A stretch of 64,000 nt of DNA, from the NCBI GenBank assembly GCA_035464655.1, contig DATHRZ010000009.1:1769-65768 (forward strand), given 5' to 3'. Positions 1-64,000 of this stretch are shown here, piece after piece. Every line of letters begins with the position of its first letter. The stretch's first letter is position 1. The notes under the pieces are model-generated. The model was not told where the DNA came from. It ran no database searches and was given only the letters and a program-made list of their open reading frames with translations. The translations under genes were made by a program, and so were the position numbers. The stretch comes from Gemmatimonadota bacterium. GTDB taxonomy: Bacteria > Gemmatimonadota > Gemmatimonadetes > Palauibacterales > Palauibacteraceae.

Positions 1-1511
1 TCGAGGCTGACGACCCCGAGCGCCTCCCCCAGCTCGCGATCGCGTGCCTGGTGGAATTCGCCGATGTTCACGCCCGCTCCACCGAGGATCGTCCCGATCC
101 CCCCGATCACGCCGGGCACGTCGTCGTTGCGCACGAACAGGAGCGTCCCGCCCGGCGTGACCTCGACCCGGAAGGCGTCGATCCGCAGCAGGCGTGGTTC
201 GCCGCGGCTCGTCAGCTTGCCGGCCACCGAGCGCCGCGTGCCGCCCGAGTCGGCGACGAGCTCGATCCAGTTCTTGCCGCGTCCCTCGGCGCGAACGTGC
301 GAGCGGCTCACTTCGATGCCGCGTTCTTCGGCCAGGAGCGCCGCGTTGATCAGGTTGAGTGGGCCCGCGAGACGCGGCGTGAGGAAGCCCTCGAGCGCCG
401 CGGAGATGGCGAGCTGGGACATGGCACCCGGAGGCGCCGTGTAGCGCACGGCGATCGACTCGGTCGGGCCGTCGACGAGCTCGCTGAGCAGGTGTCCGAG
501 CCGGCGGGCGAGGTCGAGCAGGACCTCGGTTCGCGGGCGCTCGTCCGCCGCCACGCTCGGCAGGTTGACCGCGCCGCCGAAGTCGCCGTCGAGCAGGGCG
601 TCGCGAACGGCGCGCGCGATCTCGATGGCGACCTCGCGCTGGGCCTCGGGCGTCGAAGCGCCGATGTGGGGGGTCATGATCAGGTTCGGGCACTCGCGGA
701 GCGGATCGTCGTCGGGCAGCGGCTCGGCCTCGAACACGTCCAGCGCGGCAGCGGCGATCTCGCCCGTCCGCAACGCCGCGATCAGGGCCTGTTCATCGAC
801 GATGCCGCCCCGCGCCGCGTTGATCAGGCCGGCGGCGGGCTTCATGCGCGCGAGCTCCGGCGCTCCGATCAGGTGCTGGGTCTCGTCGACCAGGGGTACG
901 TGCAGCGTGACGTAGTCGGACGCCTCGAGCAGGCCTTCGAGCGGCACCGACTGCACGCCGAGCTCCCGGGCGCGCGACTCCGACAGATAGGGATCCGAAA
1001 CGATTACGTCCATCCCGAAGGCCCGGGCCCGCCGCACTACCTCGGTACCGATGCGTCCGGCGCCGACCACGCCGAGCGTCTTGCCCGCGAGCTGGGCGCC
1101 CTTCAGCGACTTACGCTCCCAGTGCCCGGCTCGCATCGACGCGGCGGCGTCGGGGATGCCACGGGCAAGCGCCAGCAGCAGGGCGAAGGCGTGCTCGGCC
1201 GTCGAGATCGTGTTGCCGGCGGGGGCGTTGAGGATGGCGATGCCGCGCCGCGTGGCCGCCTCGAGATCGATGTTGTCGAGTCCGACGCCGGCACGACCGA
1301 TCACCTCGAGCGAGGACGCATGGTCCAGCAACTCCTCGTCGGCCATCGTCGCGCTGCGCACGATCAGCCCCGAGGTTCCGTTCAACGACTCGAGCAACTC
1401 CGATCGCGAACGCTTCGACAGATCGTCGACGATCAATCCCCCGGCAGCGTTCAGGATCTCGAGACCCTCCTCCGACAGGGGATCGGCGAGAACGAGCCGC
1501 TTGTCAGCCAA
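1..1511 (-). CDS. serA: D-3-phosphoglycerate dehydrogenase (3' end runs off the window)
   Basis: Manual translation from TTG at 1511: MADKRLVLADPLSEEGLEIL, then GRAGVGLDNID, NTISTAEH, Rossmann GVVGAGRIG and HVPL. C-terminal ACT-like segment RNDDVPGVIGGIGTILG..VNIGEF. Absent from the ORF track because its stop lies outside the window. Confidence 0.93.
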   Translation of the reverse strand, partial: MADKRLVLADPLSEEGLEILNAAGGLIVDDLSKRSRSELLESLNGTSGLIVRSATMADEELLDHASSLEVIGRAGVGLDNIDLEAATRRGIAILNAPAGNTISTAEHAFALLLALARGIPDAAASMRAGHWERKSLKGAQLAGKTLGVVGAGRIGTEVVRRARAFGMDVIVSDPYLSESRARELGVQSVPLEGLLEASDYVTLHVPLVDETQHLIGAPELARMKPAAGLINAARGGIVDEQALIAALRTGEIAAAALDVFEAEPLPDDDPLRECPNLIMTPHIGASTPEAQREVAIEIARAVRDALLDGDFGGAVNLPSVAADERPRTEVLLDLARRLGHLLSELVDGPTESIAVRYTAPPGAMSQLAISAALEGFLTPRLAGPLNLINAALLAEERGIEVSRSHVRAEGRGKNWIELVADSGGTRRSVAGKLTSRGEPRLLRIDAFRVEVTPGGTLLFVRNDDVPGVIGGIGTILGGAGVNIGEFHQARDRELGEALGVVSL

Positions 1512-2667
1512 GGCGGCGACCCTCGCTGCCGCTGGCGACGGCCGCGGTGGACTGCGGGCCGGCGACGCCGAGCACCTCCGCCACTTCGGCGAGCACGACC
1601 TCGAGCTCGGCCGGCGTGTGATCGCCCATGTGCCCGATGCGGATCGACGTGTCCTTCAGCTTCCCGTAGCCCGGAGCGATCGTGATGCCGCGCTCCGCCA
1701 GCGTCCGCACGACATCGGGTCCGTTCAGGCCGTCGGGCAGCGTCACGGCCGTCACCGTCGGCGAGCGGTAGCCGGCCGGCGCCTGGACGGCGAACGAACG
1801 GTCGCTGACCTCGCCGAGCCACGCCGTCCACTCGTGCGTGCGCCGCGCCATTCGGGCGTGGCGCTCGAACCGCGGCGCGAGTCCCTCGGCTTCGATCCGA
1901 CGAATCTGGGTCTGCAGGGCGTAGAGCAGCGAGACGGCCGGTGTGTTCGTGGTCGAATGGTCGGCGGCCCGCCGCTCGAACTCGAGAAGGTCGAAGTAGT
2001 AGCTGCGCTCCGGCACGTCGCGCGCCCGTGAAAGCGCCCGCTCCGATGCCGCCGCGAAGGCGAGGCCGGGGGGCAGCGCCAGCGCCTTTTGCGATCCGGT
2101 CAGCAGAAAGTCGAGACCCCAGTCGTCGAACTCGATCGGCCGGCCGCCGACCGACGACACGCCGTCGACCGCCAGCAAGACGTCGTCGAACTCCGCCGTC
2201 ACGTCCGCCAGCTCGGCAATCGGGTTGAGCACACCCGTCGACGTCTCGGAGTGGACCACCGTCACCAGGTCGTAGCGGCCGTCCGCTTCACGCAGGGCCT
2301 CGCGCAACGCGTCGGGACGATTCGGCATGCCCCAGGCGACGTCGAGGCGGTCGGCCGGCCGGCCGCAGCGCTCGGCGATGTCGTGGAATCGTTTGCTGAA
2401 CGCCCCGCACACCAGGCAGAGGATGCGCCGGCGACTCAGGTTGCGGATCGCCGCTTCCATGAAGCCGGTGGCCGAGGACGTGGAGACATAGACCGGCCGC
2501 TCCGTTCCGAACAGCCGCCGAAGCATCGGGTCGACCTCGGCGAGCAGCGCGGTCATCGCCGGCCCGCGGTGCCCGATCATCGGCCGCGCCATGGCGGCCA
2601 GAACCTCGGGATGGACTTCGGTGGGACCCGGCAGGAAGAAGCTGCCGAACTCGATGCGAGAATTCAT
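1504..2667 (-). CDS. Class V PLP-dependent aminotransferase (alanine-glyoxylate/phosphoserine aminotransferase-like)
   Basis: FLPGPTEV, VHSETSTGV, DGVSS, PLP-lysine motif GSQKALALPPG and IRIGHMG; 8-bp overlap with the serA start. Confidence 0.9.
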   Translation of the reverse strand: MNSRIEFGSFFLPGPTEVHPEVLAAMARPMIGHRGPAMTALLAEVDPMLRRLFGTERPVYVSTSSATGFMEAAIRNLSRRRILCLVCGAFSKRFHDIAERCGRPADRLDVAWGMPNRPDALREALREADGRYDLVTVVHSETSTGVLNPIAELADVTAEFDDVLLAVDGVSSVGGRPIEFDDWGLDFLLTGSQKALALPPGLAFAAASERALSRARDVPERSYYFDLLEFERRAADHSTTNTPAVSLLYALQTQIRRIEAEGLAPRFERHARMARRTHEWTAWLGEVSDRSFAVQAPAGYRSPTVTAVTLPDGLNGPDVVRTLAERGITIAPGYGKLKDTSIRIGHMGDHTPAELEVVLAEVAEVLGVAGPQSTAAVASGSEGRRLG

Positions 2668-2774
2668 GGCAACAAGGTCCGGTGTCGGCGGAGCGTTGAC
2701 AAGGTGTGTGCTCCGGCGGCGGCGAGTCGGGCTTCGAGGTTGACGCCGCCGGCGCCGAATCCGAACTTCCGGCC

Positions 2775-3035
2775 ATGCAATATCACGTGATGACCGAGGT
2801 GTCGCCGGAAGAGGTGGTCGAGCGCGCCAGGCGCTTTTTTGCCGAGCAGGCGTACCTCGGCGTGCGGGAGCCCGAGGCCGGAACGATCATCTTCGACGGC
2901 GACATCGGAGCCGTGGAGTTCCGCATCGATCGCGCCCACGGACATACGAACGTCCGGGTGCGCACCGATCGGGTCGCCGGCCTCGACATCACCGACCTCA
3001 CGAAGCGCTTCCTCTACACGTTGGGGCACGTATGA
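2775..3035 (+). CDS. Small hypothetical protein (86 aa, alpha/beta)
   Basis: ATG at 2775 (MQYHVMTEVSPEEVVERARRFF); host-like codon usage; ATGA overlap with the next gene. Confidence 0.7.
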   Translation: MQYHVMTEVSPEEVVERARRFFAEQAYLGVREPEAGTIIFDGDIGAVEFRIDRAHGHTNVRVRTDRVAGLDITDLTKRFLYTLGHV

Positions 3036-3331
3036 ACAGAGTCGCCGAGCAGCTGGGACGGACGTTCACCGTCCGCCTCGTCATGCCCGATCGTTGGCTC
3101 GAACAGGTGGCGGAGCTGCCCGCGTCGACATCCGTCGCCGAGGCGAAGGCCGACGGGCTGCGCATTCTCCTTCAGCGTGACACCGACGATCCGGGCGACT
3201 ATTACGTCGAGTACGCCGAGCGCCAGGTGAAGGACGAGACGAGGTCGCTGGCGGACATCGGCTTCCGTCCGCGCGAAATCCTCGCCATCCGGGCCTACGA
3301 CCTCGGTCACTACCGGCGCTTCGAGGGCTGA
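3032..3331 (+). CDS. Small hypothetical protein, possible beta-grasp (ubiquitin/YukD-like) fold
   Basis: 99 aa. Pattern TFTVRLV..SVAEAKADGL..YYVEY..KDETRSLADIGFRPREILAI resembles ubiquitin-like spacing; translationally coupled to the upstream ORF. Confidence 0.65.
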   Translation: MNRVAEQLGRTFTVRLVMPDRWLEQVAELPASTSVAEAKADGLRILLQRDTDDPGDYYVEYAERQVKDETRSLADIGFRPREILAIRAYDLGHYRRFEG

Positions 3332-4689
3332 CCGAGCCGGCCCCTGGCCTCCCGCGCGACGATCCCCGAGAGCAGCACGAGGCCGATCAGGTTCGGCAGG
3401 GCCATGAGCCCGCGCAGGGCGTCGGACAGCGCCCACAGTCCCTCCAGCGGCAGCACGGAGCCCAGCGGGATGATCCCGACGAAGAACAGGCGAAACGGCA
3501 TTACCGCGCGCTCGCCCGCCACGTACCGGATGCTTCGTTCGCCGAAATAGGCCCACGCGAGGATCGTCGTGAACGCAAACGCGGCCAGCACGAGGGCGAC
3601 GAACCAGGCGGCGAGTGAACCCGGGAACGCGGCCTCGAAGGCTCGTTGCATGAGTACGGCGTCGGGTAGTTGCGCACCCGCGAGACGTGGGACTGCCGTG
3701 AGGAGCACGAGTCCGGTGAGCGTCCCGACCAGCAGCGTGTCGATCAGCGGCGCCGTCATCGCGACGAGCGCCTGGCGTACGGGCTCGCGGGTCCGCGCCG
3801 CCGCGGCGGCGATCGCCCCGGTGCCGAGCCCCGCCTCGCTCGACAACGCCCCGCGCGCCAGCCCGCTCCCCAGCGCCTGCCCGAGCGTGTATCCCGCTAT
3901 CCCACCACCGGCCGCGCGGGCACCGAGCGCTCCGTCGAAGATCGAACGGAAGATATCGGGAAGGACCGCGGCCTCGAGCCACAGCACCCGGACGCTCGCA
4001 CCGACGTAGGCGACGAGCAGCACGGGAACGACGAGGCCGGCGATCCGGCCGATCGAGCGGATCCCCCCGAGAACGACCGCGCCGGCCAGGGTGGCGGTCA
4101 CCGCTCCGACGACTAGCGGCGGCGCACCGCTGACGTTCGAGACCGCGGCGGAAACCGCGTGCGCCTGCACGCCGTTGCCGAACCCGAGAGCGGCCAGAAC
4201 CGTGAACCCCCCGAAGGCCAGGGCGAGTCCCCGTCCCAGGTGACCCCAGCGGATCCCGTTTTCGAGGTAGTGCATGGGCCCGCCGCTCTTGCCGCCCTTC
4301 ACGTCGGTTTCGCGGAACCGAACGCCCAGAACCGCCTCGGCGAAGCGGGTCGCCATGGCCAGCACGCCCGCCACCCACATCCAGAGAAGGGCGCCCGGCC
4401 CGCCGGCCGCCAGCGCGACCGCGACGCCGACCACGTTCCCGGCGCCGACGCTTCCGGCAAGGGCCGTCATCAGCGCCTGGAAGTGAGAGATGTCTCCGTC
4501 GGCCGTCGGTTCGTCCCGTTCGACGAAGGCGAAACGGAGGGCCCGCGGAAGCCGGCGGAATTGCAGACCGCGCAGCAGGACAGTTAGATATAGCCCTGCA
4601 CCCGCCAGTAGAAGAACCAGTGGCAGTCCCCAGGTCGCTTCACGCAGACGGGCGGCGGCTTCGATCATCCGTGGGCGGGTAAAATTCAC
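3310..4689 (-). CDS. Alanine/glycine:cation symporter (AlsT/AgcS family)
   Basis: ISHFQALMTALAGSVGAGNVVGVA, GGPGALLWMW, GGPMHY and SEAGLG motifs; many TM helices; start may be the ATG at 4668. Confidence 0.9.
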   Translation of the reverse strand: MNFTRPRMIEAAARLREATWGLPLVLLLAGAGLYLTVLLRGLQFRRLPRALRFAFVERDEPTADGDISHFQALMTALAGSVGAGNVVGVAVALAAGGPGALLWMWVAGVLAMATRFAEAVLGVRFRETDVKGGKSGGPMHYLENGIRWGHLGRGLALAFGGFTVLAALGFGNGVQAHAVSAAVSNVSGAPPLVVGAVTATLAGAVVLGGIRSIGRIAGLVVPVLLVAYVGASVRVLWLEAAVLPDIFRSIFDGALGARAAGGGIAGYTLGQALGSGLARGALSSEAGLGTGAIAAAAARTREPVRQALVAMTAPLIDTLLVGTLTGLVLLTAVPRLAGAQLPDAVLMQRAFEAAFPGSLAAWFVALVLAAFAFTTILAWAYFGERSIRYVAGERAVMPFRLFFVGIIPLGSVLPLEGLWALSDALRGLMALPNLIGLVLLSGIVAREARGRLGQPSKRR

Positions 4690-4783
4690 ACCATGTGGCG
4701 GCGGAGGCGCTCGCGGCGCGGGTCAGGTTAGGAGCCCGACCCCCGCCCCGTCAATCGAGCTACCGCCCTCAATCGGAGAATCC

Positions 4784-6373
4784 ATGACCGAAGGCAGCAT
4801 CGACCTCGAACAGATCTGCAGGAGGCTCGGCTTCGCCGAAGTTCCCGAGGTGCTCGAGGCGTCGGCCACGCCCGTACGCCGAGGACACCATCTCGCGTTG
4901 CTCGCCGGAGAGGGATCCGGAAAGGCATCGGTCGTCGGGCTCGCGGTTCTCGAGCACTGTGACCCTGCCGAGGCGACTCTCCAGGCGCTCATCCTGGTTC
5001 CCGAGGCGGACCACGCCTGGCGCCTCGCCGCCGCCGTGCGGCGCGTGATCGCCCCCGACGGTTTCGTGGTCGCCTGTCCCTCGGCGGCTCCCGACGATGC
5101 GCGTTCATCCGACGGTACGGAAGCGGCCGTCCAACCGCACGTGCTGGTCGGACGACCATCGAATTTGTTGCCCGAGATCCGCGCGGGACGCCACTCGATC
5201 TCCGCCCTTCGGCTGCTCGTGCTCGACCGGGTGGCGGATCTGCGAGTCCTCGATGAATGGACGAGCGTCGAACCGATTCTCGAGACCCTGCCGAAGGAGT
5301 GTCGCAGGATCGCGATTTCCGATCGGGTCGACTCGACCTTCACGGACCTGATCGATCGTCAGTTGCCGCGCGCGCGGCGTTGGCCCGAGGAGATCATGCC
5401 GGGGGCCGTCGCGCCCGATGCCGATGATCCCGCGCCCCCCGCCGAGGTCGTGCGGTGCGCGCTCGCCCCCACGGCCGACTTCGTCGAAGCGTTCGAGCGC
5501 TGCGTCCGGGATGCCGACGGCCTGGGATCGGCCCGTGTCGACCTGGTGTTCGAATCGGCTGAAGGGGCCGCCCGGGCAGCCGCGGAGCTCGCGGTCGCCG
5601 GCTTCGACGCGGCCGGCGGCGACCGCGAGCTCGTGGTCGGCGTCTCCCTTCCCGGCGAGGGGCCCGAGGCCGTCGTGCACGTCGGACTTCCGTTCCGCCT
5701 CGAGACGCTCGTCGACTCGTTCGCTGGCGAGGGACCGCGCTACGCGGTGATCGAGCCCCGGCACGCGCCGCAGTTGGACCTGCACGTCCGGCGAATGAAC
5801 CGCCGTCTCGAGCCGCTTCGGGGCCGGGTTCTCCGCGAGGAGCTCGACCCGGTCCGGCGCTACCGGATGCGAATCCGCGAGGCGGCGAACTCGGCCGACC
5901 TGATGTCGGAGCTGCTCATCCTCGAGCCGCTGTTCGACGAGCACGGGCCCGTAATGGTGGCGGCGATCCTCTCGGACCTCCTCCGGCGCCGAGACGAGGA
6001 ACATGGGCCGGCGATCCGCCCCTGGGCCGATGTCGAAGCGGCGTCGACCAAGGAGGGCGGGGCGGGCGAGCGGCCCGCGTCGAAGCCGAGGGCCCGGAAG
6101 CGCGCGGAGGATGTTCCACGCGGGGCACGGCCGTCGTGGACCCGGCTTTACATCGGGGTCGGGCGGCGCGACGAAGTGAGTCCCGGCGATCTTGTCGGCG
6201 CGATCACCGGCGAGACGGGCATCGCGGGCGCCCAGGTCGGGAAGATCGAGATCATGGGGAATTTCTCGCTCGTCGACATCGAGTCACAGGTGGCCGACGA
6301 CGTGATGCGGAAGCTGGACGGGGTGCAGATCCGCGGTCGAAGCGCACCGGTCCGCCGGGATCGCGAGAGCTGA
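4784..6373 (+). CDS. Degenerate DEAD-box helicase-like protein with C-terminal DbpA RNA-binding domain
   Basis: GGAG SD then ATG 4784. Remnant motifs GEGSGKA, ALILVP and LLVLD; clear DbpA domain WTRLYIGVGRRDEVSPGDLVGAI..VGKIEI..FSLVDI. Confidence 0.8.
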   Translation: MTEGSIDLEQICRRLGFAEVPEVLEASATPVRRGHHLALLAGEGSGKASVVGLAVLEHCDPAEATLQALILVPEADHAWRLAAAVRRVIAPDGFVVACPSAAPDDARSSDGTEAAVQPHVLVGRPSNLLPEIRAGRHSISALRLLVLDRVADLRVLDEWTSVEPILETLPKECRRIAISDRVDSTFTDLIDRQLPRARRWPEEIMPGAVAPDADDPAPPAEVVRCALAPTADFVEAFERCVRDADGLGSARVDLVFESAEGAARAAAELAVAGFDAAGGDRELVVGVSLPGEGPEAVVHVGLPFRLETLVDSFAGEGPRYAVIEPRHAPQLDLHVRRMNRRLEPLRGRVLREELDPVRRYRMRIREAANSADLMSELLILEPLFDEHGPVMVAAILSDLLRRRDEEHGPAIRPWADVEAASTKEGGAGERPASKPRARKRAEDVPRGARPSWTRLYIGVGRRDEVSPGDLVGAITGETGIAGAQVGKIEIMGNFSLVDIESQVADDVMRKLDGVQIRGRSAPVRRDRES

Positions 6374-6377
6374 GCCG

Positions 6378-7421
6378 GTGATCGGCGCGGTCGGCCAGCC
6401 GTGGCGGACGTTCCTCGAGCGCTCCGCCGCGGTGCTCGCCGCGGTCGTTGTCCTGGTCGCGTCGGGCACTCTCGGCTTCGTCCTCCTCGGCGACTGGCCG
6501 GTATCGGACGCCGCGTGGATGACGATCATCACGATCACGGCCGTGGGCTACGAGGAGGTGCGCGAGCTCACTCCGGCGACACGGGTGCTGGCCACGGGCC
6601 TGCTGGCCGGCGGGGTCACGATGATGGGAATCTGGTTCGCGGTACTCACGGCGGCCATCGTCGAGATGGACCTCGGCCACGTATTCAGAACACGGCGGGA
6701 TATGAAGAACATCGAGAAGTTGAAGGACCACGTGATCGTGTGCGGCGCCGGACGGACGGGCCTGCAGATCGTCGAGGAGATGAGGACCGCCGGAGTTCCC
6801 TACGTGGTCGTCGACATCGATCAGGAACGCGCCGAGCAGGTCCGGCAGGCCGACGACGACGCGCTCGTCCTCGTCGCCGACGCGACACGAGACGAGAGCC
6901 TGACGCAAGCCGGAATCGAGCTCGCCCGGGGGCTGGTCGCGTGCCTGAGCCAGGATACGGACAACCTGTTCGTATGCCTGAGCGCCCGCGACCTGAATCC
7001 CAACCTGACGATCGTCGCCCGCGCATACGAAGAGCAGACGATGCAGAAGCTGTACGTGGCGGGCGCCGACCACGTGGTGAGCCCCAACGTCACGGGCGGG
7101 GTACGGATGGCCTCGGTACTCCTGCGTCCCAGCGTCGTGACGTTTCTCGACGTCGTCGCGCGAGGCGAGGATCTCGCCCTCCGGCTCGAGCAGATCGACA
7201 TTACCGGCGATTCGCCGTTGGCGGGGGTGACACTGGAGGAGGCGCGGATTCCGCAGCGTACGGGCCTCATCGTGATCGCGATTCGCCTTGCGGCGTCCGG
7301 AGCCGACGCCGAGTGGCGCTACAACCCGGGACCCCATGAAGCGATGCACGCGGGAGATACCCTCATCGTGCTCGGCAAACCGGAGCAGCTCGACGAGCTG
7401 ACCGTCCTAGCGGGCGTCTGA
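6378..7421 (+). CDS. Potassium channel protein (2-TM pore plus RCK/TrkA-N and TrkA-C domains)
   Basis: Pore ITITAVGYEE (TVGYG-like), RCK HVIVCGAGRTG, DAT and C-terminal TrkA-C (NPGP..GDTLIVLG). Confidence 0.88.
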   Translation: MIGAVGQPWRTFLERSAAVLAAVVVLVASGTLGFVLLGDWPVSDAAWMTIITITAVGYEEVRELTPATRVLATGLLAGGVTMMGIWFAVLTAAIVEMDLGHVFRTRRDMKNIEKLKDHVIVCGAGRTGLQIVEEMRTAGVPYVVVDIDQERAEQVRQADDDALVLVADATRDESLTQAGIELARGLVACLSQDTDNLFVCLSARDLNPNLTIVARAYEEQTMQKLYVAGADHVVSPNVTGGVRMASVLLRPSVVTFLDVVARGEDLALRLEQIDITGDSPLAGVTLEEARIPQRTGLIVIAIRLAASGADAEWRYNPGPHEAMHAGDTLIVLGKPEQLDELTVLAGV

Positions 7422-7444
7422 GCGGCGGCTCGGACGCGGCGGTT

Positions 7445-8122
7445 TCAGTCCTCTTCGGCCATCCGGCGCTTGAGCTCTTCGAGCCGGAGCTCGGCGAGCG
7501 CTTCCGCGTCGACGTCGCTCGCCCCGCCGCGGGACAAGTCGTCGTCGAACCTCGCGGCGCCCCCGGACCCGAGCTCGTCGTCGAGCTCACGAGCCGCCTC
7601 GGCACGGGCCGCCTCGTCCTCGATGTCCTCGGCCATCCGATCGAATCGCGACGCCGCGCTGTCGCCGCCGCCGCGCAGGGCTTCGGTGCTCCGCGACCGG
7701 CGGGTCCGAACCTTCAGGACGTCGCGATGCGTCATCGCCGATTTGAGCTGTTCGGTCATCTCGCTCACCGTGCGGCGCTGCATCGCGAGCTCAGCCTCGG
7801 CGGCCTCGATCTTCTCGCCGTACACACGGGCGCGCTCCCGATGGCGCTCCCCGTATTCGACGGCCAACCTCAGCGTCTCGGTGTCGCCGATTTCCTTCGC
7901 CTGTCCGGCGCGCCGGACGCAATCTTCGGCCCGTCGACGTTCCTCGGCCTGCGAGGTGCGCAGCCTCTCGATGCCCTTCTCGAGCCTCGGCAGGGACGCC
8001 TTCGCCTCGATGAGCTCCTGGCGCATCCCGGCCAGCAGCTCGTCGACGTTCCCCGCGTCGTCCGAGCGGTTCTCGAGGGCCGAGAGCGCCCCGTCGATCG
8101 CATCCTTCAGCTTTCTGAACAT
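7445..8122 (-). CDS. PspA/IM30 family protein
   Basis: N-terminal MFRKLKDAI amphipathic helix, long coiled coils, FDRMAEDI..AEA and C-terminal LEELKRRM. Confidence 0.8.
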   Translation of the reverse strand: MFRKLKDAIDGALSALENRSDDAGNVDELLAGMRQELIEAKASLPRLEKGIERLRTSQAEERRRAEDCVRRAGQAKEIGDTETLRLAVEYGERHRERARVYGEKIEAAEAELAMQRRTVSEMTEQLKSAMTHRDVLKVRTRRSRSTEALRGGGDSAASRFDRMAEDIEDEAARAEAARELDDELGSGGAARFDDDLSRGGASDVDAEALAELRLEELKRRMAEED

Positions 8123-8185
8123 GCCCCCAAGTCTATCCCCGGCCCTGGTATTCGTCCACCGACCTCGCGCGTGAACCTCGCGGTG

Positions 8186-8191
8186 TATAAT
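8186..8191 (+). promoter_or_regulatory. Perfect -10 hexamer TATAAT upstream of copA
   Basis: TATAAT in the short AT-richer pspA/copA divergent gap; no clear -35. Confidence 0.5.
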
Positions 8192-8274
8192 GCTGTTACT
8201 GACATGCAGCGCAGGGATCGGCCGCCGTGGACAATTGCGGCCGGATCAACGTTCCGTCGCCGGGGAGGGCGAGC

Positions 8275-10596
8275 TTGGCCGTACAGACGAGGGTATTCGA
8301 AGTCGAAGGAATGCACTGCGCCGGCTGCAGCAGCGCCGTGGAGCGAAGCCTGAACGAGCTCGAGGGTGTCGAGGCCTCGGTGAGCCTGCCCGCCGAATCC
8401 GCCACCGTGAGCTTCGACCCGGAGCACGTGCTGTTCGCCGATCTCGCCGACGCGGTACTGGCGGCCGGCTATCGGCTCCGGTCTCACACGACCGACGACG
8501 TCGGGCCCGCCGAGCGCGAGCGCGACCAGGCGGAACGCCGGGAGGCGCGCCTCGAGCGGGCGAAGTGGCGGATGATCGTGTCCTGGGCGCTCGCCGCGCC
8601 GATCGCCGTCTGGATGCTGCCGGAGATGCTGTTCCACCTGCTGTGGCCGAGCCCGCTGGCGTTCGATCTCGGCATCCTGCTGCTGTCGATTCCCGTCCTG
8701 GCGGGCCCCGGACGGGAAACGATGGTCGGCGGCCTGACCGCACTGCAGAGGTTCCGACCGAACATGGACTCGCTGATCGCACTCGGCAGCGGCGCGGCCG
8801 TGGTGACCGGGTTCGTGGCGGTGGGCCACCGCTTCGGAATCGCGCCGCCGATCATGAGCTACGCCGGAGTGGGCGCGATGATCATGGCTATTCACCTGAC
8901 GGGCCGGTACATCGAGGCCCGCGCCCGGGGCCGCTCGTCGGCCGCGATCAGCCGGCTGCTTTCCCTCGAGGCCCGCACGGCGCACGTCGAGCGGGACGGT
9001 GTCGAGGTGGAGGTCCCCACGCGCGAGGTGAAAGTCGGCGACGTGATGGTCGTCCGGCCGGGCGAACGGATCCCCACCGACGGTCTGGTGATCGACGGCC
9101 GGAGCGCGGTGGACGAGGCCCTCGCGACGGGAGAGTCGATCCCGGTCGACCGCGGCCCCGGCGACCTCGTCATCGGCGCTACCGTCAACGTCCAGGGCGT
9201 CCTGCGGGTCCGCGCCACCGAGGTGGGCGAGAACACTTTCCTGGCCGGCGTCGTACGGATGGTGCAGCAGGCGCAGGGCAGCAAGGTGCCGATCCAGGAG
9301 TTCGCCGACCGGGTGACGGCGGTGTTCGTGCCCGTCGTGCTCGCGATCGCCTCCGCCACGCTGCTGGTGTGGCTCCTGGCGCCGGCGCCGCTGCGCGATA
9401 TCGCGGCATGGGCGGGTCAGTTCCTTCCGTGGATGCAGCCGAGCCTCGAACCTGTGTCGCTCGCCGTCTACGCGGCGCTCGCCGTGCTGGTGATCGCCTG
9501 CCCGTGCGCGCTCGGCCTCGCCACCCCCACCGCCCTCATGGTGGGAACGGGGCTCGGCGCCGAAAACGGGATCCTCGTGCGCGACGGCAAGGCCATCCAG
9601 GTGCTCGACGGAGCCGACGTCGTGGTGTTCGACAAGACCGGCACGATCACGCAGGGCCGCCCGACGGTCACCGACGTGGTGCCGGGGCAGGGCCACGACG
9701 AGACGCAGTTGCTCGAGCTCGCCGCCTCGCTCGAGCGCCACTCCGAACATCCGCTCGGGCGCGCGATCCTCGCCGCGGCCGATCGCCGCGGGATCACGGG
9801 GCGGCGCGTGCGAGACTTCGGCGCGAAGACCGGCTTCGGCGTCGTCGGTACCCTCGACGGGCAGCCCGCGCTCGCCGGCCGGCTCGGGATGCTCGAGGAC
9901 GCGGGCATCGACCCCGGCCCCCTGCGCGACGCGGGCGAACGGCTCGAGGCGGAAGGGCGCACGGTCGTGTACGTGGCGCGAGCGGGGCACCCCGTGGGCG
10001 TCCTCGCGATCGCCGACGAGCTGAAGGCCGACAGCGCCGGGGCCATCGGAGACCTGCATGCCCTCGGGCTCCGCACGGTGATGCTGACCGGCGACAACGA
10101 GCGCACCGCGCGCGCCGTGGCCGACGCCGTCGGGATCGACGAGGTGCGCGCCGGCCTGCTACCCGAAGACAAGGTGAAGGCGATACGCGATCTGCAGGCC
10201 GCGGGACACGTCGTCGCGATGGTGGGTGACGGGATCAACGACGCGCCGTCACTCAAGCAGGCGGACGTCGGGCTCGCGATCGGCACGGGAACGGACATCG
10301 CGATCGAGGCGGCCGACCTGACGCTGACGAGCGGCAGCCTGCGGGGCGTGGTGCGCGCCGTGAACCTGGCGCGCGGCACGTTCGGAAAGATCCGGCAGAA
10401 TCTGTTCTGGGCGTACTTCTACAACATCCTGGCGATTCCCGTCGCGGTGCTGGGGCTCCTGCACCCGCTACTCGCCGAGGCGGCGATGGCGGGCAGTTCG
10501 ATCACGGTGGTCGCCAACGCAAACCGCCTGCGGGACCTCGACCTCGACCCCCGCAACGACGGCGAGGCCAGGGCCGGCGCCCGGATTACGGAGTAG
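8275..10596 (+). CDS. copA: Cu(I)-translocating P1B-type ATPase
   Basis: HMA GMHCAGC, TGES, CPC in TM6, DKTGT, GDGIND, YN and MAGSS; GGAGG SD before TTG at 8275. Confidence 0.95.
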   Translation: MAVQTRVFEVEGMHCAGCSSAVERSLNELEGVEASVSLPAESATVSFDPEHVLFADLADAVLAAGYRLRSHTTDDVGPAERERDQAERREARLERAKWRMIVSWALAAPIAVWMLPEMLFHLLWPSPLAFDLGILLLSIPVLAGPGRETMVGGLTALQRFRPNMDSLIALGSGAAVVTGFVAVGHRFGIAPPIMSYAGVGAMIMAIHLTGRYIEARARGRSSAAISRLLSLEARTAHVERDGVEVEVPTREVKVGDVMVVRPGERIPTDGLVIDGRSAVDEALATGESIPVDRGPGDLVIGATVNVQGVLRVRATEVGENTFLAGVVRMVQQAQGSKVPIQEFADRVTAVFVPVVLAIASATLLVWLLAPAPLRDIAAWAGQFLPWMQPSLEPVSLAVYAALAVLVIACPCALGLATPTALMVGTGLGAENGILVRDGKAIQVLDGADVVVFDKTGTITQGRPTVTDVVPGQGHDETQLLELAASLERHSEHPLGRAILAAADRRGITGRRVRDFGAKTGFGVVGTLDGQPALAGRLGMLEDAGIDPGPLRDAGERLEAEGRTVVYVARAGHPVGVLAIADELKADSAGAIGDLHALGLRTVMLTGDNERTARAVADAVGIDEVRAGLLPEDKVKAIRDLQAAGHVVAMVGDGINDAPSLKQADVGLAIGTGTDIAIEAADLTLTSGSLRGVVRAVNLARGTFGKIRQNLFWAYFYNILAIPVAVLGLLHPLLAEAAMAGSSITVVANANRLRDLDLDPRNDGEARAGARITE

Positions 10597-11416
10597 CGCC
10601 CACCTGGCGAGCCTGTCCGTCGATCAGGCTGCTATGCTGCGCGTACTCCGGTCGACCCGCGGCACGCTCCGACGCCAGCGCCGCGCGGAAGCGCTCGCGG
10701 GCTTCGGCCAGCCCGGCCTCGTCCGCGAGCGCTTCGGCCACGTTGATCCGTAGGATCCAGGCAAGCAGGTGGTCGGGATTCCCGGCCAGGATGGCGTCGG
10801 CCGACTCGCGCGCACCGTCCGAATCTCCCGTCATCAACCGAAGGAGCCCGATGTGGAAGCGGGCGTCGGCATCGATGTCGCCGGGCGGAAGACCGCTGTA
10901 CGCCCGAAGACCCATGTCCGCGAAGAAGCGGGCCTGCCCCGAATCGCCGCTCGCTTCGGTGCGCATCGCGCGGTCGAATAATCGGTCGGCCGCATCGCGC
11001 CCCGACATGTTCGACAGATCGATGCGCGAGGGATCCGACCCGGTGGCGCCCGGCCCGGCTCCGCCGCCCATGCCTTCCTGCCCGGGACTCGGGATGACGG
11101 CACCGGTCGGCGGCATCCCCTCGGCTCGCTCGCCGACTGATTCGCCGATCATCAGGCTGATCGCCACGGCGAAGGCGACGAGGGCGAGGCCGGACAGGAT
11201 CCACGGCAGGCGATCGCGCAGCGGTTTCGTCGGCGGCGCCGCCACCGGAGCGCCGCACTCGCTGCAGTAGAGCGCATCGGCATCCAGGCCCGTTCCGCAG
11301 GCGGGGCAGGTCGTGACCCGAGCACCCGGATCGGTCAGCGGCTGTCCGCAGCGCGCGCAGAAGTTGCCGTCCCCCGTTGCGCCGCACGCCGAACACACCC
11401 GTGCCTGGCCGCTCAT
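10586..11416 (-). CDS. Double zinc-ribbon membrane protein with helical TPR-like C-terminus
   Basis: CSAC..CARC and CPAC..CSEC, one TM helix, Gly/Pro linker and helical repeats; GTGA/ATGA-type coupling to apgM. Confidence 0.75.
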   Translation of the reverse strand: MSGQARVCSACGATGDGNFCARCGQPLTDPGARVTTCPACGTGLDADALYCSECGAPVAAPPTKPLRDRLPWILSGLALVAFAVAISLMIGESVGERAEGMPPTGAVIPSPGQEGMGGGAGPGATGSDPSRIDLSNMSGRDAADRLFDRAMRTEASGDSGQARFFADMGLRAYSGLPPGDIDADARFHIGLLRLMTGDSDGARESADAILAGNPDHLLAWILRINVAEALADEAGLAEARERFRAALASERAAGRPEYAQHSSLIDGQARQVGATP

Positions 11417-12621
11417 GCTCCGAACTTCCCGAGCCGACCCGCTCTCGACATCGCCAGCGGGAGCAGTTCCCGGCCCGGAATCCAGCCGACGGCACCGCTC
11501 GCGCACGCCCGCTCGCCGAACTTGGCCGCCGGCGCCTCGGTGCGGCCCGGCCCGCCGTGGAGCAGAAAGGGAACGGGATGCCAGCTATGGCTGCGCATTA
11601 CCGCGGGCGTCGAGTGGTCGCCCGTCACGATGTGGACGCCCGGGTAGGCGTCGAGCAGCTCGGGGACGACCGCGTCGGCCTCCTCGATCGCCGCGACCTT
11701 GGCGTCGAAGTTTCCGTCTTCGCCGAATCGATCGGTCGCCTTCACGTGCAGGAAGACGAAGTCGCGACCGGCGGCGTTCGAACGAAGCGCTTCGACCAGG
11801 TGACCTGGGCCCTCCGGAACCGCGGTGGCATCCATGCCGACCAGCCGCGCCACGCCCCGGTACATCGGGTAGGCGGCCACGGCCAGCGAGCGCAGGCCCG
11901 TCACGGAGGGAAAGTCCGGCCAATCGGGCTGCGTCGAGAATCCGCGGAGCAGGACCATGTTGGCCGGGTCGTGTCCCGTAAGGGCGCCAGGAACCTGCCG
12001 CAGCCACTCGCGAACGACCCGCGCGACGGGCTTGGAGGCCTCGTTCCCGGCCTCGACCCGACGGGGCGGCAGACCCACCTGTCCCGGATCGGTGTCGTCG
12101 AGCGCCGCGTCCCCCGGTTCCTCCATTCGCACGACGAGAAGGAATCGGTGCTCCTTCACGGCCTGCACGAAGATTCGCGCCCCCGGGACCTCGATGGCGT
12201 CGAGTGCGGCGCAGGCCGCCGTCGCCGGCTCGGTGGCGATGCGGCCGGCGCGTCGGTCGGCGACAGTGCCGTCGGCGTCCACCGTGCACAGGTTGCCGCG
12301 GGCGGCGATGTCGCCCGGCCGCAGATCGAACTCCACCCCGAGCGCCTCGAGGATTCCCCGTCCGATGCGGTAGCGGAGGGGATCGTAGCCGAACAGCGAC
12401 AGGTGACCCGGCCCGCTGCCGGGCGTGATCCCCGGTCCGACCGGCCATTGAAGCCCGAGCGAACCCGTCGCCGCGAGTTCGTCGAGGTGGGGCGTGCGGG
12501 CCGCCTCGAGCTCCGTCGGACCGCCGGGCTCGCGCGGCAGGCCGCCGAGGCCGTCGAGCACGAAGAGAAGAATCGACGCGCCTTCGGGGCTGTGCAGCTC
12601 CCTGATATCCTCGAGGTTCAA
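11413..12621 (-). CDS. apgM: 2,3-bisphosphoglycerate-independent phosphoglycerate mutase, ApgM type
   Basis: VLDGLGG, TELEAARTPHLD, PGSGPGHLSLFGYD, GRG..EALG, FLHVKATD and TGDHSTP..HSWHPVP; GGAGG SD before TTG 12621. Confidence 0.92.
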   Translation of the reverse strand: MNLEDIRELHSPEGASILLFVLDGLGGLPREPGGPTELEAARTPHLDELAATGSLGLQWPVGPGITPGSGPGHLSLFGYDPLRYRIGRGILEALGVEFDLRPGDIAARGNLCTVDADGTVADRRAGRIATEPATAACAALDAIEVPGARIFVQAVKEHRFLLVVRMEEPGDAALDDTDPGQVGLPPRRVEAGNEASKPVARVVREWLRQVPGALTGHDPANMVLLRGFSTQPDWPDFPSVTGLRSLAVAAYPMYRGVARLVGMDATAVPEGPGHLVEALRSNAAGRDFVFLHVKATDRFGEDGNFDAKVAAIEEADAVVPELLDAYPGVHIVTGDHSTPAVMRSHSWHPVPFLLHGGPGRTEAPAAKFGERACASGAVGWIPGRELLPLAMSRAGRLGKFGA

Positions 12622-12669
12622 ACACCCTCCATTGATTTTGCGCTCCGCGGACCATCGCCACCGACAAAA

Positions 12670-12697
12670 TAGACGCGGCATGGTCTTCGAGTATAGT
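12670..12697 (+). promoter_or_regulatory. Possible sigma70 promoter for the lipoprotein-ccm operon (TAGACG-16-TATAGT)
   Basis: Hexamers read in the AT-rich divergent gap; imperfect -35. Confidence 0.35.
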
Positions 12698-12771
12698 ATG
12701 TGGCATCTGGTCGCGCCGGGCTTCCGCGCCGACTGAACGCCGCCATGCACTCGAACAGAGGACTCGACGAC

Positions 12772-13287
12772 ATGATCCGCAACGCTCGCCTTCCGGCAGC
12801 GGTCGCCGTGCTGGCCCTCGTCACGTCCGCCTGCGCGTCGGGCGGATCGACGGGTCTGAACCGGGGACCCTCCGATCGGGCCGCCACGGCCGACTACGGC
12901 GCCCCGCCGGACTCCGTCATGCAAGCCGCCTGGGAGGTGCTGCGCAACGACGGGGTGATGGCCCGCTCGTTTCAGCGCATGGCCGGCGACACGACGAACA
13001 CCGCGCGCATGGAGTCGGACTGGATCTACGTTCCCAACGTGTTCCCCGCCGCTCCCCTCTCCGGCGTGACCGAGGGCGAGAAGTACGTCAAGCTGCTCAT
13101 GTGGGCCGAGCCGTTTCGTGGCGGCACGCGCCTGTATCTCGAGGCGCTGTACGATCCGACCACGGCCGACTACCCGACCGAGCCGACGAACTGGGCCCGG
13201 TTGCGCACGCTGCCGAACGCCCATCCGAGCTGGCAGTACGTCTCCGACGTCGGACGCTCGCTCGCCCGGCGACTGGACGAGCAATAG
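12772..13287 (+). CDS. Hypothetical lipoprotein at the head of the ccm operon
   Basis: AGAGGA SD; signal peptide with lipobox LVTSAC; 171 aa. Confidence 0.75.
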   Translation: MIRNARLPAAVAVLALVTSACASGGSTGLNRGPSDRAATADYGAPPDSVMQAAWEVLRNDGVMARSFQRMAGDTTNTARMESDWIYVPNVFPAAPLSGVTEGEKYVKLLMWAEPFRGGTRLYLEALYDPTTADYPTEPTNWARLRTLPNAHPSWQYVSDVGRSLARRLDEQ

Positions 13288-13991
13288 GCGACGCGGAGCG
13301 TCCGATCTCACGGCCGGGCGGGCGGGCGTCCGCCGTCGAGCTGCGCGACCTGCACCGGCGATTCGGCCGGAAGCGCGTGTTGCGCGGCATCGACCTGACT
13401 GTCGAGCCCGGAACGTCGCTCGTGCTGACCGGCGCCAACGGAGCCGGGAAGACGACGCTGCTGAGAATCATCGCGACCCTGCTCAAGCCCTCGTCGGGCG
13501 AGGGGACGGTGCTCGGCCTGTCACTGGCGGATGACGGGGAGTCGATCCGCGCGGCCACGGGCTACGTATCGGCCCGCGGGTTCGCGTACGACGACCTCAC
13601 CGCCGCCGAGAACCTCCGCTTCGCCGCCCGCCTCGTCGATCGACCCGTTCCGGACGAACGGATCGCGGAGATCCTCGTCGGCGTCGGCCTGGGCGACGCC
13701 ACCGACCAGACGGTGCGGACGTTCTCGACCGGGATGCGCCGCCGTCTGGCCCTGGCGGTTCTGCGTCTGCGTCCACTGCGCCTCGCCCTGCTCGACGAAC
13801 CATACGCCGGCCTCGACGCCGACGGGGTCGCCCTCGTCGACCGGCTCGTGGGTGAACTCGTCGCGGCGGGAACGACGGTGATCCTCGCCTCGCACCAGTC
13901 GGGCGAAGCGACGCGGCGCGCGACCCGCGCGCTGCGAATCGAGCAGGGTCGCCTCGTCGACGCGGCGACCCCGGACGGGAGGGCGGGCTGA
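13284..13991 (+). CDS. ccmA: Heme ABC exporter ATP-binding protein CcmA (start uncertain)
   Basis: GANGAGKTT, FSTGMRRR and LLDEPY; directly upstream of ccmB. No ATG near the expected start; see findings. Confidence 0.88.
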   Translation: MGDAERPISRPGGRASAVELRDLHRRFGRKRVLRGIDLTVEPGTSLVLTGANGAGKTTLLRIIATLLKPSSGEGTVLGLSLADDGESIRAATGYVSARGFAYDDLTAAENLRFAARLVDRPVPDERIAEILVGVGLGDATDQTVRTFSTGMRRRLALAVLRLRPLRLALLDEPYAGLDADGVALVDRLVGELVAAGTTVILASHQSGEATRRATRALRIEQGRLVDAATPDGRAG

Positions 13992-14668
13992 TGGCGATGC
14001 CCGGACGCGTCGCGGCGATCGTCTGGAAGGATCTGCTGATCGAGGTACGCACCAAGGCGAGCTTCCACTCGATGCTGGCGTTCTCGGCGCTCGTGCTGTT
14101 CGTGTTCTCGTTCGCGATCGGGCCCGACACGCCTCTCCTGCGCCGGATCGCGGCGGGTCTCCTGTGGGTCGCGATCGTGTTCACGGGACTGCTGTCGCTG
14201 AGCCGCACCTACCAGTCGGAAGAAGCGGCCGGCGGCCTCGAGGGACTGCGCATGGCCCCGGGCGATCCGCGGTTCATCTACCTGGGCAAGCTGGCGGGCA
14301 ACCTCCTACTGCTGCTTGCCCTCGAGGTCGTCCTGTTTCCGGCCGCTGCCGTACTGTTCCAGATCGAGATGCTTCCGCACGCCCTGCCACTGGCGGGCAT
14401 CGCCCTGCTCGGCACCCTGGGGATCTCGACGGCCGGCACCTTCTACGCCGCCCTCACGCTGCACCTGCGCGCCAGGGAAATCATGCTGCCTCTGCTGTTG
14501 ATTCCCGCCCTCGTTCCGCCGCTGCTCGGCGCCGTCAACGCGACCCAACTGGTTCTCGACGGCAATCCGTTCGGCGACGCCGCCCTCTGGGTTCGCCTTC
14601 TCGTCGCGTACGATGTAGTCTTCTTCGTAGTCTGCACTTGGTTGTTTCCCCTCGCCGTGGAGGATTAG
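13991..14668 (+). CDS. ccmB: Heme exporter permease CcmB
   Basis: IVWKDLLIEVR, GLLWVAI, YLGKL and LLPLLLIP..P; six TM helices. Confidence 0.92.
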   Translation: MAMPGRVAAIVWKDLLIEVRTKASFHSMLAFSALVLFVFSFAIGPDTPLLRRIAAGLLWVAIVFTGLLSLSRTYQSEEAAGGLEGLRMAPGDPRFIYLGKLAGNLLLLLALEVVLFPAAAVLFQIEMLPHALPLAGIALLGTLGISTAGTFYAALTLHLRAREIMLPLLLIPALVPPLLGAVNATQLVLDGNPFGDAALWVRLLVAYDVVFFVVCTWLFPLAVED

Positions 14669-15336
14669 TGGGTCGAGGTGCGTCGTTCATCGGCTGGCCG
14701 GGGGCGCTCGCGCTGGTCGTCATGGCAGTCGGCAGCTTCATCGGACTGTTCGTCGTCGGCGCCGATGTCGAGATGGGCGAAGTCCAGCGCCTGATGTACG
14801 TGCACGTGCCGGCCGCGTGGACGGCGTTCGTCGCGTTCTTCGCCGTGTTCATCGGAAGCGTGCTCTACCTCGTGCAGCGTGACGAGCGCGCCGATCGCGT
14901 GGCGGCGAGCGCCGCGGAGGTCGGCGTCGTGTTCATCTCGCTGACGCTGGCGACCGGGATGCTGTGGGGGAAACCGACCTGGGGCGTGTGGTGGACGTGG
15001 GATCCACGGCTCACGACGACGGCGCTTCTGCTGGCGGTGTTCGTCGGCTATCTGGCCGTGCGCGGCTTCGCCGACGACCCTGAGCGTCGGGCTCGCTGGT
15101 CGGCGATCGTCGGAATTCTCGGCTTCGTGCAGGTACCGATCGTGTATCTTTCGGTGGTCTGGTGGCGCTCGATCCACCAGCCGCCGTCGAGCCCGCGCTC
15201 GGTGTCGTCCGACATCCTCGGCACGTGGATGCTGAACTTCGCGGCCTTTCTGCTCGTGTTCGCCTGGCTCACGGCCCGGCGCGCGCGCGCGGCGAGGCTC
15301 GAGGCGGAACTCGAGACCCGGATGGCGTATGATTAA
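14668..15336 (+). CDS. ccmC: Heme exporter/cytochrome c biogenesis protein CcmC
   Basis: MYVHVP, WWD domain WGKPTWGVWWTWDPRLT and WWRSIHQ; GTG overlaps the ccmB TAG. Confidence 0.94.
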   Translation: MGRGASFIGWPGALALVVMAVGSFIGLFVVGADVEMGEVQRLMYVHVPAAWTAFVAFFAVFIGSVLYLVQRDERADRVAASAAEVGVVFISLTLATGMLWGKPTWGVWWTWDPRLTTTALLLAVFVGYLAVRGFADDPERRARWSAIVGILGFVQVPIVYLSVVWWRSIHQPPSSPRSVSSDILGTWMLNFAAFLLVFAWLTARRARAARLEAELETRMAYD

Positions 15337-15478
15337 CGAGTACGTGATGGCCGGCTACGCATTGATCTGGGTTTCCATACTGGCGTACGCCTGGCGCACG
15401 TGGCGGCGTCTGCGAACGGCCGAGCGGGAGCTCGCGACCCTCGAGTCGGATTCGATTTCTCGAACGGTGGACATATGA
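15329..15478 (+). CDS. ccmD: Heme exporter protein CcmD (49 aa, not in ORF track)
   Basis: MINEYVMAGYALIWVSILAYAWRTWRRLRTAERELATLE: hydrophobic N-terminus with Y-rich motif and basic tail; lies between ccmC and ccmE with ATGA overlap to ccmE. Confidence 0.85.
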   Translation: MINEYVMAGYALIWVSILAYAWRTWRRLRTAERELATLESDSISRTVDI

Positions 15479-15927
15479 AGCGAAACAAGAAGGTCTGGGG
15501 CGCCGTCGGCGTGGTCGCCGTGGCCGGCGCTGTCGCAATGCTGCTGGCCGGCGGACTCAAGGACGGGGTCGTTTACTTCCTCACGCCCGGTGAAATCGTC
15601 GCGCAGGGCACCGACGCCGTCGATCGGCCGCTACGGCTCGGCGGACAGGTAAAGCCGGGTTCCGTGCAGTGGGACGCCGAAGCGCTCGATCTCCGGTTCG
15701 TCGTGCAGGACAGCCTGGGCGAGGTGCCGGTCACCTCGACGGGTGCGCCCCCCGCCATGTTCCGCGACGGAATCGGCGTGGTCGTCGAAGGATCGCTCCG
15801 GACCGACGGCACCTTCGAGTCGACGAACCTGATGGTGAAGCACTCCAACGAGTACCAGGCGCCACACGGCGACTCGGTTCCCGAGGCGATGTACGAGTCC
15901 CTGATCCGCCCGGAAGCCGGGGAGTAG
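15475..15927 (+). CDS. ccmE: Cytochrome c maturation heme chaperone CcmE
   Basis: VYFLTP, LRLGGQV, PAMFRDG.GVVVEG and VKHSNEY (HxxxY heme-binding motif). Confidence 0.93.
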   Translation: MKRNKKVWGAVGVVAVAGAVAMLLAGGLKDGVVYFLTPGEIVAQGTDAVDRPLRLGGQVKPGSVQWDAEALDLRFVVQDSLGEVPVTSTGAPPAMFRDGIGVVVEGSLRTDGTFESTNLMVKHSNEYQAPHGDSVPEAMYESLIRPEAGE

Positions 15928-15961
15928 CGGCAATGACCCTCCAGCGCGCGACTCGTCGCCG

Positions 15962-17956
15962 ATGATCAACCTCATCGGCACCGTCTCCGTCACGGCGGCG
16001 TGGCTCGGATCGGCCGCCCTCGCCGTCCTCGGACTGATGGCGGGGTTCCGCCGCAGCCCTCAGCTCCTGCGGGGCGCCAGGTACGCGGCCCTGTTCGTGC
16101 TGGCCGCCATGGCCATCGCCGTCGGCGCGATGGAGTTCGCGCTACTCACGCACGACTTCAGCGTCGAATATGTCGCCCAGGTCGGCAGTCGTGAAACGCC
16201 GGCCTACTACAGCGCGATCTCGCTGTGGAGCAGTCTCGAAGGCTCGATCCTGTTCTGGGGATTCATCCTCGCCAGCTACACGGGCATCGTCGTCTGGGTG
16301 CAGCGCCGCTCGACCTCGCGCCTGCTGCCGTTCGCGCTCGGAACGCTCGGGATCGTCGGGATCTTCTTCTACGGGCTGGTCGCGACGGCGGCCAACCCGT
16401 TCGGCGTCGTCTCGCCCGTTCCCGCCAACGGGCCCGGCCCGAACCCGCTGCTCCAGAATCATCCGTTGATGGGCCTGCATCCGCCGCTTCTCTACCTCGG
16501 CTACGTGGGCATGTCGGTGCCGTTCGCCTTCGCGATCGGCGCCCTGCTCAGCGGCAAGGTCGACGACGAGTGGATCCGGACGACGCGTCGCTGGATGGTC
16601 ACGCCCTGGGCCTTCCTGTCGCTGGGGATCATCGCCGGCGCCTGGTGGTCGTACGAAGTGCTCGGGTGGGGCGGGTACTGGGCGTGGGATCCGGTGGAGA
16701 ACGCGTCGTTCCTGCCATGGCTCACGGCCACCGCGTTCCTCCATTCGGTGATGGTTCAGGAGCGCAGTGGAATGCTGAAGACGTGGAATCTGACGCTGGT
16801 AATCGGGACCTTCCTGCTCACATTGTTCGGAACGTTTCTCACCCGGTCGGGCGTGCTCGACTCGGTGCACGCGTTCACCGAGGGGTTCATCGGGCCGCTG
16901 TTCCTCGGGTTCATCGCGCTCGTCACGCTGATCTCGCTGACGCTGATCGCCTGGCGCTCCGATCGGCTCCACTCGCCGGGCAAGCTGGACGGCGTCGTGT
17001 CCCGCGAGAGCTCGTTCATCCTGAACAATCTGATCTTCGCGGCATTCACCTTCACGGTGCTGCTGGGGACGACGTTCCCGCTCGTCGTCGAGGCGATCAA
17101 CGGCGATCGGATCAGCGTCGGCCCGCCCTATTTCAACATGGTGAGCATTCCGCTCGGGCTCCTGTTGCTCTTCCTGATGGGTGTCGGACCGGCCCTGCCG
17201 TGGCGGCGGACTACCCCCGAGAAGCTGCGCCGCACCTTCGTGCGGCCGCTCGTCGCGGGGCTCGTCACGGCGGCGGCGGCGCTGGCACTCGGAATCCGGG
17301 AGCCGTATCCGATCATCACGTTCGGCTTCGCCGGATTCGTCATGGCGACGATCGTCGACGAGTTCGCAAAGGGCGTGTCGGCACGGCGGCGCATCGGCGG
17401 CGTCGGTCCGCTCCGGGCCCTCGGACAGCTCATGGTCCGCAACAACCGGCGCTTCGGCGGATACATCGTGCACGTCGGCGTCGTCGTGATCATCGTGGCG
17501 CTGTCGATTTCGGGCACCTGGCGATTCGAACGCGAAGCGACGCTGCGTCAGGGGCAGGAGATGTTGATCGGCGACTACACGGTGCGCTTCGATTCGGTCA
17601 ACGCCACGCGTGAGCCGCATCGCGACGTCGTGGCCGCGACCTTCTCCGCGACGCGGGGCGACCGCGACCTGGGCACCGTGGTGCCGAGTACGAATTTCTA
17701 TCGCCAGTCGACGATGTCCGAGCCGATCGCGACTCCGGCTGTCCGCTCGTTCATCGACGAGGACCTCTACCTGACCCTGATGTCGTTCGACCCGAATGGC
17801 GAGCACGCCACGGTGCGGGTGATCGTGAACCCGGGGGTACCGTGGCTGTGGATCGGCGGCATGATCATCGGCATCGGCGCGATCCTCGCCGTCGCTCCGC
17901 AACGCCGGCGTCCGCAATCGGCGCGGATGGTGGCGGCGCGGCCGGAGGGCTCGTGA
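15962..17956 (+). CDS. ccmF: Heme lyase CcmF
   Basis: LWSSLEGS, NPLLQ.HP..HPP.LY.GY, WGGYWAWDPVENAS, TRSG..SVHAF and HVG. Confidence 0.96.
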   Translation: MINLIGTVSVTAAWLGSAALAVLGLMAGFRRSPQLLRGARYAALFVLAAMAIAVGAMEFALLTHDFSVEYVAQVGSRETPAYYSAISLWSSLEGSILFWGFILASYTGIVVWVQRRSTSRLLPFALGTLGIVGIFFYGLVATAANPFGVVSPVPANGPGPNPLLQNHPLMGLHPPLLYLGYVGMSVPFAFAIGALLSGKVDDEWIRTTRRWMVTPWAFLSLGIIAGAWWSYEVLGWGGYWAWDPVENASFLPWLTATAFLHSVMVQERSGMLKTWNLTLVIGTFLLTLFGTFLTRSGVLDSVHAFTEGFIGPLFLGFIALVTLISLTLIAWRSDRLHSPGKLDGVVSRESSFILNNLIFAAFTFTVLLGTTFPLVVEAINGDRISVGPPYFNMVSIPLGLLLLFLMGVGPALPWRRTTPEKLRRTFVRPLVAGLVTAAAALALGIREPYPIITFGFAGFVMATIVDEFAKGVSARRRIGGVGPLRALGQLMVRNNRRFGGYIVHVGVVVIIVALSISGTWRFEREATLRQGQEMLIGDYTVRFDSVNATREPHRDVVAATFSATRGDRDLGTVVPSTNFYRQSTMSEPIATPAVRSFIDEDLYLTLMSFDPNGEHATVRVIVNPGVPWLWIGGMIIGIGAILAVAPQRRRPQSARMVAARPEGS

Positions 17957-18486
17957 GGGGGCGCTGGCGGTGGCTCCTGCCGGTCGCGGCGGTTCCGTTT
18001 CTCGGCCTGCTGCTGTTCGGATTGACGCGGAATCCCGACTTCTTCCCGACCCCGCTCGTCGGACAACCGGCGCCGGACTGGCGGCTCGAGACCCTCGAAG
18101 GCGACACTCTCGCCCTGGGGGACCTGGACGGGAGAGTGGTGGTGTTGAACTTCTGGGCCTCGTGGTGTGTTCCCTGTCGGGCGGAGCATAACGTTCTGAT
18201 GCGCACGGCGAGCACGTGGCCGGACGACGACGTGCAGGTGATCGGGATCGTGTACGACGACTCGCGACGCAACGCCCTGCGCTTCCTGCGGGAGCTCGGC
18301 AACGACTGGCGTCACGTTCTGGATCCCGGCAGCAGGACGGCCATCGATTACGGCGTGCACGGCGTGCCCGAGACGTTCTTCGTCGGACGCGACGGGCGGG
18401 TCGGCGCCAAGCACATGGGACCCGTCACGTGGGACGTCATACAGCTCCACGTCGATTCGCTGCGGACGGCAGGAGCGGCGCCGTGA
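17953..18486 (+). CDS. ccmG: Thiol:disulfide interchange protein CcmG/DsbE (TlpA family)
   Basis: VVLNFWASWCVPC and YGVHGVPETFFV; GTG overlaps the ccmF stop. Confidence 0.9.
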   Translation: MRGRWRWLLPVAAVPFLGLLLFGLTRNPDFFPTPLVGQPAPDWRLETLEGDTLALGDLDGRVVVLNFWASWCVPCRAEHNVLMRTASTWPDDDVQVIGIVYDDSRRNALRFLRELGNDWRHVLDPGSRTAIDYGVHGVPETFFVGRDGRVGAKHMGPVTWDVIQLHVDSLRTAGAAP

Positions 18487-19040
18487 AGTCGGCTCGCTTC
18501 GCCGTATCCACGCTGATCCCGTCGCTCGCGATCGGGGCGCTGCTCATCGTGGCCGATGCCGCCGTGGCGCAGGAACCGATGCTGCCGGCCGAGCCGATCG
18601 GCGACTCGGCCGGGCTGACCGATCCGCGGGCGGCCGAGCTCGATGCCCGGGCGGCGGATATCGCGGCGCAACTGCGTTGTCCCGTGTGTAGCGGACAGTC
18701 GGTGCTCGAGTCGAACTCGGCCATCGCCCAGGAGATGCAGGAGGTGATCCGCGAACGGCTCGAACAGGGAGAAGGGGAGCGCGAGGTGCTCACCTATTTC
18801 CGGGGCGCGTACGGCGACTGGATCATCCTGCGGCCGCGTGCGACCGGATTGAACCTGCTGGTGTACGTATTGCCGGCGATCGCGTTGCTCGGCGGCTGCA
18901 TCTGGCTGGTCGTCGTTCTGCGGCGCTGGAGTGCCGCCGGGGCCGGCGGCGTCGGCGGATCGGGAGCTGCCGGGGAGCCCGACGGCGACCTGAGCGCCGA
19001 AGACGAAGCTTGGTTGCAGAGCAGCATCGGCGGCCGCTGA
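18483..19040 (+). CDS. ccmH: Cytochrome c biogenesis protein CcmH
   Basis: LRCPVCSGQSV.ESNS, YGDWIILRP and a C-terminal TM helix. Confidence 0.9.
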   Translation: MKSARFAVSTLIPSLAIGALLIVADAAVAQEPMLPAEPIGDSAGLTDPRAAELDARAADIAAQLRCPVCSGQSVLESNSAIAQEMQEVIRERLEQGEGEREVLTYFRGAYGDWIILRPRATGLNLLVYVLPAIALLGGCIWLVVVLRRWSAAGAGGVGGSGAAGEPDGDLSAEDEAWLQSSIGGR

Positions 19041-19082
19041 AGAAGTCGTTCGCGCGGGTGGAACCTCCGGTTCCGTTCGACG

Positions 19083-19088
19083 TATAAT
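19083..19088 (+). promoter_or_regulatory. -10 hexamer TATAAT upstream of the sigma factor gene
   Basis: Perfect TATAAT in the intergenic gap, 75 nt before the ATG. Confidence 0.5.
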
Positions 19089-19162
19089 GTCAGTTTTGGG
19101 TGTTTCGTCGGGGTGGCGGCGCCCCGGATCGGTCATCCGCCAAAGCTAAAGCAGGGAGTGTC

Positions 19163-20026
19163 ATGTTCTTCGATTCACGAGCCCTCGATTCCTTCGATCA
19201 GTACCTGCAGGACGTCGAGCGTTACCCCCTGATCGACGACCCGAAGGAAGAGCGCGAGATCGCGCGACGGGCGCGAGAGGGGGATAAGCAGGCGGCGGAA
19301 CGCCTCGTCACGGCGAACCTCCGTTTCGTGATCTCGTACGTCAAGAAGTACCAGGGGCGGGGTCTCAACCTCGCCGAGCTCGTGTGCATCGGTAACGAGG
19401 GGCTGCTGAAGGCGGTCAAGAAGTTCGATCCGGAGAAGGGGGTGAAGTTCATCTCCTACGCCGTCTGGTGGATCCGGCAGACCGTGCTGCAGGCGCTGGC
19501 CGAGCAGACGCGGTCGGTGCGCATTCCGCTCAACCAGAATTCGAACCTGGTGAAGCTGTCGCGCACCGAGACGGCGCTCACCCAGAAGCTCGGGCGCTCG
19601 CCGTCGGATCGCGAGATCGCCGACGAGATGAAGGAGCCCGTCGAGACGGTGCGCGCCCTGCGGCGCGTGGCCTCCGCCGAGCTCAGCCTCGACGCGCCAC
19701 TCGACAAGTCGGATCGCGACAGCGCGTCGTTCGGCGAGCGGTTCTCGGGCGCCGACGAGGGCGACATCGAGGTCGACGTCGAGGCGCAGGCGCGCCGCGA
19801 GTTCCTCGAGCGGATGTTCGAGACGTATCTGACGGAGCGCGAGCGCAAGATTCTCGTGCTCTACTACGGCCTCGACGACGGCGAGGAGATGACGCTGGAG
19901 CAGATCGGCGAGCTGCTGGGCGTAACCCGCGAGCGAATCCGGCAGATCCGCAACCGGGCGTTCGACAAGCTCAAGAACTCGACCGACGGCGAGGCGCTGG
20001 AAGGCTTCTGGCAGGCCTCGGCCTGA
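19163..20026 (+). CDS. RNA polymerase sigma-70 family factor (RpoD/RpoS-like, lacking region 1.1)
   Basis: DQYL..YPL (region 1.2), ANLRFV..KKY, GNEGLLKAV.KFDP.KG.KFISYAVWWIRQ and TLEQIG..GVTRERIRQI. Confidence 0.92.
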   Translation: MFFDSRALDSFDQYLQDVERYPLIDDPKEEREIARRAREGDKQAAERLVTANLRFVISYVKKYQGRGLNLAELVCIGNEGLLKAVKKFDPEKGVKFISYAVWWIRQTVLQALAEQTRSVRIPLNQNSNLVKLSRTETALTQKLGRSPSDREIADEMKEPVETVRALRRVASAELSLDAPLDKSDRDSASFGERFSGADEGDIEVDVEAQARREFLERMFETYLTERERKILVLYYGLDDGEEMTLEQIGELLGVTRERIRQIRNRAFDKLKNSTDGEALEGFWQASA

Positions 20027-20053
20027 CGCGGGTCCGCTCCGCGGCCCCGCGGC

Positions 20054-20497
20054 TTACTCGGTGCCGGGTCGGAGCTGGCGCCACGGGGCGACGAGCAGGA
20101 AGATCGCCACGGTGAGCACGGCGCTCACGACGCACCAGCGGCACCACGCTTCCAGCACGAACGCTTCGATGGCCGTCAGGTAAATCGAAAAGGCCAGGCC
20201 GGCCGTCGCCCCGAGGGCGATGAGACGGCCTGGCCGACTCGTTTCGAGACGCCCGGGCGCCATCACCAGCGCCAGCCCGAGCATCCCGGCGTACCAGGCG
20301 GCCCCCCAGCCGGATACGGGAACACCTAGAAACACGGCGTATTTCGACGTCTGGACGACCTCGCAGGCTCCCGTGCCGCACTGGATCATCCCGTAGTAGC
20401 CGAGGCTGTAGAGCAGCAGGTACGCCGAGACGAACAGTCCGACCAGGGCGAGGATCGCGACGATCCGGTAGCGCGTGACGTCGGTGACGACGGGCAC
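20054..20497 (-). CDS. Vitamin K epoxide reductase (VKOR) family protein
   Basis: CGTGACEVVQTSKY, GVP, four TM helices and WCRWC. Confidence 0.9.
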   Translation of the reverse strand: MPVVTDVTRYRIVAILALVGLFVSAYLLLYSLGYYGMIQCGTGACEVVQTSKYAVFLGVPVSGWGAAWYAGMLGLALVMAPGRLETSRPGRLIALGATAGLAFSIYLTAIEAFVLEAWCRWCVVSAVLTVAIFLLVAPWRQLRPGTE

Positions 20498-20498
20498 C

Positions 20499-21308
20499 TC
20501 AGTCGCCGCCCGTCGCCTCGTCCGCCGCCGTTTCGTCCGCCTGCTCCGCGGCGCGTGCCTGCTCGGCGGTCTCGAGCACGAGCTGCTCGAGGGCGGCGTA
20601 TCCGCGGTACTGGTTCATGTCGAGCGGCCGACCGTTCATGTAGAGCGTCGGGGTCGCGCCGACGCCGACGCTCGCGCCGTACCGTCGCGACGCTGCGATG
20701 TCTTCGAGATGCGGGCGCTCGGTGAGGCACTGCCGGAACGCGTCGATGTCGAGGCCGACGATCTCGGCGAGGTCGATGAACGCGGCGTTGGGGTTCGACT
20801 CGCCGTACCAGGCCTCGGTGCGGGCGTACAGCAGGTCGTGCATCTGCCAGAAGCGGCCCTGGTCCTCGGCGCAGCGCGCCGCCAGGGCCGGCGGCCACGA
20901 CACCTGCCCGAAGATCGGGAAGTCGTAGGCGACCCAGCGCAGAATCGCGTCGTCGCCCGTCGCATAGTTCTGGCGCAGCGATCTACCGAACTGCGCGTTG
21001 AAGCTCCGACACCCGGGGCAGCGGAAGTCCGCGAACTCGATGATCGTCACGGGAGCGTCGTCGGGCCCCATCGACACGCCGGCCGCACCACTGGCCTCCG
21101 CCTCCATGTCCGCCACGCTGATCGGCGGGTTGGCCGGCGCCCCGCCGCCCGCGATGCCCGCGTACCACAGGGCTCCCACGCCGACGATCGCCACGACGGC
21201 GAGAATGATGTAGAAGCCGGGTCCGGTCTTCGCCTTCGCGGCGCTTCCGGTGCTTTTCGGCCCAGCCTGCTTATTCCGCTGCTTCGAACTCTTCTTCGCC
21301 ACCGACAC
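20499..21308 (-). CDS. DsbA-family thioredoxin-fold protein, membrane anchored
   Basis: GPDDAPVTIIEFADFRCPGC, AARCAEDQGRFW.MHD.LY and GVGATPT. Confidence 0.88.
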   Translation of the reverse strand: MSVAKKSSKQRNKQAGPKSTGSAAKAKTGPGFYIILAVVAIVGVGALWYAGIAGGGAPANPPISVADMEAEASGAAGVSMGPDDAPVTIIEFADFRCPGCRSFNAQFGRSLRQNYATGDDAILRWVAYDFPIFGQVSWPPALAARCAEDQGRFWQMHDLLYARTEAWYGESNPNAAFIDLAEIVGLDIDAFRQCLTERPHLEDIAASRRYGASVGVGATPTLYMNGRPLDMNQYRGYAALEQLVLETAEQARAAEQADETAADEATGGD

Positions 21309-21403
21309 GCTCCCGGTTCAGATCCTTGGCCTCCGTGCCCGGCCGCCGGCCGGAAGCACCGAACCTGCAGGTGCGCCGCCGTCCGCGCGAGCCTCCGGAG
21401 CCG

Positions 21404-22795
21404 TCATACCACGAACAGAAACACGACTGCCGCAACGATGACGAGCGTCACGAAACCGAGCGCGGCGAGCCGGACCCACTCGGGAAGTCCCTCGCGGCGG
21501 CGGGTGCTGATGCCTACGAGACTCGGCAGAAGCTCGGTCGACCAGGTTTTCTCGATCTCCTCGACGAGCTCGCGCCATGCCCCCACGTAACCGGCGTCGA
21601 GCCGTCCGAGCGTCGAGCGCCACCCCTCGGCCGCGTCGTCGACCCCGGTGCTTTCGTCGCCGGGCGGTCCGTCCTCGTAGGCGTCGAGCAGCTCGACCAG
21701 GGAGGCGCCCTGCTCTTCCAGGCCCTCGAACCGGGTCCACAGCCGATCGAACGGCGCCTGCATGCGCCCGGCGAACTCGGTCCGCCGCTCGTCGGTGACT
21801 ACCGCCTCGGCGACACGCGACAGCCCGCGAGCCGACGCAAGGCGCGCGACTTCGGCGCCATAGACCTCGAGCATCCGGTCGGTGGCAGCCGCCACGGCCG
21901 CCCGCGTGTCTTTGCGCAGGCCGGCCGCGTCCATCGCCTCGGCCGCCTTGCGCAGACTGCCCGCCGTCGAGGCGGCCGATTTGCGGAGGATCAGGGGCCC
22001 GAGTGCGATCTCGCCCAACTCGAGAAAATGCTCTTCGAAGAAGCCCGGGGCGAGCTCCGCCCGATCGCGCAGTTCGCCGGGCACGTTGGCGGCGGCGCGG
22101 CCCGCCACCTCGTGCAGGGCGCCGGCGGCCACGGAGAACTGGGGGAGCTCGGCCGATGGCGGCGGCGAGACCTCCTTCCGGCTGAACAGCTCGAGGGTCG
22201 GGCTTTCCCCCGCGGGCGCGGGCGCCTTGCGCCGGCAGGCGGTGGCGAGCGCGAGGATCTCTTCGGGAAACAGGTAGCGAAGCAGAACCTCGTCGTCGCC
22301 GCGGGCGAGAAGCAGCGCATCACCGCCGATTTCATCCGGACGGGCGAGCTGGCGCTTCACGCGGTCCACCGGCCATTCGATCGTGTATTGCCCGCTGCCC
22401 GACAGCAGGTAGAGGGCCCGTCGGGTCGCCGCTGCGAGGAACAGCCCGCGCAACCGGCTTCCGTCGAGCCGGCCGTCCACGGCGCAGCCGGCGGCGAACA
22501 GCACGACCTCGTGGCCGAGCTGACGTACGAGACGTCGCCGGAGCTCGGTCTGGTCGACACCACCCTCGAGCCAGCGCTCGACGTCGCTCAGTGTCTTGCC
22601 GCTGGCCTGGATCGCGAGGTTCGCATGGCTGGTAAACACGAGCATCATGCCGGAACGCCGGCTCACCCAGTGGATGTCTCGCCACGGAACCGTCCGGTCT
22701 CCCACGCGCAGACCGCCGTCCAGTGCCTCTACCTCCACGTCGCGCTGGACGCCGGCCCCCTGTACGAACACGTCGAGCACGAGCGTCTCAAGCAT
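21404..22795 (-). CDS. Hypothetical protein (463 aa) with beta-rich N-terminal modules, helical region and C-terminal TM anchor
   Basis: ATG 22795 overlaps the HAD stop; host codon usage; hydrophobic C-terminus. Confidence 0.7.
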   Translation of the reverse strand: MLETLVLDVFVQGAGVQRDVEVEALDGGLRVGDRTVPWRDIHWVSRRSGMMLVFTSHANLAIQASGKTLSDVERWLEGGVDQTELRRRLVRQLGHEVVLFAAGCAVDGRLDGSRLRGLFLAAATRRALYLLSGSGQYTIEWPVDRVKRQLARPDEIGGDALLLARGDDEVLLRYLFPEEILALATACRRKAPAPAGESPTLELFSRKEVSPPPSAELPQFSVAAGALHEVAGRAAANVPGELRDRAELAPGFFEEHFLELGEIALGPLILRKSAASTAGSLRKAAEAMDAAGLRKDTRAAVAAATDRMLEVYGAEVARLASARGLSRVAEAVVTDERRTEFAGRMQAPFDRLWTRFEGLEEQGASLVELLDAYEDGPPGDESTGVDDAAEGWRSTLGRLDAGYVGAWRELVEEIEKTWSTELLPSLVGISTRRREGLPEWVRLAALGFVTLVIVAAVVFLFVV

Positions 22796-23483
22796 CGGAG
22801 AAAAACTCCACCACGCGCGTAGTGTCGGATAGGTCGGGGAACACGGCGTCGGGCTGGTGCTCCGCGAGCTCGCGCTCGGAGTGGCGGCCGGTGGCCACGG
22901 CGAGCACGCGGGTTCCCGCGGCCCGGGCGCAGCGGATGTCTGCGGGCGTGTCGCCGATGACGACCGAGCGTCGGGGGTCGAACGTACGGCCGTAACGGCG
23001 CTTTGCGCGGGCGAGGGCGACGGCGGGAAGCTCGTCGCGCTGTTCGGCGTCGGAGCCGTAGGCGCCGAAACCGAAGCGCCCGGCACAGCCGACGGCGTCG
23101 AGCTTCAGGCGGGCGCCCTGTTCGAGGTTGCCCGTCACGAGGCCGCAGGCGAACCGTTCGTCGTCGGCCAGGCGGTCGAGCAGGGTGAGGACGCCGGCCA
23201 GGGCGACGGCGCGGCCGTCGAGCGCCGTCAGCTCGGCGCCCAGTCTTTCGAGGTAGCGGGGCCACAGCTCGCCGAGTCCGCGATCTACGTCGGCGTCGGA
23301 CCGGCCGGCGGCACGCAGGAGACCCCGGACGATCTCGGGATCGGTGCGGCCATGGAAGTCATAGGCGTCGACCGGACCGGTTTCACCGTACACCTCCGTC
23401 ATCGCGGCGGCGAGCGCGGCCTTGCCGGCGCCCATTGTGTCGGCCAGCGTACCGTCGACGTCGAACAGGAGGGCCGCCGACAT
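22788..23483 (-). CDS. HAD-superfamily hydrolase
   Basis: LLFDVDGTL, LVTGN and VVIGDTPAD. Confidence 0.9.
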   Translation of the reverse strand: MSAALLFDVDGTLADTMGAGKAALAAAMTEVYGETGPVDAYDFHGRTDPEIVRGLLRAAGRSDADVDRGLGELWPRYLERLGAELTALDGRAVALAGVLTLLDRLADDERFACGLVTGNLEQGARLKLDAVGCAGRFGFGAYGSDAEQRDELPAVALARAKRRYGRTFDPRRSVVIGDTPADIRCARAAGTRVLAVATGRHSERELAEHQPDAVFPDLSDTTRVVEFFSDA

Positions 23484-23485
23484 CG

Positions 23486-24295
23486 TCAGCGGACCAGCCG
23501 GGGACCGCTGCGGGTGCCATCGTCCTCGGCGCCGTCGCCCCGACCTCTGCCGGCGCCGTTGCCTCCGCGCCCGACGCCGCGCACCGCGTCTCCGAATGCC
23601 TCGAACAGGCGGCGGTTCACGCCGTCATCGCGGTCGATCTTCCGTTCGGGATGCCACTGGACCCCCACCGTCCACCCACCATCGGGCATCCGGTACTCGA
23701 CGGCTTCGATCAATCCGTCGGGCGCGTAGCCGACGGGTTCGAGGTCCGCCGCCAGGCGCTCGACCCCCTGGTGGTGGGCGGAATTCTGCATGGTCGGCTC
23801 GGCCGCGAATACGTCGCCGAGCAACGCGGGTCCGGCCGGACGAACGGTGTGGATCGACGCGTCGACGTCTTCCCAGCTGTCGTGGGCGATCGCCGCGTCG
23901 AACTCGGTCGCGAGGTCCTGGTAGAGGGACCCGCCGAGCGCCACGTTCAGCACCTGCATGCCGCGGCAGATCGCGAGCACGGGCAGGCCTCGATCGATCG
24001 CCGTGCGCAGGAGCTCGAACTCCATCTCGTCGCGCTCCGGCGAGATCCGTCGTGCGCCCGCGGCGGACTCACCGTAGCGGGCCGGATCGACGTCCTCTCC
24101 GCCGGTCAGGAGCAGGCCGCCCGCCGCGTCGAGGAGACGGCGGTGCGTCCCGGGGTCGTCGAGCGGTGACAGCACGAGGGGCAGGAGGCCGGCGACACGC
24201 AGCCCCCGCAGATATCCCTCCTCGAGCACGACGCGTTCGATGCCGGCTTCGCTGATGCGGGTGGACACGGTTACGGCGGCAAACACGTCAGTCAT
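23486..24295 (-). CDS. Gamma-glutamyl-gamma-aminobutyrate hydrolase family (peptidase C26, PuuD-like)
   Basis: GLLLTGGEDVDP..YG, RD..E, ICRGMQ.LNVA.GG.L.QD, NSAHHQ and GVQWHPE. Confidence 0.92.
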   Translation of the reverse strand: MTDVFAAVTVSTRISEAGIERVVLEEGYLRGLRVAGLLPLVLSPLDDPGTHRRLLDAAGGLLLTGGEDVDPARYGESAAGARRISPERDEMEFELLRTAIDRGLPVLAICRGMQVLNVALGGSLYQDLATEFDAAIAHDSWEDVDASIHTVRPAGPALLGDVFAAEPTMQNSAHHQGVERLAADLEPVGYAPDGLIEAVEYRMPDGGWTVGVQWHPERKIDRDDGVNRRLFEAFGDAVRGVGRGGNGAGRGRGDGAEDDGTRSGPRLVR

Positions 24296-25313
24296 CGGCG
24301 TCTGCCTCCTGCATCCAGCGGCCGAGCAGGGCCGGATCGAGGTTCCCCCCGGACAGGACCGCCACGGTCTCGCCGCTCGCCGCCGGCCTCACGCGACCCG
24401 ACAGCAGCGCCGCGACCGACGCCGCGCCGCTCGGCTCGACCACCAGTCGACGCCCGTAGCACCACAGGACGGCCGCCCGAATCGATGCGTCGGTGAGCGT
24501 CACGACGTCGTCGACCAGGTCACGGACGTGCGCGAAGGTCAGGTCGCCGGGCCGTACGGGCTTCAAACCGTCGGCGATCGTGTCGATGGACGGCAGGGTG
24601 ACCGGTTCCCCGGCGTCGAGCGACCGGCGCATCTTGGGGGCGCCCTCGGGCTCGACGCCGACGATGCGCGTCTCGGGAGACAGGGCGCGGAGCGCCGCCG
24701 CGACGCCCGACACCAGGCCGCCGCCACCGATCGGCACGATCACGAGGCCGGGTGGGCCGGCCGGCTCGTCCCGCTCCCGCGCCGCCGCGAGCTGCTCGAC
24801 GATCTCGAGCCCCACCGTCCCCTGGCCTGCGATGATCGTCGGGTTGTCGAACGGCGGCACCATCGCGCCGCCTTCCTCGGCCACGATCTCCTCGGCCCGC
24901 GCCTTCCGTTCGGTCGTCGTCGTGCCCACCTGCTCGACTCGCCCGCCCATCGCGATCACGGCGTCGCGCTTGATCGGCGGAGCGTCGACAGGCATCACGA
25001 CGGTGGCGCGAGCCCCAAACTCGCGGGCACACCAGGCGACGGCCTGCGCGTGATTCCCCGACGAATAGGTGACGACACCGGCGGCGCGGTCGGAAGCGTC
25101 GAGCATGGCGATGAAGTTGTAGGCGCCGCGCAGCTTGAACGCGCCCCCGTGCTGGAGCGACTCGCACTTCAGCCACAGCCGGGTTCCGCCGGGCCGATCA
25201 AGCCACGAGGAGAGAAGCGGGGTGCGCACGGCGGCCTGCCTGATGCGCTCCGCCGCCGCGCGGATCGCATCGATGGTCACGAGCCCGGTCGTCAGGTCAG
25301 TCCTCGGCGCCAT
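24288..25313 (-). CDS. Threonine/serine dehydratase (serine racemase-like, no ACT domain)
   Basis: [41 protein letters not shown] and LSGGN. Confidence 0.92.
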
Positions 25314-27813
25314 CTCCGGCCCCGGCCGCTTCCAGCTCCCGTTCGTCTTCGTCGGCCTCGTCCACGATCTCCGCGTCGTCGAGGTCGCGCGCCACCCTCG
25401 CGAGGTCGATCAGTTCGTCGCCGTCATCGAGCGATATCACCCGCACCCCCTGCGTGTTCCGCCCGATGACGCGGATCTCGTCGGCTCGCTGGCGGTTGAT
25501 CACGCCGTTGCGGGTGACCAGCATGAGCTCGTCATCGTCGATCACTTCCTTCGCCGCCACCACGTCGCCCGTCTTGGAGCTGAGCCGGAAGTTGATCAGT
25601 CCCTTGCCGCCGCGATGCTGCGTCCGGTACTCCGAGATCGACGTGCGCTTGCCCATCCCGCGCGAGGTGGCGGTCAGGATGCTGGCGTCCTCCTGGCGCT
25701 CGACCACCATCGCGACGACCTCGTCGCCGTCCTTGAGCCGGATGCCGCGCACGCCCTGCGTCGCCCGACCCATCTCGCGGGCGTCGCTCTCTTCGAACCG
25801 GATCGCCATCCCCTTGCGGGTCACGAGCAGGATGTCGTTGCCCGGATCGATGAGCTGGGCGTCGATCAACGAGTCGCCGTCGACGATGTTGATCGCGTTG
25901 AGGCCTACCGTGCGCACGTTCGAGTAGGCCGCCAGGCTGGTCTTCTTGATCTGGCCGCGCCGCGTGGCGAACAGCAGGTAGCGATCTTCCGGGAACTCTC
26001 GCGTCCGGACGATCGAGGCGATCGTCTCGTCCTTGTCGATGTTCAGCAGGTTGACGATCGGTTTGCCGCGCGACGTGCGCGAAGCCTGCGGAATCTGGTG
26101 AACTTTCAGCCAGTAGAGCTGGCCGCGCGCCGTGAAGAACATCAGGTAGTCGTGCGCCGAGGCCGTGAACAGGTGCTCGACCCAGTCTTCGTCCTTCGTT
26201 CCCATGCCGGCGATCCCGCGCCCGCCGCGGCGCTGCTGGCGGTAGGTGTCGAGCGGGATGCGCTTGATGTATCCCTGGTTGGAGACCGTGATCACCATCG
26301 GCTCGTCGGCGATCAGGTCTTCGGGGTCGAAGCTCGCGTTCTCACCGACGATCTCGGTGCGGCGCGGGTCGCCGTAGCGCTCGACGATCTCGCCCAGCTC
26401 GTCGCGAATCGTCTGCATACGAAGCTCGCGCGAGGCGAGAAGCTCGTCGAGGCGGGCAATCTCGGCACGAACTTCGGCGAGCTCCTGCTCGAGCTTCTCG
26501 ATCTCGAGGCCGGTAAGGCGCGACAGCCGCATCGCGAGGATGGCGGAGGCCTGCGTCTCGGTGAGCTCGAAGCGCTCCTGGAGCCGTGCCGATGCCTGCT
26601 CCGAGTCGTCGGAACCGCGAATCATCGCCACGACTTCGTCGATGTTGTCGACGGCGATCTTCAGCCCCTCGAGGATGTGCTCGCGGTCGCGGGCGGCGCG
26701 CAGGTCGTACTCGCTGCGCCGCACGACGACCTCGTGCCGATGCTCGAGGAAGTGGGCCAGTACCTCTTTCAGCGTCATCACCTTCGGGATGCCGTGATCG
26801 AGCGCCAGCATGATCACCCCGAAGGTGGACTGCATCTGCGTGTGTTTGAACAGCTGGTTGAGCACGATCTGGGGGATCGCGTCGCGCTTCAGGTCGATGA
26901 CGATGCGAATGCCCTGGCGCGCCGATTCGTCCCGCAGGTCGGCGATCTCGGTGATCTTCTTGTCGCGCACGAGCTGGGCGATCTGCTCGATCAACCGGCT
27001 CTTGTTCACCATGAACGGAATTTCGGTGATGATCAGCCGCTCGCCGGCGCCCGGCCGCTCCTCGATCTCGGCCCGACCACGCATCACGACGCGTCCGCGG
27101 CCCTCGGTGTACGCGCCGCGGATGCCGTCCATGCCGTAGACCAGTCCGCCGGTCGGGAAGTCGGGGCCCTTTACGTACTCCATCAGGTCTTCGGAGGTGA
27201 GCTCCGGATCGTCGATCAGCGCCTGGCAGGCCGCCACGACCTCGCCGAGGTTGTGCGGCGGGATGTTCGTCGCCATCCCGACGGCGATTCCCGAGGAGCC
27301 GTTGATCAGCAGGTTCGGTGGCCCCGACGGCAGGACGACGGGTTCGAGCAGGCGGTCGTCGAAGTTCGGCGAGAACGGGACGGTCTCCTTCTCGATATCG
27401 GTCAGCATGTCGGTCGAGATGCGGTGGAGTCGCGCCTCGGTGTACCGGTAGGCCGCCGCGCTGTCGCCGTCGATCGAGCCGAAGTTGCCCTGCCCGTCGA
27501 TCAGCGGATAGCGCAGCGAGAAGTCCTGCACCATGCGGACGAGCGAGTCGTAGACGGCGCTGTCGCCGTGTGGATGGTACTTACCGAGCACGTCACCCAC
27601 GACGGTCGCGCTCTTCTTGTAGGGCCGGTTCGGGGTGAGACCACCCTCGTGCATTGCATAGAGGATGCGCCGGTGCACGGGCTTCAGGCCGTCGCGCACG
27701 TCGGGCAGGGCCCGCTGGACGATCACGCTCATCGAATAGTCGATGAACGAATCGCGCATTTCGTCCTCCAGCAGACGCGTCTCGATCCGGTCGGTTCTAT
27801 CGAGGATTTCCAT
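25297..27813 (-). CDS. gyrA: DNA gyrase subunit A
   Basis: [27 protein letters not shown], catalytic AAYRYTEAR and GyrA-box QRRGGRG. Confidence 0.98.
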
Positions 27814-27913
27814 AGGCTCCGGCGTGTGGTTTCAGGATGTCGGTCCCGGTCGACGGGCGCGGCCGGGCGGATGCGGAACGGCGCGGTGCAAGCGGGACTC
27901 CCGATCGTCCAAT

Positions 27914-27934
27914 AACCCGTAAAACATACGGGTT
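27914..27934. repeat. 7-bp perfect inverted repeat AACCCGT-N7-ACGGGTT upstream of gyrA
   Basis: Read directly in the AT-rich gap; followed by TTT on the + strand. Confidence 0.6.
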
Positions 27935-27971
27935 TTTGGCCTGCATCGCGAGCCCGCGAACGGGGCCGATC

Positions 27972-29006
27972 TCAGGCGCAAAACCGGTAGTCGGCGATCT
28001 CCTCCAAGCCGTCGGTTGCGAGGGCCGCGCGGATGTCGTCCCGCACCCCGGGGGAGCCGACGGCGGCGAGTACGTAGGGGCGGGCCGCGAAGCCGGAGGC
28101 AAACTCGTCGGGGGCGAGCACCGGAGCTCCGTGGATCTCCTGGCCGAGCTTGCGCGGGTCGAGGTCGACGAACGCCGCGACGGGTGTCCCCTGCGCGATC
28201 AGCTCGCGGGCGAGCGGCTTGCCGACCCGGCCGGCACCCCACACGACGACCGGCCGATCGGGGGGCAGAAACGCATGCCGCAGAAAGTGCACGCGGCAGC
28301 GCCGGAAGGCGGCGGCCGTGTAGGCGGGCGAGGTGAGCGACAGGCGGTCTTCGCGGACGCGCCAGCGCAGGAGCGGCTCACCGGGAACGTTCGCCAGACG
28401 GGCACCCGCCGCTACGATTCGCAGCACGAGGTCGTGGTCCTCCGCCCAGCCCATGTCACGATAGCCGCCGAGGGCGCGGAACACGGAGCGCTTCAGGACG
28501 ATCGTCGGGTGGGCGAGCGGGCACTCGATCAGCGCGGCGCGCTCGACGTCTTCCGGCGTCTCGATCGCGTTGATCCAGCGCTCGTAGCGCCGGTATCCGG
28601 AGCGGATCTCTGCGGGCGAGAACAGCTCGACGTGGGCGCCGCAGCCGGCGAGGTCGGGGTGGCGCTCGAGGAAGGCGAGCTGAGCGGCGAAGCGATCGGG
28701 GTGGGAGACGTCGTCGGCGTCCATGCGCGCGAGGAGCGGGGCGCGGGCCGCGGCGGCCGCCTGGTTCAGGGCGGCGACGAGCCCGGAGGCAGAGGGTTGA
28801 TCGGCGGCGGCGAACTCGATGGCGGTGACGCGGGGATCGTCGGCCGCCCAGTCGGCCAGCAGTTCACCCGTCGCGTCGGTCGAGCCGTCGTCGACGGCGA
28901 TCACCTCGAAGTCCTCGATCGTCTGGGCGCGCAGGCTGGTGATCGTCTCCGGCAGGGTCGGCGCCGCGTCGCGGCACGGGAGGAGAACGGAGAGGCGGGG
29001 AGTCAT
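27972..29006 (-). CDS. Glycosyltransferase family 2 with C-terminal Rossmann-like domain
   Basis: SVLLPCRD, VDDGSTD, ARMDADD, HPT, AEDHDL and C-terminal VWGAGRVGK. Confidence 0.9.
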   Translation of the reverse strand: MTPRLSVLLPCRDAAPTLPETITSLRAQTIEDFEVIAVDDGSTDATGELLADWAADDPRVTAIEFAAADQPSASGLVAALNQAAAAARAPLLARMDADDVSHPDRFAAQLAFLERHPDLAGCGAHVELFSPAEIRSGYRRYERWINAIETPEDVERAALIECPLAHPTIVLKRSVFRALGGYRDMGWAEDHDLVLRIVAAGARLANVPGEPLLRWRVREDRLSLTSPAYTAAAFRRCRVHFLRHAFLPPDRPVVVWGAGRVGKPLARELIAQGTPVAAFVDLDPRKLGQEIHGAPVLAPDEFASGFAARPYVLAAVGSPGVRDDIRAALATDGLEEIADYRFCA

Positions 29007-29067
29007 GGCGACAATGTCGGCGGTACGGTCGAGGGCGTCCAGCGGAGTGGAGGGCCCGCCACTCCCC

Positions 29068-31938
<2,871 letters not shown>

Positions 31939-32025
31939 ACTGAAAGTTGCCGATTCGGCGAAGGGGGAGCAATCGCGGAAGGGGCTTATCGCTCGATTGG
32001 AGTCACGACGGAGTCCTTAAACTCG

Positions 32026-32213
32026 TGGGCCCGCAGGTGTTCGACATCCAGGTCGTCCCGCTCGACCGCCAGGAGCCCATCTTGGTGAAACGACATAACG
32101 TCGCACCGCCACTATCATCGCCTGGCGTCATGGTTGCGATGGCTGCAATGAAGAAACAACTGCCCGCCGCCAGGCTCCAGAACGCAAGTCGTTCTCGGTG
32201 CTTCTTGCTTCCA
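32026..32213 (+). ncRNA. ssrS: Probable 6S RNA (ends approximate)
   Basis: About 190-nt non-coding segment. 5' CCCGCAGGTGTTCGA pairs with 3' TCGGTGCT(TCTTGC); GGAGCC (32072-77) pairs with GGCTCC (32172-77); CCCGCC..CAGGCTCCAGAAC resembles the 6S 3' element. Matched from memory of the family, no covariance model run. Confidence 0.55.
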
Positions 32214-32224
32214 GATTACAGCGC

Positions 32225-32250
32225 GGGGGAGCATACCCCCCCATTCTCTT
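32225..32250 (+). terminator. GC hairpin GGGGG-AGCATA-CCCCC followed by a pyrimidine tract
   Basis: Immediately 3' of the putative 6S RNA; weak U-tract ATTCTCTT. Confidence 0.45.
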
Positions 32251-32331
32251 CTGTCGACCGTTGGAACCTGAACCTGCCACGGCTAGATTGTCGCCGCCGC
32301 GAACCACAGATCCGCTGATTTCGGAGCCATC

Positions 32332-34158
32332 GTGGACAATCCCGGACCCGCCACCCTTCAGGAGGAAGAGGCGCTCGGCAAGGCGTACGACGCCCGCCTG
32401 ATGAGGCGCCTGCTCGCCTACCTGCGCCCGTACAAGTGGCAGGTGGCGGCGGCGATCGTCATGCTGATCGCCGCATCTGGGCTCGAGTTGATCGGCCCGT
32501 GGCTCACCAAGATCGCGATCGATCAGGCGTTTCCCGACCGGGACGCGGGCTTTCTCGCGACACTCGGGATCATCTACCTGGTCTCGCTCGTCCTCGCCGC
32601 CGGGCTCGGCTACGCCCAGACCCTGTTGACCACGTGGATCGGCCAGCGCGTCATGGTCGACCTGCGCGACGAGTTGTTCGGCCACCTCCAGCGGCTCGAC
32701 CTCAAGTTCTTCGACAGGAACCCGGTCGGCCGCCTGATTACGCGCGTGACGAGCGACATCGAGGTGCTGAACGAGATGTTCACCTCGGGCGTCGTGACGA
32801 TCTTCGGCGACGTGTTCACGATCGGCGCCATCGTGACGGCGATGCTGCTGCTCGACTGGCGCCTGGCGCTCGTGACGTTCGCCGTGCTGCCCGTGGTGTT
32901 CCTCGCCGCGATGGTGTTCCGGATCAAGGTGCGCTCGGCCTACCGGAATATCCGCGTCCGCCTGGCCCGGATCAACGCGTACCTCCAGGAGCGGATCACC
33001 GGGATGTCGGTCGTGCAGCTGTTCGGGCAGGAGGAGCCGAGTCGCCGCGAGTTCGCCCGCATCAACGACGCGCATCTGCAATCGCACCTGCGCTCGATCA
33101 CCTACTATGCCCTGTTCTTTCCGGTCATCGAGCTGCTGAGCGCCGTCGCCCTCGCCCTGATCATCTGGTACGGCGGATTCCGCTCGCTCGACGGCGCGAT
33201 GACGATCGGAACGATCGCCGCGTTCCTCCAGTACGCGCGGCGCTTCTTCCGCCCCATCCAGGACCTGTCGGAGAAGTACAACGTGCTCCAGAACGCGATG
33301 GCGAGCTCCGAGCGCGTGTTCCGGCTGCTCGACCTCGAGCCCGACATCCGCGAGGCCGCCGAGCCGAGACATCCGGGCGCCGTGCGGGGCCGGATCGCGT
33401 TCGAGGACGTGTGGTTCCGCTACGTGACGCCGCCGCCGGGGAGCGACGACGAACAGCCGCCGGAGGAGTGGATCCTCAAGGGGATCGACTTCACGGTCGA
33501 GCCCGGCGAACGCGTAGCCGTCGTGGGCGCCACTGGGGCCGGCAAGTCGACGCTGATCAACCTGCTCATGCGGTTCTACGAGCCGCAGCGCGGGCGGATT
33601 ACCCTCGACGGGATCGACATCCGCGACATTCCGATCACGGAATTGCGCACGAGCATGGGACTCGTGCTCCAGGACGTCTACCTGTTCTCGGGCAGCGCCG
33701 GCTGGAACATCGACCTCGGCCGCGAGAACGTGAGCGACGAGCAGATCCGCGCCGCCTCGGTGCGCGTAGGCGCCGATCCGTACGTGCTCCGCCTGCCGGG
33801 GGGCTACGAGCAGCCGCTCGCCGAGCGCGGCGGCAACCTGAGCGTCGGCGAGCGCCAGCTGCTCAGCTTCGCGCGCGCCCTGGCCGGCGACCCGGCGATC
33901 CTTCTACTCGACGAGGCGACGAGCTCGGTGGACTCGGAGATCGAGGCGAAGATCGACCAGGCGCTCGAGAAGCTGATGACGGGTCGTACGAGCCTGGTGA
34001 TCGCGCACCGGCTGTCGACCATCCAGAACGCCGACCGAATCCTCGTGCTGCACCACGGCGAAATCCGCGAAACCGGCACGCACGACGAGCTCCTCCGGAT
34101 GGACGGCCTGTACGCGCGCCTCTACCGGCTGCAGTTCGCCGCCACCGACGCGGCCTGA
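32332..34158 (+). CDS. ABC exporter, fused permease/ATP-binding protein (MsbA/MdlB-like)
   Basis: Six-TM domain, GATGAGKST, LSVGERQL, LDEATSSVD and IAHRLSTI. Confidence 0.93.
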   Translation: MDNPGPATLQEEEALGKAYDARLMRRLLAYLRPYKWQVAAAIVMLIAASGLELIGPWLTKIAIDQAFPDRDAGFLATLGIIYLVSLVLAAGLGYAQTLLTTWIGQRVMVDLRDELFGHLQRLDLKFFDRNPVGRLITRVTSDIEVLNEMFTSGVVTIFGDVFTIGAIVTAMLLLDWRLALVTFAVLPVVFLAAMVFRIKVRSAYRNIRVRLARINAYLQERITGMSVVQLFGQEEPSRREFARINDAHLQSHLRSITYYALFFPVIELLSAVALALIIWYGGFRSLDGAMTIGTIAAFLQYARRFFRPIQDLSEKYNVLQNAMASSERVFRLLDLEPDIREAAEPRHPGAVRGRIAFEDVWFRYVTPPPGSDDEQPPEEWILKGIDFTVEPGERVAVVGATGAGKSTLINLLMRFYEPQRGRITLDGIDIRDIPITELRTSMGLVLQDVYLFSGSAGWNIDLGRENVSDEQIRAASVRVGADPYVLRLPGGYEQPLAERGGNLSVGERQLLSFARALAGDPAILLLDEATSSVDSEIEAKIDQALEKLMTGRTSLVIAHRLSTIQNADRILVLHHGEIRETGTHDELLRMDGLYARLYRLQFAATDAA

Positions 34159-34181
34159 GGCGGCGCTACCGTGGACTCTCG

Positions 34182-34382
34182 ATGATCGACGGGATCCTCG
34201 CGCTCGACACGCGCTGGGTGCTCGCCGTGCTGCTGCTCGTTCTCGATAGCTGGTCGATCTGGCTCATCCTCCGGGCCCGTCCGGGCACCCGCGATGCCGT
34301 CCTGTGGAGCGGCATCGTGCTCCTGGTTCCGGTATTCGGCTGCCTGTTCTGGTACGCGCTCGGGCCGAAGCCCCGGCTCTGA
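34182..34382 (+). CDS. Small membrane protein, PLDc N-terminal domain-like (66 aa)
   Basis: Two TM helices with W..IVLLVPVFG.LFWY.LGP, typical of the cardiolipin synthase N-terminal domain family. Confidence 0.75.
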   Translation: MIDGILALDTRWVLAVLLLVLDSWSIWLILRARPGTRDAVLWSGIVLLVPVFGCLFWYALGPKPRL

Positions 34383-34472
34383 TCGCCGGCGAATCGGTCA
34401 ATTCTGATCGATTCCACGCCCTGATCGGTCAGATCTGGCCGATTCTCGCCCGATGTTGCGGTTTTATCGTAC

Positions 34473-34484
34473 ACTGTATACAGT
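34473..34484. promoter_or_regulatory. Perfect palindrome ACTGTATACAGT, probable GntR/FadR-type autoregulatory operator
   Basis: 12-bp palindrome directly abutting the GntR ATG; overlaps the -10-like TACACT (34470-75). Confidence 0.65.
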
Positions 34485-35189
34485 ATGCGCATGAACGCGC
34501 CGACCGTCGTCGATCGCACGTCGATCACTGAGCAGCTCGAACGGTTACTCCTCGCGCGCATCCTCGACGGCTCCCTGCCGCCAGGCGAGCGCCTGAACGA
34601 GAGCCGCCTGGCCGACGAGTTCGGCGCCAGCCGTACCCCGCTGCGCGAGGCGCTCAGCCGTCTGCACCGCGAGGGGCTCGTCGTGTCGCGTCCGCATCGC
34701 GGATTCTTCGTGGCGGACCTGTCGGCCGGCGAGGCGCGCGAGCTGTACGAATGCCTCGCGCTGCTCGAGTCGAACGCGCTCGAGCTCGCCGGGGCGCCGG
34801 ACCCGGACCGGCTCGAGGAGCTCGATCTGCTGAACGACCGGCTCGAACTGGCGCGCACCGTGTCGTCGGCGATCGACCTCAACACCGAGTGGCACCAGTT
34901 GCTGCTCTCGGCCTGCCCGAACCGCCACCTGCTGGAGCTCGTCGAAGGCGTGCGCACCAAGGTGGGCCGCTACGAGTTCGCCTTTTTCGCGCCGGGCCCC
35001 GAGCGCATCGCGGCTTCCGTTCGACTGCATCGGCGGATACTCGACGCCCTCGCCGCGGGCGATCTGTCGACGGCGCGCCGCGCCCTCGTGGCGCACTGGT
35101 TCGCCGACCTCGACGAGCTTGCGCCGCGATCCTCCGATCGCGGGACCAGATCACCGACACGGGAGATCGACCGATGGACCGACCACTGA
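34485..35189 (+). CDS. GntR family transcriptional regulator (FCD domain)
   Basis: ILDGSLPPGERLNE..LA..FGASRTP.REAL..L..EG.V and C-terminal FCD with LN..WH..L, H..I..A. Confidence 0.92.
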   Translation: MRMNAPTVVDRTSITEQLERLLLARILDGSLPPGERLNESRLADEFGASRTPLREALSRLHREGLVVSRPHRGFFVADLSAGEARELYECLALLESNALELAGAPDPDRLEELDLLNDRLELARTVSSAIDLNTEWHQLLLSACPNRHLLELVEGVRTKVGRYEFAFFAPGPERIAASVRLHRRILDALAAGDLSTARRALVAHWFADLDELAPRSSDRGTRSPTREIDRWTDH

Positions 35190-35962
35190 CGAGAGCCTCG
35201 TCCACCGCCGCGCTCGCCCTCGCGCTCGCCCTCGTGGCAACCGCCGCACCGCGCGCGGCCGCTCAGCCCGCCCCCACTCCGACGCGCATCGACGTTCACG
35301 TCGTCGCGCGGGACGCGAAGCTGATCGGGAGCGCCGTGGGTGGCGCCGAGGTGACGATCCGCGACGCGCACACGGGCGAGGTTCTCGCGGAGGGTGTGCA
35401 CGAGGGCGGAACGGGCGACACGGGCCTGATCATGGGTCCGCGCGAACGGGGCGTCGACGTATTCGACACGCCGGGCGCCGCCGTGTTCAGCGCCGAGCTT
35501 CCGCTGACGGCGCCGCGATCGATCCGCATCGAGGCGTCGGGCCCGCTCGACTACCCCTCGGCCCGCGAACGCGCGGAGACCACCCTGCTCGTGGTGCCCG
35601 GACGGCACCTGGAGGGCGACGGCGTCGTACTCGAGCTGTGGGGCTACATCGTCGAGATCGTCGACGTCGGTTCGAACGTAGCCGACGCCGGGGGCCTCGG
35701 CGTGGCGGCCCGGGTCACGATGCTGTGCAGTTGCCCGACGGAGCCGGGCGGCCTGTGGGAAGCCGGCGGCGTGACCGCGCGGCTGATCGGAGACGACGGA
35801 TCCCTCGTCAGCGAGACGGAACTCGCCTACCTGGGCGAGGACAGCACCTACGGCGGCGACCTCGGGACGCCGGACCCGGGAATCTACGAGATCCAGGTGA
35901 TCGCCGTGTCGGCGAAGACCGGCAACGCGGGGCGAATCCGGGCCGAGCTGCGCGTGAACTGA
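35174..35962 (+). CDS. Secreted hypothetical protein with MLCSCP motif
   Basis: Signal peptide (ALALALALVATAAPRAAA); beta-rich; overlaps the GntR end. Confidence 0.75.
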   Translation: MDRPLTRASSTAALALALALVATAAPRAAAQPAPTPTRIDVHVVARDAKLIGSAVGGAEVTIRDAHTGEVLAEGVHEGGTGDTGLIMGPRERGVDVFDTPGAAVFSAELPLTAPRSIRIEASGPLDYPSARERAETTLLVVPGRHLEGDGVVLELWGYIVEIVDVGSNVADAGGLGVAARVTMLCSCPTEPGGLWEAGGVTARLIGDDGSLVSETELAYLGEDSTYGGDLGTPDPGIYEIQVIAVSAKTGNAGRIRAELRVN

Positions 35963-35981
35963 GCTCGCGGGCGGCCTGCCC

Positions 35982-37280
35982 TCAACGGTCGAGCAGACTC
36001 TCGACGAGCTCCGCCCCTTTCCGGTCCGCTCCGACGTGCGCGGCCACGTAGTCGCGCGCCGTCTGCCCCATGCGGCGGCGGCGCGCCGTATCGTGGAGCG
36101 ACACGAGGGTCGCGTAGATGCTCGTCGCGTCGACTTCGAATGCGGCCCCTGCCTCGACGAGCTCGTTCGCCTCCCTTCGATCATGATGGGGCCCGAACAG
36201 GACCGGAAGGCCGGCGGCCGCCGGCTCGATGACCGAGTGCAGCCCCGTCGCGGCGATGGCTCCACCGACGTACCCCACGTCGCCCTCGGCGTACAGTTCG
36301 GCCAGTACGCCGACGGCATCGACGATCAGCGGAGGCGGGGCCGCGCGGGGGCCCTCCGTCCCGCCGATCGACGGATCGAGCTCGCTGAACAGGCGCGGCG
36401 CCTGGCCGAACCGGGCGAGACACACCGCCCGGAGATGCTCGACGGCGGCCGGCGTCGGTTCGTGGGGGACGAGCACGAGCTCGACGGCGTCGAGGTCGCC
36501 GACCGCCTCGATCAACAGGTCCTCGTCGTCGGGCCAGGTCGAGCCGGCGATCAGGCGGACGACGCCGGGAGGTCGGCTCGGCAGACGCAGGGCTCGCTCG
36601 CCGGACGCCGCGAGCCGCGCCACGGCCTGGTCGAACGAGGCGTCGCCCGTCACGCGGATCGCCTCGGGCCGAACGCCGAGCGCCTCGAGGCGCTCGCGAT
36701 CGGCCGCCGACACGGCGCCCACCGCGTCGAGCGACCGGTAGGCCCGCTTCAGCAATGCCCGCCCTGGCTGGCGGAGACGCGCGCTGCCCGGCCGCACCGT
36801 CGCGTTGATCAGGCCCGTCGGGACGCCGGCCCGGCGTGCCGATGCCGTGAGGTTCGGCCATACGTCGTGCTTGGCGTAGACGAGGGCCGCCGGGCGGAGC
36901 GCCTGGACGGCGGCGTCGGTGCGGCGCCGCAGATCGAAGGGCACGAAACCGTGATACGCGGACTCGAGCCGGACGGCCACCGGTTCGGCCGACGGCGACG
37001 AATAGGTGACGGCGAGACGCAAGCCGGGCCTCGACCGCTGCAGCTCGGCCACGACCGGGGCGGCCCCGGCCAGCTCGCCGGCCGACGCGCCGTGCAGCCA
37101 CACGAGTTCGCCCGCGTCGTCGGCCGGGCGGCGGTCCGCGCCCCAGGCGCGCATGCGGCTCACGGCGGACTTCCGCCCCGCCACCGACTGCGCGAGTTTC
37201 GGAGAGAACAGGCTCGCGACGGCCAGGAGCGGACGGATCGTCTGCCATCCGAGGCTGTATACAACGTCCGATAGCTTCAC
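35982..37280 (-). CDS. waaA: 3-deoxy-D-manno-octulosonic acid (Kdo) transferase
   Basis: VWLHGASAGE, PFD, D.WPNL, TGD..FD, GSTWP.DE, LVPHEP and HSVIEPAA.G.PV.FGP. Confidence 0.88.
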   Translation of the reverse strand: MKLSDVVYSLGWQTIRPLLAVASLFSPKLAQSVAGRKSAVSRMRAWGADRRPADDAGELVWLHGASAGELAGAAPVVAELQRSRPGLRLAVTYSSPSAEPVAVRLESAYHGFVPFDLRRRTDAAVQALRPAALVYAKHDVWPNLTASARRAGVPTGLINATVRPGSARLRQPGRALLKRAYRSLDAVGAVSAADRERLEALGVRPEAIRVTGDASFDQAVARLAASGERALRLPSRPPGVVRLIAGSTWPDDEDLLIEAVGDLDAVELVLVPHEPTPAAVEHLRAVCLARFGQAPRLFSELDPSIGGTEGPRAAPPPLIVDAVGVLAELYAEGDVGYVGGAIAATGLHSVIEPAAAGLPVLFGPHHDRREANELVEAGAAFEVDATSIYATLVSLHDTARRRRMGQTARDYVAAHVGADRKGAELVESLLDR

Positions 37281-37355
37281 TCGACCTCCCGCCTGGTTCG
37301 CAGGCGAAGGTCGCCGAATCCGTGCTCCGTGTCCACAGCCGCCTCGCAGGTGCCC

Positions 37356-38447
37356 ATGCGTCGTTGGATGATCGTCGTGGCTCTTCTCGCGTTCGCGACC
37401 GCGCTCGCCGCCTCGTGTTCGCCCGGCTACGTGCTGCGTGCCGGGTGGGAGGAGGCGCGGATCCTCGCGGGACGTCAACCCATCGAGACCGCCCTCGACG
37501 ACACGACGATTTCACCGGAGCTGCGGGGAAAGCTCGACCTGGTGCGCAGCGTGCGGGTGTTCGCCGAGCGCCGGCTCGGCCTCGACGCCGGCAGCAGCTA
37601 TCGCAGCTTCACCGCGCTCGATCGCGACACCCTCGTCATGGTCGTCTCGGCGGCTCCCGAGCTCGAGCTGCGCTGGAAGACGTGGTGGTTCCCGATCGTC
37701 GGCCACCTCCCCTACAAGGGCTTTTTCGACTTCGAGGCGGCGCGCCGCGAGGCCGAGGCGCTCGAGGCCGAGGGCTTCGATACCTACGTGCGGCCGAGCG
37801 CGGCGTTCAGCACCCTGGGCTGGCTGCCCGACCCGGTCCTGTCACCGTCGCTGCGCGGCGACAGCCTGTCGGTGGCCGAAACGGTCATCCACGAGATCAC
37901 GCACACCACCTGGTTTCCGAAGGGTCACACCCGGTTCAACGAGAGCTTCGCCAACTTCGTCGGTCACGCCGGGGCGATCGAATTTTTCTGCGACGCCCTG
38001 GCCGATCCCGTGTCGTGCGCGCGGGCCCGCGAGCGCTGGCACGACGTCAGGGTGTTCGGGCGCTTCTTCCAGACGCTCCATGACCCGCTCGCGGAGCTGT
38101 ACGCATCGGACGCGCCGCCCGACGCGAAGCGCCTGCGCAAGCGCGAGATCATCGAGGATGCCGCCGCGCGCTTCCGTGACGAGGTCTCGCCGGAGCTGCG
38201 GGGCGACCGCTACCGCGCCCTCGATCCCGAACAGATCGACAACGCGTGGCTCCTGTCGCGGCTCCTGTACTACACGCGCCTCGACGACTTCGATGCGCTG
38301 TATCGGCGCTACGGTACCGTGAAGGCCACCCTCGGGGCCGTGACGGAGGCGACCGACGGCGGCGACCCATGGGTAGCGGTCGACCGGCTGGTCGGCACCG
38401 GCCCGCTCGAAGCCGCCGATGGTGCGCAAACCGCACCGGGCACGTAG
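37356..38447 (+). CDS. Predicted zinc aminopeptidase, lipoprotein
   Basis: Lipobox LAASC; W.FPIVG..PYKGFF, AFSTLGW..DP, HExxH (IHEITH) and FNESFA. Confidence 0.85.
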   Translation: MRRWMIVVALLAFATALAASCSPGYVLRAGWEEARILAGRQPIETALDDTTISPELRGKLDLVRSVRVFAERRLGLDAGSSYRSFTALDRDTLVMVVSAAPELELRWKTWWFPIVGHLPYKGFFDFEAARREAEALEAEGFDTYVRPSAAFSTLGWLPDPVLSPSLRGDSLSVAETVIHEITHTTWFPKGHTRFNESFANFVGHAGAIEFFCDALADPVSCARARERWHDVRVFGRFFQTLHDPLAELYASDAPPDAKRLRKREIIEDAAARFRDEVSPELRGDRYRALDPEQIDNAWLLSRLLYYTRLDDFDALYRRYGTVKATLGAVTEATDGGDPWVAVDRLVGTGPLEAADGAQTAPGT

Positions 38448-38462
38448 GTTCGGGGCGCGCGG

Positions 38463-38489
38463 TTGACCCGCTTTTCGGTATCGTAGAAT
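38463..38489 (+). promoter_or_regulatory. Possible promoter TTGACC-15-TAGAAT for the USP operon
   Basis: Good hexamers but short spacer; only 11 nt between the -10 and the ATG. Confidence 0.4.
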
Positions 38490-38500
38490 GGTCGCCTGAC

Positions 38501-39373
38501 ATGTATCAGAGAATCCTCATCGGAGTCGACTTTTCCGACTCGTCCATCGAGACGGTGCGCTGGGCGGTATCGCGCTTCCCGTCCGCAGATCTCGTGCTGT
38601 TCCACTGCATCGAGCGCTTCAGCGTGCCCGGCTACCTGGTTCGCGAGCTGGGTGAGCAGCTCGACCTGCTCGAGGAGAAGGAGCTCGACGTCCGCACCAA
38701 TCTCGAGCACATCGCCGAGCGCCTCGGGATCGACGTTCGCTACGACATTCGCCACGGCTGGACCCCCGAGGCCCTGCAGCTCGCCGCCGCCGAGCACGAC
38801 TCCGAGCTCGTCGTGGTCGGCGCCCACCGGCAGCGGACGTCGCCGACCGACGAGCTCGGCCAGACCTCCGCGGCCATCGTCCGGAAGTCCGAGATCCCGG
38901 TGCTCGTGTGGCGGCCCGTGCGTGCCGAGAAGGACAAGACGATCGTCGCGGCCCTCGACCTGCGCGAGGGGAGCGCCCCCGTTGCCGAGATCGCCGCCGC
39001 GTACGCCGACTACTTCAAGACCCGCCTCGTGCTGCTGCATGCGATGCCCAGCACGCTGCAGGCCTACATGCGGGCCGTCAGCTCGCCGGCCAAGGTCGAA
39101 GAGGCCATCGAGCGCATCGAGGGCCGGGCGCGCGAAGAGGCGCTGGCCAGCGTCCCGGCCGACATGCGAAAGCGCCTCCAGGTGCAGCCGTCGATCGTCC
39201 GCGGACGCCCGATCGACGCGCACATTCTCAATGCCGCCGAGGCCGAACACGCCGATCTGATCGTGATCGGAAAGGCGCACGCCCCGGGCCTGAAGGGCCG
39301 CGTGCTGCTCGGAGGGACGACGTCCCGGGTGATCCGGGGCGCGAACTGCTCGGTGCTGACGGTGCCGCTGTGA
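38501..39373 (+). CDS. Universal stress protein (tandem USP domains)
   Basis: MYQRILIGVDFSDSS, ELVVVGAH..LG.TS..IVR.S..PVLV and a second ADLIVIG..LLGGTTSRVIR.ANCSVL.V. Confidence 0.92.
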   Translation: MYQRILIGVDFSDSSIETVRWAVSRFPSADLVLFHCIERFSVPGYLVRELGEQLDLLEEKELDVRTNLEHIAERLGIDVRYDIRHGWTPEALQLAAAEHDSELVVVGAHRQRTSPTDELGQTSAAIVRKSEIPVLVWRPVRAEKDKTIVAALDLREGSAPVAEIAAAYADYFKTRLVLLHAMPSTLQAYMRAVSSPAKVEEAIERIEGRAREEALASVPADMRKRLQVQPSIVRGRPIDAHILNAAEAEHADLIVIGKAHAPGLKGRVLLGGTTSRVIRGANCSVLTVPL

Positions 39374-39651
39374 GCGCCTTCGACTGTACGCGCTGCGAGC
39401 GCGACGAACCGCGACCCCTCGGCGCCGCCCCGTTCGCCGACGAGCGCGGCGAGCGGATCAAGAGCGAGATCTGCACCGATTGCTGGGAAGAGTGGAAGCA
39501 GCGCCAGATGCTCCTGATCAACCACTACGGACTGAACGTGCGCGACCGGAAGGCGCGCGAGTTCCTGGTCCAGAACCTCGACGCCTTTCTGTTCGGCAGC
39601 GGCGAGTCGGCCGACGTCGATACGTCGCAGGAGGGCAACGTCAGCTGGTGA
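39370..39651 (+). CDS. Fe(II)-trafficking/oxidative damage protection protein (YggX family)
   Basis: APF..E.GERI..EIC.DCWEEW..RQ.LLINHYGLN..D..AREFL; GTG overlaps the USP stop. Confidence 0.88.
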   Translation: MSAFDCTRCERDEPRPLGAAPFADERGERIKSEICTDCWEEWKQRQMLLINHYGLNVRDRKAREFLVQNLDAFLFGSGESADVDTSQEGNVSW

Positions 39652-41072
39652 GGCGAACACGCGAGTCGGCTCCCGCTAGCGCCTCGCGCGGCAACTACGA
39701 CCGCTCCCTGGTCGAGGGTCCGTTGCTTCCCGCCGTGTGGAAGCTGGCGTGGCCCACGATGCTCCAGAACGTCGTCAGCGGCCTGCAGGGCCTCGTCGAC
39801 CACATCATGGTCGGCAACTACGTCGGGTTCACGGCGAACGCCGCGATCGGCGTGAGCTGGCAGATCTTCCTCGTGGTCGTCGTGTTCATCTCGTCGCTGT
39901 TCACCGGGATGAGCGTGCTGGTCGCACGGTTCACCGGACGCAACGAACCCGACAAGGTCGACCGCACGGTCTACCAGGCGTTTCTCACCGCGATCGGACT
40001 GTCGCTCGGCGTGATGGCGCCACTCGGCTACGTGCTCGCGCCCACTCTGCTCGATTTCGTCAACGCCGCTCCCGCCGTGCAGACCGAGGCGCTCCCCTAC
40101 CTGCGCATCATGTTCGTGTTCAGCGCCGGCACGCTCGTGTTCTTCATGCTGGGGGGCGCGCTGCGCTCGGCTGGCGACGCGAAGACACCGCTGCGGCTGG
40201 GGATCGTCGTCACGGTGCTGAACATCGTGCTGAACGTGATCCTCATCGCGGGCCTGGGGCCGATTCCGGCGTTCGGCACGGCGGGCGCGGCGATGGGGAC
40301 CGTGATCGCCGCCGGCGTCGTGTCGCTGTACGCCCTGTACCGGCTGTGGACGGGCGGGTGGGTGGTTCGCTTCCCGCACGGCGGGCCATGGGGGCCCGAC
40401 TGGGGCATCATCCGCGAATTGTTCCGGTTCGGGCTGCCGACCGGCATCCAGGGAATCGCGATGAACGTGGGCGGCGTGCTGCTGCTGTCGTTCGTCGGTT
40501 CGCTGGCTACCAGCGCCGCCGCCCAGGCCGCCTACGCCGTCTCCTATACGCAGCTGTTCTCGCTCATCACCTGGACGGCGGTCGGGCTGATGGGCGCCGC
40601 CGCCGCGGTGGCGGGTCAGAACCTGGGGGCCGGGCGACCCGACCGGTCGGCCGGCGCCGTGCACGTGGCCGCCGGCATCGGGCTGACCACGGCCGCCTTC
40701 GCGGGCCTGCTGTTCTTCTTCCTCCCGCGTCAGCTGCTCGCGCTGTTCGGCATGAACGACCCGGTGGCCGTGGAGCTCAGCGTGCAGCTCCTGCGGGTGC
40801 TCGCGTTCTCGGGCCTGTTCATCGCCGTCGCCCTGACCTACACGGGGGGTCTACAGGGCACGGGCGACACGAAGAGCCCGCTCTACATCTCGATCGTTTC
40901 TCAGGTCGTCCTTCCGATCGGGATGTGCTTCGCGATTCAGCAGCTCTCGACCCTCGACGCGATGGACATCTGGATCGCGATCCTGCTGGGGCACGTGACA
41001 CGCTGCGCGCTCAGCGTACTCGTGTTCCGGCGCGGGAAGTGGCGGGGCATCGAGGTGGACATCAGCCGCTGA
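39648..41072 (+). CDS. MATE family efflux transporter
   Basis: LAWPTMLQN, DHIMVG, ALRSAGDAKTPL, LN.ILI and GLQGTGDTKSP; 12 TM helices. Confidence 0.92.
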   Translation: MRRTRESAPASASRGNYDRSLVEGPLLPAVWKLAWPTMLQNVVSGLQGLVDHIMVGNYVGFTANAAIGVSWQIFLVVVVFISSLFTGMSVLVARFTGRNEPDKVDRTVYQAFLTAIGLSLGVMAPLGYVLAPTLLDFVNAAPAVQTEALPYLRIMFVFSAGTLVFFMLGGALRSAGDAKTPLRLGIVVTVLNIVLNVILIAGLGPIPAFGTAGAAMGTVIAAGVVSLYALYRLWTGGWVVRFPHGGPWGPDWGIIRELFRFGLPTGIQGIAMNVGGVLLLSFVGSLATSAAAQAAYAVSYTQLFSLITWTAVGLMGAAAAVAGQNLGAGRPDRSAGAVHVAAGIGLTTAAFAGLLFFFLPRQLLALFGMNDPVAVELSVQLLRVLAFSGLFIAVALTYTGGLQGTGDTKSPLYISIVSQVVLPIGMCFAIQQLSTLDAMDIWIAILLGHVTRCALSVLVFRRGKWRGIEVDISR

Positions 41073-41109
41073 GGACAGCCGGCGGCGACGGCGCTCCGCG
41101 ACGACGCTC

Positions 41110-43599
<2,490 letters not shown>

Positions 43600-43723
43600 C
43601 TCGTCCTCGTGCTGCGTCGCGGATCCGGTGAATCGAAGCGCGTAACATGGCACGCGTACCCGGCCACGACAACGATCGTCGGCTTGCCACTCCCGGTCCT
43701 CGCGGCTACCCTCAGCCTCAGCC

Positions 43724-44410
43724 ATGAACTCCACGAGATCGCCCGAAAAGGTGCACCCGGGAATCGCGCTGGCGCTCCTGACGTCGCTTCGGGATCAGGA
43801 CACGCCCGACGAGGCCATCGAAGACGAGGCCTTCGCGCACAGCCTTCCCCGTCGCCTCGGACTGAACGACGTCGTCAACGTCCAGATGCACCGCTATGCC
43901 GACCTGACAGAGGCCGGCCGGTCGCTGGCGCTGTCGGAGTTCCTCGACCTCGTGCGGCTGATCTCCCGCCGGCCCGATGCCGTCGAGATATTCCGCCGCG
44001 CCGGGGCCGCCCTGGCGGCGGAGCGGTTCGCCGATACGGGTCCCCTGCGACGCGCCGCGCGGCGCCTGTCCACCGAGAAGGCGCGGCGCCGCAAGTTGCG
44101 GCGCTCGATGACGCGGGCCGCGAAGGCGCTCTCGCCCGGTGCCGACATCGAGGCGGATCGCGATCCGCCCGGGATGGTGATCGCCGACTGCGCCCTCGCC
44201 CCGGTCGGCATCGACGGCAATGCCTGCGAAATTCTAACGGCGGTGCTCGACACCTGCGTGGCCGAACTGTGGGACCCGGAGCGCTCGGCTCGGCACGTCG
44301 AGTGCCGCGGCCGCGGCGACACGCGCTGCGCCTGGCAGGTGATCGACAGGGCCGACGGGAACGGAACCGCTGCCGAACCCCGGCAGACCGACGCCCGGGC
44401 CGCCGGCTAG
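43724..44410 (+). CDS. Hypothetical protein with V4R-like C-terminal domain
   Basis: C-terminal HVECRGRGDTRCAWQV matches the V4R E-x-C-x3-G-x3-C pattern. Confidence 0.65.
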   Translation: MNSTRSPEKVHPGIALALLTSLRDQDTPDEAIEDEAFAHSLPRRLGLNDVVNVQMHRYADLTEAGRSLALSEFLDLVRLISRRPDAVEIFRRAGAALAAERFADTGPLRRAARRLSTEKARRRKLRRSMTRAAKALSPGADIEADRDPPGMVIADCALAPVGIDGNACEILTAVLDTCVAELWDPERSARHVECRGRGDTRCAWQVIDRADGNGTAAEPRQTDARAAG

Positions 44411-44423
44411 CGCGGTACCGGCC

Positions 44424-45383
44424 GTGGACCGGCGTCGATTTCTCGCGCGCGCGGCTGGCGCGCTGGTCGCTCTCGGTTTTGCGCGGCGCGAAGGCCACGC
44501 GCTATGGCCGCGGCCCCTCCTTCCGGGCCCGGCCTACCGGATCTCACTCGCCCAGTGGTCGCTGCACCGAACGCTGCGGGCGAGTGAGCTCGACCCGCTC
44601 GACTTTCCGGTGTTCGCCCGCGAACGGTTCGGCCTCGACGCCGTCGAATACGTGAATGCGTTCTTCGCCGACCGGGCGCACGACCACATGTACCTCGACG
44701 AACTGCGGCGCCGGGCCGACGGGGCGGGGGTACGCAGCCTGCTCGTCATGGTCGACGGCGAGGGCCGGCTGGGCGACCCCGACCCCGATGCCCGGACCCG
44801 GGCCGTCGAGCGCCATCGTCCGTGGGTCGACGCCGCCGTGCGCCTCGGCTGCCACAGCATCCGCGTGAACGCCGCCTCGGAGGGCACTCGCCAGGAAGCT
44901 GCGGCGCTCGTCGCCGACGGCCTGGCCCGGCTGACCGACTATGCGGCGGTCGTGGGATTGAACGTGATCGTCGAGAACCATGGCGGCCTTTCGTCCGACG
45001 GCACGTGGCTCGCCGGCGTCATCCGGCGGGTCGACCACCCGCGCTGCGGAACCCTGCCCGATTTCGGCAATTTCACCCTCGCCGACGGAAGCCGCTACGA
45101 CCCATACCGCGGCGTAGCCGAGCTGATGCCGTTCGCCCGTGCCGTGAGCGCGAAGAGCTACGACTTCGACGAGCATGGTAACGAGACGTCGATCGACTAC
45201 CGGCGGATGATGGAGATCGTCGTCGACGCCGGCTACGCCGGCTACGTGGGCATCGAGTACGAGGGAGACCGGCTGCCGGAGGTCGAGGGCATCGAGGCGA
45301 CTCGGGATCTGCTCGCCTCCGTTCGCGATGCGATCGAAGCCGGCGTCGAACCCGCACCCGGGCCGGAGCGGCCGGGCTTCTAG
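44424..45383 (+). CDS. Sugar phosphate isomerase/epimerase (TIM barrel), probable Tat substrate
   Basis: DRRRFL twin-arginine leader; ISLAQWSLHR, IVENHGG, GTLPDFGNF, VSAKSYDF and GIEYEG. Confidence 0.88.
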   Translation: MDRRRFLARAAGALVALGFARREGHALWPRPLLPGPAYRISLAQWSLHRTLRASELDPLDFPVFARERFGLDAVEYVNAFFADRAHDHMYLDELRRRADGAGVRSLLVMVDGEGRLGDPDPDARTRAVERHRPWVDAAVRLGCHSIRVNAASEGTRQEAAALVADGLARLTDYAAVVGLNVIVENHGGLSSDGTWLAGVIRRVDHPRCGTLPDFGNFTLADGSRYDPYRGVAELMPFARAVSAKSYDFDEHGNETSIDYRRMMEIVVDAGYAGYVGIEYEGDRLPEVEGIEATRDLLASVRDAIEAGVEPAPGPERPGF

Positions 45384-46231
45384 CCCTCCGGCGGTTCGAC
45401 GTGCACGACCACGTCCGAGAACCCGCCGGTCTCCTTGAGCGCTTCCTCCACCAGGTCGGCGATCCGGTGCCCCTCGGCCACCGTCAGGCCACCGTCGATT
45501 TCGATCGTGAGCTCCGCGAAGGCGTTGGCGTTCCGGCGTCCGCGCGAGCGCACCTCCCGCACGCCGCGCACGCCGTCCAACCCGCCGACGAAGGTCTCGA
45601 TGCGCTCCGCGTCGACGGCGACGCTGTCGACCAGAACCGGAATCGTCCCCTTGAGAATCTGGAACCCGCTGTAGGCGATCATTCCGGCGACGAGAATAGC
45701 GAGCCAGGCATCGGCATCTCCCCAGCCGAAGGCGACGAGGGCGAGTCCACCGATCACGGCGACCGTAACGAGCACGTCGGAGGCCGTGTGCCGTGCATCG
45801 GCGGCGAGAATCTGCGAATCGTGGCGCCGGGCGTACATGATCTCGGTGCTGGCGACCAGCGCGTTGAACACCATCGTGACCCCGAGCAGCCAGAAGGTGA
45901 GGGCGTCGGGACGCGGAGGCGGGGCGCCGGCGAGCAGCCGGCCGACGGCACCCGTCACGAGTTCGAACGCCGTGATCGACAAGAAGCTCACGACGGCGAG
46001 GGCGCCGAGCGTCTCGAACTTCCCGTGCCCGTACGGATGCTCCGCGTCGGGCGGCCGGGCCGCCGCGCGCACGGCGAACAGCCCGATCACGTTGTTGAGC
46101 GCGTCGAAGCCCGAGTGGGCCGCGTCGCCCAGCACTGAGAGCGAATCGGCCCGCAACCCGACGAACAGCTTTAGCCCCACGACCACCAGGTTCGCCAACA
46201 GGACGACGACGAGGACCCGGCGAACCGTCAC
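45380..46231 (-). CDS. Cation diffusion facilitator family transporter
   Basis: DAAHS..D, PPD.EHPYGHGKFE, ADARH..SD and VVHVEP. Confidence 0.93.
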   Translation of the reverse strand: MTVRRVLVVVLLANLVVVGLKLFVGLRADSLSVLGDAAHSGFDALNNVIGLFAVRAAARPPDAEHPYGHGKFETLGALAVVSFLSITAFELVTGAVGRLLAGAPPPRPDALTFWLLGVTMVFNALVASTEIMYARRHDSQILAADARHTASDVLVTVAVIGGLALVAFGWGDADAWLAILVAGMIAYSGFQILKGTIPVLVDSVAVDAERIETFVGGLDGVRGVREVRSRGRRNANAFAELTIEIDGGLTVAEGHRIADLVEEALKETGGFSDVVVHVEPPEG

Positions 46232-46410
46232 CGGCGGAGCTTCTCATAGATCCAGTCGACCAGCATCTCGAACGGCGACATGCGGGGCACCTTCCCGGTC
46301 GACTCGTATTTCTCGTACAGTCCGGGGTACCCGAGGCCGATCCAGATGCCGAGGGCGAACGCCAGCACCCCTCCGGCGATGATCAGGATCAGCAGCGTAA
46401 GATCGCTCAT
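46228..46410 (-). CDS. Small single-TM membrane protein (60 aa)
   Basis: MSDLTLLILIIAGGVLAFALGIWIGLGYPG..; GTGA overlap with the CDF start. Confidence 0.6.
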   Translation of the reverse strand: MSDLTLLILIIAGGVLAFALGIWIGLGYPGLYEKYESTGKVPRMSPFEMLVDWIYEKLRR

Positions 46411-46505
46411 GCGCGGGATGTACCCCAGGTGGCTTCCGGTTGCGGCGCTCGGCCAACGATCCCTAATCTCACCCATCGGAACCCACACGCAACCAGAGAG
46501 GCGAC

Positions 46506-48458
<1,953 letters not shown>

Positions 48459-48551
48459 CGGGTTCCGACGGCCCTTCGCGAGCTGCAACCCGCTGGACGG
48501 CGCGGCTTGATGCTCGCTCCGGGCCGTCGGAACCCGCCCCACGTATCGCGG

Positions 48552-49514
48552 CTAGGGGGGAACGGCGGGGTCTTCCGGGTCTGGTGGCGGCTCGCTCGGC
48601 TCGATAGGGGTGACTTCGGCGGCGGCCGGGGGCTCGCGGACTTCCAGGGGCACATCCTCCGCCGCGGGTTCCTCGATGCCGAGGCGGCGGTCGAGGAAGG
48701 TGACCTGGCGCATGCGCTCGAGCAGGGTTTCGACGCGGCGGGCGTAGTAGGTGCTCGTGACGCCCGGGTGCCACTGGCTCGGGCGCGGCAGGGCTGCGGC
48801 TAGCATGGCCGCCTCACGTTGCGACAGCGCCGAGGCGGGCTTGCCGAAATAGTGGCGTCCGGCGGCCTCAGCGCCGTATATGCCGGGACCGAATTCCACC
48901 ACGTTCAGGTACAGTTCGAGGATTCGGTCCTTGGTCAGGTGCCCCTCGAGCTGCTTCGTCAGGATCACCTCTCGCCCTTTGCGCAACGGGTTGCGCGACG
49001 GGCTGAGCCACAGGTTCTTGGCGAGTTGCTGGGTGATCGTCGAGGCGCCGCGCGGTGCCTCCCTCTCTTCGATCGCCCGGCGAATCGCCTGCTCGATCTC
49101 GTGGGTCGAAAAACCCCCGTGCGAGAAGAATTCGAGGTCCTCGCCGACGATGACGGCCTCCTCGAGGTGCGGCGAGATCCGCGAGGCGGGTACCCACGTC
49201 CACGCGGGCGCGCGGCCCGACCGTTCGACGTACCGGTCGATGAACGCCGTGCGGTCGGGGTTGGCGTCGCGGAGCGCGGCCACGTCGGGCCAGGTCAACG
49301 CCTCGTACCCCACCCAGAGCGCTCCGAAGCCGACGAGCCCGGCCGCGAGGCGCCGGAGGATTCTTCGGCGCGCGGGCGCCGATGTCAGGGACTCGTCGGA
49401 ATCTCGCTCCCGTGACACGCCGTGCACATCTGCGGGTTCGCCCTCAGGAGCGTCTCCGCGTCGAAGTCCGGACCGTGCGGATCGATTCCGCGCCCACCGG
49501 TCGAGGAATGACAT
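48552..49514 (-). CDS. mtgA: Monofunctional peptidoglycan transglycosylase (start uncertain, likely downstream of 49514)
   Basis: GT51 motifs GED..FF.H.GF, RGASTITQQLAKNL, RK..E and ILELYLN.VEFG.GIYG.EAA..YF. Confidence 0.9.
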   Translation of the reverse strand: MSFLDRWARNRSARSGLRRGDAPEGEPADVHGVSRERDSDESLTSAPARRRILRRLAAGLVGFGALWVGYEALTWPDVAALRDANPDRTAFIDRYVERSGRAPAWTWVPASRISPHLEEAVIVGEDLEFFSHGGFSTHEIEQAIRRAIEEREAPRGASTITQQLAKNLWLSPSRNPLRKGREVILTKQLEGHLTKDRILELYLNVVEFGPGIYGAEAAGRHYFGKPASALSQREAAMLAAALPRPSQWHPGVTSTYYARRVETLLERMRQVTFLDRRLGIEEPAAEDVPLEVREPPAAAEVTPIEPSEPPPDPEDPAVPP

Positions 49515-49609
49515 GCGAGGCAATCTCGCTCGACGTGACACGAGGCGCACGTCTCGAGATTGAAGCGCGCCGCGGCCCCGTGGGGCAGCACCGTGATGTT
49601 GACGCGATC
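49385..49609 (-). other. Orphan 3-heme cytochrome module (74 codons) in the +1 frame directly after the stop of the 16-heme gene
   Basis: HGAAARFNLETCASCHVERDCLACH..PHGPDFD..CTACH; 30/57 identical without gaps to the C-terminus of the upstream gene; no signal peptide or SD. Confidence 0.8.
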
Positions 49610-51089
49610 AGGGGAGGATCTGCCTTGCCGCATGGCAGACGGCGCACGACTGGAGGCTGGCGTTCGACACGCGGTCCGGATCGAAGTCCGGACCGTGGGG
49701 ACTGATGCGAAGTCCCGACTTGGCGGAATGGCAACGCAGGCAGGATGTCTGCTGATGGCAGGACGAACAGGCCTCGAGACCCTGGCGCGCCGCCCGCCCG
49801 TGCTCGAACAACCAATCGGGCTGGGCATCGTGGAAGGCACCACCCGCGCCGTCGGCGACGCCGACCGTCACCCCGACGCCCTGATGACAGCTTCGACAGA
49901 ACGCCTCGGTCGAATGACAGTCAGTGCAGCTGGTCTGCACCGCGAACGCCTCCGCTCCGTGCCGCTGCAGGAAGTTCTCCGGATGATACCCGGACGTCGG
50001 CGAATTCATCGGTACCGCTGCGTCTCCCCGCGCGGACCGAGTCGGAACCGCGTCGTGACACGCTGCACATTCCCGTTCCACGTGGCACGAAGTGCAGTTC
50101 GGAAGATTGGCCGCCGCCGCAGCGGCATGCTGCGACCCGAAGTCCGGGATGTGGCCGGGCGCTCGCGTCCGCGCGACAGTGACGCCCGCGAGGCCCACCT
50201 CGGAGGGATCCGGCAGCGCGGCGATCTCGGGTATGCGGGCCTCTCCGTGGCACGTGCGGCAGCTCGGCTCGGCATGGCACGACGCGCACGATAGCGAACC
50301 CCCGACCACGCGCTTCGCGTGACTGAACTCCCAGCCGTCCTCCCGGTGGCTCTCGGGCTCCGGCCACTCTCCGGCCCGTCCCGCGAGCAGCTCTGCGACG
50401 CGCCGATCCGACCCAAGGGAACGGATCTCGTCGAGCTCGGCGGCATTCAGGTGGCAGCGGGCACAGCTCTCCTCGGCGTGACAGACCGCGCAACTCCCCA
50501 GCTCTGCTTCCGCCGCCTCCCCGTGCGACAGGATGAACGATTCGGCCGCGTGTGTAGGAGGTTCCGGAAATGCCGCGATACGCGAGACGGACAACTCCGG
50601 AACTTCGACCAGGATGGCGTGGCACTCTGCGCAGACGGCTTCGTCGGCCAGATGCTCCGGAGCCTCGTGTGCGTGACAGCTCACGCAGATCTCGGGTGCG
50701 GCCCGCGTGATCGCCATACTTGGCAGATCCGGCTGCAGCGGGCCGTGGCACCCGGCACAACGCAACTCTTCGTCGCCCGCGGCATGCACCGCCTCGACGT
50801 GCCGCACGTGTACGAACTCGAGGTTCGATGCGGTACGCGTCGGGGCCGCCCACGTCACGGTGTTCTCACGCTCCCCGTCGTGGCAGCGGATACAGTCGCG
50901 CGGTTCGACGGAGAAGTACCGATCTTCGTCGCCCTCCGGGATACCGGCATGGCAGCCGAGGCAGGTGGGGAACAGCCCGGCGTGCGCCTCGTGGGGAAAG
51001 CCGTCGGAATGGACCATCGAGACGACCACGCCGCCGGTCAATCCGATCGCGACCGATGTCAGCAGTGCCAGCACAATTCGCCGGATCAT
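49608..51089 (-). CDS. Multiheme c-type cytochrome, 16 CXXCH
   Basis: N-terminal signal/TM; 16 CXXCH counted; repeating H-x(8-9)-H..CXXCH-x4-5-CXXCH units; ATGA overlap with the porin gene. Confidence 0.92.
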   Translation of the reverse strand: MIRRIVLALLTSVAIGLTGGVVVSMVHSDGFPHEAHAGLFPTCLGCHAGIPEGDEDRYFSVEPRDCIRCHDGERENTVTWAAPTRTASNLEFVHVRHVEAVHAAGDEELRCAGCHGPLQPDLPSMAITRAAPEICVSCHAHEAPEHLADEAVCAECHAILVEVPELSVSRIAAFPEPPTHAAESFILSHGEAAEAELGSCAVCHAEESCARCHLNAAELDEIRSLGSDRRVAELLAGRAGEWPEPESHREDGWEFSHAKRVVGGSLSCASCHAEPSCRTCHGEARIPEIAALPDPSEVGLAGVTVARTRAPGHIPDFGSQHAAAAAANLPNCTSCHVERECAACHDAVPTRSARGDAAVPMNSPTSGYHPENFLQRHGAEAFAVQTSCTDCHSTEAFCRSCHQGVGVTVGVADGAGGAFHDAQPDWLFEHGRAARQGLEACSSCHQQTSCLRCHSAKSGLRISPHGPDFDPDRVSNASLQSCAVCHAARQILP

Positions 51090-52546
51090 CGCTGCCCCCC
51101 GGTGTCCGTTCCGAAGCTGTAGGAGAGCGAGCCGTATACGCGAACTTGTGTCCAGTCACCGTCCACCGGGCGCTCCTTAGCTTCGATCCAGTATACGGCG
51201 CCGCCGGCGTTCAACGACAACTCGCCAAGTCCGATTGCGCCGTCGACACCCACGCCCGACACGATCTGCTCGTTGAGCCGGAACTCGCCGAACGCCTGGG
51301 TGACCGTTCCGCGGAATGACAGATGTGTATGGTCGTCGAAGAAGCGGCCGAGACGAACATCACCACCGGAACGCGCGGCCCCGAAGCCTCGCTCACTATG
51401 GTACCCTCCCGAAGCAAACCACGGCCCGCCCCGCCAGTCGGCATTAGCGAGTATCCGCCAGCCGTCGTCCCGGAGGCCGGATTCGGCCGGCCCGGCACTC
51501 GTCTCCTCGTAGCTTCGGCGCGCGCCACCGGCCCGCAGCTGGAGACCGAGCGAAGGCGCGGACCAGGCCAGTGACAGGCGGCCCTCGTTGAAACCGACCG
51601 GGTTGAACGCGCCCCATATCGTCCAGAGCTCGAAGAACGGGGTATAGTGGCGCGCCTCGGCCGTGGCCTCGAGACGCGACACGACGGGCGTGTTGACGCG
51701 GAGGCGCAGATCGTTGAACTGCTCGTAGCTGAAGTCGTACTCGCCCGACGCTTCGACGACGGCCGGACCGAGGAACGCCCTGGCGTCGAGCGCAAGGCGC
51801 TCGGTGTACAGCGCGAGTCGATCGGTCCGGATCTCGCGCTGGTAACTGACGCGACCCGAGGCGATGTCGCCGATCCGGGCACCCGCTTCCGCCCCGAGAA
51901 TGAACCCCCGGTCGTCGGGCGCGAGGGGATCCGAGCGGGCCAGCAGGTCGCCCGAACGCGGGAAATTTAATCCGCGGGCGAGTGCCCATCCTCCGTACAC
52001 TTCCACCCAGAGCGGGTCCCATTTTCGCCACAGGAAGGCGCCGCCGTCGAAGTTGTAGTAGCCCAGCCCGTCGCGGCGGACCAGGCGACCGGCCCGGGCC
52101 CGGAACAGTGATCGGTCGTAGTCGAGGTAGGCGCTGACCGCCTCGAATTTCTCCGATGACAGCGGCCAGAAGTCGTCGGTCCCGTAGCGTCCTCGCACAT
52201 GTACGCGGGCGGAGAGCCCCTGGATCCCGCTCCAACCCGTGACTCGCGCCTCCTGCGTAGTGACGCCGACGGACTCGACCTCGCCGGCGCCGAACCAGCG
52301 ACAGAAATCGCCCTGCAGACAGGTGACGACGGTCCCGTCCGGGAGGCGGCGGCGGAGCGATGTCCCTTCCACCTCTTCCACCGGCAGGCTGTCCCTGACC
52401 AGAGGTCGGACCTCCAGATAGCTCCCTCCGACCGTGACTTCCGCGCGGTATCCCTGCCCCGCGACAGGCTCGGCCGTCACCAGCGCAAACGAGATCGAGC
52501 CCGCGGCGAGCACGATGCCGCGGCCCCACGAAGGCATCCCCGTCAT
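51086..52546 (-). CDS. Putative outer-membrane beta-barrel (porin of a porin-cytochrome complex)
   Basis: Signal peptide; about 20 amphipathic aromatic-ended strands (e.g. SAYLDYD, WVEVYGGW, GRLSLAW, VRVYGSLSYSF); flanked by multiheme genes. Confidence 0.75.
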   Translation of the reverse strand: MTGMPSWGRGIVLAAGSISFALVTAEPVAGQGYRAEVTVGGSYLEVRPLVRDSLPVEEVEGTSLRRRLPDGTVVTCLQGDFCRWFGAGEVESVGVTTQEARVTGWSGIQGLSARVHVRGRYGTDDFWPLSSEKFEAVSAYLDYDRSLFRARAGRLVRRDGLGYYNFDGGAFLWRKWDPLWVEVYGGWALARGLNFPRSGDLLARSDPLAPDDRGFILGAEAGARIGDIASGRVSYQREIRTDRLALYTERLALDARAFLGPAVVEASGEYDFSYEQFNDLRLRVNTPVVSRLEATAEARHYTPFFELWTIWGAFNPVGFNEGRLSLAWSAPSLGLQLRAGGARRSYEETSAGPAESGLRDDGWRILANADWRGGPWFASGGYHSERGFGAARSGGDVRLGRFFDDHTHLSFRGTVTQAFGEFRLNEQIVSGVGVDGAIGLGELSLNAGGAVYWIEAKERPVDGDWTQVRVYGSLSYSFGTDTGGQR

Positions 52547-53229
52547 GGCCGTAGCACCTCCGGGCTATTCAGCAGATGGCACTCGATACACGCTCCCGGT
52601 TGTTCGTGATCGCGCTGGCCGACGTGGCAGGAGACGCAGAAGTTCCGTTCATCCAGCATCGACGCGTAGTCCACGCCCTCGGCGACGTGGCACCCGGCCG
52701 TGCCGCAGCCGGCCAGGTCCACGTGCACGTCCTCCGCGTGGACGCCGATCGGTGGCTCCGAGTGGCAGGCCAGGCAGTCGCTCCCCGCCTTGTGGTGGTC
52801 GGTGTGACAGCTGGAGCACTGCGCCTGTGCCTTCAGAACCGCGTCGCCGGTGTGACACGAGGAGCACGAGACGCCTCCATGGATACCGTGATCGAACGTC
52901 AGCGAGCGATTACGCTCCACGTTGGACGGAAGTTGAAATGTCACGAGCCGCCGCAACGGTTCGGGAGCGATCTCTTCAGCCGCGTGACAGCGCTGACACT
53001 GTCCGTATCCGACATTCACGTGGTGGCAATCGGCGCACCACGTCCGATTCGACACCGTCGTCGCGCTACCGGTACTATGGCAGTCAGCACACTGATAGGC
53101 TGCGTGGACCTCATGCTGGAAGCGGGACAAGTCGGAGATTTCCTGCGCACGAGAAGCCGACGGCAGGACGAGTGCCACCAGCACTGCCGCTGAGCAACGT
53201 GTGACCACGAGCCGCCCGGGCGTGGTCAT
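52543..53229 (-). CDS. Periplasmic nonaheme cytochrome c (8 CXXCH + 1 CX4CH)
   Basis: ATG 53229 overlaps the cytb stop; signal peptide ending ASRA-Q; motifs counted. Confidence 0.9.
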
Positions 53230-54344
53230 GGTCCGCCTGCCGTCACATCGGGTACGGCTTCCGTATAGCCGAGATAGGTCATCACGAGGATGAAGATGAT
53301 CATGGCCCACCACACGTACTGCAGGTAATCGAGGGCGGCGTGCGCCTTCTCTCCTTCGCGCCGACGGTCGATGAACGGCACGAAGACGAGCACGACGGCC
53401 GCCAGGCCGAACCCGAGGATTCCCACGATCTCGCCCTCGATGCCGAGAATGTGCGCCGGCAAGTACTTCAACGTCTGGAACATGAACATGAAGTACCACT
53501 CCGGCTTGATTCCCGCGGGCGCCGACGCGAAGGGGTCCGCTTTCTCTCCCAACTCGGCCGGCAAATACGCCGCCAGCGCAGCGACGATCGCCAGTGCCGC
53601 CAACCAGCCCACGAGATCGCGGAGCAAGAAATGCGGCATGAAGGGTAGCGAGCGTCCAGTCCGTCCGCTCCGCTCGACGCTGGGGGGCGTGCTCATTCCG
53701 TGCTTCTGAACCAGGTAGACGTGGAGAGCGAGGAGCCCGACGATCAGCGTCGGCAGCACGGCGGCGTGGAAGGCGTAGAACCTGGTAAGCGTGGCACCAC
53801 TCACGTCGTCACCACCACGCAGGAGCCGCAGCATGCCTTCGCCGACCACCGGCACGACCCCGACGATCTGCGTACCGACACGCGTCGCAAAGTACGCTAG
53901 CTGATTCCACGGGAGAAGATAGCCGGTGAAGCCGAACCCCAGCGATATGACCAGTAGACCCGCCCCGGTGAGCCACGTGAGCTCGCGTGGGGGACGGTAC
54001 GCGCGCAGCAACAGAACGCTGAACATGTGCAGGAACAGCGTGGCGATCATCAGGTTTGCCGCCCAGTGGTGGATCGACCGGATCAGCCAGCCGAACTTCA
54101 CTTCGGTCATGATGAAGCGGATCGACTCGTACGCTTCGGATGCACTTGGACGGTAGTAGAACAGGAGCAGAATGCCGGTACCGACCTGGACGATGAACAG
54201 GAAGAGCGTCATCCCGCCCAGGTAGTACCAGATCGTGTGCTTGTGGACCGGAACTTCCTTCTTACGCGCGAGGCGCTCGAAGCCGGCCAGGCCGAGCCGG
54301 CTGTCGAACCACTCCCAGAGACGACCGCGCTCGCCGAAAGCCAT
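53226..54344 (-). CDS. Cytochrome b subunit of a Rieske/cytb (bc-type) complex
   Basis: [39 protein letters not shown] and the Qo motif PEWYF. Confidence 0.95.
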
Positions 54345-54823
54345 CAGCTTTCCTTGCTGACGATGATCTTGTCACCTTGCTCGACGACGGAGTACCTGGT
54401 CAGCGGTCTCGGGGGCGGCCCCTCGATGTTCGTCCCATTCAGATCGTAATGACCGTTGTGACACGCACACCAGATATGGCTGAGGTCATCGCGATATTGG
54501 ACGATGCAGTCCAGGTGGGTGCACATGCCGTCGAACGCCTTGAGCTCGCCCTTGGGAGTACGAACAATCATCCCGGGCCGGGAACCGAATCGGAAGATCT
54601 GGCCGCTGTTCGGGGGGATGTCGCGTGGACTGATGGGAAGCGTGACCTGCGATTCCGCGGACTCTTCCACCTCGGGCGGTACGAGGAAACGGATGATCGG
54701 GTACAGGACGGCGACACACAGGGCCCCGGCCCCCGTGCCAAGCATCCAGTTCAGAAACCGCCGGCGAATGAGGCCGGGCATGGCCGATCCGCTTTCGGGG
54801 GGACTTCCGTCGTGTTCGCTCAT
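54344..54823 (-). CDS. Rieske [2Fe-2S] protein
   Basis: RRRFL Tat anchor, CTHLDC and CACHNGHY boxes, and GPPPRPL. Confidence 0.95.
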
Positions 54824-56082
54824 GCCGATCCCAGTTGTCGAATCTTGGTCAAGAGCCCGAAGATGAGGACCAGAATCACGACGGTGGACGCCATCAGCCC
54901 GGTCCGGCGAGTCCGCAGCTCCTCGAACGCCGCCTCCCCGGCCCCGTATCCCGTCGCAGCGGCCTCCAAACCCACGGCAATGTGCGCCCGCACAGAGTCG
55001 ATCTTCGCCGTGTGCATGACGGCGCGCGCGCTCACGATCGCGGTCTGCACCCGCGTGAGCTCGAACAGCGCCTCGTCGACAGGCATCCCGGTGTGCTCCG
55101 CCTCGCGGAGGAGGGAGTCGGCTTGCGTGTGCACGGTATTGAGCGAGTTTACCATCGTCAGCATCTCCCGGGCGGCCTGTCCACCTTCGTCCGCGGCACT
55201 GTGACATCCCGAACCCGTACACGTGCTCCGTTCGTCCAGCCCGAGCAACTCGTCGTCGGCGGTCTCGATCGCATGGTTGCCGTGGCACGTTGCGCAGCCC
55301 GGGCGATCCAGCCCGTTGAACACGCTGTCGTGAGCGCTCATGGCGTAGTACTCGCCGATCTGGAAGTGGCACTCCGCACAGACTCTACCCACGGCGGAAT
55401 GCCCGGGCGGAACGGCGCCGTGGTTTCCGTGACAATCGTTGCAGACCGGCGAAGACAGATCACCCCGCTCGTCAAGCATGGCCCAGTGGATGCTCGAGCG
55501 GTATTCCTCGAGCTGGTTGGTGGGAATATCATACCCCGCCATGCGCTCCTCGTCGGCGTGACAGGCTCCGCACGTGTCGGGGACGTTGGCCGGGTGGACG
55601 GGCGACCCCGTCACACTGGCGGACTGGATACCGTGGGTCGAGTGGCAGTCGATGCACGTGGCCACATTGCGATCCCCTTGGACCAGCCGCTCGCCATGAC
55701 GCGACGTATAGTACGCCTCGACCTGGTCGATGCGGATGTCGGGATCGTAGGCGCGCATGAACTCCTGGTTCGAGTGGCAGCGACCGCACATTCCCGGCAC
55801 ACGTTGGCGAGCCGGGGCGGCTACCATGCCGGCATGAGCCGTCGACTCTGCATCCGACCGCGCGTCCCCACCGTGACAGCCCGTACACGTGAGCCCGGCC
55901 GCGAAGTGGACGTCGGATGCCCATCGCGCGGCGGGCTGGACGAGGTCGATCTCCTCGAGGGACAGGTGGCAGATCATGCACTGGTCCGTGACGCGCTGCT
56001 GCGACCGCGCCTCGCCCGGCCCGAGCGGGATGCTCGCGAGCGACGCGCAGATGATCCAGGTCGAAAGGCGGGCGACCCTCAT
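54820..56082 (-). CDS. Nonaheme cytochrome c (8 CXXCH + 1 CX4CH) with helical C-domain and C-terminal TM anchor
   Basis: Signal peptide; motifs counted; C-terminal LMASTVVILVLIFGLL; ATGA overlaps on both sides. Confidence 0.9.
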   Translation of the reverse strand: MRVARLSTWIICASLASIPLGPGEARSQQRVTDQCMICHLSLEEIDLVQPAARWASDVHFAAGLTCTGCHGGDARSDAESTAHAGMVAAPARQRVPGMCGRCHSNQEFMRAYDPDIRIDQVEAYYTSRHGERLVQGDRNVATCIDCHSTHGIQSASVTGSPVHPANVPDTCGACHADEERMAGYDIPTNQLEEYRSSIHWAMLDERGDLSSPVCNDCHGNHGAVPPGHSAVGRVCAECHFQIGEYYAMSAHDSVFNGLDRPGCATCHGNHAIETADDELLGLDERSTCTGSGCHSAADEGGQAAREMLTMVNSLNTVHTQADSLLREAEHTGMPVDEALFELTRVQTAIVSARAVMHTAKIDSVRAHIAVGLEAAATGYGAGEAAFEELRTRRTGLMASTVVILVLIFGLLTKIRQLGSA

Positions 56083-57959
56083 CCACTCGACCCCGTGGTC
56101 GGGACCAGGTGGCAGTTCATGCACGGCTGTCCAGGCTCATGTTCGATCATATCCTGATGGCACGTGGCGCAAAACTCCCGGGTCCGATCCATGCGAGAAT
56201 ACCGTGGCTCCGAGTGACAGCCGGAACCCGTGCATCCCCGGGTGTGAACGTCAGCCGTGTGAACGGGAGTCCGGTACTCGGCATGACAGGACGCGCAGGA
56301 CGCGGTCGCCTCGGGACGGTGGTGGTCCTCGTGGCAGGCCGCGCAGGAGGTCTGCACACTCTGCCGGATGCCACCCCCGTGGCAGTCGACGCAGCGCAGT
56401 TCGGTATGGGCATCATGATCGAACGGCAGGGCCCGCGGGCGGCGACCCTCCCCGACGCTCAACTCGAGCATCGTCGTGACCTGTCGCACCCGACCCAGTT
56501 CCACCTCGCCGTGGCAGCTTCCGCAGCCCTGCACTTGGGCGGTGTTCGTCGAATGGTGACAGGAGAAGCAGTCGCTCTGCGTTCTCACCGTGACCTCGCC
56601 GTGCTGACTGCGGTTCGAGTGGCACTCGGTGCACGCGACGGACGTGTGTTCCGCATGGCCGAAAGACACCTGCTGCGGCATCTCGAACGCGGCGGGTGCT
56701 GCGGTCGCATCCGCATGCAGGTACTGGAGCGCCGTCTGTGGAGCCCCTTCCGATGCGGCCAGCGTCACGACCGGATGCGGTGCCGGAGACGCACTTGTGG
56801 TCGCGGCGGCAACGGTCCGAGAAGCAGCGGCCGTCGCACCGGGAATGTCCGTGTGACAGGAGCCGCAGTCGTCACCGTCTCGTTCCCAGACGTGGGGCAG
56901 ATGGCACGACGTGCAGTCCTCGGTCACGTCCTGCGGAAGGCCGACGTGGAACGTGGTCAGTGTATCCGGGCGGGAGTGGCAGCCAGCGCCCGTGCACGAT
57001 TTGAGGGCCAGCTCGGGATTCTCCTGCTCATGCGGATTGTGACAGGCACCGCAACGGGCATCGTGCGGATCGGCGGCCGGGTCGTAGTCGGCCCACAGCG
57101 TCTCCATCTCGTGACACGAAGTGCACTGTCGAAGCCCCGGCGTGAGCGGTCCCGCCACCGAATCGATACTGGCGAGCATCGCCCGCTCAGCCGTGAACTC
57201 GTGGCAGGTGACGCAGTGCAGCCCCGTCTCCTCCGTCATGGCCCCGAGCACGATTTCCGTCGCGTCGGCCTCGTGGCACCCGACCTGACCGCACGTCTGA
57301 TCCGCGGGACGGAACTGGTGCACTTCCTGCCCGTGGCAGGTGACGCACTGGACGTCCGCCAGGGCGCTGGAGTCGGACTCGAGGTGCGCCACGTGTCCGG
57401 CGGTCGCGGCGATCTGACGCCAGTTGTCGGCCGGATCCGAAGCTATATGGCACTCCGCGCACACTTGCGTAGGAACGGGGGAATGCTCGCCGATCTCCTC
57501 GGGGCGGTCCTTGATCCACAGGTGGAGTTGGCGCGTGCTCGCAAATATCGACTGCTGGTGACAGTCGTGACAGCTCAGCTCCGAGTGGCCGCTTTCCGTA
57601 AAGCGCTGGTAGGCGGGCCCCATCACGTGGCAACCCGTGCAAAAGTCGTTGTCGTGCTGCATGTAGTCCCAGCTGACCACGCTGCCCGATACGACGAACA
57701 CAAGCACGATCGCGGCGCCTGCGGTCAGTCCGATCTGGAGCGGGCGTGTGCGTGAGCTCCACCAGGCGAGGAGCGCGTCGCGCTTCCGCACGGCAAGGAC
57801 GACAAGGGTGAGCCCAACGAGCGCCGCGAGGATGCCCCCGGCCATCTGCACACCCTGCGGCACGCTGAAGAACGCTCGCAGGAAGACCGCGAAGCCGCCG
57901 GGAAGGTCGGCTTCCGGGAGCTGCTGGGGCACGTCCTGCATCATGCCGTAACTCACCAT
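56079..57959 (-). CDS. 20-heme membrane cytochrome c with NapC/NirT-like N-terminal region (17 CXXCH + 3 CX4CH)
   Basis: Two N-terminal TM helices, then NDFCTGCHVM and SCHDCH (NapC-like spacing); Ala/Thr-rich linker before a C-terminal 9-heme module. Confidence 0.9.
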   Translation of the reverse strand: MVSYGMMQDVPQQLPEADLPGGFAVFLRAFFSVPQGVQMAGGILAALVGLTLVVLAVRKRDALLAWWSSRTRPLQIGLTAGAAIVLVFVVSGSVVSWDYMQHDNDFCTGCHVMGPAYQRFTESGHSELSCHDCHQQSIFASTRQLHLWIKDRPEEIGEHSPVPTQVCAECHIASDPADNWRQIAATAGHVAHLESDSSALADVQCVTCHGQEVHQFRPADQTCGQVGCHEADATEIVLGAMTEETGLHCVTCHEFTAERAMLASIDSVAGPLTPGLRQCTSCHEMETLWADYDPAADPHDARCGACHNPHEQENPELALKSCTGAGCHSRPDTLTTFHVGLPQDVTEDCTSCHLPHVWERDGDDCGSCHTDIPGATAAASRTVAAATTSASPAPHPVVTLAASEGAPQTALQYLHADATAAPAAFEMPQQVSFGHAEHTSVACTECHSNRSQHGEVTVRTQSDCFSCHHSTNTAQVQGCGSCHGEVELGRVRQVTTMLELSVGEGRRPRALPFDHDAHTELRCVDCHGGGIRQSVQTSCAACHEDHHRPEATASCASCHAEYRTPVHTADVHTRGCTGSGCHSEPRYSRMDRTREFCATCHQDMIEHEPGQPCMNCHLVPTTGSSG

Positions 57960-58033
57960 GGCGCCAGGACTCCCAACGTGCGAGTCGTAATTTTACGTGC
58001 GGGTGGTTCGCAACGGGTACAGGAGTATGGGGC

Positions 58034-58073
58034 GGACGGGGCCGTCCGGGAAAGTAGACTGACGGCCCCGTCC
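58034..58073. repeat. Perfect 13-bp inverted repeat GGACGGGGCCGTC-N14-GACGGCCCCGTCC between genes 1 and 2 of the cytochrome operon
   Basis: Read directly; no U-tract on the minus (coding) strand. Confidence 0.8.
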
Positions 58074-58092
58074 ATCGCTGGCGATACCCGAC

Positions 58093-59523
58093 CTAGCGCG
58101 CGATCTCGTTCAGCCGCCGCTCGATATCCGCCGGGAGAGTCCAGGAAGCGACACCGTACTCGTCCTGTACGGCCTGGATGCTTCCGAGCAACAGGGCCTC
58201 CGTGAGGAACGGGTTGTGGATCGCGGAACTCGTGATCTCGCCGAGACGCTGGTTGAACAGCGCACCCTCCGCGACGCTCAGAACGCCGTCCTCCGCGTCG
58301 AACTCCGTCTCGGGAACCTGCGCGAGCTGGGCGGCCAGCTCCGCCACCCGGTCCGCTATGCGCTCGGTCGCCGCGAGATACGCCGTGCGTGCCGAAGTCT
58401 CGTCACCGTGGCACTGGACGCAAGACTCGAACGACCGCTCGGTGACATCGCAGGTGCCGCCCGAGACCGGGACCCCCTGGGCGTCCAGGCACGGGATCGG
58501 CTCGAACAGATGACCCTTCGAGCTGAACACGAAGTCGCCGGTGAGCGGATCCGTGATCTCGCGCGCGAACACGTGACAGGTCGCGCACAGTTTCTCGTTC
58601 TGTGCGGAACCGTGTGTGCCACGGACGATATTCGTGTTGAAGTTCGGCGGGATCCAGCCGACGTCCTCCCCCAGCAGGAGCGGGCCCTGCGGCGAATGCG
58701 GTCCTCTCGAGTTGTCGATCTCCGGAACCGCGCGCTTGTGATGACACTTCATGCAGAGGTTCTCGCCGACGCTTGGCACGTCGATCGGGAAGCGGAGCTG
58801 GTGCTCCTGCGTAGCGTTGTGCGGATCGTGGCAGACCGCGCAGACGATCGGCAGATTCTCGGCCGAGCCCTTCTCGACGTAGTCGGCGTCGACGCCGAAA
58901 ACCTCGAGCACCCGCTTCGCCTCGTGGCATTCCTGGCACGCCTCACGTTCCCGGACCCCTTCGTTGCCTTCGAAGCCGTGCCGCGAATTCGCCCATTCGT
59001 CGACGAATCCGTGGTGCGAACCCTGGTGGCATTCCCCGCAACCGCTCGTCAGGTCCAGGCCGACCGCGATCGAGGCCAGGGGTTGCGACGCTTCGGGGTT
59101 CGACACATGACCGGCGCCTGGACCGTGGCAGCTCTCGCACTGAACGTCGTAGTAGCGCGTGTCCGCCGTGGCGACCCAGCCCGCCTCCCCCTCGGCCTCG
59201 TTTCCGTTTTCGCTGACCGTGTGACATCCCTCGCAGAAGGTCTGAGCGTGCGTGCTCGCCTGGAGCGTGTTCCACGCATCGGCGTGCGCGGTGAGCTCCC
59301 ACTCGCTCTGGGAGCCAATGTGACAGTTGCCACACACGGTGAAGTTCTCCGCCTGCGCGTCCTCCGTACCGTAGCCGAGGAAGCCCGACGCGCTCGCGGG
59401 CGGGTCATCGAACAGTGGGCGATCGACGAATATGGTCTCCGTGTCGGTGCATGCGGCGATCGCCATCAGCAGGACGGCACAGAGCGCTATTACAGCGGGG
59501 GTAACCGATCCAAATCTAATCAT
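58093..59523 (-). CDS. Nonaheme cytochrome c lipoprotein (c554/NrfA/OcwA-superfamily-like architecture)
   Basis: Lipobox AIAAC; 9 CXXCH; HADAW..L and CESCHGPG..H (c554-like); C-terminal helices with IHNP. Confidence 0.88.
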   Translation of the reverse strand: MIRFGSVTPAVIALCAVLLMAIAACTDTETIFVDRPLFDDPPASASGFLGYGTEDAQAENFTVCGNCHIGSQSEWELTAHADAWNTLQASTHAQTFCEGCHTVSENGNEAEGEAGWVATADTRYYDVQCESCHGPGAGHVSNPEASQPLASIAVGLDLTSGCGECHQGSHHGFVDEWANSRHGFEGNEGVREREACQECHEAKRVLEVFGVDADYVEKGSAENLPIVCAVCHDPHNATQEHQLRFPIDVPSVGENLCMKCHHKRAVPEIDNSRGPHSPQGPLLLGEDVGWIPPNFNTNIVRGTHGSAQNEKLCATCHVFAREITDPLTGDFVFSSKGHLFEPIPCLDAQGVPVSGGTCDVTERSFESCVQCHGDETSARTAYLAATERIADRVAELAAQLAQVPETEFDAEDGVLSVAEGALFNQRLGEITSSAIHNPFLTEALLLGSIQAVQDEYGVASWTLPADIERRLNEIAR

Positions 59524-59641
59524 GGGACTAAAGCCTTTCGCCGGCGCATGCCGGACCACGCCACGTCGACAGCCAGATCGGAGGGGGGGGCTGGCCATGG
59601 TGCGGGGCTAGTGGACCGTTCCAAGTTGCTACCTCTAATAA

Positions 59642-59670
59642 ATTGTACCGGGACGTAAGCGAGGTGTCAA
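59642..59670 (-). promoter_or_regulatory. Near-consensus sigma70 promoter TTGACA-17-TACAAT driving the multiheme operon
   Basis: Minus strand: TTGACA 59670-59665, 17-nt spacer, TACAAT 59647-59642; AT-rich downstream. Confidence 0.8.
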
Positions 59671-59688
59671 TCCGCCCGTCGGCTCCCG

Positions 59689-60330
59689 TCAAACACCGCG
59701 CATCGCGGGGTCCCAGACGAACTTGTGAAGCTGAAGCTGAAGGCGAACCGGGAGTCCGTCGGACAGGATCCACGCAGCCAGCGCGCGGCGCTCCATCCCC
59801 TCGAACTCGGGCGAGAAGTGAACCGTGAATCGCCCGAGGTCCCTCTCCTTTACCTGGCGTCTTGCCCACTCGTAGTCCTCGCGGTCGGCGATGACGAACT
59901 TCAGCTCATCGCGCGTCGGATCGAGGCGATCGAGATTCGCCCAGTCGTTCGCCTCGACCTCGCCGCTGCCGGGACACTTGAAGTCGACGATCTTCACGAC
60001 GGCAGGGGGGACACGGTCGACCGGTACGCTGCCGCTGGTCTCGCACAGCACCGTGTAGCCGGCGGCGAGCAGGGTGTCGGCGAGGGCGCCGACGTCCTTC
60101 TGCAGGAGCGGTTCACCGCCCGTGAGCTCGACCAGCCGACAGCCGGGACCGAGGCAACGGATCTCCGCCACGATCTCGTCGACGGTCATGTCGCGACCGC
60201 CGTGAAAGGAGTAGGCGGTATCGCACCAGGCGCAGCGCAGGTTGCAGCCGGTCGTGCGGACGAATACGCAGGGCCGCCCGGCGTAGCTCGACTCACCCTG
60301 GATAGAATGGAAGATCTCCGTGATCCGCAC
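59689..60330 (-). CDS. queE: 7-carboxy-7-deazaguanine synthase (radical SAM)
   Basis: EIFHSIQGE, G.PCVFVR.TGCNLRCAWCDT.Y, LTGGEPLLQ, ETSG and LQLQLHK..W. Confidence 0.9.
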   Translation of the reverse strand: MRITEIFHSIQGESSYAGRPCVFVRTTGCNLRCAWCDTAYSFHGGRDMTVDEIVAEIRCLGPGCRLVELTGGEPLLQKDVGALADTLLAAGYTVLCETSGSVPVDRVPPAVVKIVDFKCPGSGEVEANDWANLDRLDPTRDELKFVIADREDYEWARRQVKERDLGRFTVHFSPEFEGMERRALAAWILSDGLPVRLQLQLHKFVWDPAMRGV

Positions 60331-60336
60331 CGTCGG

Positions 60337-61329
60337 TCACACCACGAGCAGCGTACGCACGGCGCCCAGGCCGTACATGATCTGGCGCCAGCGGTCGTCG
60401 ACCAGGTTTCCGTGCAACAGGTGCCCCTGCGCGGTGCCGGCGATCACGGCCGAAGCGTCGCGCGGATTCGCGGCGAGGGCGGCCACGGGACTGGCGTCTC
60501 GCGTTCCATGCTCTTCCGACACCTCCCAGGTACGCCCGGAATCGAAACTCATCCACAGGCGGGCGTCGGCCTTCGCGGCCCGCTTCCCCCAGGTCGCGGG
60601 TGGGCCGTCGGCCGTGCCAAGCAGGAAGAGCGACTCCGTCGGGTGTGCGGGCGTCGACGCCGCGGTTAGAAAGCGGAGACAGTAGCGACCACCGAGTTCG
60701 CCGGCCGCAGGGCGCCAGTCGGCGCCTCGGTCGTGGCTGATGTAGAGCCCGCCCCCGGTCGCCGCGAAGACGCGGCTCCCGTCGCGCGGATCGACGGCGA
60801 TGTCATGAATGTCGTCGAACAGGCCCTCGTTGATCCCGATCCAGGTCGCACCGGCGTCGTCGCTGCGATAGGCACCCCCGATTTCGACACCGACGTACAC
60901 CCGGCTCGCGTCGTGCCGGTCGAAAGCGATCGCCTCGACGTGCGCGGCGCGTCCCCCGTACTCCGACCAGTCTTCCGTATCGGCCAGCGCCCCGAACCGG
61001 TCGAGCTCGGTCCACGTGGCGCCACCGTCGCGGGAAACGTGCAGTGCTGCCGGCTCCGTGCCCGCCAGCACGGAGCCCGACGGGGCGGCCGCGAGCGTCG
61101 TGAGCTTCGCGCCGTCGAGCCGCTCGGCCAGGGGCTCCCACGTGGCGCCCCCGTCGGCGCTGCGAAACAGGCCGCGCTCCGGGACGGCTGCGAGCACGGT
61201 GTCGCCCGAGCGAGCGAACGAACTCACCGCCTCGCCCTCGAACCCGCGACTCACGACCGTTCCCGACTTTTCTCCCTCGAGCCAGCGGATCAGGCAGAGC
61301 CCGTCGTCGCTCCCGACCAGTATACGCAT
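60337..61329 (-). CDS. BNR/Asp-box repeat beta-propeller protein
   Basis: Repeated S-x-D-x-G-x-T-W boxes (RSADGGATW, SRDGGATW, RSDDAGATW, SHDRGADW, SFDSGRTW). Confidence 0.85.
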   Translation of the reverse strand: MRILVGSDDGLCLIRWLEGEKSGTVVSRGFEGEAVSSFARSGDTVLAAVPERGLFRSADGGATWEPLAERLDGAKLTTLAAAPSGSVLAGTEPAALHVSRDGGATWTELDRFGALADTEDWSEYGGRAAHVEAIAFDRHDASRVYVGVEIGGAYRSDDAGATWIGINEGLFDDIHDIAVDPRDGSRVFAATGGGLYISHDRGADWRPAAGELGGRYCLRFLTAASTPAHPTESLFLLGTADGPPATWGKRAAKADARLWMSFDSGRTWEVSEEHGTRDASPVAALAANPRDASAVIAGTAQGHLLHGNLVDDRWRQIMYGLGAVRTLLVV

Positions 61330-61449
61330 ATCGTTGATTTCCGTAATCGTGTATCGTTCATGAACGGCAGAACCGACAACTCGCTTCGAGCCGCGAAAAC
61401 TCGCGGGATTCGCGCGGCATGGCAAGCCGGTCGCACGCGCTGAATTCGC

Positions 61450-61477
61450 TTGACTCTCCACCACCTGCGGGTAGTTT
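61450..61477 (+). promoter_or_regulatory. Possible promoter TTGACT-16-TAGTTT for the Gld-like ABC operon
   Basis: Hexamers in the divergent intergenic gap. Confidence 0.4.
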
Positions 61478-61511
61478 GCCCGCTCCTCCGGAACTTTCAT
61501 GACGAGGCCTC

Positions 61512-62459
61512 ATGCCGCTGGTACGACTACAGGATGTCGGGAAGAGTTTCGGCGAGGTGCGCGCCGTCGACAGCGTGTCGTTCTCGATCGGCCGCGGCGA
61601 GGTCGTCGGCTTCCTCGGCCCCAACGGCGCCGGCAAGACGACCACGATGCGGCTGATCACCCAGGGCCTCGAGGCCGATGAGGGAAGCATCGAGATCGAC
61701 GGCCGTTCCATAGCCGACGACCCCCTCGAGGCCCGGCGGCGCATCGGCTACCTGCCGGAGGCGAACCCGCTGTACTCCGAGATGCTGGTTCGCGAGTTTC
61801 TCGAATACGTGGGTCGGCTGCGAGGACTCCGTGGCGCCGACCTCGGCGCGCGGATCGGCCGGGCCGTCGAGCAGACCGGCATCGGCGACATGTACAACCG
61901 GCCGATCGACCACCTGTCCAAGGGCTACCGGCAGCGCACCGGGCTCGCGCAAGCGATCCTGGCCGAACCCGACTTGCTGATCCTCGACGAGCCGACCGAG
62001 GGTCTCGACCCGAATCAACGCGCCGAGATCCGCAACCTGATCACACACCTCGGCAGCGAGCGGACCGTGCTCCTGAGCACGCACGTCATGCAGGAGGTGC
62101 GCGCGACCTGCGACCGGCTGCTGATCATCCACCGCGGACGGATCATCGCGGACGGCACCGTGGACGGGCTCCTGGCCGGCGGGGCCGGAAGTGGCGTCCG
62201 GGTGCGCGTCGAGCTCGAGGCCGACCGTGACGCCGCGCGAAAGGCCTTGCTGGGGCTCGCGTCGGTGACCGAAGTGCGTGACGCGGGCGGCGCGGACGAT
62301 CCGCGACCGCGCTTCCTGCTGATCGGAAAGGCCGGCGAGGATCCGCGACCCGCCGTTTCGGACCTGGCCCGCAACCGCGACTGGACGCTGTGGGAGCTGA
62401 CGCGCGAGAGCGAGGATCTCGAGGAGCTGTTCGCCGAGCTCACCGGGGAGGGACGATGA
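61512..62459 (+). CDS. ABC transporter ATP-binding protein, GldA-like
   Basis: GFLGPNGAGKTTTMR, IGYLPE.NPLY, LSKGYRQR.GLAQA and LDEPT.GLDPNQ. Confidence 0.92.
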   Translation: MPLVRLQDVGKSFGEVRAVDSVSFSIGRGEVVGFLGPNGAGKTTTMRLITQGLEADEGSIEIDGRSIADDPLEARRRIGYLPEANPLYSEMLVREFLEYVGRLRGLRGADLGARIGRAVEQTGIGDMYNRPIDHLSKGYRQRTGLAQAILAEPDLLILDEPTEGLDPNQRAEIRNLITHLGSERTVLLSTHVMQEVRATCDRLLIIHRGRIIADGTVDGLLAGGAGSGVRVRVELEADRDAARKALLGLASVTEVRDAGGADDPRPRFLLIGKAGEDPRPAVSDLARNRDWTLWELTRESEDLEELFAELTGEGR

Positions 62460-64000
62460 ACCCGGATAGGATCGCCGTCGTGGCGGGGCGCGAGTTCCGC
62501 AGCTACTTCGACCAGGCGACGGCGTACATCCTGCTCGTCGTCTTTCTCGTCGCGAATTTCTTCTTCTTCTTCCGCGCGGTCTTCGCGACCAATGGAGCGA
62601 GCCTGCGCCCGATGTTCGACCTGATGCCGTGGCTGCTGCTGTTCTTCGTGCCCGCGGTGACGATGCGATCGATCGCCGAGGACCGGGCGAGCGGCACGAT
62701 CGAGCTCGTCCTCGCACAGCCAATTCGCGACGTCGACTACCTGCTCGGAAAGTTCTTCGGGATCATGGGTTTCCTCGGCGTGGCCCTGGCGGGCACGGTG
62801 GCTGCCTGGTTCGCGATGAACGCCGGCGGCGAACCCCTCGTCGGACCCGCGGTTGCACAATACGCCGGTACGCTGCTGCTGTGCGCAGCCTTCGTCGCGA
62901 TCGGGCTGTGGGCGTCGGCCACGACGCGCAACCAGATCACGGCGTTCATCCTGGCCGTGGCGGTGACCTTCTTTCTCGTGGCGCTGACCCTTCCCGTCGT
63001 CCTGATCGGGCTGCCGCCTTCGCTGGCCGCGGTCGCGCGACGTCTCGGGGTTCTGTCGCACTACGGGAACATCACCCGGGGCGTGCTCGACCTGCGCGAC
63101 GTCGTGTACTTTGTCAGCCTCGCGATCACCTTTCTCGGCCTGGCGTACGTCGTCATACAACGGACGCGGCGCAATGCGGCGAGCCGCACCTTCAGGACGC
63201 TGCAGGCGGGTGTAGCCGGCCTGATCGCCGTGCTGATCGTCGCAAACCTGCTCGGTCAGCACATCCGCGGGCGCTGGGATCTGACGCCCGGTGGCGCGTA
63301 CACCCTTTCCGAGCCCACGCGCGCTACGCTCGGCAAGCTCGATGACGTGATTACGATACGGTTCTTCGCGTCGGACGACCTGCCAGTGCAGGCGGAGATG
63401 GTGCGGCGCGACGTCGAGGACCTGCTGGCCGACTTCGCGTCGGCGGGCGGCGACAACGTCCGGCTGCTGCGCCGCACCCCCGAGGGTGACAACGAAGCCG
63501 CCCGGGAAGCCGAGCGACTGGGCATCCCCGACATCGAGTTCAACACGCTCGGGCAGGGCGAGCTCCAGGTGCGGGTCGGCTACCTCGGCATCGTGCTCGA
63601 GTACGCCGATGCCTCCGAGGTCATTCCGTTCGTCCAGCAGGCGGGCGATCTCGAGTACCGCCTCGCGAGCGCCGTGCGCTCCATGCAGCGGCCGACCCGG
63701 CCCGTCGTCGGCCTGGTCGACGGCCTCGGCGGCCCGGCGCAGGACTCCGTGGGCGGTACCGGGCCCGACGGGATCCTCGGCTTCGCGCAGCATTTGAGCG
63801 AGGCCTACACGGTACGAACGGTGGATCTCTCGGCCGAGGCCGAGGCCGGGGCCGCATCGATTCCCGATTCGGTCGACGTGCTCGTACTGGCCGGCCCCGA
63901 GGACCCGGTCGGCGCCCCCGCGGCCGCCGAGCTGCGGCGATTTCTGGACCGGGGCGGCAACCTGTTCCTCATGCTCGAGAAGATCGCGATCGCGGCGTCG
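62456..64000 (+). CDS. GldF-GldG-like fusion (ABC-2 permease plus periplasmic domain), truncated by the window end
   Basis: Manual translation from ATG 62456: REFRSYF..TAY, TMRSIAEDRASGTIEL, GVLDLRDVVYF, then in frame RWDLT..YTLSE.TR, GYLGIVLEY and LEYRLASA; no stop before 64000. Confidence 0.85.
   Translation, partial: MNPDRIAVVAGREFRSYFDQATAYILLVVFLVANFFFFFRAVFATNGASLRPMFDLMPWLLLFFVPAVTMRSIAEDRASGTIELVLAQPIRDVDYLLGKFFGIMGFLGVALAGTVAAWFAMNAGGEPLVGPAVAQYAGTLLLCAAFVAIGLWASATTRNQITAFILAVAVTFFLVALTLPVVLIGLPPSLAAVARRLGVLSHYGNITRGVLDLRDVVYFVSLAITFLGLAYVVIQRTRRNAASRTFRTLQAGVAGLIAVLIVANLLGQHIRGRWDLTPGGAYTLSEPTRATLGKLDDVITIRFFASDDLPVQAEMVRRDVEDLLADFASAGGDNVRLLRRTPEGDNEAAREAERLGIPDIEFNTLGQGELQVRVGYLGIVLEYADASEVIPFVQQAGDLEYRLASAVRSMQRPTRPVVGLVDGLGGPAQDSVGGTGPDGILGFAQHLSEAYTVRTVDLSAEAEAGAASIPDSVDVLVLAGPEDPVGAPAAAELRRFLDRGGNLFLMLEKIAIAAS

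Follow-up and report, generated by a model that had tools for sequence, protein, structure and literature searches.

The window, a 64,000-nucleotide stretch of a contig from an uncultured Gemmatimonadota bacterium, contains eight genes on the minus strand, running from g1 (58093–59523) down to g8 (49608–51089). All eight are present where the initial annotation had placed them, and its guess at the lineage, probably Gemmatimonadota, was correct. The cytochrome genes carry 9 (g1), 20 (g2), 9 (g3), 9 (g6) and 16 (g8) heme-binding motifs, and the total of 63 counted earlier was reproduced provided that five CX4CH motifs are included beside CxxCH. This density is far above the background of the window, the rest of which holds 1 CxxCH per 53,690 aa (six-frame ORFs). 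As had been claimed, genes g2 to g8 are coupled by overlaps at every junction (1–4 nt), with ATGA at g2/g3, g3/g4, g5/g6, g6/g7 and g7/g8 and TGATG at g4/g5.

Because stop and start codons overlap, we argue that g2–g8 are probably co-transcribed. RNA contigs from four sediment metatranscriptome runs mapped to all eight genes (short, 0–1 mismatches), and one RNA-library contig crosses the g5/g6 junction with 0 mismatches; RNA depth was 2–3, about what the adjacent queE shows, and carry-over of DNA is possible. Co-transcription, on which the initial annotation had staked its operon, is thus favored by the overlaps and by this one contig. In place of an overlap, g1 and g2 are separated by a gap of 133 nt with a strong hairpin inside, an intercistronic stem-loop of 13–14 bp on the minus strand (58034–58073; −29.9 kcal/mol, z −4.8) that 0 of 200 shuffles matched in folding. 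L081, a relative 87% identical to the window, also folds a hairpin there, but from another sequence (−39.4 kcal/mol, z −6.2). With no T-run behind it, the g1/g2 stem-loop would more probably act by stabilising the mRNA or by attenuation than as a complete terminator. Upstream of g1, a promoter-like TTGACA-17 nt-TACAAT site (59642–59670, minus strand) is kept in L081 and not in L005, a second relative. Of the one strong promoter proposed earlier, this site stands with 11/12 consensus matches, but it is a consensus match only, in a region where 3 promoter-like sites were found versus 1.3 expected.

The operon had been drawn from position 49385, but the first about 220 nt of that interval (49385–49607) lie outside g8 and belong to a gene remnant. 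At 49385–49582 on the minus strand is what is left of a second 16-heme gene, now deleted: its 3′ end, with three CxxCH motifs, no start codon and no signal, which overlaps the 5′ part of mtgA, read in a different frame. The window from 49582 to 49008 aligns with positions 20797–21419 of L005 (the end of a second 16-heme gene plus mtgA), and a whole second conduit cluster, L005 12902–20796, is missing from the window. In L081, heme motifs of the remnant are lost and a stop has appeared in it, and the overlapping mtgA frame is still open. The stretch is the decaying leftover of a deleted second conduit cluster; a ninth gene or a frameshift extension was rejected on the alignment to L005 and the decay in L081.

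What would connect these cytochromes to the quinone pool? On the minus strand, like all genes described here, g2 (56079–57959) encodes a membrane-anchored 20-heme cytochrome of 626 aa (17 CxxCH and 3 CxxxxCH). Its hydrophobic helices (residues 39–57 and 76–94) are followed by CTGCHVM, and residues 68–136 match NrfH (PDB 2J7A_C, E 1.1e-8); matches to TIGR03153 NrfH (E 4.7e-11) and Pfam Cytochrom_NNT both lay below cut-offs. The NrfH-type CxxCHxM is kept in 45 membrane-anchored homologs with 20 or 22 hemes. The N-terminal module is thus predicted to be an NrfH/NapC-like quinol dehydrogenase, followed by a long periplasmic heme chain, and the C-terminal part of g2 is homologous to g6, as seen in reciprocal tblastn matches.

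The second putative quinone-level module is a Rieske/cytochrome b complex. The g4 gene (54344–54823) encodes a Rieske [2Fe-2S] subunit (Pfam Rieske, 44 bits, and TM_PetC) with the motifs CTHLDC...CACHNGHY and a Tat-type RRRF signal. High-potential Rieske proteins have Ser where box II of g4 (CACHNGHY) has Gly, a residue that points to a low-potential, menaquinol-type complex. In g5 (53226–54344), a cytochrome b, a b6-type part is fused with subunit IV (Pfam Cytochrome_B, 178 bits, and Cytochrom_B_C); among PDB sequences it matches cytochrome b6 best (213 bits), along with subunit IV over residues 245–325. It carries HX13H in helix B, HX14H in helix D and PEWY at residue 281, and no heme-ci cysteine at the corresponding position (TIWYYLGG). 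The third member, g3 (54820–56082; 420 aa), is a 9-heme cytochrome c (8 CxxCH and CTGSGCH) that has a signal peptide and, at its C terminus, a membrane anchor (hydrophobic segment 396–414). It belongs to a family of more than 3,000 members and always accompanies g4-g5 in relatives, Rokubacteria included; we read it as the probable c subunit of the complex, replacing c1 or f. The module holds a full set of cofactor motifs, and both inner-membrane quinone interfaces of the initial annotation were found, the NrfH-like g2 with its conserved CxxCHxM and the Rieske/cytochrome b complex.

At the outer membrane, the g7 gene (51086–52546) encodes a protein of 486 aa with 0 heme motifs. Whether it models as a membrane beta-barrel had been singled out earlier as critical, and AlphaFold2 gave a confident large barrel (pLDDT 83.6, pTM 0.73) of about 24 strands (22–24) by DSSP, with no plug domain in the DSSP profile. 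Foldseek returned 298 PDB matches at E<=0.001; all 50 of those listed are outer-membrane beta-barrel proteins, with the 24-strand ushers FimD and PapC at the top. By sequence, g7 alone matched no Pfam or NCBIfam family, 40 aligned members matched no Pfam family (4 members gave matches only at E 0.05–0.28), and a g7 profile found no match among PDB sequences. Nor did Pfam, NCBIfam or PDB link its sequence to MtrB/PioB or to another conduit porin that has been characterised. Thus, g7 appears to represent an orphan family and a new kind of outer-membrane barrel, with 414 clusters at 50% identity in 195 species genomes. Relatives come from soils and oxic–anoxic sediments.

The barrel has one strict partner, the 16-heme cytochrome g8 (49608–51089; 493 aa, 16 CxxCH), found directly downstream in 72/72 related loci, nearly all Gemmatimonadota. 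Of 57 homologs, 52 carry sixteen hemes, and across 37 aligned sequences every one of the 16 motifs is invariant. Every homolog has an N-terminal signal or anchor and none a lipobox. The AlphaFold2 model of g8 was poor (pLDDT 64.8), and a fold search with it gave no match. These loci show that the g7-g8 pairing is obligate and conserved phylum-wide. Because an unplugged pore so wide is unlikely to stay open, a protein occupant of g7 would be expected, and we propose that g8 is seated inside g7 to form a complex, much as MtrA sits in MtrB. Upstream of the barrel gene, g6 (52543–53229; 228 aa) is a predicted periplasmic 9-heme cytochrome with a signal peptide (8 CxxCH and CGTAGCH) and a very high heme density, 25 aa per heme. 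In 36/72 related loci the gene immediately preceding the barrel is g6-like, and in 41/72 it is g6-like or g1-like.

A multiheme lipoprotein had been proposed within the unit; one exists, but it is the 9-heme g1, not the 16-heme g8, whose signal or anchor sequence has no lipobox cysteine and which was ruled out as a lipoprotein. The g1 gene (58093–59523; 476 aa, 9 CxxCH) has the lipobox AIAAC followed by TDTE, and the cysteine, then T/V-D, is kept in relatives. It matches Pfam Cytochrome_C554 and C7 and, by phmmer, PDB 6I5B (E 1.1e-9), the entry named in the OcwA paper, and 6QVM (E 3.3e-8). OcwA, to which g1 is related by sequence, is the surface reductase of Thermincola. Nitrite and hydroxylamine are further substrates of OcwA-family proteins, whose diderm relatives may be periplasmic enzymes (PMC6703420, PMC7829351). 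We consider g1 an OcwA/NrfA-family-like protein and a candidate terminal surface-side reductase.

The arrangement had not been recognised as a characterised system. A comparable cluster has, however, been published, Geobacter extHIJKLMNOPQS, which encodes a porin-like protein, multiheme cytochromes, a Rieske protein and cytochrome b and is Fe(III)-responsive (PMC5877670). Matches of g3 and g1 to Ext selenite/tellurite operon proteins in NCBIfam are weak, and g5 scored below threshold against ExtP (222 bits, cut-off 290). Deletion of ExtI, proposed as a channel, affected selenite and tellurite reduction and not Fe(III) citrate reduction (PMC5877670). Might the operon then respire a soluble substrate in the periplasm, with the barrel as a substrate channel, no outer-membrane-crossing cytochrome, and g1 as a periplasm-facing NrfA/OTR/OcwA-type reductase fed by the quinol-oxidising modules? 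The extI phenotype and the Ext-like matches would fit, as would the place of g1 in the NrfA/c554/octaheme-related group and the nitrite and hydroxylamine reduction by OcwA. We nevertheless judge it very unlikely: substrate channels have 16–18 strands, and the unplugged ~24-strand g7 is far larger than an oxyanion requires; the strict partner of the barrel in 72/72 loci is the 16-heme protein, not g1; 45–63 hemes are excessive for feeding a periplasmic enzyme; and neither CxxCK nor any other motif recognisable as that of a catalytic heme is present in g1.

We return to a conduit across the outer membrane and ask how firmly the Rieske/cytochrome b module belongs to it. In relatives, the module lies upstream of the other genes, between them, downstream, on the opposite strand, or was not found nearby. 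Four or more arrangements place it within 10 kb of the barrel, at 45 of 80 loci in all, and proximity retained across them suggests that linkage itself has been selected, not that an order was inherited. At the same time, it is missing nearby from 12 of the 26 loci whose flanks reach 8 kb or more on each side, and the g3-g4-g5-type module of Rokubacteria lies beside class I cytochromes c, where the fetched DNA, reaching 5.0 kb downstream, contains no barrel; thus module and barrel may not be obligate partners. Many loci have a g1-g2-g6-g7-g8 cassette without Rieske/cytochrome b. Two independent adjacent systems would account for such loci, g3-g4-g5 being a general complex III variant for aerobic or denitrifying respiration and g2, g6, g7, g8 and g1 a self-sufficient conduit with g2 as sole quinol oxidase; in the window, g3-g4-g5 indeed appears inserted between g2 and g6. 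This seems improbable to us, however, because the overlaps of 1–4 nt at every g2–g8 junction imply that the module and its neighbours are translated from one message, because the module stays near the barrel despite repeated rearrangement, and because the same association occurs in Geobacter (PMC5877670). The exact order of the eight genes is lineage-specific. Of the "one unit" described initially, the invariant part is the barrel/16-heme pair, and the rest consists of separable modules in lineage-specific order.

We think it probable that the operon encodes a trans-envelope porin-cytochrome electron conduit joined to two quinone-level enzymes and most likely running outward from menaquinol. 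Menaquinol would be oxidised in the inner membrane by two routes, at the Qo site of the b6-type g4-g5 complex, with the Rieske cluster passing electrons to the membrane-anchored 9-heme g3, and by the 20-heme g2 through its NrfH-like head. Electrons would then travel along the periplasmic heme chains of the g2 tail and the homologous 9-heme g6 to the 16-heme g8 within the unplugged ~24-strand g7, and through the OcwA-like lipoprotein g1 to an extracellular acceptor, for which Fe(III) or Mn(IV) minerals and humic substances are candidates. From these sequence relations we infer that g1 would be exposed at the surface, which way and to what acceptor electrons would flow, and that a Q cycle would conserve energy.

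Could electrons flow inward instead? The donors would then be Fe(II), Mn(II) or reduced humics outside the cell, or a partner cell, with electrons entering the periplasm through g1, g8 and g7; from there an oxidase would take them downhill, or the Rieske/cytochrome b complex, run in reverse, would drive them uphill to reduce quinone. MtoAB/PioAB and the petI bc1 complex of Acidithiobacillus are precedents. Porin-cytochrome systems are bidirectional, with CymA/CbcL-type enzymes in reducers and oxidisers alike (PMC6295460), bc1 complexes belong to the electron chain of Fe(II) oxidisers (PMC5566968), and Cyc2-type iron-oxidation markers have been reported from Gemmatimonadota MAGs (PMC9769843). 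The soil and oxic–anoxic sediment origin of the relatives would also suit inward flow. We still regard it as unlikely, since the Gly in CACHNGHY of g4, which points to a low-potential, menaquinol-type complex, and the NrfH-like quinol dehydrogenase g2, which points the same way, taken together, fit quinol oxidation better. The OcwA-like terminal protein, moreover, is known as a reductase (PMC6703420). If the operon is indeed an outward conduit from menaquinol, a common soil and sediment phylum would be able to trade electrons with minerals.

Eight co-oriented genes on the minus strand, g1 to g8, sit between queE (59689-60330, minus strand) and mtgA. The first, g1 (58093-59523, 476 aa), carries nine CxxCH heme-binding motifs behind a signal peptide with the lipobox AIAAC, g2 (56079-57959, 626 aa) has 17 CxxCH and three CX4CH motifs following two N-terminal hydrophobic helices, and g3 (54820-56082, 420 aa) combines a signal peptide, eight CxxCH motifs, one CX4CH motif and a C-terminal hydrophobic helix. 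A Rieske protein (g4, 54344-54823, 159 aa) and a cytochrome b (g5, 53226-54344, 372 aa) are followed by another cytochrome (g6, 52543-53229, 228 aa; eight CxxCH and one CX4CH), a protein with no heme motifs (g7, 51086-52546, 486 aa) and a cytochrome with 16 CxxCH motifs (g8, 49608-51089, 493 aa). ATGA overlaps join g2/g3, g3/g4, g5/g6, g6/g7 and g7/g8, and TGATG joins g4/g5. Thus, the genes, heme motifs and overlapping junctions described in the initial annotation were all found, and its count of 63 heme motifs is right provided that the five CX4CH motifs are included. The rest of the window contains one CxxCH per 53,690 residues of six-frame ORF translation. All five non-canonical motifs have the form C-x-x-x-G-C-H (CGQVGCH, CTGAGCH, CTGSGCH twice and CGTAGCH; residues 223, 322 and 576 of g2, 288 of g3 and 175 of g6), which points to a conserved structural role of the heme concerned.

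The flanking genes have housekeeping functions (an acetyl-CoA synthetase, 46506-48458, plus strand; QueE; a BNR/sortilin-like repeat protein, 60337-61500, minus strand) and are syntenic with those of L081, a related locus 87% identical to the window. The GC content (0.64–0.69) dips only slightly relative to the window mean, so nothing points to a mobile island. A promoter-like TTGACA-17-TACAAT lies at 59670-59642 and is kept in L081. The 133-nt gap between g1 and g2 holds a GC-rich hairpin of 13–14 bp (58034-58073, minus strand; −29.9 kcal/mol, z −4.8) with no T-run after it, and L081 has a hairpin of different sequence, with compensatory changes, in the same place (4466-4505). This hairpin may be a processing or stability element that sets the ratio of g1 to g2–g8, with more of the g1 lipoprotein being made. 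Terminator-like sites within the genes were at chance level (four found versus 4.1 expected). All eight genes were matched, with 0–1 mismatches, by short contigs from four sediment metatranscriptome runs, and one zero-mismatch RNA contig (53138-53288) spans the g5/g6 junction; contig depth was only 2–3, and similar for queE. These contigs document presence in RNA libraries and are compatible with co-transcription, proving neither induction nor transcript structure.

What is the stretch between g8 and position 49385, where the interval first proposed for the operon ended? An open frame with three heme motifs occupies 49385-49607, in a frame that differs from that of g8. At the DNA level, window positions 49994-49601 align with the end of a 16-heme cytochrome gene in the related locus L005, and positions 49582-49008 align with the end of a second 16-heme gene plus mtgA, 7.9 kb farther on in L005. 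The L005 segment absent from the window (12902-20796) is a whole tandem second cluster, located between the first cluster and mtgA and comprising a 9-heme lipoprotein, another multiheme cytochrome, a 20-heme cytochrome, a barrel and a 16-heme cytochrome; the window keeps just the last 65 or so codons of its 16-heme gene (49385-49582, minus strand). In L081, two of the heme motifs are gone from the remnant and a stop codon has appeared in it, and the overlapping N-terminal frame of mtgA stays open. From these alignments, we conclude that 49385-49607 is the relic of a deletion and not part of g8. The remnant probably survives because of its overlap with mtgA (48552-49514, minus strand), a monofunctional transglycosylase gene whose apparent start (MSFLDR...) falls within the remnant but in a different frame; L005 shows an equivalent overlap, there with an intact 3′ end of the 16-heme gene. 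The L005 alignment and the decay in L081 also dispose of a ninth gene. A programmed +1 frameshift yielding a 19-heme isoform was rejected, since none of the 57 g8 homologs compared carries more than 18 hemes and the added module corresponds to the 3′ end of the second gene, a gene intact in L005, and is decaying in L081.

With 40 homologs as input, AlphaFold2 modelled g7 as a barrel of about 24 strands (pLDDT 83.6, pTM 0.73), and the DSSP profile of the model contains no plug domain. The Foldseek matches of this model in the PDB were outer-membrane barrels, with the 24-strand ushers FimD and PapC at the top. At the sequence level, g7 itself had no Pfam or NCBIfam match at E≤0.01. Among 40 family members searched against Pfam at E≤1, no MtrB/PioB or other outer-membrane barrel family was matched, and the matches obtained for four of them were weak and unrelated. 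Pfam searches with ten distant representatives of the family gave nothing relevant, and neither did a family profile run against all PDB sequences at E≤10, MtrB included. Membership of g7 in the MtrB/PioB family (PF11854, TIGR03509) was rejected on these HMM and PDB profile searches. The g7 family has the layout of a porin-cytochrome system, with a large, plugless outer-membrane barrel (as modelled) beside multiheme genes and a g8 homolog directly after it in 72/72 loci with enough sequence. Two cysteines of g7, C76 and C82 (about 52301-52321), are invariant and lie in a short β-hairpin insert (residues 56–90 or so) near the N-terminal end of the barrel; they could form a loop disulfide or contact the cytochrome partner.

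The g8 family is uniform, with 16 hemes in 52/57 homologs and all 16 CxxCH motifs invariant in the family alignment. The AF2 monomer model of g8 was poor (pLDDT 64.8), and a Foldseek search with this low-confidence model returned zero fold matches and is uninformative. The lipobox cysteine of g1 is conserved throughout its family; g1 matched OcwA (PDB 6I5B) over residues 52–167 only (E 1.1e-9), the multiheme cytochrome 6QVM over residues 85–408 (E 3.3e-8) and Pfam Cytochrome_C554 at 24.9 (cut-off 20.8). The N-terminus of g2 is NrfH-like, with transmembrane helices followed by CTGCHVM, and CxxCHxM, the form of the first heme motif in NrfH-type proteins, is kept in 45 membrane-anchored g2 homologs with 20 or 22 hemes. 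The g2 protein aligned with NrfH (PDB 2J7A_C) over about 70 residues at E 1.1e-8, scoring 21.6 against Pfam Cytochrom_NNT (cut-off 24.1) and 42.9 against TIGR03153 (cut-off 134). Towards its C-terminus, g2 is homologous to g6.

By sequence, g4 and g5 form a genuine Rieske/cytochrome b pair: both score above the Pfam cut-offs (Rieske, Cytochrome_B, Cytochrom_B_C), g4 has the cluster ligands CTHLDC...CACH, and g5 has HX13H in helix B, HX14H in helix D and the Qo motif PEWY at 281. The box II of g4, CACHNGHY, looks low-potential. For comparison there are cytochrome b6f, the Firmicute-type b6c and those Rieske/cytochrome b complexes whose c subunit is multiheme. Like b6f and b6c, g5 is of the b6 type, with its best PDB matches to b6 (213 bits), and its Rieske partner has a PetC-type anchor. 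In contrast to these complexes, subunit IV is fused to b6 in the 372-aa g5, the heme-ci cysteine is absent (a Tyr takes its position, TIWYYLGG), and a C-terminally anchored 9-heme protein, g3, replaces cytochrome f, c1 or a diheme c; a strict cytochrome b6f was rejected on these grounds. Consistently, g5 reached 244 bits against the NCBIfam b6 model (cut-off 325). The g3 protein, with its signal peptide and C-terminal anchor, always accompanies g4-g5 and is read as the c-type subunit of their predicted complex.

At 50% identity, the g7 family falls into 414 clusters, and it occurs in 195 species-representative genomes; among those listed, nearly all are labelled Gemmatimonadota, and the few others are labelled Eisenbacteria or are probably mis-binned. 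Directly before the barrel, a g6-like gene was found in 36/72 loci and a g1-like gene in 5/72. In many related loci (L071, 6660-9968; L012, 6316-9954; L014, L015 and L020 at the same position), a giant 19-heme cytochrome of 950–1,230 aa replaces g6 directly upstream of the barrel, and farther upstream two more multiheme proteins are encoded, one NrfH-like with 22 hemes and one with 11. An orthologous g3-g4-g5 module was present in 45 of 80 related loci, and in 14 of the 26 loci that extend at least 8 kb either way. It lies downstream of g8 in 28 of the 45, upstream of g2 in eight, upstream of g6 (full g2 unseen) in four, and on the opposite strand in two; in only three does it take the window position, with g2 before it and g6 after it. 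Thus, with a module that is variously placed or absent, the system is modular. The window gene order is common to L001, L003, L004 and the metagenome contigs L081–L084, and, judging from these loci, its apparent completeness is a lineage-specific arrangement. These placements invite a reading in which the Rieske/cytochrome b module is functionally independent of the conduit; for genes that overlap both g2 and g6 in the window, we regard this as distinctly unlikely. Outside Gemmatimonadota, a module of 9-heme cytochrome, Rieske protein and cytochrome b (9-heme protein 47% identical) occurs in a Candidatus Rokubacteria MAG (L085, 6817-13283), where its neighbours are class I cytochromes c, an NNT-like multiheme protein and small cytochromes of the c7 type, with a molybdopterin oxidoreductase nearby; no barrel was found in the 13 kb examined, only 5.0 kb of which is downstream.

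How does this cluster relate to known conduits? MtrCAB of Shewanella (PDB 6R2Q), MtoAB and PioAB follow the same logic, a large plugless barrel with an adjacent multiheme cytochrome that might thread it; in the window, as in MtrCAB, a multiheme lipoprotein would be the outer partner, and the putative quinol dehydrogenase resembles the NapC/NirT family, to which CymA belongs. In contrast, g7 has no detectable sequence similarity to MtrB/PioB and about 24 strands rather than the 26 of MtrB, its partner has 16 hemes rather than 10, the lipoprotein is OcwA-like rather than MtrC/OmcA-like, and the window operon itself encodes quinol modules, one being a Rieske/cytochrome b complex. In Thermincola potens, OcwA (PDB 6I5B; PMC6703420) is the terminal reductase at the cell surface. 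Nonaheme cytochromes of the OcwA type are related to NrfA and c554 and combine a tetraheme c554-like N-terminal part, a pentaheme part resembling NrfA and a helical bundle at the C-terminus; g1 resembles OcwA in its nine CxxCH motifs and c554-like N-terminal part, and differs in being a lipoprotein of a diderm bacterium, similar over the N-terminal segment only. PCC3/PCC4, from Fe(II) oxidisers that are neutrophilic (PMC5566968), and Pcc of Geobacter (OmaB-OmbB-OmcB) likewise combine a porin with heme-rich periplasmic and extracellular cytochromes and include an inner-membrane b-type redox protein, so that a single locus spans the envelope. By its description, however, the inner-membrane partner of PCC3/PCC4 has five helices and two HX13H motifs and is neither Rieske/cytochrome b nor NrfH-like, and the hosts, unlike that of the window, are mainly Proteobacteria (PMC5566968). 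What sets the cluster apart on sequence and model comparison is an orphan barrel family constantly paired with a 16-heme cytochrome, a lipoprotein resembling OcwA, and a b6-type cytochrome b that is fused and has a 9-heme subunit.

The closest described arrangement is extHIJKLMNOPQS of Geobacter sulfurreducens (GSU2940-GSU2930), a conserved cluster that also encodes an outer-membrane porin-like protein, several multiheme cytochromes (a lipoprotein among them), a Rieske protein (ExtO) and cytochrome b (ExtP and ExtQ), and whose mechanism is itself not understood (PMC5877670). Along this cluster, ExtM-ExtN-ExtO-ExtP-ExtQ run in the sequence cytochrome, cytochrome, Rieske, cytochrome b, much as g2-g3-g4-g5 do. 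Models of ExtP and ExtQ are matched by g5, and Ext cytochrome models, weakly, by g3 and g1; because g5 scores 221.7 bits against the ExtP model (NF040969; cut-off 290), it is not an ExtP equivalog. The window cluster differs in having no rhodanese (ExtH) and no selenoprotein ExtKL, a fused rather than split cytochrome b, and heme counts of 9/20/9/9/16 versus 5/12/10/4. At 45 kDa, ExtI is smaller than g7 and has a resemblance to phosphate-selective porins, whereas g7 matches no NCBIfam or Pfam family. The barrel could alternatively be the channel of an oxyanion reductase system in the periplasm, as discussed for ExtI, but this appears very unlikely here. In a literature search, none of the papers found describes the window cluster; Gemmatimonadota MAGs appeared only in generic multiheme, Cyc2, FeGenie or iron-cycling mentions (PMC9769843, PMC8478452), and ImcH/CbcL homolog counts have been reported (PMC6295460).

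The initial annotation had proposed a single operon forming a complete conduit from quinol to the cell surface. Its conduit interpretation stands in part: the barrel model, the multiheme genes and the quinone-level modules support it, the gene order is not fixed across relatives, and the function is a sequence-based proposal. We consider it reasonably probable that the operon encodes a trans-envelope electron conduit, with electrons most likely flowing outward. Quinol would be oxidised by the Rieske/cytochrome b complex, by the NrfH-like head of g2, or by both; electrons would cross the periplasm through the heme chains of g3, the g2 tail and g6; g8 would sit within the plugless g7 barrel, and g1 would be the outer partner. 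An outward direction is favored because the Rieske box looks low-potential, the putative quinol dehydrogenase is of the NrfH type and the presumed terminal protein is OcwA-like. Electron uptake, running inward through the same conduit, seems unlikely beside these features. More tentatively, Gemmatimonadota may carry a lineage-specific conduit, built on a barrel unrelated to MtrB in sequence with an obligate 16-heme insert and wired in this lineage to a b6-type Rieske/cytochrome b complex, by which a proton-motive Q cycle would be coupled to extracellular electron transfer (EET).

In soils and sediments, Gemmatimonadota rank with the most abundant bacteria, and their physiology is poorly known; to our knowledge, they have no recognised electroactivity. 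The main interest of the locus lies in this host phylum and in the possible Q-cycle coupling. If true, such a design would conserve more energy than model organisms do with quinol oxidases of the CymA or ImcH type and would offer a natural test of the coupling of a Rieske/cytochrome b Q cycle to EET, a question that Geobacter Ext poses as well. For bioelectrochemical engineering, the pair of barrel and 16-heme cytochrome is a compact candidate component. If the conduit works, it would represent a new structural family of outer-membrane conduit barrels, and a whole phylum would join the organisms that respire or oxidise minerals and humic matter.

Follow-up and report, generated by a model that had tools for sequence, protein, structure and literature searches.

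A nonaheme cytochrome module in tethered and free forms beside an outer-membrane barrel gene of Gemmatimonadota

In Gemmatimonadota, a nonaheme cytochrome module is encoded beside an outer-membrane beta-barrel in two forms: as the C-terminal domain of a membrane-anchored 20-heme protein, and as a free protein with its own signal-like N-terminus. The fused version is the usual barrel neighbour across the phylum, and the operon in the window (the whole stretch of 64,000 nucleotides that was analysed) is a rare hybrid that holds both. Since domain reuse is ordinary in multiheme cytochromes, the duplication alone would be a modest result; the follow-up reveals a phylum-wide, unannotated candidate conduit in which a single protein usually combines the quinol-side cytochrome with the barrel-side heme rod. 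Three states occur naturally (tethered only, free only, both), a series that makes directly testable the open question of whether extracellular electron transfer crosses the periplasm by diffusing carriers or by fixed wires. About 40% of the sampled Gemmatimonadota genomes become candidates for redox chemistry with minerals or electrodes. Gemmatimonadota are an abundant soil and sediment phylum.

The window operon and its two nonaheme modules

All genes described here lie on the minus strand. The conserved cluster opens with cyt501 (58093..59523), a 9-heme cytochrome with a lipobox-like IAAC. Overlaps of 4 nt (ATGA) chain the gene of the 20-heme protein (cyt626) to those of cyt434 (54820..56082), a Rieske iron-sulfur protein (54344..54823; 159 aa from the ATG at 54823), a cytochrome b of the fused b6/subunit-IV type (53226..54344; 372 aa), the free module (52543..53229; 228 aa), the barrel (51086..52546; 486 aa) and a 16-heme cytochrome with a signal-like N-terminus (49608..51089), which is always downstream of the barrel gene. 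Among these, the free module gene overlaps the cytochrome b stop with its start and the barrel start with its stop, by 4 nt each. Cyt434, the partner of the Rieske/cytochrome b pair, is a 9-heme cytochrome that has a membrane anchor at its C-terminus and measures 420 aa when read from the ATG at 56082. The source genome contains exactly two copies of the nonaheme module, one free and one tethered.

The 626-aa protein carries 20 heme sites, 11 in its N-terminal part and 9 in the module. The N-terminal part (56853..57959) has hydrophobic segments at residues 36-60 and 72-100, its first heme site at residue 107, and a weak likeness to NapC/NirT/NrfH proteins: it scores 21.6 bits against PF03264 (cut-off 24.1) and 42.9 against TIGR03153 (cut-off 134.2), both over residues ~78-137 only. 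Four orthologues (P0033, P0036, P0051, P0052) have a precomputed PF03264 match, and the NCBI name of P0052 is NapC/NirT family. From heme site 11 to the module runs a low-complexity linker rich in Ala, Thr and Pro (56670..56852; residues 370-430), which is 61 aa long in the window and ranges from 8 to 104 aa (median 71) among 40 relatives with twenty hemes; its composition is A 19%, P 14% and G 11%, and its sequence is poorly conserved. The tethered module follows (56079..56669; residues ~431-626 plus the stop codon). The free copy begins instead with a hydrophobic signal-like segment at residues 4-26, ending ...SASRA/QE. An earlier note, which had placed one copy behind such a linker and the other, with a signal peptide, next to the porin, described the two architectures correctly.

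The same note had proposed that the two modules share the order of their heme sites, including an unusual seventh, and this holds up. Each has nine sites, the seventh being CX4CH (CGTAGCH in the free copy; CTGSGCH, the 18th site of the 626-aa protein, in the tethered one). By BLASTP the two are homologous over their whole length, with 72/201 identities (36%), E 3e-27 and the nine motifs in register. Similarity is not confined to the heme motifs: outside identical C/H columns identity is 34/140 (24%), and the local alignment score of 309 stands against 197 +/- 22 (max 257; z = 5.0) for 500 shuffles in which every C and H was fixed in place. Among 28 free and 16 fused orthologues, the two clades have the same residue in 47 columns conserved to 90% or more, namely 37 C/H positions together with F37, S52, R108, F112, D144, V168, G174, G179, R195 and E209. 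Ten His outside the motifs are conserved, a number sufficient for nine bis-His hemes, and in the window lineage both copies keep all nine motifs and these ten His. The 16-heme protein was considered as a further carrier of the module and rejected, as BLASTP gave only short motif-level matches (E ~1e-3).

Judged from its sequence, the module consists of three c7-like triheme repeats in tandem, with nine hemes in ~195 residues. Pairwise comparison of its thirds (hhalign) gave probabilities of 97.5% (E 7.5e-12), 90% and 92%, with E-values that are flattered by the shared CXXCH. Profile matches above the gathering score place the module in the cytochrome c3/c7 superfamily: the free copy scores 42.4 bits against PF02085 (Cytochrom_CIII; cut-off 22.9) and 33.9 bits against PF14522 (Cytochrome_C7; cut-off 24.8), and the 626-aa protein 48.6 and 52.8 bits, respectively, its best stretches falling within the C-terminal module. 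Among PDB sequences, the best solved relative of the module profile is the c7-polymer GSU1996 (3ov0, 1.5e-11); the Desulfovibrio nine-heme cytochrome c (1duw, 19hc) gave weak matches (4.9e-6, 3.6e-5) that cover only parts of the proteins. Membership in the MtrA/DmsE/PioA decaheme family (TIGR03508) was rejected, the free copy having nine sites, one of them CX4CH, and no NCBIfam match at E<=0.01. An AlphaFold2 model of the free copy, built from a 32-row alignment and without hemes, was too poor for a fold search (mean pLDDT 53, pTM 0.39).

The barrel, which matches no Pfam family, was modelled well (pLDDT 85.5, pTM 0.76), with 24 long strands. Foldseek matched it best to the FimD/PapC usher pores, which have 24 strands, and to general porins, with E-values as low as 4e-9 and TM-scores of ~0.5 at most. 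On this model the barrel would be wide enough for a heme rod, as expected of a porin-cytochrome conduit in which a barrel stands beside multiheme cytochromes.

Distribution and ancestry of the two forms

The module extends well beyond the window, so that the unit which had been described as used twice in one operon proves to be a general one with several architectures. Its family comprises 212 clusters at E<=1e-30, all named members of which are from Gemmatimonadota; a narrow search of genome contigs with a single peptide pattern found 3 loci, all in Gemmatimonadota, and is uninformative on distribution outside the phylum. The module is always C-terminal and is found in proteins of 9, 10, 20 and 22 hemes. 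In a survey of 301 Gemmatimonadota genomes, 128 have the module, 131 the barrel and 127 both. Fusion in frame behind a NapC/NirT-like 11-heme part accounts for 93 of the 142 module copies, and 87 of these 93 have a barrel gene within 400 nt downstream.

Synteny over 20 regions gives a core layout of cyt501, 20-heme protein, barrel and 16-heme protein, and in at least 87 genomes the tethered copy alone lies directly upstream of the barrel gene. Free copies adjoin the barrel gene in at least 5 cases, and in genomes such as G296 and G301 the free copy is the sole form. G296, like G191, has the order cyt501, free module, barrel. The L039/G301 layout runs cyt501, cyt434-like, Rieske, cytochrome b, free module, barrel, and the 11-heme part was not found in that genome; MAG absences such as this one are provisional, since G301 and G302 come without a completeness estimate. 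Hybrid layouts with both forms are rare (2 of the 128 module-bearing genomes). Two further clusters deviate: that of G270 has broken frames and is decaying, and G167 has a cyt501-barrel-16-heme operon without an adjacent module, its 10-heme module protein being encoded divergently together with Rieske/cytochrome b.

The ancestry of the two forms was examined with an unrooted tree in which many deep forks are weak, and with AU tests on groups that were defined with the tree already in view. In the tree, free forms are nested among the fused ones. The tests rejected a clade uniting all 20-heme forms (AU p 0.0004) and one common origin of all free forms (AU p 0.0097); free copies arose more than once. 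Recent duplication within the window lineage was also rejected: its free and fused clades are not exclusive sisters (AU p 0.003), and mean identity is 35% between them versus 61-67% within them. The free copy is therefore not a duplicate of its own neighbour. The description of the stand-alone cytochrome as a copy of the C-terminal module survives loosely, in its direction, given the nesting of free among fused forms; the local duplication it implied does not. The two window modules go back a long way and are interchangeable versions of a single plug-in part.

Possible electron paths through the two copies

We lean, by a little, towards a model in which the nonaheme unit is the autonomous barrel-side plug of a porin-cytochrome conduit in Gemmatimonadota and receives its electrons over a covalent link or by way of Rieske/cytochrome b, with the window operon as a hybrid of both forms. 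In the common form, the unit would be the C-terminal domain of the inner-membrane-anchored 20-heme protein, with electrons passing from the NapC/NirT-like 11-heme quinol-side part across the disordered linker to the module, whose coding sequence ends next to the barrel gene. In the second form, encoded between cytochrome b and barrel, a free periplasmic module with its own signal peptide would be fed by the membrane-anchored 9-heme partner of the Rieske/cytochrome b complex. The hybrid would most likely provide two parallel connections from the quinol pool into one outer-membrane conduit, in which the free copy may be the barrel partner and the tethered copy may either compete for barrels or dock onto the free one. 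That the module is seated in or on the barrel, which way electrons flow, and which quinol-side entry serves which copy are all things that we infer here. The tethered-only genomes (at least 87) and the free-only ones (G296, G301) indicate that each form suffices alone.

The earlier note had suggested that the tethered module hands electrons to the porin-inserted one. In its obligatory form this would be a series arrangement, in which the tethered module crosses the periplasm and passes electrons by module contact to a barrel-seated free copy, both being needed. The hybrid lineage has kept both copies intact and conserved, a flexible linker of 61 aa would permit the reach, and only in this lineage is the tethered copy parted from the barrel gene, which the free copy adjoins instead. 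However, the occurrence of each form alone leaves a general or obligatory hand-off unsupported, and the Rieske, cytochrome b and cyt434 genes between the two copies constitute a separate donor for the free one. Charge complementarity was tried as a docking hint and discarded: the net charge of these two acidic modules is about -2 to -22, with no obvious electrostatic match. We therefore regard a series hand-off as possible in the window operon and, as the explanation of the system, unlikely. A tethered module left without a role after recombination brought in the Rieske/cytochrome b/free-module cassette, and not yet lost, would fit the rarity of hybrid layouts. However, the fused clade of the hybrid lineage comprises 16 clusters at 64-82% identity that keep all 20 heme sites, and its module matches the free one in conservation (identity within the clades 0.67 vs 0.61), which points to purifying selection and not decay; a cluster that is genuinely decaying looks different, as the broken frames of G270 illustrate. 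We consider such a leftover very improbable.

A different objection concerns what fills the barrel. Gene order fits equally well a nonaheme unit that only bridges the periplasmic gap to a barrel-embedded 16-heme protein (or, alternatively, to the lipoprotein cyt501). The 16-heme gene is an equally constant barrel neighbour, always directly downstream, the module finds no match in the MtrA/DmsE family, and in the ombB-omaB-omcB order of Geobacter the gene that follows the porin encodes part of the conduit. Conversely, the cytochrome that is inserted in MtrCAB, PioAB and MtoAB is encoded just ahead of the barrel, and the nonaheme unit makes the slimmer rod, with ~22 residues per heme where the 16-heme protein has ~29. 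The divergently encoded module protein of G167 was counted against a bridge and would fit either model. Overall, we judge a mere bridging role improbable. A bolder version of the preferred plug model is tentative and somewhat less probable than the plug model itself: in most Gemmatimonadota with the system, a single 20-heme polypeptide might span the whole envelope, its NapC/NirT-like head in the inner membrane and its C-terminal nonaheme rod, on a flexible leash of 20-100 residues, in the outer-membrane barrel, wiring quinol oxidation to the surface without a soluble periplasmic carrier. Hybrid and free-only genomes would then represent an autonomous plug that was repeatedly cut loose and re-coupled to Rieske/cytochrome b.

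Comparison with known conduits

The cluster resembles MtrCAB of Shewanella and PioAB/MtoAB in having a multiheme gene directly upstream of a large barrel, together with a lipoprotein multiheme cytochrome. A slim rod of ~10 hemes is the expected barrel partner in such systems, and the inner-membrane entry is a quinol dehydrogenase of the NapC/NirT type (CymA). However, the module lies outside the MtrA/DmsE family and is built of c7-like triheme repeats, the barrel belongs to no Pfam family and has ~24 strands in the model, whereas MtrB has 26, and most genomes encode the quinol-side cytochrome and the barrel-side unit as a single polypeptide, with a 16-heme protein always present in addition. 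The OmaB-OmbB-OmcB, ExtABCD and ImcH/CbcL systems of Geobacter similarly combine a periplasmic multiheme cytochrome, a barrel and a lipoprotein multiheme cytochrome with several alternative inner-membrane quinol oxidoreductases and c3/c7-type cytochromes; Pfam and NCBIfam profile searches detected no orthology of the barrel or the cytochromes to the Geobacter clusters. There, inner-membrane and conduit components are separate and linked by soluble PpcA-type carriers, whereas the link here would be covalent, or through the Rieske/cytochrome b complex.

Two soluble or membrane-complex cytochromes are closer in heme architecture. In c7 polymers of the GSU1996 type, a linear heme wire is built from c7-like triheme domains in tandem; GSU1996 itself has four domains (12 hemes), is soluble in the periplasm and is neither barrel-linked nor fused to a membrane anchor, and the module differs further in the CX4CH site of its third repeat. 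The Desulfovibrio nine-heme cytochrome c shares nine bis-His hemes and the c3 superfamily, but it is a protein of ~290 aa with two tetraheme c3-like domains and an isolated heme, not three triheme repeats, and is part of a transmembrane Hmc-like complex, not of a barrel cluster.

Among bioinformatically defined clusters, the parts of the reports available to us describe PCC3/PCC4 of Fe(II) oxidisers (He et al. 2017, PMC5566968) and petB/petC PCCs in MAGs (PMC13264449) as barrel and multiheme clusters with an inner-membrane b-type component, and note bc-type genes co-located with porin-cytochrome genes. As described there, PCC3/PCC4 differ from the present cluster in their 5-helix diheme-b membrane protein and in cytochromes with 4, 5, 10 or >20 hemes, and those parts of PMC5566968 and PMC13264449 contain no nonaheme module, NapC-like fusion or Gemmatimonadota case. 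The literature searched, in which subscription papers were incompletely covered, contained no description of the Gemmatimonadota layout, and an earlier one may exist. In the source annotations, these proteins are named only 'hypothetical protein' or 'cytochrome c3 family protein'.

Free and tethered copies of one nonaheme module

The genes of the region, all on the minus strand, form a single cluster: cyt501 (58093-59523; nine heme sites and a lipobox-like IAAC), the 20-heme cyt626 (56079-57959), cyt434 (54820-56082; nine heme sites and a C-terminal hydrophobic anchor), a Rieske protein (54344-54823), cytochrome b (53226-54344), the nine-heme cyt228 (52543-53229), a 486-aa protein without a Pfam family (51086-52546) and the 16-heme cyt493 (49608-51089). 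The longest ORFs were too long for cyt434 (54820-56124) and the Rieske protein (54344-55372), whose starts were placed by orthologues and ATGA overlaps at 56082 (420 aa) and 54823 (159 aa); with starts set as in the orthologues, every junction from cyt626 to cyt493 is a 4-nt ATGA overlap, except for 1 nt at Rieske/cytochrome b. The genome comprises 2.74 Mb in 132 contigs, and the relatives with names are Gemmatimonadota MAGs.

An earlier note had described cyt228 as a copy of the C-terminal module of cyt626, and the homology behind this holds: the alignment of cyt228 with the final ~195 residues of cyt626 runs end to end, with 72 of 201 positions identical (E = 3e-27), and brings all nine heme sites into register, the CX4CH of site 7 among them. 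Similarity extends beyond the CXXCH motifs, with 24% identity outside the identical Cys and His columns, and the alignment score lies 5 SD over 500 shuffles in which each Cys and His was held in place. Comparison of 28 free with 16 fused orthologues gives 47 conserved columns that hold the same residue in both groups; among these are ten other residues and ten non-motif His, which would be enough for nine bis-His hemes. The two contexts are likewise as described, cyt228 having a signal-like N-terminus and cyt626 two hydrophobic segments followed in turn by 11 heme sites and a 61-residue Ala/Thr/Pro-rich linker. The module's CX4CH is near-invariant across the free and 20-heme families. Sites of this kind, in the form C-x-x-x-G-C-H, recur at residues 223, 322 and 576 of cyt626, 302 of cyt434 and 175 of cyt228.

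The thirds of the module are mutually homologous (hhalign probabilities 97.5, 90 and 92%), the module scores above the Pfam gathering thresholds of both Cytochrome_C7 and Cytochrom_CIII, and its best solved relative is GSU1996 (3ov0; 1.5e-11), a Geobacter c7-domain polymer; together, these similarities identify it as a predicted three-unit c7-type heme wire with ~22 residues per heme. The MtrA/DmsE family gave no match to the module. The AlphaFold2 model of the free module has a pLDDT of 53.

Distribution and descent of the module

A module profile searched against 1.84 billion representative proteins retrieved 2393 proteins at E<=1e-3, of which 212 also reached E<=1e-30, and source-named family members are Gemmatimonadota without exception. 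Among the 150 best matches, 66 have nine hemes, 33 ten and 20 twenty. The module is C-terminal in all full-length matches examined, the sole exception being one giant repeat protein. Signal-like starts occur in at least 42 of 69 nine-heme and at least 34 of 40 ten-heme clusters, which argues that many of these are true stand-alone proteins.

In a 209-row module tree, cyt228 lies within an all-free clade (SH-like support 98), and the cyt626 module falls within a 20-heme clade (support 96-99 across module trees). In family f3, the free copies branch from within the family's 20-heme clade (support 98). AU tests, on groups chosen after inspection of this unrooted tree, rejected a single clade of all free forms (p = 0.0097), a single clade of all 20-heme forms (p = 0.0004) and an exclusive sister relationship between the free and the tethered clade of the window (p = 0.003). 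Read within those limits, the sequences indicate more than one fission or fusion event, probably with derivation running from fused to free. Identity is 35% between the window's free and tethered clades versus 61-67% within them, and cyt228 and the cyt626 module are read as an old pair, most likely joined when a tethered-type cluster recombined with one of the Rieske/cytochrome b/free-module kind.

Barrel linkage and proposed electron supply

A confident model of the 486-aa protein (pLDDT 85.5, pTM 0.76) shows a barrel built from 24 long strands, and its best fold matches are general porins and the FimD/PapC usher pores, which also have 24 strands. Among 301 genomes evenly drawn from the phylum and searched with three queries, the module was found in 128, the 11-heme N-terminal part in 97 and the 486-aa protein in 131, module and 486-aa protein co-occurring in 127. 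The 11-heme part precedes the module in the same frame in 93 of 142 copies (median gap 178 nt), and in 87 of these 93 the 486-aa gene follows within 400 nt, so that the usual neighbor of the barrel is the tethered module, not the free one. Four of the other six lie on contigs without a barrel gene; only the window's genome and G261, of the same family, have the two parted. Tblastn synteny across 20 fetched regions recovered the core layout cyt501, 20-heme protein, 486-aa protein, 16-heme protein in families f3, f4, f6 and f9.

Clear free copies beside the barrel gene occur in five genomes (the window's, G261, G160, G296 and G191), and a further four or five are left ambiguous by their position at contig ends. 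Members of the cyt228 clade always have cytochrome b on one side and the barrel gene on the other (the window and regions L003-L005, L006, L019 and L039). L039 reads cyt501, cyt434-like gene, Rieske, cytochrome b, free module and barrel, with no 20-heme gene; the 11-heme part had no match in its genome, G301, or in G302, both provisionally, since completeness is given for neither. G296 and, with the same proviso, G301 carry a single module, in free form. The cyt434-Rieske-cytochrome b cassette is also found away from the conduit, e.g., in another class without module and barrel.

On balance, we lean towards the nonaheme rod as the plug on the barrel side of a porin-cytochrome conduit, fed covalently or via the Rieske/cytochrome b complex. 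A NapC/NirT-like quinol-side head would serve the tethered rod, and the nine-heme partner of the Rieske/cytochrome b complex the free protein; the window's operon would hold both supplies. Electrons might run outward, reducing external acceptors, or inward, from oxidized external donors. As ten hemes cover ~80 Angstrom in MtrA and 20 hemes ~185 Angstrom in MtrCAB, it is plausible, by analogy, that a 20-heme protein on a leash of 20-100 residues could extend from the inner membrane into the outer-membrane barrel. A serious rival places the 16-heme protein in the barrel instead of the rod, and gene order is compatible with either. The serial hand-off from tethered to free copy suggested in the earlier note may operate in the window's operon, but is required nowhere else, because each form occurs alone.

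Porin-cytochrome conduits, NapC/NirT-type entry points and c7 polymers are already known, and domain reuse is common among multiheme cytochromes. In the searchable portion of the literature, no description was found of the Gemmatimonadota module family, the 20-heme fusion or the tethered/free alternation; a 2026 MAG study mentions petB/petC beside porin-cytochrome genes in general terms (PMC13264449). The interest lies more in the conduit architecture revealed than in the duplication itself.

Variant and disrupted clusters

The stand-alone ten-heme class (33 of the 150 best profile matches; ~270-350 aa) carries one extra heme ahead of the module, e.g., L021:8407-9460 and, on the minus strand, L026 ~9460-10023 and L031 ~10152-10793. 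Such a gene precedes cyt434-Rieske-cytochrome b in G167 and G016, and is flanked by cyt501 and the barrel gene in G160. A paralogous 22-heme family (13 + 9 hemes, ~660-680 aa; L006:2941-4977, also L027, L033, L034, L035 and L037) has a divergent module copy, forms a separate clade (SH-aLRT 99), has cytochrome b-like and cyt434-like neighbors and lies 2-5.5 kb from the barrel gene; site 7 of the L006 copy is an ordinary CXXCH.

The sole non-Gemmatimonadota label seen, on barrel homologue P0291 (51% identity; 4.6-kb contig of a Tepidiformaceae, Chloroflexota, MAG according to NCBI), is probably a binning error. The G270 cluster (L033, G270:C9:842000-861999) looks decayed, its cyt501, barrel and 16-heme genes each lying in 2-3 frames and the barrel gene carrying an in-frame TGA. 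In L038 (G271:C8:132517-133582), the reading frame of the 20-heme gene changes near residue ~285 of the N-terminal part, through a frameshift or an assembly error. Otherwise well-matching module copies in G178:C37:33101-33697 and G046:C4:549189-549776 contain one in-frame TGA each, and the G135 copy an in-frame TAG; these stops could be sequencing errors, pseudogenes or recoded codons. In the free-only genome G301 (L039:1-4425), V/A-type ATPase subunit genes immediately precede the conduit cluster on its upstream side.
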